A stretch of DNA of 64,000 bases from Paramecium tetraurelia (GCA_000165425.1 CT868096.1:248001-312000), one strand, 5' to 3'; positions 1 through 64,000 are shown, counted from the first letter of the stretch. Numbers and translations: made by a program. Notes: generated by a model not told the origin, from the letters alone.

Positions 1-443
1 ATTGGCAAGGAATCATTCTTCCCTTATTATTGTTATAGAGGAGAATTAATGAAGGATGATGCATTTTTATTTTGATTGGATTGTTTACTTAATTTTTTTA
101 AATTTTCTTTCGCAATCAAGAACTAGTTTTTGGCATCATCATCAAAAGATTCATCTGTAATTGAAGAATTAATATCTGAAACATCCAATTAATAAAGAGG
201 TTTTTATTATTTCAATTTCTTACCTTTCTTGTCTCTTCTGCTGGGTTACTATTTCTTATTCTCTTCCTTAGGAGATGGACTAGGTGACCCTGCTTGATGG
301 ATTACTTTGAGCTTTTATCTTATGTGATTAAAGTGCTCTTTGGCTTTCCCAGTGTTATCTTATTCCAAAGGCTCTTGTTATTACAAGATTAAGCTTTTTG
401 AAATTGATTTTCTTGGCCTTAATATTCTTTCAACTTATAACAT
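1..443 (-). CDS. Hypothetical low-complexity protein, 5' part (runs off window start)
   Basis: Code-6 frame open from ATG at 443: MLQVERILRPRKSISKSLILQQQEPLEQDNTGKAKEHFNHIRQK...; no TGA before the window edge. Confidence 0.7.
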
Positions 444-451
444 TAAAATTA

Positions 452-1369
452 ATGAGTAGAAAAAACTCTTACGAAAGAGCTTTTTAATCTGCTAATTCTT
501 GTAGAAACCAAGGAAGATAGTTGAATATCATTGATTTCATAATGAAATAAAACTTTTAGGAAAAGGGTCCTTCGACTATGGAATTTCAAGAAGAAACGAA
601 TAATCAGAAGTCCTGTGATTTGTGTTTGTAATTGTAGGATGAATTGAGTAAATTTGTGAAAATTGACAGATTCCAATAGGTTATTGATAAGTTGTGGTAA
701 AAGATGACTAAAATGGACATGGATAATTAAAGGGTTTTGTTGAAAATAGAGAATCTCGAAAAGGCTCTTTTAGATCAAAAAGGATATTTAGATGAGTTGT
801 ACGATCAACAACAATACAAATAATAGGATTAATCTCAAATAATTTAATAGGTGACCTTGGATAAAGGGTAGCTGGAGAAATTGGAAAAAAGAATTTCAAA
901 GGAAAACCTAGCAGGCATTAAGAATATTGAAGATAATTTATATAAAAGTCTAAACAAGGAAGTTCAATCAAAGTTTATGGTTATGCAAGAGAAAATGGAA
1001 GAAATTAATCAATAATTTGGAGGAGTAAACGAGTAGATTGAACTTTTTAATCATAAGCATGGAGTCACTAGAGAGGAATGCGAAGAAAGAATTAATTAAA
1101 TTGCTGCAATAGTTAATGAGAATAATCAGCTTTTAAGAGCCAATAATAATAGTGTGGGTGAAATGCAATAGCATGTAATTATTCTGTATTTTACATAGTA
1201 TAGTGAATTGGATGTAGATGTGATGAGAATATTTCAACATATTAAGACATTATTATAAAATGATTACAAAATAACAGAGATGGAGTAGAACATAACTGAT
1301 TTGAATTCGCAATTGATTTAATTGAGAAATGCTGTTAATGAAATTGGTGATTTTGTTTCAAAAATATGA
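452..1369 (+). CDS. Hypothetical coiled-coil protein
   Basis: MSRKNSYERAFQSANSCRNQ... open to TGA 1367-1369; E/K/Q/L heptad-like composition; probable 24-nt intron near 1175-1198. Confidence 0.75.
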
Positions 1370-1965
1370 AAAATATATAATCACTTTAATTTCAATAAAT
1401 CATCGATGAAGGTGTTATCATTCACTCAAAATAAGCTCAGTTGCTCAGGTTAACCTTGAAAAAAAGTGTTATGGATAGGTAATCCTAATAAATACATCCT
1501 TTACCTGCAGTCCAAAACAAGCCAAAACAGATGAAATTGTAAACGAGACAATAATCTGAAACTTCCATTCCTCCAAAAAAATAAGAAAAGAAAATGTAAA
1601 GATAAATGAGCAATTTCGAGAAAGGCAATTTCTTATATTTCTTATATGCTTAAAAGAATGGTTAGGTAGATCTTTAAATAATGTAGAAAAATGAAAAAGA
1701 GTTTGGGGAGTTCCTGAGAAAAACCTATAACTTTGAGCCTCCTTAAAAGACTGAGGGACCAAGCAAAAAGGGTCTTCTTTACCTTTCGAAAAGAGAAGAG
1801 AATGACGATTACATCAAAAAATTGACAAATTCGGTATTGTCACCTGGAAACAAAAGCACTTTAGGAGGAAAGGAGGTTCCTCTGGATTAAGTGATAAGTC
1901 AAATGTTCGAGAAACAACTAGAACGATTCCCTAGAGTGAAGTAGAAGATTGAAAGAACTCAATGA
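1366..1965 (+). CDS. Hypothetical protein (start either 1366 or 1471)
   Basis: Single code-6 open frame ...MDRQSQQIHPLPAVQNKPKQ...EFGEFLRKTYNFEPPQK...FPRVKQKIERTQ* ending at TGA 1963-1965. Confidence 0.65.
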
Positions 1966-1997
1966 CTTTATAAAAATAAATGTAAAAATACAAGAAT

Positions 1998-2653
1998 TCA
2001 TTCAATTTATTTGCTATTCTCTATCTATTGAATAATCTTTTGATTCTTCTCTGTTACTTCCTAAACTTATAGAATTTACATATCATACTCTAATTTAGGA
2101 CCTAAGAGACTTGAGTCGTTTGTCAAACTCAAATTATTCGTCTTCCAAGTCTGCTCTTTCTTACATGTATTAGAACAACTCTTAATTTAGATTCTCTAAC
2201 ATATTTTTGTAAGAAATTTGTAAATGACTTGAAATCTCAGTTTATGTAAAGAATAATTTTATTTAATTCTTAGCCTATTGTAATTATCTCAACTATTCAA
2301 TTTTGCCTTGCTTCTCCCCCTTTAATTCCTGTCTCTAAGACTCCAAATCGAATAATTGTTATTCGCCCAATTCCTACAGGTACTCCCTCAGATAAGGATC
2401 AACCATTGGACTTTCCTCCTGGTATTCTATTTATCAATCACTCTCTAATACACTTTAATTAGATTTGCTATATTTTGCTCTTGATATCTCCTAATTCCTG
2501 TCGTAATTCCTTATGTTCGCCCTCCTTCTACTTTAGCACTTGCAGCAATTCCTGTTGATATTGCTTTTCCTTGTTCACAATGACTTCCACATCCTCCAGC
2601 CCATCATCTGAAGGTGTCTATTCAACATAGTCTCCGTCAGCTTCCTCATACAT
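1998..2653 (-). CDS. Hypothetical acidic coiled-coil protein
   Basis: MYEEADGDYVEQTPSDDGLEDVEVIVNKEKQYQQELLQVLKQK...KIIQQIENSKQIE*; two short GT-AG introns inferred. Confidence 0.7.
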
Positions 2654-2677
2654 TAATTCTTAATTATTATTTTTTTA

Positions 2678-3608
2678 ATGTCTTGGATTAACTAAAACCA
2701 AGTTACCTTCAACAAACCCAACAACTTGCTTAGTTTGTTTAGTGCATCACAAGATTAGCTGCATCACGAGCCCATCGAATAATTTACCAAACTTCCCCCT
2801 CACCTTTACACTAAATATAAAGGAAAGAAGCCTTCCCAAATTCTCTATGAAGAGGTTGTTCATTTAAATAACCCAATAGATCTACAAGGAAATTATTGAA
2901 ACTCCCAATATCAACAGATTTCTATAGCCTCCTCCACAATAAGAATTGAAAGATCAGAATTTTAAATGTTGGTAATGTTAAAAAGAGATATCAAATGGCT
3001 TCCTTACAATAGGTGCTAATTGCGATTAGTGCTTCTTTCATGGCCGCTACTTTTGTAACGACTGCATGTCTGTAGTTCGAATGCCTATTCCCTGGAAGGC
3101 CTTGGATAATTTTGATCTAAGACACTATAAGGTTTCTAAACTTGCTTAATCCGAAATAGATAAATTATATGCCTTGCCAATTTTAGAAATTACTACAGAT
3201 TCTAAATTATTGCAGGCTAACAAAACTCTATTTGAATTTCTCGTGCTCAAAAGATAAATTCATTTGTTGTATGACATGATCTGCGATCCTAAATTAGTAC
3301 AAACCTTATTAGATTAAAGAATGAACCTTTGCTTAAAAAGAAATTGCTTCAGTTTAAAGGACCTATATGAGATATACAATGGAAGTCTGACTAAGGTCAT
3401 TTAAGGATATTATATTATACTGTTTAAACATATTGATGTTTGTAAGAGTTGCCAAAAAAGGGGACACATTTGCATTATTTGTAAGCATATGGTGCCAATT
3501 CATGCATTTGATATCAAGAATGTCACTTATTGTGACACTTGTTTAAAAGTATATCATAGAGAATGTGTTGAATCAAAATCATGTCCGAATTGTTTACAAT
3601 AGAGATGA
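2678..3608 (+). CDS. Rubicon-homology (RH, zf-RING_9) domain protein, DEF8/PLEKHM1/Rubicon-like
   Basis: After a 25-nt intron (2855-2879): LKDQNFKCWQCQKEI...CFFHGRYFCNDC...IPWKALDNFDLRHYKVSK...HIDVCKSCQKRGHICIIC...CDTCLKVYHREC...CPNC, the Cys/His pattern of the RH domain. Confidence 0.85.
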
Positions 3609-3702
3609 TATTATATTTATGAATAGAACAATTACTAATTATTATATTTTCATTCTATTTGAAATTAAAATAATAAATATTTTTCAGAATCTAAAGGTTT
3701 TT

Positions 3703-5176
3703 TCAATTTTCATCTACTTTTTCCATCATTTGAACAATGTCAGCATTTTCAGTGTTCTCAATCAAAAAGCTGCTTCCTTGAATAGTGGGTTGAGATTTAG
3801 AATTTTATAATTGAGAAAGGGAATTTGATGAGAGTTTACTACCCAACCAGCCACCATCTATCACTTATTAATAGATTATCTGAAATCTACAGGAAGGGCA
3901 ATTAAGAATTTTCATTAGCCATTTCATTAAGCATTGATGGTGAAATACATGACCACAGGGTGTTATACTAATTTCCTTGAGATTTAAATCATCCATACAG
4001 ACTACACATTGAGTTGTTTAACTGTACGAAGGGTTTATTTAGACGAAATCTTCATAATCATAACTTTCGAAATATTTCTTGAAAAACTAGCTAGAAAAGT
4101 TCTTAGGGTTATTTTCTATTTTGGGAGGTCGAACCTTAATTCTTCTCCTCTTTTTCACTATAATTTCTTTCTGTTTACATAAATTTGTGACTCCAAAACA
4201 AAGAATAATCATAATGATATTAAAGGAGGCAAATGCTAAAAACATACAATTGCCACTCAATATTGTAGCAGTTTGTTCTGGCTTCATTATTATATTTATT
4301 GTCTAATCTGTTTGACTTTGCAATCCTACAATCAAAGTGTTTGCATCTTTAAACTTTATTTTGAAATTCTGAATCAATTTAGTGAGACTCAATTAACTAT
4401 GGAGGATAGCAGTGTAGGAGGTTTGATCGGGAATCTCAAAACCTTTGTATCCCAAGAGTCCAAAGCTAGCAGCTACAAAAATTGAATGATTATTTACTAA
4501 TTGGATCAATGACATCATCAGCAATTAAAATAGCCTCTTTATCAAATTAAAATGACAAATACACAGCTTTATGAGGTGATAAATGAATCTTATAATTTAC
4601 ATCTTAATCTATTCTGAGTAACTCGAATTGGCAATATGATCCAAAGTATCCTGTTTCGCATTCGCAATTTTGATTACACTTAGAATTTTGCATCGTTTTA
4701 CTGATGATAAATCCCTAACAGTTGTTAGTGCATGTAGAACGAGGTTTTGAATAAACTTCTATTTTTAGTTTAAATGGCCCAAATCTATCTCTGGCATAAT
4801 AGTATATGTTATCCATATAATTCAGTTCAATCAAATGGGTGTGATAATGGATTTAAATTGATTCATAATCGAAAAACATAACCTTTTGGCTTTCAATAAA
4901 TATTGGCTTTACCGTTGTATTAAAGTCCGTATCATGAATTTCTTCCCTAGACACAAGTGCGATAGGGTAATTCACATTCTCAAAATAAAATGCTATTAAT
5001 AAATTCTCATCATTCTTTTCTACCTTGATTATCCCTGATATTTCATTATTTCCATACAGTTCAAGTGTTTTTAATAATTTTTGTCCTTTAATCGCTATAA
5101 TGTGGAGAAGTAAAAATTAGATCATTATACAATTAAATATCTGAAAAAATAAAAAAACTAATATTATTGCTACCAT
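3703..5176 (-). CDS. Type I transmembrane RING-H2 E3 ubiquitin ligase with extracellular EGF-like domain
   Basis: Hydrophobic N-terminus MVAIILVFLFFQIFNC; EGF-like CTNNC...CNQNCECETGYFGSYC; TM segment FLAFASFNIIMIILCFGV followed by KKRRR; RING-H2 CVVC...CGHVFHHQC...W...CPSCR. Confidence 0.88.
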
Positions 5177-5334
5177 TATTCACAATTTTGAGGCGTTGCT
5201 AACAATTATTAAAATAGTTAATATCAATTCATAAAGTATTAACATAATTATTCATCCTCAAACAAATTATATATATAATCAACCTTAATCAAACCATTAT
5301 TTCAAAAATATTCATTATTATTATATTAAATAAT

Positions 5335-6429
5335 ATGCTTTAATTTTAAAGTTGTGTGAATAATATTATTCTAAAGTAAGCTTACGAGGAAATTAATGAA
5401 ACAGCAGATATGCCTCAAGTTTTGAAGCATTCCTCATTAACTCCTATGCCAATAGAAATGACAGCATCCTTATTAAGAATTAAGTAATAATTGCTTAAAG
5501 AAAATGAAAATGAATCATAGAGATAAATATTATTAAAAGCAGGCTCATTAGAAATAATTAGATTTATAAGTTAATTGGCAGATATGTATACAACATAATC
5601 TAAAGATAAAAATAAGTCTGTAAATCAGATATTGAAATAAGAAAATTTAGGATTAGAATTGTATTTTCCATAATTATCTGTAGCTCCGATATTTTATCTG
5701 AAATGAGACATGCCTTAACTCATAAAGATATCCCAGACAAGAAATTAATTATTTCTACAATCAATTATATTATTAGCTATTTAGAGAAGAATTATTGGAA
5801 CATAAAATTGAAAGAATAATCCCCAATATTGCAAATACGAGCCAATATAAAACACTTTTTGGATTCATTAAATGAGGAAGATTACATTGCTTAATTTGAG
5901 ATATATGATTAATATTCTTAACAACAACAATAGATCATAGTAATATTTTGCTTGGATTATTTGATAGGTTTATCAGACTTTCATATTGTTCATAAGGTAA
6001 TTATACGTTTTTTTAATGTAGAGTACCGAATAAAGACTTCAAGATAGAAGAGTGGGAGATTAGAGAATCAAGATAATTTCCAAATTCACAATCTCTTTAA
6101 TTCAATTCTTGTATAATAATAAGAATACTAATCATGTTAAACGACAACTTGCCAGAAGATCATATATTTGCAATGATGAAGCTTTCTTAAAGCTTTACAA
6201 TAAGCTTAATGTGATTGGATATATAAAATCAAATATCAGAGAGTTTATTAAGACTTTAGAGCAAGAATTACCTGAACTACAGTCAAAAAAAATTCATTCA
6301 TCTTTAGAACTCAACTAAAAAGTTGAAAATATAGACGAAATAATCGAATAGAAGGTGAAAAAACCAAAATTAATTGGTTCTTTATATTGTGACTACGTAA
6401 ATAATATAAACAATTAAGATGATTTATGA
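5335..6429 (+). CDS. LAS1: Las1-like HEPN endoribonuclease (pre-rRNA ITS2 processing)
   Basis: PMPIEMTASLL...SLEIIRFISQLAD...SEMRHALTHKDIP...YLEKNYW matches the Las1 block pattern; HEPN motif RHALTH at 5706-5723. Confidence 0.72.
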
Positions 6430-6521
6430 TATGTCTAAAAATTGTTCCATAAATTTATTTAACTCATAGAATAGTAAAAATAAAAATATTTATGCATTAA
6501 TTATTTTATTTATTAAATTTA

Positions 6522-7433
6522 ATGAATTAACACAATTTAAAAGCAACTCTGGCCATTCCAAACTCTGGTTTTGACTATTGTTTGTCATAAGATGAGAAAC
6601 TATTTTACATTGTCTCAGCTGATCTATTAATGACCTATGAAATATCAACAGGGAAAAAAAACATTATAGCAAAATTAGATGAAATGAACTTAAGTCATCC
6701 TAAAATTTGTGTATCGTCAGATAATTCAATTTGTTGTGTGAGTGCATAAGCTATAATAAAGGGGCAAGTTACTTTTGTTCTACTAAAATTCGATTTAGAG
6801 AAGAAATTACTTTCGGAAACTTATATAAATTATCATTTGATGTAAGTTGAAATGCTAGAGTTTTTACAGAATTCTTAAATGTTAATTAGTTTAAGCATAG
6901 ATACAACAATCAAAATTTTTGACTTTGCTCATTAAAAACCAAAGACTATTTTAACAAGATGTAAGTACAGGGCACTTTATTGTAAGTTGATGTAGAATTA
7001 GAACAGATTAATTATTATTGATAATTTAAGTAAAGTACAGCTACTTGATGTAAATACTGAAAAACTGATAAAAAGTTTCTAGTTAAGATCAGGTAACTTT
7101 CGTAAGGCCATACTTGAAAAAAATGGCATAATGGCTTTGATTGCCAAATCTTAAAAATGCTTTTTGTATAATTTACCAAAGCAAAAACTAATTAGGAAGT
7201 ACGAGATAAGTGATGATTTTAAATAATTAATATTTCTCACTGACCATTTGATTTTATAAGATGATGGCTTGATTATACTAGTAAATATTGCCACTTGTAA
7301 ATAAAAGTAAATACACTTAAAAAACACTCAAGATTTAAATAATTTGATTTTATATCAAAACTTGAACAAATTAATCATATGTGATAAGGAATAAATATAC
7401 TTCTTAGATATTATATATCTTTAGGAATAATGA
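6522..7433 (+). CDS. Divergent WD40/beta-propeller protein
   Basis: Apparently intronless code-6 ORF; WD-like repeat HLMQVEMLEFLQNSQMLISLSIDTTIKIFDF and repeated short beta-strand motifs. Confidence 0.7.
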
Positions 7434-7692
7434 TTCACTTTAATATGTTATTTTTATCATTTTAAATTAATTACATTTCAAATATTTTTGAAAAATATCT
7501 TGATTTAAAAATTGTTAAACTTAAAATACTAAATCAATTTTAAAGGACAATATTCTATAATTCTAGTATAAAACCATTTCATAATTTTAAAGTCCTATAG
7601 CTTCATTTATTACAATAAATTTTAAATATTTGTTGATTAATTTTACATTATATTACATATTGCAATTGTTTAATAATATGCACTTTATAAAT

Positions 7693-8268
7693 TCATTAAT
7701 TTTATTTATTAATCATTTTTCGGCATGAGCTTTAACATTTTTTCTTTCTTTGATACATAAGTTAATTATGTCTTAAGTATAAATCAATATCAGTTTTATT
7801 TTGTTGAATGAATCTGGAACACCACAAAAAATTTCCAAAAAATTTTCTAGCAATCCTCCTAGCCAGCTTTGATTTGAATAATTTCTAAAAATGCATCCGG
7901 TTGTAATTTTGGCTTTGGATTTTTACAAATTAGATTATAAATGGGTCCTATTTTACTATCTGCTAATCAAAACTATTAATAATGAATGATGATAATTTCT
8001 TCCCTATATTCTTATAATAGTTTTTTGTTTCACCAGGATATATATAAGGACTGAACTTAACAATCTTTTTCTTCCTAACTTCCTAAATTGATTCCGATTC
8101 GTACTCTTCTTTAACTTCTTGCTTTATTATTTGTTCTCCAGCTTCCTAAAACAGTTAACAAGCTTAAATGTAAGGTGGAGGAACAGGGTACACATATATT
8201 CCATAAGGGTAGCAAAATAAACCCTAAAGAGGGATTGATGAATTTTAGGATTATAAAATGTCTTTCAT
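7693..8268 (-). CDS. Hypothetical basic protein with TKNxxKNxGK motif
   Basis: MKDILQSQNSSIPLQGLFCYPYGIYVYPVPPPY...GETKNYYKNIGKKLSSFI...RRIARKFFGNF; the motif resembles one I recall from uncharacterised ciliate proteins. Confidence 0.7.
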
Positions 8269-8289
8269 ATTTTATTTCAGTAGTAAAAA

Positions 8290-9150
8290 AGTCATGTTAG
8301 TTTCAATATCTAATCAATATTAAGAACAAAAAGCGCTTTTAGATGTTGTCATTCAGGATTATTTATATAAAATCATACGTTTCTTTTCCCAAAATACTCA
8401 AAAATGTATCAAGTCAACTAGAGTATCCAAATATTAATTCTATGAATGATTATTTTGTATTTTATATTTAGGTCTAGGTATTCTGAGGTTTATTGTTATT
8501 TTTTGGATTCAATGCAAAAAATATCAAGCAAATAAATCTATCAATCGAAACCATTATTCAGGCTCATAAATCTAAATAAATGAAAATTCGAACTAGAAAT
8601 TGAATGAAGTAAACTGACCAACTCATAAATGATGCTCCTTACTCTCTGTCTCACACATTTATGTATATTTGAAAAATAATTTACTATTTAAATTGAAATA
8701 TCAATTAAATAGTTAAACCTATCCCAATCTAGCAATCATAATCCAACATTTCAAAACTTATAAAAGAAAGAAGCCGATTCATATTTACAAAGTATGAGGA
8801 AGCAAAAGGACTTAATAATTTAAAAAATTTCCTTAAAAAGATTGGAAAAATACAATAGAATTAATAATTAATCTATTTGAGTTATTTTAAATTTAAAAAT
8901 GGCATCCATTTTATTAATAAATGAAAAAATGCTTACATATTGAACTTATTAAGGCTATATGATTAGCACTTTAAAAAAAAATTGGTATTTAAAAGGAATA
9001 TCAAGAAATTTTATAACATCATCAATATTTTTTGGGATGCAATTAAAAAAATTGAATTACCTCTCGAAATAGTGTCAACAATGCATGAATTCTCCTTTTG
9101 TTAATGTTAAAATTTTTTGGTCATTTTGTATTGGAATTTTAATGATTATA
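8290..9150 (+). pseudogene. Possible decayed gene remnant
   Basis: Coding-like fragments (ERSRFIFTKYEEAKGLNNLKNFLKKIGK...) broken by TGA and frame changes; I could not build a consistent spliced ORF. Confidence 0.3.
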
Positions 9151-9162
9151 TTAAATACTTGA

Positions 9163-10894
9163 ATGGATTTTTAAATTTGCTAAAATACTCAAAGTCCAGA
9201 AAAATTTCTATGCTTAAATGAGGAATGCTATTCGGCCGAAAAAAAACACATACAATGTTACCAGTGTCTAACTAAATAGCATCTAAGCAAGAACAAGGTA
9301 GTAAGACATGTGGACGATTTCATAGAGCTAGAATAATTTATAAATGAAATAAAAAAAAAACAAACAAGAAGACAAACATACATCTAAATGATATTTTAAT
9401 AGGCAATCGACTTTTAGAAGAGTAAAATTTAGGAAGTTTAATTGAGCAGAAATCCTGACTTAATTAAGAATGCAACAGAAAAGATAGAAGGAGACACCAC
9501 AAAATTCCTTAGGTCTCTGAGCACTTTATATTTGGATCAAAAGTTCACATTTCCTTACCAAAACTCATTTCATGTGTAATATGTAAAATTTTACTTTGAA
9601 AATGAAAATAAATATTAAGAAGACTCAAAATCGAAATTATCAATCCTATTCTCATAAACTGAGAAGTACATGCAGACTCTTGATCTAGACATTCGTACTA
9701 CCATGAAAAGGTTAATATTAGATTAATTATGTATTTAGGTCTTATTAGAAATTAGAACTGCTGGAAAAATAAGTCACTTAATTTAGTAAATCGTCATTTT
9801 ACAATAAGTTATAATTATTAATACTCCTATTAATATTGCCATATCTAGTGTATTTGTAAATCAATCAACTGGAGATAATAAAATATTAGAGACAATATGA
9901 ATAGACATCTCAAATATAAGAGTATTTAATATAAGAATTAGTCAGTATTAAGGATAAATATAACATGCTTGATAAAAAGATGGAATATTTAATGATGAAT
10001 GAGACTGAAGATGTTTTGGCTTTGAATAAAACCATAACGGAAGCAGTAGATGGTGTTTAAAAATTAAAGCTTCGATTTGATGCTTTTAAATAAAGTTCAA
10101 CTTCTAATTTAGAGAAATTTAGGATAAATATATAGAATAGCATAGAAACTTTACAAAATAATATAACATATCTTCAGACTTAGGAAAACAATTTTGGAAA
10201 TTAAATTTCATAAATTTCATCAAAGATAAATGTTCTATTTTTAAAGAAAGATGATATGAAACAACTATTGGAGTTATAGAAGAAGGAGAAATCTAGAAGA
10301 TTAAAGGAGATAATAAATTAGTTGGAAGAGAAACAAGTAATGAGAAGGATAATTCAATTGAAGAATTACTTGTATTCACTTTTGCATTACAGACATTTAA
10401 TAAAAATTCATTTAAATTTATCAAAATCAGAACTCAAAGATTTTTAATTGATTTATGAAGAATTATTTGATAAGCCAGTGTTAGTTTATACAATGATATC
10501 TATATAATAAAAAGTCTTTAAAAATGAGGGTGACAATCCTTTAGTATGTTTAGGAGGATTGAGTATCAATAGTTTGGATAGCATTGATTTAATAGCGTGT
10601 GACTTCGCTAATGATATTTTTAACCCAACTTTTGAGTCAGATAAGGCTGTAAAAAGTAGTCATGGAGATATCTACTGGTATTAAGTATAGGAATCTTCAT
10701 TTGGATTTGCACCGAATGAAAATATAAAACTATTATATTGCGATGATTACGACGAAGAAAACGAGTACAGATTAAGTTATTGGTATAATCTGCGATCATC
10801 TTCAGGTGGACGTAGATTGGGTAAATTCACATTGTTAGAGAATTCATAAGAACATATGTTGTAAATATATTTATTGAAGGCTCCATTTTAATGA
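9163..10894 (+). CDS. Membrane protein: N-terminal Cys/His finger, single TM, coiled coil, C-terminal globular domain
   Basis: CLNEEC...CYQCLTKQH...H near the N-terminus; TM LLILLLILPYLVYL; C-terminus LVCLGG...IYWY...SFGFAPNENI...RLSYW...GGRRLG; one 28-nt intron near 9711-9738. Confidence 0.75.
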
Positions 10895-10927
10895 TATGTT
10901 CAAATATTTATTATTATATTTATCAAC

Positions 10928-11989
10928 TCATTAATGTGGTCTCACTAAGATCTTTCCTGATGTTTGATTCTTTTTGTAAAATTAGATGCCTTCATTAATT
11001 TTGTCAAGTGGATATTGTTTAGCATACTCTGTCTTAAGTGTTGTTTTAAGTAAAGCATTCAAATTCTTTTTAGCATTTTCATCAACAAATGGGTTATACT
11101 TGTGAATCAAAGTAGTCAACCAGAACCCTTTGATGGTTTTACCCTAGAAAATCAAAGAAATTGCACTAATATCGCTGACTGGCTATCCTGATAATAACCC
11201 ATAAAGAAGAGCAGTTGATTTATTAGGCAATTAGCTGAGTATTTCTCCTGTAATATTGCCACCAATGCAATCAAAAAAGACGGTAGCACTAAAAAATAAT
11301 TAACAATTCTTACTTCAATTTATGGGCCAAGGCATTTAAATCCTTCTAAAAGGTCTCTGATGTTTGATTTAACACATATTTAGCACCTTCCTTTTAGAGA
11401 AGCTCAACCTACTCTTGTCTTCTCACTACATTTATGACATCGATTCCTGAATCTTAGAAATATTTGACTAACATTCTGCCCAAGGCTGAACTTGCAGCAG
11501 TATGAACTATAGCCTTGGCTCCTAATTCCTAAGTTTCAATCAACATGAGTAGGACTGTGATAGGGTTAACGATAGATGAGGCTCCGGCTTCAAAAGATAT
11601 ATCATCATCTAATGGGATTATTTGTTGGCTGGTAGTCAACGAATACTGACCATAGCTACCATAGTTGGAATAAGCAGTAAATGCAACCTTGGTGCCCACC
11701 TTCACATTTTCTACATTGGGTCTATCAGATATATCACTAATAAAGAATACCCTATTTGAACTACTACTCCTGATCCCTCAATTCCTGGGACTGCTGGCAA
11801 TACTTTTCCAGATGGATAATGTCCATCATTTAATGATAGATCTGATGGATTGACTGGTGCTGCTTCAACCTTTATCAATACTTCTCCTTCTTTTAATTCA
11901 GGAGTTTTAATTTCAGCAATCTGAAGTTCTTTTCCGTACTCTGCTAATTAGGCTGCCTTAAAGGTTTTAGGAATTTCGAATTGTTACAT
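10928..11989 (-). CDS. Medium-chain dehydrogenase/reductase, zinc-independent (quinone oxidoreductase / enoyl-thioester reductase-like)
   Basis: EVLIKVEAAPVNPSDL...PGIEGSGVV...IVNPITV...AIVHTAASSALGRML...IKGFWL; two short introns; no catalytic Zn Cys. Confidence 0.92.
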
Positions 11990-12227
11990 TATTTATAATT
12001 TATTTTTTTCTGGGTATCCTTGAATTTAAATTGTTGAGAATAATTCCGAATTCCAAAAATTATTTTGTTACTTCATCAAAATAATCAAACAATTGGATAA
12101 ATTAAATATATATATAATATGAAGATTTAAGTTACTACCAAGGAGGGAAGGATGAAAAATTGCAGAATAGAATAAGATCAATACTATTGATAAAAGTATT
12201 TAATTGAAAATTAAAAATATTTATAAA

Positions 12228-14183
12228 ATGCTGAATGGAAAATAAATTGGAGATTACGTGCTTATGGAAGAATTAGGCAGGGGCTCCTTTGGCTGTGTAA
12301 CTATCTCTCTATATCATTCTTTCGATAGGTTTACAAATGCTAGAACATTATCGATTAATCATTTCATGCAATAAAGATTATCCAATTTCAATCTTTGAGC
12401 AATTGCGAAGGAGTTGTTGGTGAATTATTAAAGGACGAGATAAGTGTACTGACTAAAATAGATTCGCCTAATGTTTTGAAATTGGAACACTACTTTTAAT
12501 CAAAAAGTAATTGCTATATTGTAATGGAATATTGTAATGGTAAATATACATATTTTTAATAGCAAACAGGAGGGGATTTAGAAAGGTACTGGACCAGGGA
12601 AGGTAAAAGAATAAAGGAACAGAAAGCACTAGAAATCGTTATCCAGATTCTGAATGGATTGAGTGAATTACATAAATAGAATGTGATACATAGAGACATA
12701 AAATTGGCCAATATTTTGATGCATAATGATCAAATTAAAATTGCCGATCTTGGATTCTGTAAGCAATTGCAAAACTAGGTTTGATTTATTTTTATACTAC
12801 TTTAGGAAATGGAGGTTAGCTTATGTTTGGGTACACCAGGCACGATGGCACCGGAAGTAGCCTCATTCGAGAGTTATGGCTTACAATCAGACATCTTTTC
12901 GATAGGGTGCATCTTCTATCAACTTTTATATGGTGAATTGCCCTTTGAGTGTCTAAATATCAATTCCTATATAAAAGCTATTCGATATTGTAATATCATA
13001 ACCATTCTATGTTAGAGTAAATCGACTTCAATAAGAATAACGTCGTGATCCAGGATGAATTAAAGGAGATTATTAGCAAGATGTTGAAAGATGAACCCAA
13101 AAAGAGATTAACCTTCCCCCAATTATATCAATATCCTCTTTTCAGGAACACACAAAAAATGTCTTAAGTAAGTAAAATTGCAATTCAAAATATGACGAAT
13201 CCAGAAACTACTAACTACTATGAAGAAATTTATAAAAATCAACAGGATATTCAGATAGGATAGTAAGGCATGACCGCCTTGAAATAGAATGGAGACATCT
13301 TTAAAACTTAAACTGAGAAGCAAAACTAGTAATCTCAGTTTATGAGTAATCTATAGAATGCGAATAATAGCAATCGCAATCTTTTTGTATAGGATCAAGT
13401 ATCAAAGCTGACATATGAAATTATGGCAGCCCAATAATTGCGTCCAAATCAATAATAAATTAATAATGCTTTATAGGAACTCTAAGATAATGAGTAGATA
13501 TTCAAAACTGACAGATTCAAGCATAATTATAGCATGACTGCTAATAGTTAATAGAATCAGAAGTTATGTCAGCAATTTCGTTTCCTTTTGGATGCCTTAT
13601 AATATTGCGATAGAACATACATTGAAATCGATCAAATCTAATTCTTAGATGAAAGCTAGGTAAGCTTTTTCATTTGATATCAAAGACTTTGATAGGCAAA
13701 TTCATGATCCAAAAGAGAATAAGATCTGAAAGCAAGAAGTTTTTCTAGGTTTAACAAGAGAACCCATTCTATGATGAATTGAATTAAATGGGAGAAGCCT
13801 TCAAACCTTATGTCTAAAATCAACTGTTTGAAAAATTGCATCAGCAGATGTACTATTTTGATTTAGTGGTTAATAGCATAAGTTCTTCTTCCCTTCTTAG
13901 TAGATTAACACAGCCCTTCATAAATGAGTTGAAGGATGAAGAAACAGGAATATTCCACTTGCACTATTGGGAAGCATTAAATGAATTGCATCAATTAATC
14001 AAAAAAGAAATCAATAGGGAAGCGGACAACAAAAGAAAGAAGATTTTAGTGATCGCGTTGCTTCATTTATAAGGATGCATGCATTTCCAAGATCTGTGTA
14101 CTTTGAAAATAGATTTTGAGGAAGAGTTTTTACACATAAAAAAGAAAAATTTGATTGAGTTGATCAAGAAAGTTTAATATTGA
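12228..14183 (+). CDS. Ser/Thr protein kinase, ciliate ULK/ATG1-like type
   Basis: [48 protein letters not shown]; several short introns; Q-rich linker and helical C-terminus. Confidence 0.92.
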
Positions 14184-14222
14184 TATTTATATTCAAATTT
14201 TACATTTATTATATAATATAAT

Positions 14223-17200
14223 ATGCTTCCAATAATACTATTATTACTTTATCAAGTGTCCTGTGGTAGAGTTAGACCATATGGACCAAGATCACTTACA
14301 ATGTCTAATGTCAATCCCAATGGGTATCTTAATTTGATCTATTAGAATTTAGTTGGTCTGAATACAATTTTACAATGATATTTGATACAACCTTACCATC
14401 ATCAGGAATTTTAGTGATTGAGTTCCCAAACGCAAATTATCCTGACAGATTGGGATTACGTCCAGATGCTGTTTTGTATGCGCCTTACCCTAAAACGAGA
14501 ACTTTTGTTTAGAATGACAGATCACTGGAAATTCAATTAGGAGAGTGGCCGATTGAAACTCCTTTGACTGTAACAATCTCAGGAATTATTAATTCACAAA
14601 AATAAGGAGGTACTGGAAATTTCAAAGTCTATACAAAACTCAATTCTCATATTGTTGACATTAATAGGAACTTTGCTGTCATTGGATTGGCAGGAGAAAC
14701 TATACAACTGTTATCAGCCTAAATGTCTATTAATAACAATTATGCTGGAGAAGTGACAGACTATTTAGCCTCTCTCCAACCTAGTTAGGATTTGAATAGC
14801 AGAATCGACTTCATTATCACATTCCCAGATTTGTATGATCTTTCCCAATTGAAAAAGTGCTCTTGCAATGTCTTTACTCCTTCTTGCACTGTTCATAAGA
14901 ATTTTAAGAATCAAATACTTGTAGGAGGCAATCAAAATTCTATTCCAAAAGGTACCAGTGTTTAAATAACATTTAATGACATTGTGAATCCATCGAGGAA
15001 GATGAAAACACCCCTCTTTAATTTCAGAGTAATTGAAAGAAACACCAATAACACATTATAGGAATCATCGGCTGTTAATGGGTTGGAAATCTTAGCAGGA
15101 TAAATGAAATTAGTCATGTTAGAAATTCTTTACTATCAACCTTATATCTATTACATCAGAGACTTCAGACTATAATTCAGACCTAAAAATGGGTTTTAAT
15201 ATGCCAAAATATCAACCGATTTCTATTAGGTAATGAGTTGCCAAATCACGAGAGGATTGTTAGACCCAAGTAAATTTTAAGATAGTATATGCAGTCCCTT
15301 GGGAAGAGATATGTTTTTATCTAATATTTAATCATACGTAGAATCTGATTATAGTTATGAATTCGTTGAGGTGCGTTTCAGAGCAAGAATCGGAGATAGA
15401 GTCATACTTACAAACCCAGTCGAAATATACACATACAAGGATTCAGATTATCTCTATCTGGCAGATTAGGATAGTCTCTCTGTTAACAGTCAATTGCAAA
15501 TAGTATTATGGCCAATAGTGACACCAACCATGGTCTTTGCTATCACATTTGATGACCCTTTGGTCTAAACCAATGTATATCCATAAACCAATGCTTAAAT
15601 CACTATAGTCTATACTGCCAAGGTCGGTATCAGTTTAACAACCAAAACTGTCTTCGGGTTGGAAATCCCATAAGATTTCTAGGGAGTCCCAGAATGCACA
15701 TTCAAAGATCCAAATGATGTTATGGTAGATGTAACATGTGAATTCGGACTTGGATTTCTGAACATCACAAATGTCTTTGATTATTACGATTCTACAATTA
15801 AGGGAGCAGTTATAACAATAAAAGGGCTTTTAACACCAGAAACAGCTGGCAATTTTCCAATCGGAACGTTTGTTTAAGATCAAAATAATGTTTATTACAA
15901 TAATGACACTTTCGTAATATCACCACCAACATTTAAGAAAACTACTGGATAACCTGAATTAACAACAGCAGTCAGTTAATTATCAATTCATTAGAATCAA
16001 TAAACAGCTATATAGATTTAACTTCAATTGGATTGTGATATTTCAGCAGGAGTTAAAAATATGAATGATCCCTATGTTCCATTTACAACTATAGAAGTCT
16101 ATTTTTATTAGTATTATATTACAAATAATGTGTTTGATTATGATTTAGGATCAGGATTGCCAGATCTATCATAATATGGTTGTTAGTTTTAAGATGGAAT
16201 GGTGGCTAGTTCTGGGAATAAGTTGTCATGTGTACTATTCCATGGTATTAACACTGCAACTCCGACATTTGCCAATTATGCCATGGTCAAGATTTAAGGT
16301 TATGCAGCCATTACAGCAACAAATACATCTCCAGTTACTATCTCATTTAAGATACCAGTGAAATACCCTTCCACTATTGGAGCTATCCCTCGTATTAGAG
16401 TTGATCTTGTTAAATATAATCAGAAGGTCAAATCGACATTGAGGTCTCAATCATTCAATATTGGAGCTGTTAAAAATGCAGTAGGAAACAGTTTAGTCGT
16501 TTTCAGTGGGCCAGTGTTAGAGAATCCCAAATTATAGGTAGAAACTACTTTAACTTACAAATTCAAAACAGTTATAAGTTTGGCCAAATCTAAATTGAAT
16601 GGAATATATTTTGAAATACCAAGTGGATTTACTTTCAATTCAGATAAGTTGTTGGTAAGTATTGATGGTGTCTATTAAGACCCAGAGGTAATCTAATATT
16701 TTCCCACTTTTATTTTCATCATGACCAAATTTTCCCAATTATCAAATGGTATTACTCACAACTTGATTTTTGAAAGAGTAGATCTCCCAGTGAGTCTCCC
16801 ATCCTCCAGTGTTACTCATAACATTAAGACTGCATCAGGTGGACAATTCGCAGATACAGCCACATTCACAATACCTACCTTAACTAAAGGATCTCTTCTA
16901 GATATTAGTTTAACTCTATCATCGGATTCTCAAATGCATCCATATGCTAATTATTCAATTTCATTTACAACTTCCATGAAATCATACGATGGATCCATGA
17001 TAATAGTGGATTTCCCATTAGGATATGATATTTAAGCATCGAATGCTTACTTAGATAATATTCCATATACAAATTTAAAAAACACCACTACCAATACCAT
17101 TTCATATGATTTACCAACCATTAGAAAATTCAGAGTTCTTAATTTTGCTCCTTTGATTAAAGGTCAAAGAGTTTCAATTGGTATTTTCAGTGTAAAAAAC

Positions 17201-20200
17201 CCTATGAGTGGCACATTTACAATTGGAATTTCTACAGTGGACAAGAATGGAAATATAATAGAAGATGGATCGAAATCAGTGACAATTGGTTCAACTATTT
17301 TTTCAACACAAATTTTAACAGTAACTTCAGTAGAGTCTACTCCAAATAATAAAAAAGCTTTGGCATTATACACTTGGTATGTGAATGTAGATTTTACAAT
17401 TCCTAAGTTAAGTTAAATTTAGTTATTCCTTCCCGGAATGCTCTCCATTTATTCAATATCTGCTGCTATTGTATCTTGTCGGATAGTCTAAGATTCAGTT
17501 ATTCCACTAAAGGATTGTTTGGCTAATGAATTAGGTTCTCCTTCTTATGTCTAAATGATTACTGATTACCCAATTAAGGGAAAGGCTTTTAAGATTGAAT
17601 ACTATGGATATTTATAACTAGAAAATGCGCTAAGTGGACTCACTATTTCAATCACATATAATTCTTAGGTGATTGCAACTGGATTATGTCCAACAGTTGC
17701 AGTGACTGATTAATTAACACCATCTTAAGTGACATTGGATTTCTACCCAAAAAATGAAGGAGAAATTGCATACTACAATTTTTATTTAGAAATTGGCAGT
17801 GCTTTTACAATAACATCTAATCATTATATTCTAATAAGATTTCCTTTTGACTATGATTATATAATTGGAATTGAAAAGATGTAAGTCAAAAGTAACACTC
17901 TCTAAGGAGCTTTGAAGATGGCCATAATACCATATCATATAAAAATAAGTGGATTCTATGAATTGAGTAATTTCAAAGGCACATTAGATATTAGTCTATT
18001 AGGAGTGATCAATCCAAATAGACAGAATAACAAGGTCACTGGAACATTTTTATTTGGAATAATGGATGGAAATAAGATGGTCCTAGGTAATACTGCAATA
18101 AGTGGTGTAATTCCTCAATTGGCTCCACTATTGATCCAATTAAATAAAATCACCAGCAGTGTTTCTTTGAGTAGATATGCAAGTACATTCACTTTTGAAA
18201 TCTACCCTCTTTAAAAAGTGTTGTCAACAGTTTATGGAGGGTAATTGTATGCAGACTTTCCTAATAACTTCATAATTGATTCTTTCAATGGAGGTTGTGA
18301 AACCACATCACAATTTTCATTTTTTGCTTCTTGCAAATGGGATTATTTTAGATTCCTGTTCTAAACAAATAATTAGGATTGGTATGCAGATCGATCAGGA
18401 TAATTGGATTTGACAATTACAAATGTGTTGACTCCAGATGATGATGGAGAAACAAACAATTTCATAATCTATAATTATGATTCAATAAATAAAATAGTGT
18501 TGGGAAGAACATACGCAAATCTCCATTCTGCATCATTGATATATAATTATGATGGATTACAGATTGATGTTAATCTTAAATAGCCATTCACTTTGGAAGT
18601 GGGATCTTATTCAGATGAAATCATAATGAATATCACTGATACAGCAGACTTCACTCTTACTCTATCCCCTAACGTTTTGGACTCCTAAATTATCATTACT
18701 CCTAATCCAGTCTAAATTGTTGCAGGAAGCAAATAAGCCAAATTTAGAGTGGCTGCTCCCAGAACCATTTTGTTGTAGACTTACTACATTTAATGGAGTA
18801 AGACTGGAGACACCTTACCTGTTACTTATGCTCCTCTGAGATTGACACCCTTGCAGATGGTTAAAGGCACATTAAAGAGGAAATTGACGATCGAAAAGAT
18901 GGAATATATGCCAAGAAATGGAACATCATACCCACTCTACATCACAACCAACAATCCTCCATATTAGTAGTTGTTAATAAGAATAGGCTTCAAAATGAAT
19001 GTTACTGCAGACGTACCTCTCAGATAGAAATGGTTCATTACAGACAAGAGATTAGAATAACTTAAACTCACTTATGCTGAATTGGTCGATAGTGGAGTTG
19101 ATATTACAGAACATTCTATTGCCAACCTATCCAGTACTCAATTGGAAATGGCTAAATTGCAGTATTCAGTTAATTATGATCTAAATATTTCAATCAATTA
19201 TCCCAGTAAGGAAGACACTCTTACACTCTATTACAGATTGAGAGGATATGACGCAGATTCATTCGAACTCGATGTTCAAGAAATGATCATCCCCATAAGA
19301 GATCAAGAATTCAGAAAACCTAAAATCCTTGAAACCAAAGTTCTAGAAGTAACCAGATCTACTGCTACTTTCTAAGTTACTACTGATATCAAAGGATTCA
19401 TATTTTATGTGTATGCTGATCAACATATGCCGAATCCAATCTTCGAAGAGACCAAAGAACCCAACCTTGACAATGTCACACTCTCTCATTCAAATCCTCT
19501 ATATGGTGTTGATTATGTTAGAACTACGACCTTAGATGTCAATTTCACTATTTCTAAACTCTCACCTAATCACAATTATGAGATCTTTATATTCGTTATG
19601 AACTTAAATAAAGTCGACAATCCCACCTTTATGAAGGTCTTCTTTTAAACCCTTAAGTCTCAAAGGATTGCTCTTCTAACCCTTAAAATTAATTAAGCTA
19701 CTATTGACAATGAAGTCAAAATGGATTACATTCAAAAAGTGGCTGAAATGATCGGAATCACCAAGGCCAGATTATTAGAAAGGACGACAGAATGCAAATA
19801 GACCACTCTAGATGTTTCTACCTCCAATTCTTATCTGTTCTGGAATTTGATTATCTTACCTGATCCTTCAAATATGAATGAATATACTAAACCACTCATT
19901 CTAGCCTAAACCTTAAACTCTAGGAGAGCTGAAATATAGAAGTTTATCACCAGACTTGATGACGAACCCTTCTTTACTTTGGAAGAAATCTCTGACAACA
20001 TTCCTAGTTTTGTTATCAACCCTGAAATGATTGATAGAACTACTTCATCAATATCTGTCAGATTTAAGGTCTCTTACTGTGGTAAAGCCTACCTCACTGT
20101 CAGGAAGAGAGAAAACTCTTAAAGTCTGTCCATTGTTAATGAAACCATCTTTGCTTAAGAACTTCAGAGTGTTCAATTTCCATCAGCCTATCAAATTAAA

Positions 20201-20542
20201 AATGCTCTCAATGAGTCTAATCAAGTAATCAATCAAACAAAAATCACTATTCAAGACACTGATGCCTTCTATCAATACAACTACACAGATCTAGATGTAT
20301 CTATATGATTTTTTCATTTAAGTAAAAAACCGTCTATGACATTTACATTTCCCTTGAAAATGATTTCATTGCCAATCCTGAATTGTTTAGCAATGATTCC
20401 GTTGCCAGATTTACTGCAAAAACACAAAAGATTATTAGTAAACATATCCTTATGTATTTTAGTTCCCCTAAATATTTACAGTATCAATTATTAAGGTTTG
20501 CTTCCATTTTTAATGATTATCAATTTATTATTAATGATATGA
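14223..20542 (+). CDS. Very large (~2000 aa) surface protein of tandem beta-sandwich repeats, probable GPI anchor
   Basis: Signal peptide MLPIILLLLYQVSC; ~6 kb code-6 ORF; recurring Y..F...I.I.FP..Y and I.NP....F.I motifs; FN3-like NFTISKLSPNHNYEIFIFV; hydrophobic C-terminus GLLPFLMIINLLLMI*. Confidence 0.85.
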
Positions 20543-20667
20543 TTACATATTTAACAAATATTACTATCATTAGGTTTCTCTACATTACAATAAATATGTG
20601 ATTTTCTAAAATTGCATTAGAGAATATTTAATCGAACTCTTTAGAATACCTCTCATTAATAAAATTA

Positions 20668-22419
20668 ATGAATAATTATTTTCAACCTTTCTCTGAAATC
20701 AAAGGGTATTAAATACAAGCTTTAATAGGAATAGGAGGATTTGGATAGGTAATTATGAATATTATTTAGGTTTATAAAGCCATTTAGAAAGATTTAAAAA
20801 AAGAAGTAGCCATAAAAGTGATAGAAAAAGAGAGATATTAGGAAAATGATGGACTTTTCGGGAAGCTAGTGGAGTCAGAAATTAAGGCCTTGTAATTAGT
20901 AAAGAGTGACCATATTATTGAATTCTATGAAGCATTTGAAGATGCTAAATATCGTTTCATAGTATTAGAATATTGCGATTGTAAACTCGATTAAAATATT
21001 TTTATGTTAGCCGGAGACTTAGATAATCAATTGAAGAATCCTAAGTTTAAAATAACTGAATAAGATGCAATAGGAATTTTTAAGCAAATTTTGAAAGGTC
21101 TCAGAGATTTACATGCAAAACATATCATACATAGGGATTTGAAAACATAAAACATAATGGTTCATAATAATTCTATTTATAAAATAGGCGATTTAGGGTT
21201 TTCAAAGATCTTAGATGCTGCAGTATTCTATTAATATTATAAAAGGATCAAAAATCCAATTTACAATTAGGTAGCTTATATACAATGGCTCCTGAAATAT
21301 TCAATTAGAAACCTTATGGATTAGCTTCAGACATGTTTTCCTTGGGAGTTATCTTCTATTTCATTCTATACAATAGACTTCCATTCAAATAGAAGGATTA
21401 CTTACAAGATGATCAACGTAATCTTAATTATATTTTAGCAAACTTTAATTTTGAGAAAAACTAAATTGAAGTGTCAAATTCGACTTAAGATCTCTTGATC
21501 TAGATGCTGTAATTTGATCCTTAAAAGAGAATTACGTTTTAGAATGTAATAAATCATCCAGCTTTTGAAAAGCAAAAATTTAGTATTCATCTCATTCATT
21601 CTCTTAGGTATGATGAGCAGGATACAATTGCAAGCCAATAGAATTCCCTTTGAAGACTATTAAGAGTTCTACGTTGAAAAAACAGCCGAAATAGAACAAC
21701 ACTTCTTAATTGATTTTGGTTATCAACAAAATATTCCCTAAGTAGATAAAGCTAAGCAATAACCCTAAAGATATATCAAGATTTCTGAAGTAGTGGACAT
21801 TTAAGAATACAAAGCTAATAAATTAGGGGTAGAAGTAGACAAAATCACCCAAAAGATTAATCAGATGTACTACTTTTCAAACACTATCCAGGAAATGGTA
21901 TAAATTTTTCATTCACCCAATTTAATTGCTTTGTTGTGTTTAAAATTATCATAATTGTGTGAAGAAATACTCAAAATGATTTTTGAAAATAAAGATGAAT
22001 ATCAAAATCAGTAGCAATATAAGGATGAATTTGTAAATCTTGAATTATAGGAGCGTGAAATGTTAATTTTAGATGATGGAATAAAATTTTAATTGAGAGA
22101 TCTCAGAGAGTAACTAATTAATTTCGATGATGCAAAATTTGCTCAATCTTTATCAGATAATTTACCCAAATAGTAATTTAATGCTATGTTCTTTCAAATA
22201 TTGTAAAAGTTTCTTGAATCTGAAAATTATTAAATTACTATTGCATCATCCCATTTAGTTAACTGCTATTTATTTTGCATCACTGAGAATTCATAATTTT
22301 TAGACTTCAATGAAATGACCTTTAACCTCAACAAATCTAACGAAATACATAAAGATTCAGAAAATCTTTTAAACAAAATTTAATTATTTTCCGAAAAAAT
22401 TAATAGTTAAGAATATTGA
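20668..22419 (+). CDS. Ser/Thr protein kinase, ciliate ULK/ATG1-like type
   Basis: IGIGGFGQVYK, VAIK, IIHRDLKTQNIM, YKIGDLGF, GSLYTMAPE, DMFSLG; several short introns. Confidence 0.92.
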
Positions 22420-22528
22420 TAAATATGAATTCTAAAATAATAAGTGATAATACTTATAAATAAGCAAAATCAATTAATTTTTTATTATTTATATATCGGT
22501 ATAGATCCCAAACCCTAGATTCTAAATA

Positions 22529-23031
22529 TCAAACAATAAAAATCTATAAATCATTCAATTCTTTAATAGATGATATATATGAAGTCCCTCTTTCCAGAGT
22601 GCAAAATTTAGATCTCTTTTTTTCTTTAGAATCAGAAATCTGCTCCTATTTCTATTTTTTCAGAGCCTTAAGTCTATCTGATTGCAATGAGCTAAGAGCA
22701 AATTGCATTTACGTGACTACTTATTCTAACTTTTGGAGATCTTAACAAGTTTAATATTTAGCATCTGATCTATTATTAAAAGGGTTTTATGAAGAGCATA
22801 ATCAACAAGGGATCTCTTAGGGGTTAGTAAATGGATGAGAACGAGTGATCGTTAAAATTAAATTGATATTTTGGAAAAAGGATGGAGATTATGTTGAATT
22901 GAATATTTGTGCTTCTTATATTTGGATTGGCGAGTCTAGCTATTTGTCTGAGGTATGAGAGTGGTATAAATCTTATTTAATGATAAATTTATGTGAGTTT
23001 TTATTTGATAATGCCTATTCTAATCATTCAT
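22529..23031 (-). CDS. Possible small hypothetical gene (structure unresolved)
   Basis: Coding-like frame QDLQKLEQVVTQMQFALSSLQSDRLKALKKQKQEQ...FIV*; I could not join it unambiguously to an upstream ATG. Confidence 0.35.
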
Positions 23032-23054
23032 AAAAATATAGAAATAAAGTGATA

Positions 23055-26000
23055 ATGAGTTTCATGGATGATGCTATGGAAGTCGAATAGAATGATGGTA
23101 AGGTTCAAGAGATTCATCAACAGAATAGATTCCTGCATTCTAAGAGAATGATTATAGTGGATGAGAAATGCTAAGCAATCGTTCCTGATAAACCTGAGAA
23201 GACTTTGGAAAAATTCATTAAGCATGTAAATTTGAATTATTATGTTAAGAGATAAAGTTTGATATTTCAGACAGAAAAAATTGAGAAGCTTTAGAACATT
23301 GATGATTATCTACTATTTGCATAATCTTTAATTTTGAGCTAAGTTGATGAATAAACGGCGGAGGATCCGAAAAAGAAAAGCAAAGGATTTAGTGGTGATG
23401 GATTGATTTTAAGTGGTTTGTCGATCACTTAAGAATAAGTTAATGAAAGAGCTTTAATGTTTTTAAAGTCGATGGACTATAATATAATAAAAGCAAAGTT
23501 TTATTTGTTATTCCCAAGTTTATTGGTTTATAATCAATTTAAACACAGACATGCATTGTAATTCACCAATGAATACATGAATGAAAAAATTGAATTGTAC
23601 ATTAGCAAATTGAATGAAGATAAAATGATGCAACAAAACAAGTGGAAATAGGATCTTATGGATATGATAAATAGCAAATAAAAGGTGCATTTGGCTCAAC
23701 TCTAAACATTGCTAGAACAAGGATAGTAATTAAAATATGAAGTTCCTGAATCAATAAAATAAATTCATTCAACATCAATACAAATATAAAAATAAATAAA
23801 TAAATTATTAAAGGAAAAATAAACTTTGGAAAAATTGCGTCAACATTTAGAAAAATTTGAGGAATAAATACCAATTATCACTCCTGAAATATAATAGTTA
23901 AGAGAACAAGTGTAGAAATCTGAAACTTTTTATTAGAAACTTTTGAAGCTTCCTATACCTGTTGAAGATAGTGATAATTTTGATGAGATATTCGAAAATC
24001 TCATCTCCAATTCTCAGTCTCAAAAGGTTCAATTGAAAATCCTTGCAAATTATAATCAAGAATACAAGCTACTTCCTATTGAAATAAAGGCATTCGAATC
24101 ATTACACAAACGATTATATGAATTCGTATTGGATCTAGTTGAAAAGATTAGTAAATTTACTAAGATTTAATAAACTAAAACTAGATTAGGATAATATATA
24201 TCCAATCAAGGAGAAAAAACTGAAAAAATGACATTATCCCAAGCAGGAATATTTAATCATTAGATATTAAAATTAATAGTGACTTGTGATGATTTTGATT
24301 ATTTTAATGAATTATATTAATAAGCCTTGGAATTGAATGAAAAAGTTAAATAATAAATAGATGATCCTGAAATGTAATAAAAATTACTAGGTGAAGTGTT
24401 AGATTGTCCATTCTATTTAGATGTTCAAGAAAGATTATAAAGTATGATAGACTATACATAAATATTGGATTCAATTAAATTAAAAATGTCGGAGAGGTAA
24501 CATTAAGTTGCAAATCAATAAATTTAAATGTTATTAAGTAGAGGAATAATAAATGATGAATTGAAACTCCTTTAAACTCAAACATTAAGAGTCTTAGAGT
24601 GGAACCAATTAGCAGATGAAATTATATCTTATCATTAAAACATATCACTTATTGATGTATATGATGAAAATTTTGAATTGTAATAATATCCTAGTACTCT
24701 TCTTAATCCAACATCAGATATTATAAATTAATTAGACCCAGAAAAGGTTTAGGAAATCGAATCTATATCTGAAAGAATTTAAATGTGGAAAGAGTAATTA
24801 ATTTCATTAATTGATTGTAAGCAAGTCCAATAGACCAGAAAAAACAATTAAAATAAAACATTTTATAAGTTGTGGGAACTCTTTAAGGAAGGATTAAGAT
24901 ACAGATAGGAATTAACATTGATGACCAAAGTTAGAGACATCATTATATAGATTTTAGATTGGCATGCCTAAGTCTATATGATTAAATAAACTTTAAGAGT
25001 TAACGATGATTCAAGTTAATAAATCGATGGAATAGATACTATATGTAGAGTATATATTTAAAGGAATGGCAATTAACATACTTAAGACCAAATCGACAAA
25101 TTACAAAAATTTCAATCACCTTTTCTAAGTGGATCGAAAGATCTTTAGATTATTTAAGCTTTAATATAACATACTGAAAAATGGAAAAAAGATGCAAAAG
25201 ATGCTATTCAAACCTAAAACTAAGAATAAATCAAGTCTTTATTAGATGAATCTTTGAAGTTGCCAGTGGATGAATTATTGGTCAAAGAACTATAGAGTAT
25301 ACATGCATCTCATTAAAAAGTGAATTGGATTTTATCAACTATTGCTACATCTGATCCATTATTTGATTCAATTTTATCAGCTTTAAAGAATGATGAGTCA
25401 GTTAAATAATTGAAAGATGAAATGTTGACAATTTATGCCGATAATCCATAAAATAAAAAAAAGAAAGAAGGCATGAAATTGTCAAAAATGGCTTAAAATT
25501 TCTTTTTGAATTTTCAAAATACAATTAATAGCTATTTAGCATTTTTGACTCAATTAGATGAAAATAAATTAAAGAAATTATAGCCTATACGAATTTAAAG
25601 ATTGAAAGAATACTAAAGAGAAGTTTAAAATGATGACTTTAATAAATAGATAGAAGATTGGATTTAATAGTATCAATAATGGTAGATGCAGATAACCAAT
25701 TTAAATGATTAGCAATAATAAAAGAAAAAGAAAAAGGGAAAAGATTCAGAATCCCAACCTGAAACTTATTCCTTAACTGGCGATTTACTCTATTATTTCA
25801 AAGTTCCTGAATTGCTTTGTCTTGTTATTTAAGGAATAGAGAAAAACTATATCAGTCAGGAATTAATAAGTTCGATTGAGAAATTGGTTATCATAAATAG
25901 ATAAGCTTAGATAGCTCTATCTGTATCGAGTGTCAAAGAAGTATCATATTATTCTGAAGTATTTATGCCATAATTTTACGTAATGGCCAAAAAATTCAGA

Positions 26001-28083
26001 GTAATTAATAATTGGATGCAGATGGCCTCAGATATGATAAACGATATCCCAAGATTAAAGAATATCATTATGATATAAAAACTAAAGCCTTTTCTTGAAT
26101 ATCTAGAATAGTTACAACCTTAAGAATTTAAGATGTCCAAATCTGCCTAATAACAATAATAATAACAATAACAACAATAATTACAATAATAATAAACTAA
26201 CCAGCTCTTTAATTAGTAGTAAAACTAAATCTTATAAACCTAATCTAACATTAAAAAGAAAGCACAAAAGTCTATAAATAAATTAAAAAATAAATCTTAA
26301 GAAGAATCATAACCTACTTATGATCAAGAAAGTCAATCATTAAAACATTCTAAACGAGTAAAGTAAGTCTCCAAGTTAATGAGAGATGATAATATTGCAT
26401 TTTATGATGCCAATGTTCCATTAGGAAAAGCCTTTAGATCTTCACCCAATGAATGCATCAATTCCGATCCTGTTATGCAAGCATTAAAAAAGCCAATCAT
26501 ATAAAAAAGAGGCTATAAAAAAGGGTTCAATAGAAAGGCATCTCCTAATTTGGAAGTGGAATGCAATAGTTCTAATTTTTTAGATTAAGTAAAAAACTCA
26601 TCTTAGGAACTATTGAATCTTTACAGTTAGGATGAGATCTACTGCACATGTAGATAAGGAGGGGAATCAGCCATAACAGAATTCTAAATCTTAAAAAGTC
26701 TACATGAAAAAAATGTTGAGCAATTCTTCAATTATCATACAAAATTACAATAGCAAGTTAAATTTATGATATTTTGTGACAACTGTGAAGAGTGGTATCA
26801 TTATGAATGTATGGGCATTAAGAAATAGAGAGAATAGAATTAGGATAAATACAATTGCAGAAGTAATTTTAATATATCATATTAGTTTGCCTTAAGAAAA
26901 ACAACATCCCATTTTTAATCCTAAATGAGAATCTGTGGGAATAATACATTGATTTAGGAAGTGATCTATATGAAGATTATTAAAAACATAAATTACAATT
27001 TGAAAAAAATATACTTCCTAATTCAGGAGAATACATTTATGGTCAATTTTTATTGCCAACGACTGAAGAGTTCAAGGAGTTTGTTAGAATTGGCTAAAAA
27101 TTACCTGCATAATTGGTTGAACTAGAATTGCTTGAATTATTGGAATAGAGAGTTGATGAATGGACAATAAGATATGAAGACCATAAAAATCTTGATCTTC
27201 CCCAATTGATTGCTCTCTATTCTGAAAGTGAATGGTTACCAATTCAATTACCATAATCCAAAAATTTATTATCTCTTATAAGTCAAAGAGAATTTTTGAA
27301 TACTGCAAATGAATTGCTACAAAGCAAAGCTACATTCAAGACCAAACAATTAAAAAAATAACAATAAGAGAAAACAGAATAATTATATTTATATATCAAA
27401 GATAAATATCCAGAATAACTCTCTGAAATTGATCATTAGATTGTAAACACAATTCAAATGTTAAGAGTTTAAGCTGAACTTAATAACTAACTATAGCAAC
27501 AATTAAAATAGTAATTAACCTTTGAATAGTATGAACAATTGGCAAACCAATTTGAAAAAGAAGTTAAACATCATATACTACAAACGGATATCAAGTTTTC
27601 ACTTCCAAAATTAAATGAACTGAGATAACAAATTACTAAACTTCAATAATGGAATGCTGAAATTTTGGCTATTTTCAAAGATATTGACGATATTTATACA
27701 TCAAATGTATATTTTTTTCTTTATTTTTAAGTTAAATTCTTAGTATCAGGATACTAAACCTAATTTATCAGAGATACAAGTAAAACTAAAGGAGTACGAA
27801 ATGATTTCAATTAAAGTTCCCAACTAATGTCATGAGTTTGTAAAAGCACTTTAAGCTAAAGCAGAAGAGTTAATATATAATATTGAATAAAACTTATCAT
27901 AATTATCTTAAGACGAATAGTTTGAATTAGTTAAAACTGTGTATTTATTAAAGTGCAGAATACCTCAATTTAAGGAATTGCTATTAAACAAGTACTACTT
28001 TTCTAAATTTTTATAGGATTCATAAAGATGTGCAAATGAGAGTTGTTTAATGGTTGCCTCCACAAAAACCTGGACTTTATTGA
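23055..28083 (+). CDS. Chromatin protein: ELM2-like domain, PLU-1-like helical repeats and PHD finger (KDM5-related scaffold lacking JmjC)
   Basis: ELM2-like IIVDEKCQAIVPD...IDDYLLFA...NERALMFLKSMDYNIIKAK; PLU-1-like KVQLKILANYNQEYKLLPIEI...MTLSQA...VTCDDFDYFNEL; PHD IYCTCR...MIFCDNCEEWYHYEC...YNCR; post-PHD LPTTEEF...QKLPAQLVELELL...RVDEW. Confidence 0.82.
26148..26195 (+). repeat. (TAA/CAA)n poly-glutamine tract (Q11-L-Q4) inside the PHD-protein gene
   Basis: taa taa caa taa taa taa caa taa caa caa taa tta caa taa taa taa, in frame with the CDS. Confidence 0.85.
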
Positions 28084-28630
28084 TTATTAGTTATTATTTA
28101 TCATCTAATTTTCATAATTTTCGATAAATAATTATTAACAATATTTATTATAAGAATTTAATAAATAATTTTCATCAATTTATAAACATGATAAGTTTAA
28201 ATATAAATTATTATTGTAAAATACGACATACGAAAGAAATATTTCTTGGTGGATATCAGCAGCTCTTTTTTTTGTGGATATTGCATATTTAAATAGGCTA
28301 CACATAGATTATTTATTAGACTTGGACATTCTATTTAAAAGCAAACTGATTCCTTTTTGAAGGCGATCTATTTAATTCTATAATGATAAATACTTTCTTT
28401 TGAATGTATTAAAATGAATTGGGAGGATTCTTACTTGAGAATTCATCTAAATCAAAAATATCTTATTCATTATGATTTCAATAACTTGTATATTTCAGTA
28501 GTAGATTATTCTATAAAATTCAGATTGTGGACTATGTATAAGAATTATCTATAAAGTCTAATTAAAAATAGATTTAAGAATTTAAATTAGAATCCTAATA
28601 AATGAAGATAATAATTTTTACATTTTTTAA

Positions 28631-29242
28631 ATGATGCAAGAAATAAATCTAAGTCAGAATAATTCCAATGATCAAAAGGTTCTGTTAATTATAGACAAAA
28701 AAAATTTAGAACCTGTTCTAAATTTCATCGAAAAATTGAATGAAATTAGTTCATAGAAATCTGACGCTGCTACCTTAAAGAGGAGAGTAGTGCCATTTTT
28801 TATGAATTAATTTTATCATTGGTCTGTGAATAGAAAACTAACATAAGTAGTCATTTACTTGAAATACCTCAAAACCAAAAAATAATCTTAACAAAAGAAG
28901 TTTGAACTTGGTGACCTTAAAGAGCTTTTCAACAATCAAGACTTTTCTAATCCTGATTTAGAATTATATAGGAATCATGCTAGAGAGTCATGGAAAGTGT
29001 TTCTAAAGGATTTTGCAGCCTTATCTGTATAAAGAAATCAAAAGATAAAGTGTGGTGTAACTAAATAAAACTATCTTAATTACATTCCAATCTTAATCGA
29101 AGAATTGGATTAGATGTTCCCCTATGATAAATTGCTGTCTAAGTACAAGCTGCCCTCTGCTAACCCTGAAATGATAAATACTGACGATATGATTTAGCTC
29201 GACAGTGATCCCCTGTATTCGACGATTAAAGAAATCGTTTGA
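28631..29242 (+). CDS. Hypothetical protein
   Basis: Intronless 203-aa code-6 ORF MMQEINLSQNNSNDQKVLLII...LKRRVVPFFMNQFYHW...IKEIV*. Confidence 0.75.
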
Positions 29243-30016
29243 TAAATATATTCATGTTTATTCATATCTTTAATATATTCAAAAACAATGCATGGAGAAT
29301 TCATATAGAATCCATAATCATTTTTTCAGCTGTATATAATAAATCATTAAATTATAAAATTTATGATTCAATTCAAATTAAGGAAATATCAATAAAACAT
29401 TTGATAATTTGATATAATAGGGCTTGAGAATTCTTGTTAACCCTTCCATAATAGCATACTAATCATTTTCTAATGACTATATTAAATAAATTCAGTATCT
29501 CTGTAAGATAAATATCTAACAGAAATTCATTATTTATTGGTAGATAGAAATAAGAAATAATTTCATCATCTAATGTATTATCGTAATCAAATATAACAAA
29601 TAGTGGAATGATTATTTATTAAGTAAAACTTGATTATGTCTTATGATGAAATAACAAATGGATGAGACAAATACTTTTGCTCCTATTAAATTTCATTGTG
29701 TTTTTTGTGGAAAAAATGAAATTTTGCATGAATCTTTATATAATATTGCATATTGTACTACTTAAATTGAATTTGTTTTATCAATTTTCTATAAAAAATT
29801 AGTTATTCTATTAATTTAAATGCATTAATTGTTTTTCTTTATTATTGAGAACATTAATTACATAATAATAATGTAATACTGCCCAATAGTAAGCAAAACA
29901 ACAATGCATTTAATATTAATAATAATATTCAGAGCTTGTTCTAGTTCATCCATTTTTGTTTATTCTTTATTAAATTAAATTTTGATATTGATATTTTTTA
30001 TATATATATATCACTT

Positions 30017-31387
<1,371 letters not shown>

Positions 31388-31673
31388 TTTATAATATTAA
31401 GGCAACTATTAGAGCTTCTATAATAAAACACAATAGATTTATAAAGATTAGATCGTGAATTCTTTCCAAGAATCGGTTTAATTTATAATTCGAAATTTGA
31501 ATTATTTCAGTTGAGTTTAAATAAATATAGTTTAGTAATGAGATATTTTCGATCGCTATTACAACTAAGTGTAATTGAATTGTTTAAACTCAGATTTAAT
31601 ATTGATATTATTATAAATAGTTTAAATCTAATATATACTTTATAATACCATTCTACAATGAATTAATTAAATA

Positions 31674-33494
31674 ATGGGAAATTTTTCGGCTTAATGTTTT
31701 GCTGATGAACCAGAAGAAAGGAATGAAATGTAGATTAGGTTAAACTAATAAAAGAGTGACTACTCTCAAAATGTGTCAGTACAGAATATCAAAAAAGATT
31801 ATGAGACAAACCTTTTCTAATAAGATTAAAATGAGATAGGTGGAATAAAGAAAGCAAATTAAGATTGTTTATTTTGTCGGAATCATTACTCCTAATTAGT
31901 CCTTGAGGAGAATTCAGAACAATTAGTTTACCCTTCAAATAGATGGCAAGAAATGAGAAAGCATTCTTCCCAAATTTATCAAGTAAAAGAATCAAATGTG
32001 TTTACTGACCCTTTGGCTCTGCTTCAGAATGATCCAATATCCTAGTATACATCTGAATGGTTCTAATTAGCCTTATCATTACCAAAATATATCAAATCTA
32101 GAGAACATTTTGACGGTCTTCCAGAATAATAATAGTTTGATTTCCTTAATTCTACATTAGATTAGCATGACCTTCATTCTCTTATATGTTTGAAATGGTG
32201 TGTTGTTGATTTTTTTAGATAAAAGAATTCTTTGTTTCCAACAAACCATTTTTTGGAAAGTTGTTGCGTAATATTTTATAATATTGCTCATTTGTGTCAA
32301 TTTTATAATGAATTATTTATGGAAAATTACAGAGAAAACTAGTATACTCATAACATAAGACTTTATATTAAGTTATATCACCAATTTTAGAGATTGATGA
32401 ACACTTTTTAGAATTCATATGATTTATAATTTGATATAATGTAGATGAAGTATGAGAAACAATTTAATAAATAAAAAGATGGTTCTAATTTCTATCCTCA
32501 TTTTAAATTAATTGGATATATGATTCGTTTTTGGTGTTAAATCACATTAACAATAGATGTGCAAAATATTCTAAAATTGAGTTATAGAAATCTAAATATT
32601 GAAGATGATAAAGATCTAATATAACAATATGTAATCGCTGCTTTAGATGTAGACATAGATGAATATAATGTGCATTGGATTGGCCATAGAGAACATTTTA
32701 GTATTGAGAAAACCTTATTAGATTATAACATTATTGAGTAACTAGTAGAAAAACAATCAATTACTAATTAAGATTTCTATTAGTAAATAGATGAAAAGTT
32801 GGATCAGTTGAGATTGCTATATCCCCAATGGTTTTTTGAAGTGGAGTTTGAATGTTTGGGAATTTAACATAAAATCGCTAGATTGGTTTCAGATGTTAAA
32901 TCTTAAAATTCATCTGAAATTGCTAAACTCAAGAAAACAGATGATACTGAAAATTTAGAGAATTACGGGAATTGTTAATTTGAAATTATTTTGAATTCTG
33001 CCAACACTCTAAAATAGGAGAATTCTGAAGATAAAGAAGTTGAGCTCATGGCATTATACATATAAGAGTCAAACTTAATGCCTAGATCCAAATTTAGATA
33101 GTCTTGCTCTTATCAATCGACAGTTACATCATTTGGTTTTAAATAAAAAGGATTTAATTATTCTACATAGAGCATTTTGAAGGCTAGTTAAGAAGCTCTG
33201 TAGATTAGTAAAGAGATTGGAATGCAATATAAGTAGAAACTCACTGAGTTTAATGATCGATTACAAAGAGTCTAAGATAATATCAGTTCTAGAGAGCAAA
33301 TCTTAGAGGAAAGAGCCGATCAATTTAAAATCCCTAGAGATGTCAACGTTGAATGGTTGAACTTCTTTAAGAAAACAGATTTCAATAAGATCCTGGTTGA
33401 TAAAAAACCATTTAAAAAGTTGGTCAAAAACATACTGCAAGAATTAGTATCTTCTAATTTAAACTACGAATCTCAATTAATTTAATTCTAATGA
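31674..33494 (+). CDS. Hypothetical protein, possible N-myristoylation, helical (weakly cullin-repeat-like) core
   Basis: MGNFSAQC start; ~600-codon code-6 ORF; helical segment RLYIKLYHQFQRLM...YMIRFW...IQQYVIAALDVDIDEYNVHWIGH. Confidence 0.7.
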
Positions 33495-33625
33495 TTTATC
33501 ACTTTAAATATTTATATGAATTATGTTATTATTCTATAAGATCAGATGAGTTGTAGATTTAGAATAAAAATGTAGTCATCAAACACTATTAAATTGATAA
33601 TAAATTTATTGTATATATTAATTAC

Positions 33626-35032
33626 ATGTTTGGTTGGTTCAAAAAGAAGAAGCCAGAATCGAATTCAGCTTAGCAAGAAGAAAAAGATGAAAGCGATTTT
33701 GTTGATGTATTTATATATTATGAATTATTTTAGGATGAAACATAAGTTGTTACAAATGAAGATAAAGAATTGGAGGCCAAAGGCTTTGATCCAATAGCTC
33801 AAGTGCAAGAATAAGACAAAGAAAACGAAGGAATTGCAGATCCTGATAAATTAGAATATGTTGGATACCATGACATTCCAAGTGATGAAATCCTATAATT
33901 GGTGCTCAATTTTAAATATTTTCCAAATGATGAAGACATTCGTCATCCAGAGGGATATGAAAAGGGAGGAAGAATTTGTGCAGATAAGAATGTAGTAACA
34001 AAAGCAAGAAGTGTTGGAAAGGAAATGGTCAAATAAATAGGAAAGAAAATATTGTCAGGATCTTTAAATCTTACTAAAGTAAGTTTCCCTATCAGAGTCA
34101 TGATCCCTAAGACTGCCTTAGAAACATCTGTTCATGGAAGTACTACTCTTTTATTATCAATTAGCCTCGGTTTTCCCATTGTACATAACAAAAGCCACAA
34201 TGACACCAGATTTCTTAGAAAGATTCAAACTTGTTATTACAGCCACCTTATCCTCGTTTTTCTGGACGAATACCTTTCTAAAACCTGTATTTTACTTCTT
34301 CTACCAAAGCTTAATCCAATCCTAGGAGAGACCCTTCAGGCCAATTATAACGATGGAACTTAAGTGTATTGTGAATAAATTATGCATCATCCTCCAGTCA
34401 GTTACTTCTTGGTCCTTGGTCCAAATAAAAAATATAAATATTATGGATACTATCTAGTTGAAGGCAGAGCTGGATTAAACTCTGTTACTGTATTTTCTAT
34501 TTTATAATTTAGATTATCAATAAAGGCAAAAGAACAATTGAATTTAATGATGGATAGAAAATTGATTTCGATTTCCCTAATGAATTGTATAGTGGCACAT
34601 TTTTTGGTTAGTTAAGACAGGAGTCCATAAATAAAATAACTTTCACTGACAAAGCCAACGGTCTTTCATGCATCATTGACATAGGCAAAGTGAAGAAAAG
34701 GTAAACCTTATTCATATTAAAGAACATCTGATTTCTTTTAAGCTGATGTTAATTGTAAGGGTCAAAAGATTTCAACAGTATTTGGAACATACATTGGTTT
34801 CATTAATTTTGATAACGTGAGATATTGGGATTATAGATATGTCGTTCCTCATAAAATTAAAATGGATAAACAGCCATTAGAGAGCGATCACAAAAATAGA
34901 TCAGATCTTTAGGCTTTGAGGGTTGGTGACATTCCATTAGCACAAAAAAATAAGGAGATATTAGAAAATATTCAAAGAAATGATAGGAAATAAAGAGAAA
35001 CATTTGAAAAGCAAAGGAAATCAAAGAAGTGA
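33626..35032 (+). CDS. Oxysterol-binding protein family lipid-transfer protein (short, ORD only)
   Basis: NLTKVSFPIRV; LKPLNPILGETL; signature EQIMHHPP; several short introns. Confidence 0.92.
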
Positions 35033-35840
35033 ACTTAAATTTATGTTTAAAATATAATGTTATAAAAATGCTTTTCTATATTTTGTAATTGATCAAAAAG
35101 TTTAGTTTGTTTGTAACTAACACTAACTGTAAGAATCTTAGTTATATTATTACACAGAAATGTAGAAAAAATATTATTCCTAAAAAATTAATTTTAATTT
35201 TAAAAATATATATCTAAATAATTTTAAATTGAATAAATGTGTCTTAAATTTATGAGTTGGCAGTTTTTAGATATGTAATCTCATCTTTAAGAAATGTAAA
35301 AGGGAAATATAAACTATACTATTTCACAAATTAGCTAAAACGTATAATAAGTATTGTAAACTATTTATCAATTAAAGTAATAATTTTAAAATTCTATAAT
35401 TAATATAATATTTCGTTATGATCAGAAAAATTATTATACTTTTATTTTTAAATGTAAATATATTAAAAATTCATTGTTAACTAAATTAATTAACTTGCCA
35501 AAACGATTGAATTAAATAGAAATCCAACAATTATTATTTTGATTAATTTGTAATAAATGGGTCAAGCTTTGGAAATTAGTATTTTAAATGTCTACCCAGA
35601 ATAACAAATAGGGATTTAGTACTTAAAAGTTCAAATGATTTTATATTTGATATATTTTGCAACAATTATTTTTCTTTATATTTATTTAGTTCTTATGAAT
35701 TTGAGAAACAATCCATAAATAATTTGAATTAAAATTGAGTAAAAGATATATTAGTTCTCATAACTTGAAAACGACTTAAATATAATTCTTATACAGCAAC
35801 AATTTATAATTAATATTATTTTGAAGGAAAATAGAAAATA

Positions 35841-37152
35841 ATGAATCTGCCCTCGGATGATTAATCAAGTAAATCAATGAAATCGAGGAAATCAATCGCT
35901 TAAATAGGAAAAACAGTTTCAGGAGAGTATTCACCAGAGAAGAAAAAGTAAATTTAATAAAAAATATACCTGATTCTGAATGATTACGAATGCAATAGGC
36001 TAGTACGATAATGAATATTGTAGGCATTTTTCTTATCAATTTTATCTATCTTTATAATCTCACTTGATATTATATTACTGATTTTAGAAACTGAAAAGGA
36101 ATTAGGAATTATTGATATCTGGGTAGCTGCAAATTCAGGAGTAAGTGGCTATTTTGTAGTTGAATATGCTTTTAGAGCAGCAACTTATAATGCTTTTGAG
36201 GAATCTTTGATCGAATTTTTTAAAAGTAATTTTGTAACTAATAAAGAACCTTTTAATCTAGTTGATATTCTAGCATTGGTGTATTCTATAATTGAATAAA
36301 TACTGTATCTTATTGACGTATAAGTTGATCCTAGAATAAAAGTATTGAGAATGCTAATCGTACTTCGCTTGATTAGAATCTTTAAATTTTCAACTTTCTC
36401 CTTGGGAGTAAAGGTATATGATTGATAAGTAGAGTAGATATTAATACGAGGATTATCAGAAAGTATGTAAGCACTCTCATTGCTTCTATTTTTCACAATG
36501 ATATGTATTGATTTATACAAATTACTGAGGTGTGATATTGATATCTAGTTTTATGTACTTTGCAGAAAAGGAGTTTGTTGATGATAGTTAAATCTAAAAT
36601 ATACCTTAAGCGATATGGTGGGCAATCATAACAATAACAACTGTTGGCTATGGAGACTATGTACCTAAATCTTTGCTGGGAAAATTTATAGGAGTGCTGA
36701 GTCTAATCTTTGGAGTGTTATTACTTTCCCTTCCTGTAGCGATTATTGGAAATAAATTCTAAGAGATTTATTTATAAAATAAGAAGGAGGAAACCAAAAA
36801 AGCTAGAAAGAATGCAAAGGTTAAGATGAATAATTAAAAATTAGACTCACTACAATTAAATTTAGAATTAGAATGAAAAAGAAATATACAGAATTATATT
36901 AAAACTAAATGAATTGGAGTAAGTAAATGAAAGAATTGAGCAATGTTTGAAGGATAATCAATTTCTATATAGAAGTAATTATGACATGTCATATCTATAG
37001 GTATTTCTAGAGATGCTTAGAGCATGATTGATAAGATTGAAATCAATAGGGAAAATGGTAAGAGCAAGAGTAAGCAGAAGGAAAGGATGAGTACCCAAGA
37101 AAGAATTATAAAAATTAGAGAGGAAATTCTAAATCGTAGAAAAAATCAATGA
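35841..37152 (+). CDS. Six-TM voltage-gated potassium channel (Kv-like, no T1 or CNBD seen)
   Basis: S4 [16 protein letters not shown]; pore [20 protein letters not shown]6 [16 protein letters not shown]; start codon uncertain. Confidence 0.9.
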
Positions 37153-37198
37153 ATTTTGATTACATTTATTTTTAATTTGTTTATATTGATAAAATTCA

Positions 37199-38553
37199 TC
37201 AAGGATTATTCTGAGGTGTGTCTTGGGAATTCTAATTTTATTTCTTCTTATTTGGCACTGATATGAAGGCTTCATTGTACAATATTTATAACTTTTCTTA
37301 CCTAGAAGAAGCTTGAATCTAAGCCTCTTGTTCATTCTGATCAGCATCGTACTCAGAATCATCATCACAGGTGAAAATCTTGGTGTATCTTGTATCTGTT
37401 CTGGTATCTCCAGGTTTGATAAAATGTCCTCTGAATTTCCTGTATTCCTTCTCATTCTTGTTATTAGCTTTACCAGAATTGATTTTGGCATAAACCTTTT
37501 AGCAATGCTTAGGGATGAAATCGAATTGTAGATTATTGAGTTCAATCCTTTTATTTTATCTTTAATCATCTACTTCTGAAGGATCAACACTACATTATGA
37601 ACTCTTTGGTTTTGATTTTCTAGTGCTTGATTTAAGCAATAAGGAAAACTCCTCTTCTTAGATTTATGTTAATGTGCATTCATTAAACCATTAATATTTT
37701 TAGCTCCAATCATTCTCCAAGATCAGATTCTTATATACTAATGTTTCCTTGTTCTTTTTAATGTTTCTGAGCACCAAAGGATGAGATACCATTGTATCAT
37801 TAGTACATTGTTCCACACTGATTTTTCTGAGTATATCCAAATATTCTACATAAAACATCAACTTCCTGTATTAGTTTCTGTTGATTACTTTCATGTACGA
37901 TTGATATCTATCCACTCTGTCCGCTTAAAATACTCGAGCATGCATTAGATATAATCTTTCACATATCTCTGATGCTTCTATTAATTATTAACAAAGATAT
38001 TGTTCAAATGGATCCAATCCTTTATTCTTCTGTTTAAATCCCTCAGAATTCAAAGTGTCTTTTGCTCTAAGCAATATATATATGCTCAAATGTGATAATT
38101 TTAATCTGAACTCTGCATCTTTTTTTCCACATCTCCTATGTTTCCTCTCCTTTGCAAATACTTCATCAATCGATTGAATTGCTTGTTTTATGTGTTGTGA
38201 AGATATTCTACAAAATCTTCCCTTGTATAATCTAAAAATCAATTTCTACTTAAATACTTAATTCCTGTTAATTAATAGAAATCGTTTAACCCCTATCTTT
38301 TGACTCCTCTAGATTTGATGTCACTTTCTATCAGTTAGATTTGTTATTCTTTTGTAAAATTCTCTGAATATCCTGTTAATTATTCCCAACGATATCGAAG
38401 TGTATTGGCTTTCTATACTTTTTCCCCTGTTTGCAATTCAAATTTCCTTGCTACCTAAGTCCAGCTTGTGCAATTCTTGCCTCCAAAAGCATCCACTATG
38501 GCCAGAAACTCCTTGTCAAATTTCTGATCTTGTTTATGGTACCTTGAACTCAT
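37199..38553 (-). CDS. Myb/SANT-like domain protein
   Basis: DKEFLAIVDAFGGKNCTSWTQVARKF...LRYRWEQL followed by FTKEQQIQLI (second degenerate repeat); ends ...DTPQNNP*. Confidence 0.7.
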
Positions 38554-38649
38554 TTACAATTAAAATTCTAATTAAACTAAGCCATTTTTTATCAATTAAA
38601 AAATCCTATACAGCCAAATTTTATAAACCAAAAATTAATTAATCCTAAT

Positions 38650-39600
38650 TAATTACTTTGCAACGATTGTAAACTTGTGCTCAGATACTGATGTAATCTT
38701 AGTATTAATCGCAGGAACAAAAATAACAAGGCTTTCTATAGTATTAACTATCACAAATGTGTAAAAAATAATTTTTATTATATACCCAATAAAAATGTAT
38801 GAATAAAATTCATCATTTCTAATCCAAGAGAGTAGTTCCATTCGTATTGAATAGTTCCTTTACTTTAATGTAGTTGGATGTAATTTCTCTATTCTTTGTG
38901 ATTGCTCCTTCAATTCATTGTATTATTTGATAACTTTTTCGTTTCCAAATTTTAAAAATGATTATTTATTTAAGTGTTTCAATCTTATTCTTAATGAAAC
39001 ATGTTAAGAATGTATAAACTACTCTATTTAGCAATCTAATATAATTGAATATTGAGTTGGATGGCTTTCTGATTCATGATACTTTATGGTTTCTATCTAT
39101 ATTGCTTTGGATAAAAAGTATTTAATATTATGTTGACCAGAGTAAGTATAATGTCTAATGATAATTATATTTATAAATTCTCTGTTTCTTTTGAATAGAT
39201 CTAAAATTGATTGGATATTAAATGCTCATTCCTATTACTGTTATTTGAATGAATATCATGATTTAAGTTTCAATCATTTAAGTTGCAAATAATTTATCAC
39301 TTCAAATACTTTTATTATCTTCTAGACTGGAAGCAGTTTCGGAAAAAAAACGTCAAATTTAATTGTTGTTTATAATTTATATTCCTATATAGATCATAGC
39401 ATCACCTAAATGATTAAATAATTAATTTAATAAGATTTGATCAAGTATTTCAATTAGTTTTTCAATATCTAGATTGCATTGTATGATGAACTAGTTTAAG
39501 TTGTATTAAAAAATAACTTTTTTCTTATACTATTCAACTTGCTAGTATCTCTTAATAGATATTAAGTATTTCAAATCATGTTGCCAAAAATCATCCAACT
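38650..39600 (-). pseudogene. Possible decayed gene remnant
   Basis: Coding-like pieces (EKVIKQYNELKEQSQRIEKLHP...) without a consistent start, stop and splice structure. Confidence 0.3.
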
Positions 39601-40107
39601 CTAAATATTACAAATTTTTTATTCAAGTAATCAATGATTGACGTTTTCCTTTTAAAGCTTAATGGAAATGTTCTAATAATTTGGATATATATGAAAATTA
39701 TCTTTAAATATATAAGCAAATTAATTTTATTGATTATTATTCTCAGTTACAATCACAATTATTATCTTTCTGACCTTTTCATAATAATTTCCATGAAATA
39801 TAATGTATTTATATTGTTATAAACGAGCAACCTGCTTATCATGTTTGTTTTTTCGTCAAGTTTTAGCTCTAATATAAATGAGTTCAAGAAAACAATTGAA
39901 TAGGAGAAATCTTAATAACAAATAAAAACCAACCAAGTACTTATCTCAAATCCGTTTCATCTTTTAATAAATACTATTATATAATTTATTAACATAATAG
40001 CTTTTAAATGAACCATTATGTACAAATTAAGTTGATGTTTTAAAAACTATAAATTTAGAATTAAGCTATAAATTGATAAAGATAATAAATGAGAAAATTT
40101 AATGTAA

Positions 40108-42495
40108 TCAAACATTGTTTCTAAACATATTAGTTACGAATCTCTTAAATCTTTCAGCATATTGATGAGGAGGTATCGCTGATATGTCAGGGCCTTAAAA
40201 GCATCTTTTACAACAGTACTCAATTTTCTTTTTAGTGCTAGGATATAAATATATGATTTATACTTAAAATTTGTCAATATATCAATAATTCCAAAGAAAT
40301 AAATTTTATCACCAGTTTTCGATTGAATTATAGAAATATCTTCTGATTCTAGTTCTTGGGAGATCTCTGTTCTTGCAGTAGTTTGAAGAAAATTAATTTC
40401 ATGAATACCCAAGAGTAAACTATAATCAATAATATTATTTTAGGCAAAAAAGTCTGCATCCTTGCATAGTTATTTGAGTAATTCACTTTGCTTATCAATT
40501 TTAATATTAATTTTCTCATGAGATTCTAAGAAATTTAGATCCTTTCTAGCAACAGTATAATCTGCATTATTAGGAGTTTTTCTTTAATGAAGACTCCCTT
40601 TAATATCATACCTTACATTGATTTCATGAGATGTTTTGAACACATTACTCATAATGACAAAATGTATTTTTTTATCATCCAATATGATTTTGTGCATTCC
40701 AAACAATTTTATTATTAAGGATTATCTGTGATCTTTTAGATGTTTGTAATAATTATATAAGATATGTCTCATAAATGTGAATTCTGTTTTTGAAATAGTT
40801 TTCAATGTATAAATGCCATCCTAAGAATAATAGAAAAAGCTTCCACTTTTCCCAGTAGACGTTAATTCTGATAGTGTACTTAGATCTCCTTTTAAGATGC
40901 TTGATAATAATGTTTCAGGTCCAATGCTACTCAAATAATTATCATTATCAATAAAAAACATTTTCCTAATGTGATTAAATACTTAAGGAGCATAATCAAA
41001 GAACTTACAAACTTTAAAAGTGGTTTTTTCATTACCTGTTCTTTTTGGCATGAGTTCAAAATAGTACTTTAATTTAAAGTCCTTTAATGCAACTTCATAA
41101 TCACTTAAGGCATTGACTGATTTCACAGCCATTTATATTCCAATCATCATATTTAATACAAGATTCCAATTCTGATGACCAAATTAAACAGACAGAGCTG
41201 TTTTTCTCTTTTTATTTATATTTGCTATTGTGGCTCTTCTTTTTTCAGCAATTTCTTGATCTCTCTTCTTATTGATACTGAATTCTTCTAATTTCTTCTA
41301 ATACATTTTTTCTAATCTATCCAAAGATTGTTAAGTTTGCTATTTTAATTCATGAATCTTAATTAAAGCTTCTTTATAATTATCTCTTATTTAATCTTCT
41401 GCCATGTAATTAATCTTTTCTAATCCATCAGTCAATTCTGGATCCAAGGTTTCCTCGCTCTCTTTTGATTTTATAATGTAATCTATTTTTATGGGTATCT
41501 CTTAATCTCCCCTATGAATATAAGGGCCAAGTTGACTATTGCCTTGAATAATTTCACTAGTTTGAACTCCTTATTGGCGACCCTTATTCGCATTCATAGT
41601 ACTCGACATCCTCAAGGATAGAGCATCAACTTCATCCCCCATCAAATATTGAATTCCGAACTGACTATTTATATTTGTTTTCCTTTATTATAAATAAATT
41701 GAGTATACATTTTCTTCTAGCACAATATTAAACTCTAAATCAAATTTGGTTTGGGTTACAAAGTTACAGAACATCGTTTTTGCCTCAACCCTATCATTGT
41801 TTCAAACAAGCTTACTGCTTAATCCTTGATTAAGTAAAACTCACTCAGAACTATCTAATCTTATTTTAAGGTTGCTTCTTTAATAGAGATAGTTATCCCT
41901 TTCCTCAAGAATTCGAATATATCGAGCAAGGTTGGATCACTGGTTAAAATTCCTTTGTATTCAGTAAATGAGACTTTCTCATCATTATTCTTGTCCATTT
42001 ATGTGAATATGTATGCAACTCTTTTTTCTAAGTGATCTCTTATCTCATTTGTTATCGCAGTTCCTGTCATAACAACCCAAGAATCAATCAAAGCCTACAT
42101 CGTCAATTAGAAATCTCTTAATGTGAAATAACCTTTTCTATTTTAATCAATTAATTTGTATGATATCTCAGCCTTTTCATCTTAAGAACCATAAGTGATT
42201 TTATCGAAATAAGCAAGAAATTCATTAAACTATATTTTACCATCCTGATCTTCATCAATTATTTGAAATAAACAATCACTCAATACTTAAACTGTTTCAA
42301 GTCCAAGTAATCCCATGTTTTCTCTAAATTGATTTTTTGTTAAATAATTAGATCCATTAGCCATTCTCTAAAATCTTTATTTAAGCACGCATCTTACCTT
42401 CTTTGTAATTCTTAAACCTCTTCTGCTGAAAAACGGAATCTTGTCATCCTATTCCTCTAATTCTACTAATTCCCATTCCTACCACAGCAAAACAT
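40108..42495 (-). CDS. Phosphatidylinositol-4-phosphate 5-kinase with N-terminal NCS/calcineurin-B-like EF-hand domain
   Basis: EF-hand loops DEDQDGKIQFNE, DQNRKGYFTLRD, DKNNDEKVSFTE; kinase motifs STGKSGSFFYYS, YDIKGS, KDLNF, IIDYSLLLG, GIIDIL, ISAIPP. Confidence 0.93.
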
Positions 42496-42788
42496 TTAAT
42501 ATAATAAATAATAAGCAAACTAAATAATCAACTCCTTACTATAAATTAGTAAATCTTCAAAAGAACTTTTCTCTCATTTAAATCACATCCAATTATTTAT
42601 TAACACTCTCCAAAATTATATTCTATCTATCTTATTCTTAGATTAAAACATTAGAGATTCAAGATATCAATTATTGTGCCAATACTTTATTGATTTTCAT
42701 TGCAAATTGGATAAATTCAAAGAGATAAGAAATAATGTAAATTACAAAATAATAACACAAAATGTATTTAATTTTTAAAAGGATGTAA

Positions 42789-45700
42789 TCACCAATAACC
42801 GCCATGATATTTGGATAAATGATCATAACATTCTGAAGCTGTCTTAAACACCTGCATGCAAGGGACTCCTTTTTTGTTGTCTTTCCAACAAATGCTCTTA
42901 TTACAGACAGAACAAGTCACTCTATAGCATCCATCAATTCTCTAAATTAAGGCTTAACAACTTGGGCATTTTCTAATATCTTATTCCTTCATCAATTTTA
43001 ATAGCAACCCTTGATCACCAAGTTTATTTTCCTCACACGTTAATCCAGGGTGTCTTAAAGCCTATCTTTTAATTCAATAATTACTTTGCATAAAAAACAA
43101 TATTATTTTAAACACATTGAACAATATATTGCCTTATCTTCTATTTAAATTTATTCAAAATTATTACAACCAGGAGTGTAACAGAAGGTTAAACTTTGGT
43201 TATTCTCCTAAACAAATTTATTAAGAGCCAAATTTATCAAAGTTTCTTTGTTTTCTTTCCCAATTATTTACAATATATCATTTAGAATCATTTTTTCATT
43301 GCATATAGGACATCTTACAGGAAATAGTTTAACATCCTGTAAAACACTATTACAATGAAGGGAAATGCATTCTAAACAACATTTATGGCCACAACCTTAT
43401 AGTAAATAACTGTGTATTATTTTATCAAAGCAGATAGGGCAGTCTTCTTATTTTGCATCACTTATTATAGTTTCTTCATCAAAGTTTACTTAAGATACTG
43501 CTGATTCAATGCAAGAAACAGCATCTTAAATATTTAAACCTGATCCCTCTAAAAACAATTCTTTACTCTACTGTTTATATTTTATCTAAGTCAAATTAAA
43601 TTGCTTTTTTAGGCTATCAAGACCCTATCCTTTTAAGCCAACTAATTACTTAATTGCTCCAGGTGGTATTATTAATTTATGAGAAACAATTATTTAAGCA
43701 ATTTAATTAACATAATTAGTAATCTCATCTAATTTTTCCTTTTAACAACAAACTCGTATCACTTTTTTATATTGATCAATCATGAAGTGTATGCTTCCAT
43801 CTGCTTTTTCAAAGTCTTTTAATTTATTCTATCCAAAAGGTGTAAAAAGAAAATCGCTAGTATTTTTCAATTCAATTTTATAACCTTAGAGGAAGTTAGT
43901 AATGACTTGATCTAATTGTTAATTTACTAAGATATTGTATGTACAAATGATAACTTCTAGTTCCCTATTTTTTTAATGATTTCCTTATTCGAAAGTAACC
44001 TTGAAATTAAACTTTTCATATTCCTTTAATAGACTTAAAATATGGGGTTTGAGTTGAATAGGGATTTTATGATATTGATAATATTAACCTTTACTGTGGA
44101 TTTTAACTAAATTAGCTCCAAATTATATCTTTTATCCGTTTAAAATTTCTAATAATTTTTACATAGTATGAATGCTGGTAATATAAATTTTAGCTTTTCT
44201 TTTGCCTCTTGTCTTTCTAATCAAGTGAGTATGATGGAAATCAACATCCTTTTTCTCATTTCTTTCAATATTTCTATTGATTAAATGTATTATAATTTGG
44301 GAATAATCTTCCTTGCTTTCAGATAGAGTTTTTGATTATAAATCAATGTATTTGACATGCTACTTCCCACCACACAACATAAGAATATCAATTTCAGTTG
44401 TAAACGGACTTAAATTCTAGAATTTTAAAGTAAACTCATCTATTTATGTAATTTTAATTTATTTTCCTTCCAATAGCTGATTATTAAATTAATCTAAGCA
44501 TCCCTTAGCCTAGGCCGTTTCATTAAATACCACAGTGCAGACTCCTGAACATAATTTGGTGTACCAGATAAGACTCAATATGTATTTTTATTAATTAATC
44601 TTATTTAATTATATTTGAGTCTATTCTGTAACAACACTAATGATTCTATCTTAATACTCTGATTAATCATAGCCTTAAATAATGTAAGGCATATCATCTT
44701 TGTCTTCAATTACAATTTATGCTTAGGTCTCATTTTCCAAATAATTTAATTTAAGGTGTGTGATCACAGTAAAGTCTTCAAATAATTCTTTGATATCACC
44801 TTCTGTTACTTTGGGAGGTAGTCCTACTAGTTTAAACTCTTTAGATTCATGCTACTTTATCCATTCGCTAATAACGGCTCCACTCTAAAATATTAATTTC
44901 TTTCCACTTATGTGCTTGATCTCTAATATTTAGGTTTTTAGATTTTCTTTAATTTGATCAATTCTTGCATATAGTTCACCCATATCAACCTTGTCATCTG
45001 AATAAATAGATATTAAATTCAAGTTCAAATTGGGTTCTATAGAGCAATTATATTTATTTTCTAATTCAGTAATTTCAATGCCTTAATTTTTCCATAGTTC
45101 TTCCAAAATTACATTACCGACATTAGTAAGTATTATTTCTTTTTGAGTCAAAGATTACTTTCTATTTTTATTATGGAGATATAAAATAGAATTTTCTTTA
45201 AGAGCTAAAATATAAATATATTGTTAAAGTCTTCCTTTCTATTTTTAGATGCAACCCTAATTTAATTTATAGCTTTGTTCTTGAATATGATATAGTCTAT
45301 CTTCTCTTAATTCGGCTACTGGGAAATTTAACTTTAATTATTCTTCAACTTATGGTTTGTCTTCTTAAACTACCTACATACTGGATGATCTTCTAATTGG
45401 AGCCATTGACAACCCCCCAATATTAAGAATATTAAATTAAGGACAATTCTATAATATTTTTATTATTTTACATATTCTTAAGTGTATTACTAGACATATA
45501 ACAGAATTAGTATTCCTTTATAAAGATTGATCTAATTCTCATCACACCACTTTTCTAATTGAGTAAATTCAAAGATGCTTTAATTTTTATCAAATTCGAC
45601 ATTAAGAAGGATAGAGTTGATAAATGTTCCAAGCTAATCGATTATTTCAATCCATGAATAAGCATCCCCCTTATTCGACCAAAGCAGACTCGTCCTAATT

Positions 45701-46632
45701 GTAAGATTGAAATTTGGTTTGTTCTAAAATAGCATACCTGATGTATTCAAAGCACCTTTAATAATAGCACTATTCTTAGATTTATCAAACTCTTCAATAT
45801 GATGATCTTATTGACTAAATTCTAACTAGACTTCTTTGGGGGAAAGAGAAACATAGGTTTCCTTTGGAAAATTGTAGATAATCTACACTCCACACTAATT
45901 GGATTTTGGTATTTCTCTAATTATTAATTCTTGCCTAGATAGTAGATGATCTTAATAAATGACACTGTTTTATATATATGGTTTTCTAATTTCTTTGTAT
46001 TACGTATGAATTATTAGAGTTATGCATTCTGATTCCAAATATTATGGTTCAATGAGCAAATAAATAACATGGTTGAACTATTGCGTTTTTCTTTAATCTA
46101 GCTTTTAATAAAAGTCGTTAAATTCAGGTGTCAACCTCACCTAAATTTAACCTAATAATTCCAATGCATTTGCGAATGATTATATTTCATTGACATTCTT
46201 ACAATAAATTAAAACATCTTATTCTTCATGTATGTATTTAAGCAAATATTCATAAATTTAATCTACTCTCTCCATATTTTCCTTCCATAAGAAGGTGTAT
46301 ATCATATTATACTCAGGAATACATTAAGACTGCAATTATTCAACATTTTATGAATCTGTTTCGATTGTTTCATTAATAATTAAGTATTGTATTTATTCAT
46401 CAATTTTAGTTGGAATAGATGAAGCAAATTTGAGATCCAAACTGTTAGGCAATTCTAATTTTTAATTTGTTTGATCAATTATAATTTTTAATTGTCCTTA
46501 ATCCTCATTATTCAATTAAAACTTTTGAAGAATAGAGTTGAAGTTAGTTTGTTTGCTATTTAACAAAGATTCTCTGGTCATGTAGTAATTTTGAACGAAT
46601 GATGAAGTTTCAGCTTTTTAAAATTGATTCAT
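42789..46632 (-). CDS. RBR (RING-IBR-RING) E3 ligase with RRM and KH domains and a degenerate DEAH-helicase-like N-terminus (DEAH11/12-like)
   Basis: RING1 CPICF...CGHKCCLEC...CPIC; IBR CYTPGC...CSMC...CFLC...H...C; RING2 CPSC...DGCYRVTCSVC...CYDHLSKYHGG; RRM FKLVGLPPKVTEGDIKELF; KH IPPGAIKQLVGLKG. Confidence 0.87.
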
Positions 46633-46760
46633 AGTGTTTTAGAAATTGAGAGACTTTGTTAAACACTATTTTTATTTTAATTAAATTTTATTTGGTTATA
46701 CATAGAAACATATTATTTATCTAGGTAAACTCGATATTTAAATAAATATTTCATTTTTTC

Positions 46761-47954
46761 ATGTCTTAGCTGAGCTCAACTAAAAAATCTATATTATTAG
46801 CTGCTTTAGTGATATTTGGATCATTGGCAATAATAAGTAAATGAATGATATACAAAAAAGCCTTTAATTTATAAAATAGTCAGATTGTTTTTGTTGATTA
46901 AGAAGATACTTATGGAGTTTTCAATCATCCATTTATGTAAACATTAAGTATGTTTGTTGCTGAATTTCTATGCTTACTCGCTTTTTTTTACGTCAAAACA
47001 ACTAAGTCTTATAAAAGTCAATATGAAGAAGCTTGTAATGATGGATTAAAAAGAATAAAAGTATTGCTAATCCTCATACCTACTTGTTGTGATAGTATTG
47101 GAGCACTTTGCATCTACATATCATTAAACTTTTTGCCGCCCTCAGTTAATTCTATTTTGACATGTGGAATTATCGCTACATCAGCTATTTTATCAAGATT
47201 AATGTTAAAGAGAAGATACACAACAAAAGAAATCTAAGGATGTTCATTAGTCTTAGTTGGAGTAGCAATTGTAGGCATTAGCGGATTTACTTTTCCAGAA
47301 GAATAAAATTAAGAAGTATTATATATATATATAGAATTCTAGGATATTAAAAAATAAGTCGTTTCCATATTCCTTATGTTATTCTCTATATTTCTCTATG
47401 GATTCCAATACACAATTGAAGAAAGGTTTTATAAAACATATTTCATCCATCCTTTGGAACTCATTGGGTTTGAAGGAATGTGGGGATTGATCATATACAC
47501 ATTAATATGCATATCTTTGACTTTTACTAAGTGTCCTGAAGCTCTTTACAATGTTTGTATTCCACATGATGGTGAGTATTACTTTGAAAGAGCTGATTAT
47601 TATTTTCAGCAATTTTCTAAAAGTGCTCTCCTTCAATTTGCTGTAATTTTTGGGATTCTATCGATTTCTGTTTACAATACTATGTGTTAGACAGTAACAA
47701 AATATTTATCTTGTGTAACTAGAGCACTGGTGGATGTTGCTAAAATTATGATGATTTGGATTATATCTTTAATAATTTCATTAAGTACTTCATCGTCAAA
47801 TTATCATTGGGAAAACGTCAGACTTGGAGCTATCATCATAGAGGTCATTGGATTTTCATTTGTTGTTGCTGGCGAAATTATTTATAATTTCAATGCCACT
47901 TAAGTTGAGGGAACTGAAGAACTTACTCAGAATTTAAGTTTGCAATAAAATTGA
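46761..47954 (+). CDS. SLC35F6: SLC35F6-like drug/metabolite (nucleotide-sugar) transporter
   Basis: FNHPFMQTLSMFVAEFLCL; IPTCCD; QYTIEE; HPLELIGFEGMWG; multiple TM helices. Confidence 0.85.
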
Positions 47955-48982
47955 AAATTCATTAATGTATCATTTTATAGTTTCATTATTACAAATACAT
48001 TAATCATTTGTTTTCTATTGGGTTTAGATTTTGTTATTTAATAATATAAATTAGTTTAAGAAATTTAATAAATCAGTTTGAATCCAAAACATTATTAAAA
48101 TTAAATTTAATGGTTAGAAAGAATGAAAAATATGAGTATTAAGTTCCTATTTTTTATTAGTAATGCCTAAATATTGGTGATTTATCTAATCAATAAAAAG
48201 AATATTATAAAGTTCCTTCATTATATATTATATAATCTATGAATAAATTTTGATGTAATCAGATTTAGAAAATTAAAATTAATGTAATAATCACAGTATT
48301 TACTTTTTTTTTAATTTTATATCCTAATTTATGAGTACAAATTATTCGATTTTATATCCTTATATTTTTAATAAAATTTATCTTATTAAATAGGGAACTA
48401 CTTTGTCATTTTTGTAAGCTTATACATTTTAATGAAAGCCCTCAAAAATATCAGTAGTTTGGTTTCTTATATCAAAATAGGGGCCTTTCTATTTAAAATG
48501 AGTAAATCACTAAATCAAAGAAAATGGATGGGTAGTCTAAAGGATATAAGATCTTAGCGAACCCATTTGAAATATCATAATCAAATAAATATTGATAAAT
48601 AATTATCCCTTTAAACTTCGAAATGAAATCTTAATAAAAATAATCCAATTGTGAATTATTATAATAGTCTGAACACCATATATTTAATTCATACATTAAA
48701 CATATTCTGTTTTTGAAATCCTAATTTATGATTTAGAAAGTTTTTGGTTTTGATGATAAACTTTACATTTTAAATATTCAAAATGCCTGATGGACAAAAT
48801 ATTATTGAATTTAGATGTACCAATGATCCAGATAAGTTTAGTTTTCGATTCTTTAGAAATGAAATCCGTTTTAATTTTTTTGAAATATCTTTCATATGTT
48901 AGCTCTGTTTATTAATCTTCATTTATTTATTCAAATATCATCATCAAAATTTTCACTATTTTAAAGTAATAAATAAAATTTT

Positions 48983-49191
48983 ATGGGTTGTGTAAACACT
49001 AAAGCCAAAAGCTAGGAGAGAAGTACATCAATATCCAATTTACAAACAATAACCTCAAAAAATTTGACATCCTAAAATAAATATAAATTTGGAATACTCA
49101 AATTGCAGAACGTAAGACTTATATAAACTCATAGATATCACGAAGCACTATTCTTAAGAGGAGAAGCAAACTGAATAAATATTCTCTATGA
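48983..49191 (+). CDS. 61-aa MGC microprotein, predicted N-myristoylated/palmitoylated
   Basis: MGCVNTKAKSQERSTS...GILKLQN|ISRSTILKRRSKLNKYSL* with a 23-nt GT-AG intron at 49112-49134; paralog at 51241-51469. Confidence 0.75.
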
Positions 49192-49239
49192 GGAGAAAAT
49201 AATATTAATTATGTGTTTTTATCTGATTATACTAGTTAA

Positions 49240-51230
49240 ATATGAAAATAAATATAATTATTCTTCTCTAAAGCAACTAGCTTAAATAAGGTCGATTACA
49301 TTGTGATAAATAGACTTTAGACATCATAAGTAGAGTTGATAAATAAAAAATAAGGAAAAGTCTATGATTAAATAAATAATACTAAAAACTCTCATATTTT
49401 TGATATAGGTTTAATAATTACAGATTATTTAATTTTTAACTTTGGATGATGAAGAAATGGAATCATCATTTCCTTATTTAATTCTTTAACCAAATTATAG
49501 ATAATATATATTAAGAAAACAAATTATTTAAGAAAAACTAGGTATCTCCTCCTGATCAAGATTTTGAAGGCTAAACATTTGATATAGATTTATTTAGAAA
49601 CTTTAAGAACGGGTGTAGACTAAAAGAAAAATAAATTTATATAATTACCTTAAAATTAATGGAAATTAAAAATGGTTTAAATTGAATTTAAAGAAAGAAG
49701 GCAGATATTCAAATTAAGATGAAGAAATATGAAATAATAGAGGATTTAATAATTATTAGTATCTTGCCTTTTGATGATAAGATTAATATTCAAAAAATAC
49801 ATGCTCAAATAATTAGATTAGATTTGGGCTAATATATTGATACTTAGACTTACGACATTAATTTTCTAAGACTTAAACGATCATAATCAACTGAATGCTG
49901 TATTAACGCATTTTATCTGTTCGTATTTAAGGCAGCTAGCTTTTAAAATTTTTCAGTATTTTTGTACAAAAATTTTGATAAAAAGTTATTTTTCCTATAT
50001 AGAGAATAAATAATCATCAGATCAATATTTAAACTGCTTATTTGGTATAATCACAAAAATTGGATTTTAAAATGTTTGTTGCGCATTTTAAAACATTATG
50101 ATTTCTTAAGTGTGCTTAATTAAATGCTGGCCAGGCATTTCACCTATTTTTTGGTTAAATTTCTTAGGAAAATTCATCCATAGCACTTATTTAATTTAAA
50201 TGATACGTTTGATTATTGATAAAGGAATTGAGGTATTTCATATTATATGAGATTATTTTGAATTAATCTGATTAGCTTAACTTAAATAAATTAATAAAAA
50301 TAGATGAGATTCCTCTCAATAATGATTAAAGCTTAATATAATATTTATAAACTATGTTTATTATTCTTTAAATATAATTATAAATATAAATAAATTTTTC
50401 TTTAGTCAAGATTTATTATATATATAATTTTTCCAATAATCAAGTGTGTCGAAATTAATTCTTTTAATCCCATTTTGAATTTATTCTAATACCTAAAATA
50501 TTATGGATATGTTCATCCTTAATATTAAATTGAATTTAGTTTATGAAATTCTGCATAAATGAAATTTAAATTAAGTTTTTGTTTTTTTAATGAGATGAGA
50601 AATTTAGAATTGTTGGATCATAAGAATTTATCTATCAGAAATAAGAATAAATAAAGGGATACGTTTAGCTTTTGAGTATACTAATATAATAATGAAAAAA
50701 CCAATTATATAAATTAATTTTAAAATATTACTTAATGTTTTAGAAGAATTAATTAATATAAAAGTTTGAAACACAACATTATTTATAATTTAATTCCAAT
50801 TAATTTAAAAATATTTAAAGATTTATGTATGTGTAATTCCTAGTTAAGTAACAAGTTTACATTTTTTGATCACATAAATGCAACTAAAGTTTTGGGGAAA
50901 GGATGGAATAGATGAAAGCCACATCCTTTTTAATTATGTAATGATAATTGATATTAGTCTGTTTATGATATAATATAGATGAATTTCTTTAAAGAAGACA
51001 AGAAGCATTGTCAGAGTCTAAACATAAAAAATGTTATTGTAGATTTCCTGAAATTTCAGCATTGAACCTCAATTGATCACTCTTTAGGAATTATTCTAAC
51101 TGAACAAGCATTTTAAAGAAGAACTTAAACTTCTCAAAATCCAATTTACCCAATGTCTTTAATCACAATAAAAGGAATCTTAAGGAATAATTTTCTCAAA
51201 ATAAAGCAAATTAACTATAATTTTTCATTT
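49240..51230 (+). pseudogene. Decayed coding remnants (one piece weakly kinase-like)
   Basis: Fragments such as LDDEEMESSFPYLIL and NEMRNLELLDHKNL...LAFEY, interrupted by frameshifts and TGA. Confidence 0.3.
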
Positions 51231-51240
51231 CATTTATTTC

Positions 51241-51469
51241 TCAGTTTTCTAAATTTGTTGTTTTCTTATTTACCCTTCTTGTTAGAATTGTACTCTTCGA
51301 AATCTATTGATTTATAAATAATAACAACATTTTATAACTTTTTATGAGGACTGTAGAATTTTTTAACTTTCGTTTCGACTAGAACCAATATTTAAGTTCT
51401 CTGAAATTGTGCTGATTAGACTGTCTATATTCGAGATTAATCATTTTTACTACTACAAGTGCACCCCAT
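51241..51469 (-). CDS. 67-aa MGC microprotein, paralog of 48983-49191
   Basis: MGCTCSSKNDQSRIQ...PHKKLQN|ISKSTILTRRVNKKTTNLEN* with a 25-nt GT-AG intron at 51304-51328. Confidence 0.75.
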
Positions 51470-51773
51470 TAATTTTATAAAGAAAAAAATCTTAAAAGAA
51501 TTAGAAATTAAATTCAAAATTTATAATCAAGAATTTCTAGAGCTTTTGTCAGTTGAGCTTTATATCCCTTAATATTGTTAATAAAGTATTATTTAATTTA
51601 GAATTCATACTAGTAAGTTTCAAAGTATAACGTAAATTTGAGGCAATATCAGCCAGATTACAAAAAGGTAATAAAAGAGTTCATGATTTAATAATAATTC
51701 TGTTTTATCTATAAATTCCCTTGTGTAAACCTATTTCAAACTATTAAGCTATGACAACCTATTCAAATAGCAA

Positions 51774-52420
51774 AACCTGTTTTGGTTTTAAGAGAATTAG
51801 AATTATTGGATATGAGAGACACAATATATTTGATATATTTGTCGCGCTCGCTGGGGAGGTTTATACTTTTGCTCGCGAGCGCGCGCATATGCATGATATT
51901 GCACATTTAGGCATTAAGTTTGGTTTAAGGCTTTTAAAGAATAAATTTCTGAATGGCTTTTTTAAACAAAAAGTTTCGAAGAATTTTAATTGGGAATTGA
52001 AGGGAAAATAAATGGAAAATAATTAGAAAATAAGAAAGTTTGAAAAAAAAAANNNNNNNNNNNNNNNNNNNNNNNNNNNNNNNNNNNNNNNNNNNNNNNN
52101 NNNNNNNNNNNNNNNNNNNNNNNNNNNNNNNNNNNNNNNNNNNNNNNNNNNNNNNNNNNNNNNNNNNNNNNNNNNNNNNNNNNNNNNNNNNNNNNNNNNN
52201 NNCACCGGTTCGACGGCAAGTACAAGAGCGAACCTGTTTTGGTTTTAAGAGAATTAGAATTATTGGATATAAAAGACACAATATATTTTATATTATTTAT
52301 TTTACTGGGGAGGTATTATATTTATAGAAACCATATCATGATATTCAATTAGCATAAGTTGTTTAAACTTTAAGATAATTCTAATGCTTTTTAACAAAAG
52401 TTCGAGATTTAATAAAATTA
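51774..52420. repeat. Direct duplication spanning the assembly gap (probable unmerged contig overlap)
   Basis: 40 identical nt at 51774 and 52231 (aacctgttttggttttaagagaattagaattattggatat); the left copy then degrades progressively. Confidence 0.85.
52053..52202. other. Scaffold gap, 150 N
   Basis: Run of N. Confidence 1.
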
Positions 52421-53093
52421 AAAAATATAATGTATTATTTGATTCAAATGTTGAATAATATAAATAAACCAGAAGAATATGTTAAAAGTTTAGAATATGA
52501 ATGTCAGATGAAAAAGTTAAATTGACTATGACACAGAGCCTTTTACACAAATTAAATTATAAATATTGAATTTATAAATTAAATCCCATTTTTAAGAACT
52601 GAATTAAGGTCTATTTATCCGTAAAATCTAGATGTAGATTTCTATTTTTAGGGATAATTCATTTTAATTTATTCAATGAAGCTTATAGAATCCCAACAGA
52701 ATTCAGATGTTATAATTAAGGGATAGTATTCAAAACTAAATTTTATTTTAAAAACCGTCTTCATTTTCGTAAAGATATTTCATTTTTGGTAAAGAAAGAC
52801 TTTTAAACTGAAAGAAATTGGAGTTCATACGAAGGTATAACTTTCAGGGTACTATATAAAAATTTATATCTACTATCATGAAAAGAAAGACTGGTGTTTT
52901 TATTAATGCATAATATAATAAATACTAATTTATAGTAAGATGTAAAGCAATTGAATCTCATTTTAAAATAGTTCTTACTTTCACTCCAGTTAAATTTCTG
53001 AGCAAATACTTTGATTTGATATAAAAGTATTATCGTTGATTTTTCTTTAGAATATGTAAATAAAATGATAATTATTTTATTTTTAACAATCAA

Positions 53094-54283
53094 ATGTCTG
53101 GCTATTCATAAATAGGCTTGTTTGAAAACCGTACAAATGACTTAGATTCTCTCTCTTATGATGTTCATCTTATTTAGTAAACACTCCATGGATGGACATC
53201 AATTTTCAACTAACTAATGGAGATTAGCATATAAACGCATAAGCAAAATTAGTCCAACGTATTGCTATATTATTTAAATAGACTGCATTACTATAGCAAT
53301 TGATGATTTAATTACAACCAAAATCAAAACAAACCTAACCCAAAGACTAAATTAAGTTATCTCCGATTAGACCAACTAAAACTGAACCAGATGAATACAT
53401 AAAACCAGAAAACTTTTCTAGAATCTTTAACAATCATAAAAAGGTATGTATCATTCTAAAAAGTATAAAGATTTCGATCATGCAGTTGCAAGGGACTCCG
53501 TTTGATTCAGCTTTCGAAAGCATTAATAAGGAACTAGAAGAACCTATAAGGGATGACTTATACCTATCTGTTCCTAAATCTATGCAACTGTCTAACGATA
53601 ATAATATGCAGAAAAAGAATCACCAATTAGATTTCCATCCGCAAAGTGTTAAAAACACATATGAGAATAAACAATTTGCTTTTAATAAACCCATTCGTTC
53701 ATAGGATATTAAATCTAATAAAGAGAACACTTAAAATCAGTATACCATTCATAGATAAGATTCGAAACGTAATTAGGATTATCCTCAATTATCTACTGTA
53801 CTTGAAGAGAACCCATCACTTTTGATGACATCAAATGAGAATAATTATAGACGTATTTCTTACAAATTATCATTAGATTCCATTACTTAATCACACAGAT
53901 AATATGATTAATAAATTATTTAAAAGCATTCATAGAATAGTTAAAGACCACCAAATTATTACCAATAATAATAACACCAATCATCAGAAAATAACAGATC
54001 TTCATCAAAATCTTGTTATGGAGCAGCTAATAACCTTTAACAATAGATTCTCACTAACAATATCAACATTGTAAATTCGCAATAACATTTATAATTAATG
54101 CAATAATAATAATCAACATAAAATCATTCTTAGAATAATTTGATTAGTTAAAGTACAAAAAATATCAAATAGAATCAATTCCAAAATAATAATGCGTCGA
54201 TCAAATTGCCAATAGACACCATCAATTAAGTAAATTAAAAATTCTATTAAGATATCAAGCCAAAGAGCTAAAAGTTATAGTGA
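53094..54283 (+). CDS. Hypothetical Q/N/S-rich protein
   Basis: MSGYSQIGLFENRTNDLDSLSYDVHLIQQTLHGWTSIF...IKPKSQKLQ*; two short introns inferred. Confidence 0.75.
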
Positions 54284-54852
54284 ATAGACCTGTAAAAAAT
54301 AAGTAAGCAAACGTATATTAGATATAGATATATTTGATAAGAAATACGAAACTAGTTAGGAGTTGATATGGAAGGCTTAGAAAAACAAAAGTTGATATTA
54401 TATATATATTGAATTACTTAACTTTCGTGAAATGTATTTAAATTATTAGCAGTCATATTTAATTTCTGAAAACATATATATGTTTTATTTAAACCTCCAA
54501 TTTTGGTCTAGGTAATTAGGTTAAAGAAAAATGAAGAAAAATATGGATATATTGAAGTAGTAAATCTAACTTTCTGAGAATTTAATTATAACATCAATTG
54601 ATAGAGATGCAATATAAACTAAATAGGACGATAGAACATATTATCAATTATGATGATCATTCAGTATTTAATTTTCAATAGATTTGTTTAATTGCAATGT
54701 TCTTAAATATAAATTTGCTAAACAAAACGGTTAATTAAGAAATTATTAAATTTATGCATTTGAATCTAAATTCTATAAATGATTACCAGAGGGTTCTTAA
54801 CTTGACTTCATGAAATTCTTTTTAGTATTAACATCTTCAATAATTGATTCAT

Positions 54853-54920
54853 ATGTTCAGTTTCTAAATTGATTTTTTATAGTTCTTTAACCATAAGAAA
54901 TCAATTTAGAAACTGAACAT
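54853..54920. repeat. Near-perfect inverted repeat (32-bp arms, 4-nt loop)
   Basis: atgttcagtttctaaattgattttttatagtt / cttt / aaccataagaaatcaatttagaaactgaacat; 30 of 32 positions are Watson-Crick pairs. Confidence 0.95.
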
Positions 54921-55319
54921 GATTTCATTAATATAGCTTTTCATCCAGTGAAGATATAATTAGAAAGGATCAAAGAATCTTGAATTGTTTTTGGGACAAG
55001 ATAATAATTGATTAAAATAATATAAATAAATATGCCTATTCCAAATAGTTTTTATCCGATACCATTAAGAACTGTGTTAAAATTTCACCAGTCTGTATGG
55101 TACTTACCAATTTGGGAAGATTGTTACCAGTGTGTTTATATGATATTGTATCACTCTCATGAGAGAATTGATAAATTCTTTTGGAGATCAAGCAGATTTG
55201 AAAGATTTATCTGATGCAGAGATATGAAATTGCGCACATTCTGGTATGAAACAATAGAATGGCAGCCACTCCTTGAGATATGTGAAAATATATATAAATC
55301 AAATTATAAAAATTTTACG

Positions 55320-55995
55320 TTATGTGTGTAATTTCACATTATCCCTGCTCTTGAATCCTTGAAATCCAATTTTTTCTACCTTCTTTGCCTATTTAATATG
55401 TGCCTTACTGAACAACATACGTCAAATAGGTAAAAACATGAGCATTACAATCTCTGCAGAATAAGACAGAAAATAAATTCTTGGAATTACTTTAAAACAT
55501 TCTCTAATCACTTATTTAGTCTTTTCAAGAGTTCAATTTTAACTCTAATTATTGCTTTATAGAAGTAGCTTGTAAAGCTAGTAGTCACGAAATTTGATTC
55601 TAAATAAGTATTGTTGATTTTCTATTCAATATTTTAAGACTTTTTATATGAAAATCTGGCTAATTAACTGGCATGGTCTTTGGCGATGGATGAACTCGAT
55701 CATCATATTATAAGGGTGATCTACTTTTGCTTATTCGTTCGCTACTTATTAAAAATACGAAAATTCTACGCTTGATACGTATAGCGTGTCCTTCGACAAT
55801 TGTGCAAATATTCTCTACATTTTTCTATATGTATTTTTTGCTTGTGCACTTAAACAATGACGTGCTTCCATAACAAAAAGTGTATCTATTACTATAACTA
55901 CCCACTATTATAAGATAATGCTATTACAGTAACTCCAGTTACTACAGGGAGTTTTTATTTTGTTTTAGAAATGAAGACTTAGAATTGAAAATCAT
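55320..55995 (-). pseudogene. Possible cyclin-like pseudogene
   Basis: Frame TLYVSSVEFSYFQQ...HPYNMMIEFI...IYFLSYSAEIVML loosely follows cyclin H/C box spacing but has in-frame TGA at 55626, 55533 and 55422. Confidence 0.3.
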
Positions 55996-56210
55996 TATGT
56001 ATATTTTTATATTATTAATACTAAAGTTATAAAGGATAAAGAATATATAAATTATTAAGGAAAATAATACTCCTTAAAAGGGGAATATTAGAATTTCAAA
56101 AGAATGGGATTAATAATAAATAAGTAAATTATCTTATATACTGTTGATTAATTTGGTAAATCCAACTATACCAAAATGGTTAAAAAGTAATATTTTTTAT
56201 TTTTCATCAT

Positions 56211-56894
56211 TCACATTATAGAATTCAAATAAGATTTGAACGATTTTTGAGTTTCTATTAGAGAATTCAAGTTTTCTTTAATTTTGCTTGATTTATTTTG
56301 CAAGCTGACTTTGGCCATTATTTACGGATTATTTTATTATAATTCATAGTATTCTTTCTTTAATGCATTATAGTCTTCTTAATATAATTACTGATGAGTA
56401 TCCAATAAAGACATGGCATTTTCAAGTAATTTAATTAAGGGATCTGCAGAACTTTTTTAAGGGGATTCATTTTTTTTAGATACCATTTTTTATAGCAGAT
56501 TTTTAATAGTTTTTGTATGGATAAGTTTGGTGTCACTTTATGTTTTTTGTGAAGCACAAGAATTTGGCATTACTGATATATTTTCATTTAATTGAACATC
56601 CTACATATCCAAAGAGTTGTGATGATGAAATGTTCTATTAGATGGGGAATTAATCACAGAACGAACTTTTGACTTACGATGCATTTTAGCATATTCGATC
56701 AGATTTTTGATTTAATTATTTCTGTGTTGTCGAGCATCCATTTAAGTAGTTTTTAAAGATTAAGAGTATTTTTCAAGAAACGTCAATTTAGAGCTGACAA
56801 ATTCCAAACTTATAGATGATAACTAATCAAGCATTCCCATAATTTACTCAAATAGCATTCTATATTCTTAGTCTAATTACACAACTGAGGTCAT
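56211..56894 (-). CDS. Hypothetical protein
   Basis: Intronless code-6 ORF MTSVVQLDQEYRMLFEQIMGMLDQL...KSYLNSIM*. Confidence 0.75.
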
Positions 56895-56929
56895 TTTATA
56901 ATCGTTAAGTATTTTAATTATTTTAATTT

Positions 56930-58610
56930 ATGGATCACGATCCTTTGACATAGTTCCTGCATCTTCTCAAATAGAAGCTAGCAATCACTGAGAAATAATT
57001 CTGGGAATTGAGTAACGAAGAAGGTCATTCTGCAGAATAAGAAATAGAATTAGCCAAAGAATTAATGATGCAAGAAAGACATATTTAATTGATTGACTAA
57101 ACTATAAGGTAAATGAAATAAATAATTTTAGATTGAGGAATCAAGATAAAACATTGAACTTTGCTTTCCCAATGAAGTATGCTATGAATTTGATATAAAA
57201 TCCTGAAATCATTGAAGAATTCAAGCAGTATAATATTATTGATGTTTCAGAAGAATTCGAGAAGATTGTACTAATCTTGTTATTATAAATTTAAGAATCA
57301 TAATACCATCACAGAAGAGTAAGTTAAAGGCTTTTTGATTATGAAATTTGATGACACAGCTAGTTAAAAAAGTGATGCTTGGGAAGATGATCTAGGTGAG
57401 GTTGTGGAAGTTGATAATCAAGAATTAGAAGCCTTAGAAAAAGAGGTTGATTAATAGGAAGAGAAGATAATAGAGGAAGAAGAATAAATGATTAAATAGT
57501 AGCCTGAATTATTAGAATAAATTGAGGATAATCACATTGATCCTTGTTGGAAAATAGATGAATCTAAGGCTTAATTATAAATACATAATAAAGTTATATG
57601 TACCTTTGCTCAGAATCCTGTTTCAAAAGATTTGATTGCCAGTGGTTCTGAAGATGATCATTTAAAAATTATTAAACTTAGTACTCAAAAAGTGATTTTC
57701 GAAAAGAAATATGATGAAACTGTAGGATTAGTTGATTTTAATTATGATGGCAAATATTTAGCAGCTGGAATACTGACAGGAAAAATTTATATCTATTTAT
57801 TAAATGATATGAGTGAGAAAATGCTTGATGGAAGTTAAACAGAACCAAGTGTATTGAAATGGCATCCAAAAGGAAATGTTATTTTGGCAGGATTCTAAGA
57901 TTCTACACTATGGATGTGGAATGGAGTTACTGGTGAAGTAATGAGTGTATTTGCTGGTCATGAGGCAGAAATTACATGTGGGGGTTTCACTCTAGATGGT
58001 AAATTAATCGTAAGTGGCTCCGCTGATCAATCATTTAGAGTTTGGAAGCCAAGTACTTCTGAATAAGTTTATAAAATAAGTTCAGTTTCACATAAACATA
58101 ATTATCATAAGGATGATGTTGTCTGTTTTGTATAACATTATAAATAACCAATCATTGCAACTGGAAGTAGTGATTCAACTATTGCATTCATCAATTTCGA
58201 GGATGGAAAAGTAATTTCTAATATAAATTTTAGGTTATTGGCAAAAGTGATCCATTAGGAGACAGTATTGTTGAGTTATGTTTCATAGGAACTAATTAAC
58301 CTATTATTGTTGCTGGAGATATGTCAGGTTCTGTTTATATTTATAATTGGAATTCAATGAAATTAATTGAAAAACTCTGTTTATGCAAAGTAATTTATAA
58401 CCCATCTATAATTAGAATTCAATAACTAAAATTTTATTTTATAATCAATAATTCCACATCTCAAGTTTAGACGGTAAAATTGTCACATTTGATGTCAGAT
58501 AAATGCACAATTACAGAGTACTTCAAGCTAAATCAGGAATCTATGAAATGATTGTTGAAGAAGGATGGATTTTAGTTGGATGTGAGAATGGTTTTGTTTA
58601 TGTTTATTGA
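56930..58610 (+). CDS. AAMP/Sqt1-like WD40 protein (uL16 chaperone family) with N-terminal extension
   Basis: Acidic tract followed by LIASGSEDD...VLKWHPKGNVILAGFQDSTLWMWN...FAGHEAEITCGGFTLDGKLIVSGSADQSFRVW. Confidence 0.85.
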
Positions 58611-58784
58611 TTTTTCTTTATGTTTTTATAGTTAATTTCTCATTAATTATGATATCATATAATGGACCATCATTTGGTCTGAATTATAAAAAAATTGTTA
58701 TGTTTTACATACCAAATTTTTAATAATATTTAAATATAGCATAATTAAAAATAATTATAATAAAAGTTAGTAATAATCAAGATT

Positions 58785-59446
58785 TCATTACTTCGATAAT
58801 AAGGCTTAATAATTTTAGTTCAAACTTTCATTTTCTTTTCTTAATTGTTCATTTTCTATAATATAACCACTTAAGCAACCTAAATGTCTTTTTATAGAGG
58901 TCTAAGAATATAAAAAATTACTACGTTTTCATCCTAAAGTTACTTTAATTAAACTTTTAAGGAATCATTTTCTAATTGTGATTTGTTTATTTCAAATTTC
59001 AATTGATCAACTTAATCGTTGGAACCTTAATTACATTTTCTAACTTTGGTTTTCAATTCATCTATTTATTTCAACCTTTCTTAGTCTAAATATATATTTT
59101 AAGTTTAGGCTTCAAGCATTTATTTAGTATGCTAATCCTTTTCAAGCTTTAACTTACTAATTTCCTATTCTAACTCAATTATTATTTTTTCGGCTTTTTA
59201 CAATTTTCTTTTATGCTTGTCACAATCACCAGTTTTTTCAAGAATCATTTCTGTCAAAATCTTCTGCTCACAATCTAAACCTCTAAATTTATTCAATTCC
59301 ATTTATTAAGCATTATTTTCATTTTTTAGTTATTAAATTTCTTCCATCTTTGTTTTGAGCGATTAATTCAACCTCTAATTCTCTTCCATTAAAAGCTGAA
59401 TTCTCTATTCAACTTTACTGAGATCTCTATTTTAATTCTCCTTCAT
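58785..59446 (-). CDS. Hypothetical coiled-coil protein
   Basis: MKENQNRDLSKVEQRIQLLMEENQRLNQSLKTKMEEIQQLK...ALLSKQ*; one short intron; the start may lie further upstream. Confidence 0.75.
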
Positions 59447-60898
59447 ATTGTTTATTTTCAGGTGCTACATTTTCAGTCTGTTAAAATTTACAAATAAAAT
59501 TATTCAACAATATAAACAAAACTAAACTTTTTTATAAAAAATAAATGTAATATAATAAGAATAATATGTTTGTTTTCCAGTGATTTTTCTATCATTTTAA
59601 TTTAAAATGTAGATAAGTTTTTTAACTAAGAAGTATAATGATTATTTTCAGGATATAAGTATAAACATAAAAAATATGAGACAATTAATCAATATAAATT
59701 TTATGAATATATAATTAAATTAGAATAAATATTTTTGATTAAAAATGATGTTTTGTTCTGAGTTAAAAAGTAATAAGATTTAAATAAAAATGGAACCGCT
59801 AGATAAGATTTAAAGGAGATATTCACGATTAGGGATATCATAGAGAAATTTTAGCATAAAATAATTATTAAACCTTATTATGAGGGTGTAACTTTTAGAA
59901 ATCATTAATTGTGAATTAATAATACTAAAATAGTTTAGCTTCTTAATGAAAATTTTATAAATTATTGGTCTTGGGTTGTAGAAAATGGTTCAGAAAAAAT
60001 CAATTCTTATAATTTAACTATGGTTAATAACTGGCAAAAGTGAGTAATGTGCTTAATCTTAGAGTATTACTAAATTAATAACCACTTATAGCATTTATTT
60101 ATAATATATGGTCGATTAAAAACATGTTTAATATAGTATCTATTAAAATAAATTTTAATTAATAAATATAAATTTGAATTTCTCTGTTAGTTCAATATAT
60201 CTCTAAAATCAATTTATTTGATACGAAATTTTCAAGTGTTCTTGCTCATATATACATCATATTTTATAGGGGAAAATATATTTTCCTTTAAAGATCAATA
60301 AATAATATTAAATTTTAATTTCTCAATACTTATTCATAATATATTGTAAATCGTTTAAGTTACAGTAAACAGGTACCGAATTCAATTTCAAATAGGCATT
60401 TTTATCAATGAATATTCAAAATTAAATTGTAATTATTATTTCTTAACTTATTTAATTAAGCCACTCCTTTATTACAAGTAATTCCAACAGCCAATGCTAA
60501 GAGTGAAGTATGTATAAGGATCAACTAAAGATTTCTGATCATTATAATGCAAATAATTCTGTTTTTACATTAAATGAGGGAACCGGCATATATAAATGAT
60601 ATATTAACTCTATAGTTCCTTTTAAACAGATCTCAGGTTTTAAGACTTCCTAAAATTTCTGAATTAAATGCTTTGATGATCAAATAGGAGTACTCATTAT
60701 TAATTATCGATAATAAAAATAAAATTCTGACAACCAAACAACTTTTTTTTTTGAGCAAAACAGAAGGATCGAGAATGATCTATTATGAAATATATGTTTA
60801 TTAATATTGCTAGTATGATATTATACATTTCTTAAATTTCAGATATAGAAGTTTAGTGGTATTTCTCCAGCTCAGATTTATTATTTTTTCATTAATAA

Positions 60899-63800
60899 AT
60901 GTTTCATTTAGTATTTTTCCTTACGATTTGCACATATGTCTATGCTTAAACCAAATTCTTATTGCAAGGTCCTCTGCCTCTCAATATTGATTGCAAAATC
61001 TAAAGTCCAAGTAAGGATATCTCCTAAACATTAAAGTTGAGAATGGGTTTATCGGAAATCAATACTTTTATAATTCTCTATCTTAAAATGGAACCTTATT
61101 AAATTTGGATAAGATCACATTTAGTTTATGGATGCAAGTTCATTCAGATCCATAGTTGAAAGAAAAATAATTAATATTTGCTTTTTATGACGGCAATCAG
61201 ACAGCTGTAAGAATCATAATATATTAAGACTATAAATGTGATGCTGTACTATCAAACAGAAAAAGATGGCACTTATTTGTATTTCATAAACGAGAAATTT
61301 TCATAGTAAATAATAAAGCTAAAAATAACTATGTAATTATCATTATAAATATGTAGAATCAATAAAGTATGGAATTTTTTATTTATTTCAATTGATTAAA
61401 GCACTGATAATTGTTTTATTAATCTTAAATTTTTTTCAATCGGAGATACTTCCAATAATCCTTAATTTTTTCAAGCAATTGAGACTTTAGTAAGCCAAAA
61501 GTATTAATCCTACTTTATTTTAGATTGCCATATATTTTTAATGAACGCTCAAGAATAACAAATGAGATGTTTAATGGATTTTCTTCAAGAGATCAAAAAG
61601 CTTGCATAAATATAGCCAATTTTTATTATATCAATGGGTGGATTAGTATGGACAAAGAGTTTTATGTTGATTACGATTCAGAACTTAAATTTCAATTAAA
61701 GCCTTTTGCAAGTGATGGAATAGTTGTAAGTAATACTTATACTGATATTATCTTGAGAAAATTTACAATCCCAATTGAATATACTGGAAGTATAGGGATG
61801 AACTTTTATAAAAATACACAAATAGTGTATAATTTTTTTGAATAATTGCCCTCAGTAACAATAATGTTTTGGGTAAAACCTTAATCTCTTGTATCTTCAT
61901 TTTAATTTTTATCATTTACAGATGATGTATTATAAGAAACAAGCATAGGTTTCGGAGTAAATAAGCTTTACAATTTATTATTTTATTAAGGTTTCTCCAA
62001 AACACCAGTCTGTTCTTTGAGTTCGAATGTATGGAACCATGTCACCGTTGGTATTTTAGATATAAGTATTAATGATGATTTTAAGCCATTAAATTAAAGG
62101 AAATTATTGAGAATCTTTATTGGCAATGTAGAACGAAACTTAACTATAATTACAAACGTTAAGCCTTATTAAAAATTAGTGTTAGGACCAGTATTTATGG
62201 ATGATTAGGGGTCAGAAATTGTTGAAATTTAAGATATCAAAATTTTTAAAGGATTTGGAATTAGATAAACTTATAATTAAGATTGTTAAATATTTGTTGG
62301 CAGCTATTGTGCATTTTGTAAACCCAGCACTCATTTCTGTAAAGAATAAGATCCTAATGACGATTCAAAATTTTATATATGTCCAGCTGGATATAAATAT
62401 GAAAATTACCTATGCAAAAAAATAATGATTCCAAACTGTCTCAGGATGTCATCATCATCACCTTCATGTGAAATTTGTGATTAGAATTATAACTTAATTA
62501 GCGGTTTATGCTAATTAAAAAACTTAGCGGCATCTTCCCCATTCACTTGTAGTGATACAAATGCACAACTTTGCTCATTCAACATTACTTAAGATGTAAT
62601 TCTATAATCTTCAAATACTAAGCAAGTAAGTAAATTATGCAGCAATAATAAATACTCCAATGCTCAATCAACATGCGCTTTAATAACAGTACCCAATTGC
62701 GATAAAGCTCAATATCAAAGTGGTTGTAGTTAATGCAGCCCTTCCTATATAATGACAGATAAAAAAACTTGCGCAACTTCTTGTCTAAATGCCTTAAGAT
62801 TTATTGGATAAAGCAATATCTGTGTAGGTAAGTGTGATAGATACCTCTTTAAAGCTGTTTGTTAAGGTCTGAAATATAAAAGCATATAATATAACTGTAG
62901 TCTTTAAAAGAATTGTACAACTGCTGAAATGGATATTGGTTATTATTGTTTGCCAATAGAATTCAGTGTTCCTGGTAAAACTCAAAATTGCTTAAAATTA
63001 ACAGCAAATTGCAATTCAATCTGCAAACATTGTTTTGGAACTGATATAACTCATTGTTTGGCATGTTATTCAGATATGTATTATAACCCTTATATGACAA
63101 CTTGCATGCCTAACTGCAATAACGCAGCCAAAGGTAATATATTTTTATTTAATAACAAAATTAAATGGTTGTGTGAAAAAGAATGCCCAACTAACTTATA
63201 TACATAGAATTCTGATTGCGTTCAGATATGTAGTGCCGGATATAAATTATATGATAGAAAATGTATTCTAACAACTTAAAATGCTACATATGGAGTATTA
63301 TAAGATTTCCCTAACAATGCACCACCCACTTAAATGGTCGTACTTAAGTATTGTCCTTAATTTTGTAAATAATGTACAAGTGAAGCTGTATGCACTAGTT
63401 GTTTAAATCAATATCCAATGGATTAAAATATGTGTGTTGAGTCATGCCACCCTCAATACTTAGAAGTAATAGATAACATTGGTTCGTGTAGAATGTCTTG
63501 TGACCCTCATGATTTGATTTATGATAATGAAGACATTAATGGATATAAGATTAAATAATGCTTTAAGATAAAATGCGGATCTATAAGAGTCAATAAAGAT
63601 TATTAAACTTTTCTTCATTAATCTGACTCTCATCGATGTATGTATCCCTGTGACGACGGATATTATGGTAATACTTTACTTTTATAATGCTTACCTTGTA
63701 ATCCTATTTGTGCTACTTGCTCATAGAGTGCAATCTACTGCACTTCTTGCCCATACTTTAAGTTTTTAGATTAATCTGGCTGTTACGATTCTTGTTAAGG

Positions 63801-64000
63801 TAAGTATCAAAATTATTTGAACTCAAAATGTGAAGGATCATGTTCATTAGGATTTTAGGTAATGGACGTGGCTAAAAGTATATTTGCATGTGTTGAATAT
63901 TGTGGAGCTAACTATCCGACTTATTTATATTCTTGGAATAATAGATGTTATGAAGAAGCACCAACGATAGGAGCTTATTGTGTAGACAAGAATTGTTATA
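60899..64000 (+). CDS. Large secreted/surface protein with LamG-like domains and furin-like cysteine-rich repeats (runs off window end)
   Basis: Signal peptide MFHLVFFLTICTYVYA; LamG-like ITFSLWMQV and VTIMFWVKP...WNHVTV; many CxxC repeats (CNSICKHCFG...CLAC, CNPICATC...CTSC). Confidence 0.85.

Follow-up and report, generated by a model that had tools for sequence, protein, structure and literature searches.

Analysis of a 64,000-nt stretch of the Paramecium tetraurelia genome (hereafter the window) revealed a gene on the plus strand at 23055..28083 that is real and expressed. As an earlier note on this DNA had proposed, the gene spans 23055-28083, and translation under code 6 runs from an ATG at 23055 to a TGA at 28083 through five exons encoding 1643 aa, of which 1619 are shared with a protein of P. 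octaurelia (P0004). The features of the gene are as follows.

23055..28083, plus strand: whole gene, defined by translation, orthologues and transcript contigs spanning 23050-28124
23145..23522, plus strand: candidate N-terminal ELM2-like domain, from VIA-align alignments to MTA1 and MiDAC and motif resemblance by eye
23226..23249, plus strand: intron 1, 24 nt, in frame (GTA...AAG), skipped in the RNA-derived contigs X3 and X6 and missing from orthologues P0004 and P0005
23592..23948, plus strand: first PLU-1-like helical region, Pfam PLU-1 at 23.0 bits on the window's exon
23949..26147, plus strand: long central region, helix-rich by eye, matching no family in Pfam scans
26148..26636, plus strand: poly-Q run (26148-26195) and K/S/Q-rich low-complexity linker, from the translation
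26637..26893, plus strand: PHD finger (C4HC3), Pfam PHD with all eight ligands present
26863..26885, plus strand: intron 2, 23 nt, falling inside the final Cys pair of the PHD (NCR|ICL), skipped in X3 and X6
27059..27682, plus strand: second PLU-1-like helical region, 3' of the PHD finger, Pfam PLU-1 at 25.9 bits, E 7e-6
27707..27731, plus strand: intron 3, 25 nt, skipped in X3 and X6
27992..28016, plus strand: intron 4, 25 nt, skipped in X3 and X6

The transcript contigs of X3 and X6 lack exactly the four predicted introns (24, 23, 25 and 25 nt), and at intron 2 three raw reads of X21 continue into exon 3 at 26862. These contigs begin at 23050 and 23053, 2-5 nt 5' of the ATG, and end at 28124 and 28073. 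Raw oligo-dT RNA reads cover the gene in a single orientation throughout (159 in X20 and 94 in X21); none of the runs that supplied the spliced contigs and RNA reads is recorded as RNA in the run index. The earlier note had raised the possibility of a JmjC-encoding exon joined upstream in cDNA, and we conclude that no such exon is joined because the contigs start immediately before the ATG.

Upstream of the gene, the sole transcript detected (22574-22963, run X20) lies on the opposite strand, and the next plus-strand gene, ending at 22419, encodes a protein kinase, as seen in our scan of the window's long ORFs. None of the 31 long ORFs scanned matched an HDAC family. The composition of the protein is biased (Q 13%, L 12%, K 10%).

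The PHD finger, previously placed at about 26635-26895, was located at 26637-26893, where the ligands follow the pattern C-x-C...C-x2-C...H-x2-C...C-x2-C and Pfam PHD (PF00628) scored 33.3 bits on the window's exon and 34.1 bits on orthologue P0004 (cut-off 24). Its closest solved relatives are the fingers of CFP1, DIDO1, PHF2, PHF8 and BPTF, and it is only from these relatives that we infer a histone-mark preference. The Trp of an EEWYH motif aligns with the Trp of CFP1 and DIDO1; the other positions of the aromatic cage known from H3K4me3-reading PHD fingers coincide with an insertion of 29 aa (26670-26756) that separates the first Cys pair from the second and replaces the stretch bearing cage residues in the solved relatives. 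An unannotated intron was considered as the origin of this insertion and rejected, as the insertion contains no in-frame GT...AG of normal Paramecium length, is retained in the transcript contigs and is present with the same length in all three orthologues.

Pfam scans revealed similarity to PLU-1 on both sides of the PHD finger. In the first match, aa 180-298 of the window's exon align with profile positions 203-325, and longer fragment matches, mapped by eye, place the whole region at about 23565-24275. The PLU-1 similarity claimed at about 23880-24500 was real but misplaced, since the claimed interval overlaps only the tail of the 23592-23948 match and covers only the end of the region mapped by eye. 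In the second match, aa 58-265 of exon 3 align with profile positions 84-277, and the match in P0005 spans 1311-1558. This second region holds the peptide LPTTEEF...RVDEW, which is present at 27053-27163 and which the earlier note quoted for a putative resemblance to the segment behind PHD2 of KDM5/Lid proteins. The stretch following the PHD finger matches the PLU-1 profile, whereas PLU-1 in KDM5 precedes PHD2, and a search with the post-PHD exon returned no KDM5 chain among PDB sequences.

Taken singly, the window's two exons fall under the Pfam PLU-1 cut-off of 28.5 bits, with orthologues P0004 (29.5 bits) and P0005 (31.0 bits) lying just above it and P0006 (24.7 bits) below. Divergent ciliate fragments P0010 and P0013 reached 37.7 and 38.3 bits over 200 profile residues, and PLU-1 was detected in five of the 18 members of the N-terminal alignment (A1) and in none of the 31 other long ORFs within the window (E<=0.01). 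By eye, some of those 31 ORFs are likewise Q/K/E-rich. On the basis of the profile matches, the helical regions are probably homologous to PLU-1. An impression of a repeated helix-LP-helix-W module was not borne out: comparison of one PLU-1-like region with the other by hhalign gave a probability below 1% for an internal repeat, and among six segments of the orthologue alignment high scores came solely from 21-residue overlaps between neighbours.

No match to JmjN, ARID, JmjC or zf-C5HC2 was found in P0004, P0005 or P0006 (Pfam, E<=10) or in the window's exon translations (Pfam, E<=1), in agreement with the absence of these domains claimed earlier, and an upstream exon could not supply JmjN, ARID or C5HC2 because the transcripts start at 23050/23053. 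The earlier description of a KDM5-like scaffold lacking the demethylase module therefore holds, because the PHD finger and PLU-1 are matched, the four families of the catalytic half are absent and the contigs contain no upstream exon.

In KDM5 proteins, the catalytic half precedes PLU-1. In the Paramecium protein the candidate ELM2-like domain directly precedes the first PLU-1-like region, so the earlier claim of an ELM2 domain at about 23150-23520 in the demethylase's place is right as to position (23145-23522). An extended motif, RMIIVDEKCQAIVPD (23145-23189), comes first in the domain, and the helices behind it finish with NERALMFLKSMDYNIIKAKFYLLFP (23442-23516); by eye the order and spacing of the motifs fit the ELM2 consensus. 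On the ELM2 reading, the IIVDEKCQAIVPD stretch would be the counterpart of the N-terminal ELM2 stretch of MTA1, which sits in the HDAC groove. The last helices of the domain and the stretch after them form the best conserved block of the first 1182 residues, and 24 of the 33 phmmer matches described below overlap aa 109-292. One long helix (188-222) follows the domain in the AF2 model of homologue P0007.

Structural comparison by VIA-align used AlphaFold models of P0007 and of the window's domain alone, and should be read with the caveat that top scores were only Z 5.0-6.6 and that Z 4.8-4.9 falls in a range that the tool calls common for helical models. The P0007 model aligned with the MTA1 ELM2 domain in 4bkx_A (Z 4.9, rmsd 2.3, 54 residues, 17% identity), pairing 99-172 with MTA1 206-277, and in 7ao8_D (Z 4.9, rmsd 1.8, 52 residues). 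When the window's domain alone, poorly modelled (mean pLDDT 61.3), was compared with 48,161 chains, 4bkx_A ranked third (Z 4.8, 64 residues, 19% identity), 7ao8_D fourth (Z 4.8, rmsd 2.5, 56 residues, 21% identity) and the MiDAC chain 9r4i_E fortieth (Z 3.9, 23% identity). The MTA1 and MiDAC rows have sequence identities among the highest in the VIA-align lists. The alignments to MTA1 break off at residue 276-277, which we take to be the ELM2/SANT border. The evidence for the ELM2 name thus consists of structural alignments at Z 4.8-4.9 and the motif resemblance seen by eye, and we put the odds that the N-terminal domain is ELM2-like at about even.

Full-length relatives were found in Paramecium only, whether the query was exon 2 (three relatives), the post-PHD region (three) or the N-terminal alignment together with longer candidates (two). 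When aa 1-1182 were compared by phmmer with 1.84 billion representatives, all 33 matches were fragments of 53-333 aa and none was a KDM5; ciliate fragments P0009, P0015, P0017, P0019, P0022, P0028, P0031 and P0032 match inside the central region. Atlas look-alikes of the whole protein were a cluster named for KDM5A (0.83) and, at 0.90 with 193 shared features, PHD+PLU-1 clusters. This is a lead suggesting that JmjC-less PHD+PLU-1 proteins may occur in green algae and haptophytes, unless their gene models have missed JmjC exons. The earlier suggestion that the architecture is undescribed is consistent with the literature searched insofar as a pairing of ELM2 with PLU-1 was not found there, but on the same Atlas lead the JmjC-less PHD+PLU-1 combination may already be on record, though unnamed, in other eukaryotes. 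Mention of ELM2 together with ciliates was likewise not found in the literature searched.

We propose, with a probability of roughly 40%, that the gene product is related to the C-terminal half of KDM5/JARID1, is itself non-catalytic and carries an ELM2-like N-terminal domain in the position of the catalytic half. Its 1643 aa would form a nuclear scaffold that combines a single PHD finger of the H3-tail-reading type with two PLU-1-like helical regions, and a leading domain of about 130 aa that, as modelled, would fold like the helical part of ELM2. In this scheme, attachment to H3K4-marked chromatin would fall to the PHD finger, and the helical body would provide a rigid spacer or platform. 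The ELM2-like domain would dock a partner, for which a class I (Rpd3/HDAC1-type) deacetylase is the likeliest candidate. We consider this putative HDAC partner, suggested also in the earlier note, doubtful, and the part in nuclear dimorphism or genome rearrangement raised there is conjectural.

The reading that departs least from this proposal keeps the same non-catalytic PHD/PLU-1 scaffold but takes the N-terminal domain to be a lineage-specific helical module for interaction or dimerisation, with no kinship to ELM2 and no link to HDACs. We regard it as a serious contender, though short of probable. The ELM2 profile (PF01448) matched none of 21 distinct sequences, although very weak matches may be hidden by HMMER filters; the scans covered the window's three exon translations (E<=1), three orthologues (E<=10) and the 18 members of A1 (E<=1). 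Searches of PDB sequences with the N-terminal alignment profile and with the domain alone gave no ELM2 protein at E<=10, and Foldseek searches with both models gave no ELM2 chain and nothing at E<0.7. Thus, while the position of the claimed ELM2 domain stands, its identity found no match by profile or by Foldseek, and no SANT/Myb family was detected in the three orthologues (Pfam, E<=10). Consistent with a lineage-specific module, the ELM2 rows at Z 4.8-4.9 are level with those of unrelated helical chains, and the Atlas look-alikes of aa 1-175 bear PLU-1 rather than ELM2 (score 0.77; a lead only). Against it, two independent models reach the same MTA1 ELM2 helices and the MiDAC chain with identities among the highest listed, the MTA1 alignments stop at the ELM2/SANT border, and by eye the order and spacing of the motifs agree with the ELM2 consensus.

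Two further readings concern the KDM5 relationship itself. The similarity to PLU-1 could be a by-product of long Q/K/E/L-rich helices in a PHD protein whose body is ciliate-specific and has no tie to KDM5, as might be suggested by the biased composition, by PLU-1 scores near the cut-off in the three orthologues, and by the lack of KDM5 from the phmmer matches and of an internal repeat in hhalign. We consider this quite improbable, given the higher-scoring ciliate fragments, the whole-protein Atlas neighbours with PLU-1/PHD and KDM5A names, and the lack of PLU-1 matches in other ORFs of the window, some of them similarly rich in Q, K and E. A gene model truncated from a true KDM5, with catalytic exons upstream or elsewhere joined in the mRNA, would be compatible with the P. 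tetraurelia model P0006, which at 1339 aa is N-terminally shorter, and models of this gene can therefore be incomplete. Nevertheless, the contigs show no joint to upstream sequence, and the nearest upstream transcript and plus-strand gene are, respectively, on the other strand and a kinase, so that truncation is extremely unlikely.

Comparison of the proposed KDM5-like scaffold with known systems revealed both shared and distinct features. The PHD finger and PLU-1-type helices are common to the Paramecium protein and KDM5/JARID1 proteins (KDM5A-D and Drosophila Lid), but the Paramecium protein lacks JmjN, ARID, JmjC and C5HC2, has one PHD finger rather than three, and carries PLU-1-like regions flanking that finger on both sides. 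The PLU-1 region of KDM5A (residues 741-1072) is described in PMC10578193 as a curved, helical rigid linker that is uncharacterised. Human KDM5B-NTT, a catalytically inactive isoform shortened at its N-terminus, resembles the Paramecium protein in having a KDM5 body but no functional demethylase; according to PMC13664838 it retains chromatin binding and a catalysis-independent effect. However, KDM5B-NTT is an isoform of a catalytic gene and is reported there to lack JmjN and part of ARID, whereas the Paramecium protein is the product of a separate gene, lacks JmjC entirely and has a different N-terminal domain.

Among ELM2-SANT co-repressors, such as MTA1 of NuRD and MIDEAS of MiDAC, both ELM2 and SANT are needed to hold HDAC1. 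The helical sub-domain of the Paramecium protein, about 55-64 residues, superposes on MTA1 202/206-277, and the extended motif preceding it is alike by eye; in contrast to MTA1 and MIDEAS, the Paramecium protein has no Pfam ELM2, SANT or Foldseek match. According to PMC2993927, ELM2 co-occurs with BAH and Myb/SANT, and not with PLU-1.

In the fungal Snt2-Ecm5-Rpd3 and KERS (KdmB-EcoA-RpdA-SntB) complexes, a protein of KDM5 type acts together with a reader that has a SANT domain and a deacetylase of Rpd3 type (PMC9508808), and animal KDM5-type proteins work with Sin3B-HDAC and NuRD (PMC10578193). Were the ELM2 reading correct, a single Paramecium chain would unite a KDM5-like body and a putative HDAC dock, which lie on separate polypeptides in fungi; fungal KdmB, unlike the Paramecium protein, is an active demethylase. 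An extended form of the proposal, which we consider unlikely, is that the protein represents an unnamed family of single-chain reader-eraser adaptors in ciliates, and possibly green algae and haptophytes, in which the demethylase half of an ancestral KDM5 has been swapped for a SANT-independent ELM2-type HDAC dock that couples H3K4-methyl reading to deacetylation. If so, the protein would be a one-polypeptide counterpart of the fungal complexes and might serve the chromatin differences between ciliate nuclei.

The catalysis-independent functions of KDM5 are presented in PMC10578193 as hard to separate from demethylation, with the PLU-1 region still called uncharacterised. A natural, expressed protein reduced to the PHD/PLU-1 body would allow the scaffold function to be seen by itself. 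Should the N-terminal domain dock an HDAC without SANT, it would enlarge the repertoire of class I HDAC assemblies and would provide the first candidate ELM2-type co-repressor for ciliates.

Finally, Paramecium PHD-finger proteins have been linked to genome reorganisation in the case of DevPF1 and DevPF2 (PMC11385659). The DevPFs are reported there to bear PF13831 and PF13832, whereas the protein described here bears PF00628 and PLU-1, and because these Pfam domains differ it belongs to another family. Its database entry carries only the generic name "PHD-type domain-containing protein".

The gene at 23055-28083 encodes an expressed protein that has a PHD finger and PLU-1-like regions and no catalytic domains, and we regard it as a KDM5-type scaffold that lacks JmjC and has an interesting but unproven ELM2-like head. 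With code table 6, the + strand open frame begins with ATG at 23055 and ends with TGA at 28083, and is interrupted by three short frame-shifting introns and by a 24-nt in-frame intron (23226-23249) that is also removed in annotated orthologues. A scripted join of the five exons gave 4932 nt, or 1643 aa, of which 1619 residues are identical in the Paramecium octaurelia orthologue P0004. The main features are as follows.

23592-23948, + strand: first PLU-1 match (Pfam 23.0 bits, E 5e-5; aa 180-298 of P0002, the unspliced exon 1-2 translation; profile positions 203-325)
26637-26893, + strand: PHD finger (C4HC3, 8 of 8 ligands present; Pfam 33.3 bits on the window exon, cut-off 24)
26670-26756, + strand: PHD insertion (29 aa between the first and second Cys pairs; same length in three of three orthologues)
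27059-27682, + strand: second PLU-1 match (Pfam 25.9 bits, E 7e-6; aa 58-265 of the post-PHD exon; profile positions 84-277)

Public sequencing runs confirmed the five-exon model: contigs from runs X3 and X6 omit exactly 24, 23, 25 and 25 nt at 23226, 26863, 27707 and 27992 and therefore derive from spliced RNA. Raw oligo-dT RNA reads (159 in X20 and 94 in X21, with about one third of each run sampled) were spread at low depth over most bins of the gene, all with the first mate mapping to the − strand, the orientation that denotes + strand RNA in most stranded libraries. A JmjC-encoding exon joined upstream, a prospect raised in the earlier note, was not found. The run contigs and reads examined contained no joint from the gene to upstream sequence, contigs of X3 and X6 start at 23050 and 23053 (ending at 28124 and 28073), the sole upstream transcript (22574-22963) runs opposite to the gene in X20, and the next + strand gene upstream encodes a protein kinase (20602-22419); the test for an upstream JmjC exon was therefore negative for these data.

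The 22574-22963 transcript is itself short and separate, lies in an 'intergenic' gap and is covered by contigs of both X3 and X6. Its mate orientation in X20 suggests that it is − strand RNA, and − strand stop-to-stop ORFs of 131 and 133 aa (22632-23027 and 22660-23061) overlap it. One X6 contig joined 27366 back to 24512 through 29 unrelated AT-rich letters, and several loose ends occurred (23385, 24529, 27343 and 27364); chimeric assembly at sites of low complexity is the probable cause.

The PHD finger, which the earlier note had placed at ~26635-26895, was borne out by the Pfam match and its ligands, and scored 31.6-34.1 bits in the full-length orthologues. Intron 2 splits its last Cys pair, and the 29-aa insertion is present in transcripts and of the same length in three orthologues and is therefore coding. 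The closest solved PHD fingers were those of CFP1 (E 4e-5), DIDO1, PHF2, PHF8, BPTF and TAF3, which are H3K4me3 readers, with KDM5A PHD3 a much weaker relative (E 0.27). This finger is thus a putative H3K4me3 reader; the Trp of EEWYH is conserved, but the remaining cage positions fall within the insertion region.

PLU-1 scores in the full-length orthologues straddled the Pfam cut-off of 28.5 bits (29.5 in P0004, 31.0 in P0005 and 24.7 in P0006). Two of the phmmer fragments described below, P0010 and P0013, matched clearly at 37.7 and 38.3 bits, with about 200 positions of the profile covered in each case. In a composition control, a further 31 long ORFs from the window were scanned, several of them Q/K/E-rich and helical when judged by eye, and none matched PLU-1 at E≤0.01. 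The homology is thus modest but specific. The N-terminal alignment has 18 members, and PLU-1 was detected in five. The similarity proposed earlier at ~23880-24500 is present, but its position overlaps the first match only partly; judged by eye from fragment matches, this first region reaches ~24275. As had also been claimed, no JmjN, ARID, JmjC or zf-C5HC2 domain was found, and likewise no ELM2 or Myb/SANT, at E≤10 (Pfam) in P0004, P0005 and P0006. When aa 1-1182 were searched by phmmer against 1.84 billion representatives, 33 matches came back, none a KDM5; all are fragments of 53-333 aa, apparently parts of orthologues from other ciliates.

Whether the N-terminal domain is ELM2, as the earlier note had proposed, was less clear-cut. 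No sequence scanned matched an ELM2 profile, no ELM2 protein was retrieved from PDB sequences with either the family profile or the lone domain as query, Foldseek gave no ELM2 row for either model, and no SANT domain was found in the protein. In the Atlas, proteins resembling aa 1-175 have PLU-1 and not ELM2 (score 0.77; a lead only). On the other side stand structural rows from VIA-align, run against 48,161 chains. The 310-aa homologue P0007, folded from an alignment of 18 rows (mean pLDDT 77, exceeding 90 over residues 140-310), aligned mostly through its C-terminal helical hairpins; four rows cover residues 70-173, and two of these are MTA1 ELM2-SANT: 4bkx_A (54 residues at rmsd 2.3 A, Z 4.9, 17% identity; model 99-172 on MTA1 206-277) and 7ao8_D (52 residues at rmsd 1.8 A, Z 4.9). 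The window's own domain (23112-23579), folded alone with a mean pLDDT of only 61, returned 4bkx_A in third place (64 residues aligned, Z 4.8, 19% identity; model 55-137 on MTA1 202-277), 7ao8_D in fourth (56 residues at rmsd 2.5 A, Z 4.8, 21% identity) and the MiDAC chain 9r4i_E, probably MIDEAS, in 40th (Z 3.9, 23% identity). The top Z of this list is only 5.0, and the MTA1 and MiDAC rows are therefore not above noise by score, yet they repeatedly bring up co-repressors from two distinct HDAC complexes, with sequence identities among the highest in the list, and the MTA1 alignments stop at residue 276-277, which we take to be the ELM2/SANT border. By eye, compared with the ELM2 consensus, the upstream motif IIVDEKCQAIVPD, the LIF...DDYLLFAQS stretch and the NERALMFLKSMDYNIIKAKFYLLF helices have an ELM2-like order and spacing. 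Within the first 1182 residues, conservation is highest in the domain's last helices and the stretch after them (aa 109-292 are overlapped by 24 of the 33 phmmer matches), and identity to P. primaurelia is 94% over the N-terminal domain versus 87% over exon 2. We consider it about as likely as not that the domain is truly of ELM2 type.

In KDM5A and KDM5B, PLU-1 is an uncharacterised helical region that has been described as a rigid linker; KDM5A is also found in association with Sin3B-HDAC and NuRD (PMC10578193). A catalytically inactive KDM5B isoform is reported to retain promoter binding and to alter H3K4me3 (PMC13664838), and fungal complexes (KERS or Snt2-Ecm5-Rpd3) are described as uniting a KDM5-type protein, a SANT reader and Rpd3 (PMC9508808). 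The PHD finger would tether the Paramecium protein to H3K4-marked chromatin, and the N-terminal domain would bring a putative partner, most likely a class I HDAC; a scan of 31 long ORFs from the window matched no HDAC family.

Word-based searches found full-length relatives only as three Paramecium orthologues. Atlas cluster placement, a lead rather than a test, put the whole protein nearest to a 1689-aa cluster with PHD (98%) and PLU-1 (77%), most frequent in Chlorophyta (193 shared features, score 0.90), and to two haptophyte PLU-1/PHD clusters (0.89), followed by a KDM5A-named cluster (0.83). JmjC was not listed among the common families of the three nearest clusters; some clusters of this kind may be partial gene models. 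Our literature search found no paper pairing ELM2 with 'ciliate' and no PLU-1 in the eight top-ranked papers of a PLU-1/ciliate search; ELM2 and PLU-1 appeared together only in a domain co-occurrence survey, which pairs PLU-1 with JmjC/JmjN/PHD and ELM2 with BAH/Myb (PMC2993927). The Paramecium DevPF proteins, as described in PMC11385659, belong to PHD families different from that of this protein.

The P. tetraurelia model P0006 (1339 aa) begins some 300 residues later than the other orthologues, and P0012, a 109-aa fragment 72% identical over aa 1-93, carries the N-terminus missing from it and changes frame after the DIDD motif, which suggests that the gene model of this species is split or frame-shifted. 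Elsewhere in the window, a large, uncharacterised, uninterrupted ORF of 2049 aa (14159-20308, + strand) without a Pfam family at E≤0.01 lies just upstream of the kinase gene. A run of ~50 X in the translation of the ORF at 51052-52338 marks a stretch of N in the window. The control scan also identified three neighbours:

2559-3605, + strand: Rubicon-homology-domain protein (148 bits)
39960-41801, − strand: PIP5K (204 bits)
42995-45538, − strand: RRM/KH/RING-IBR protein
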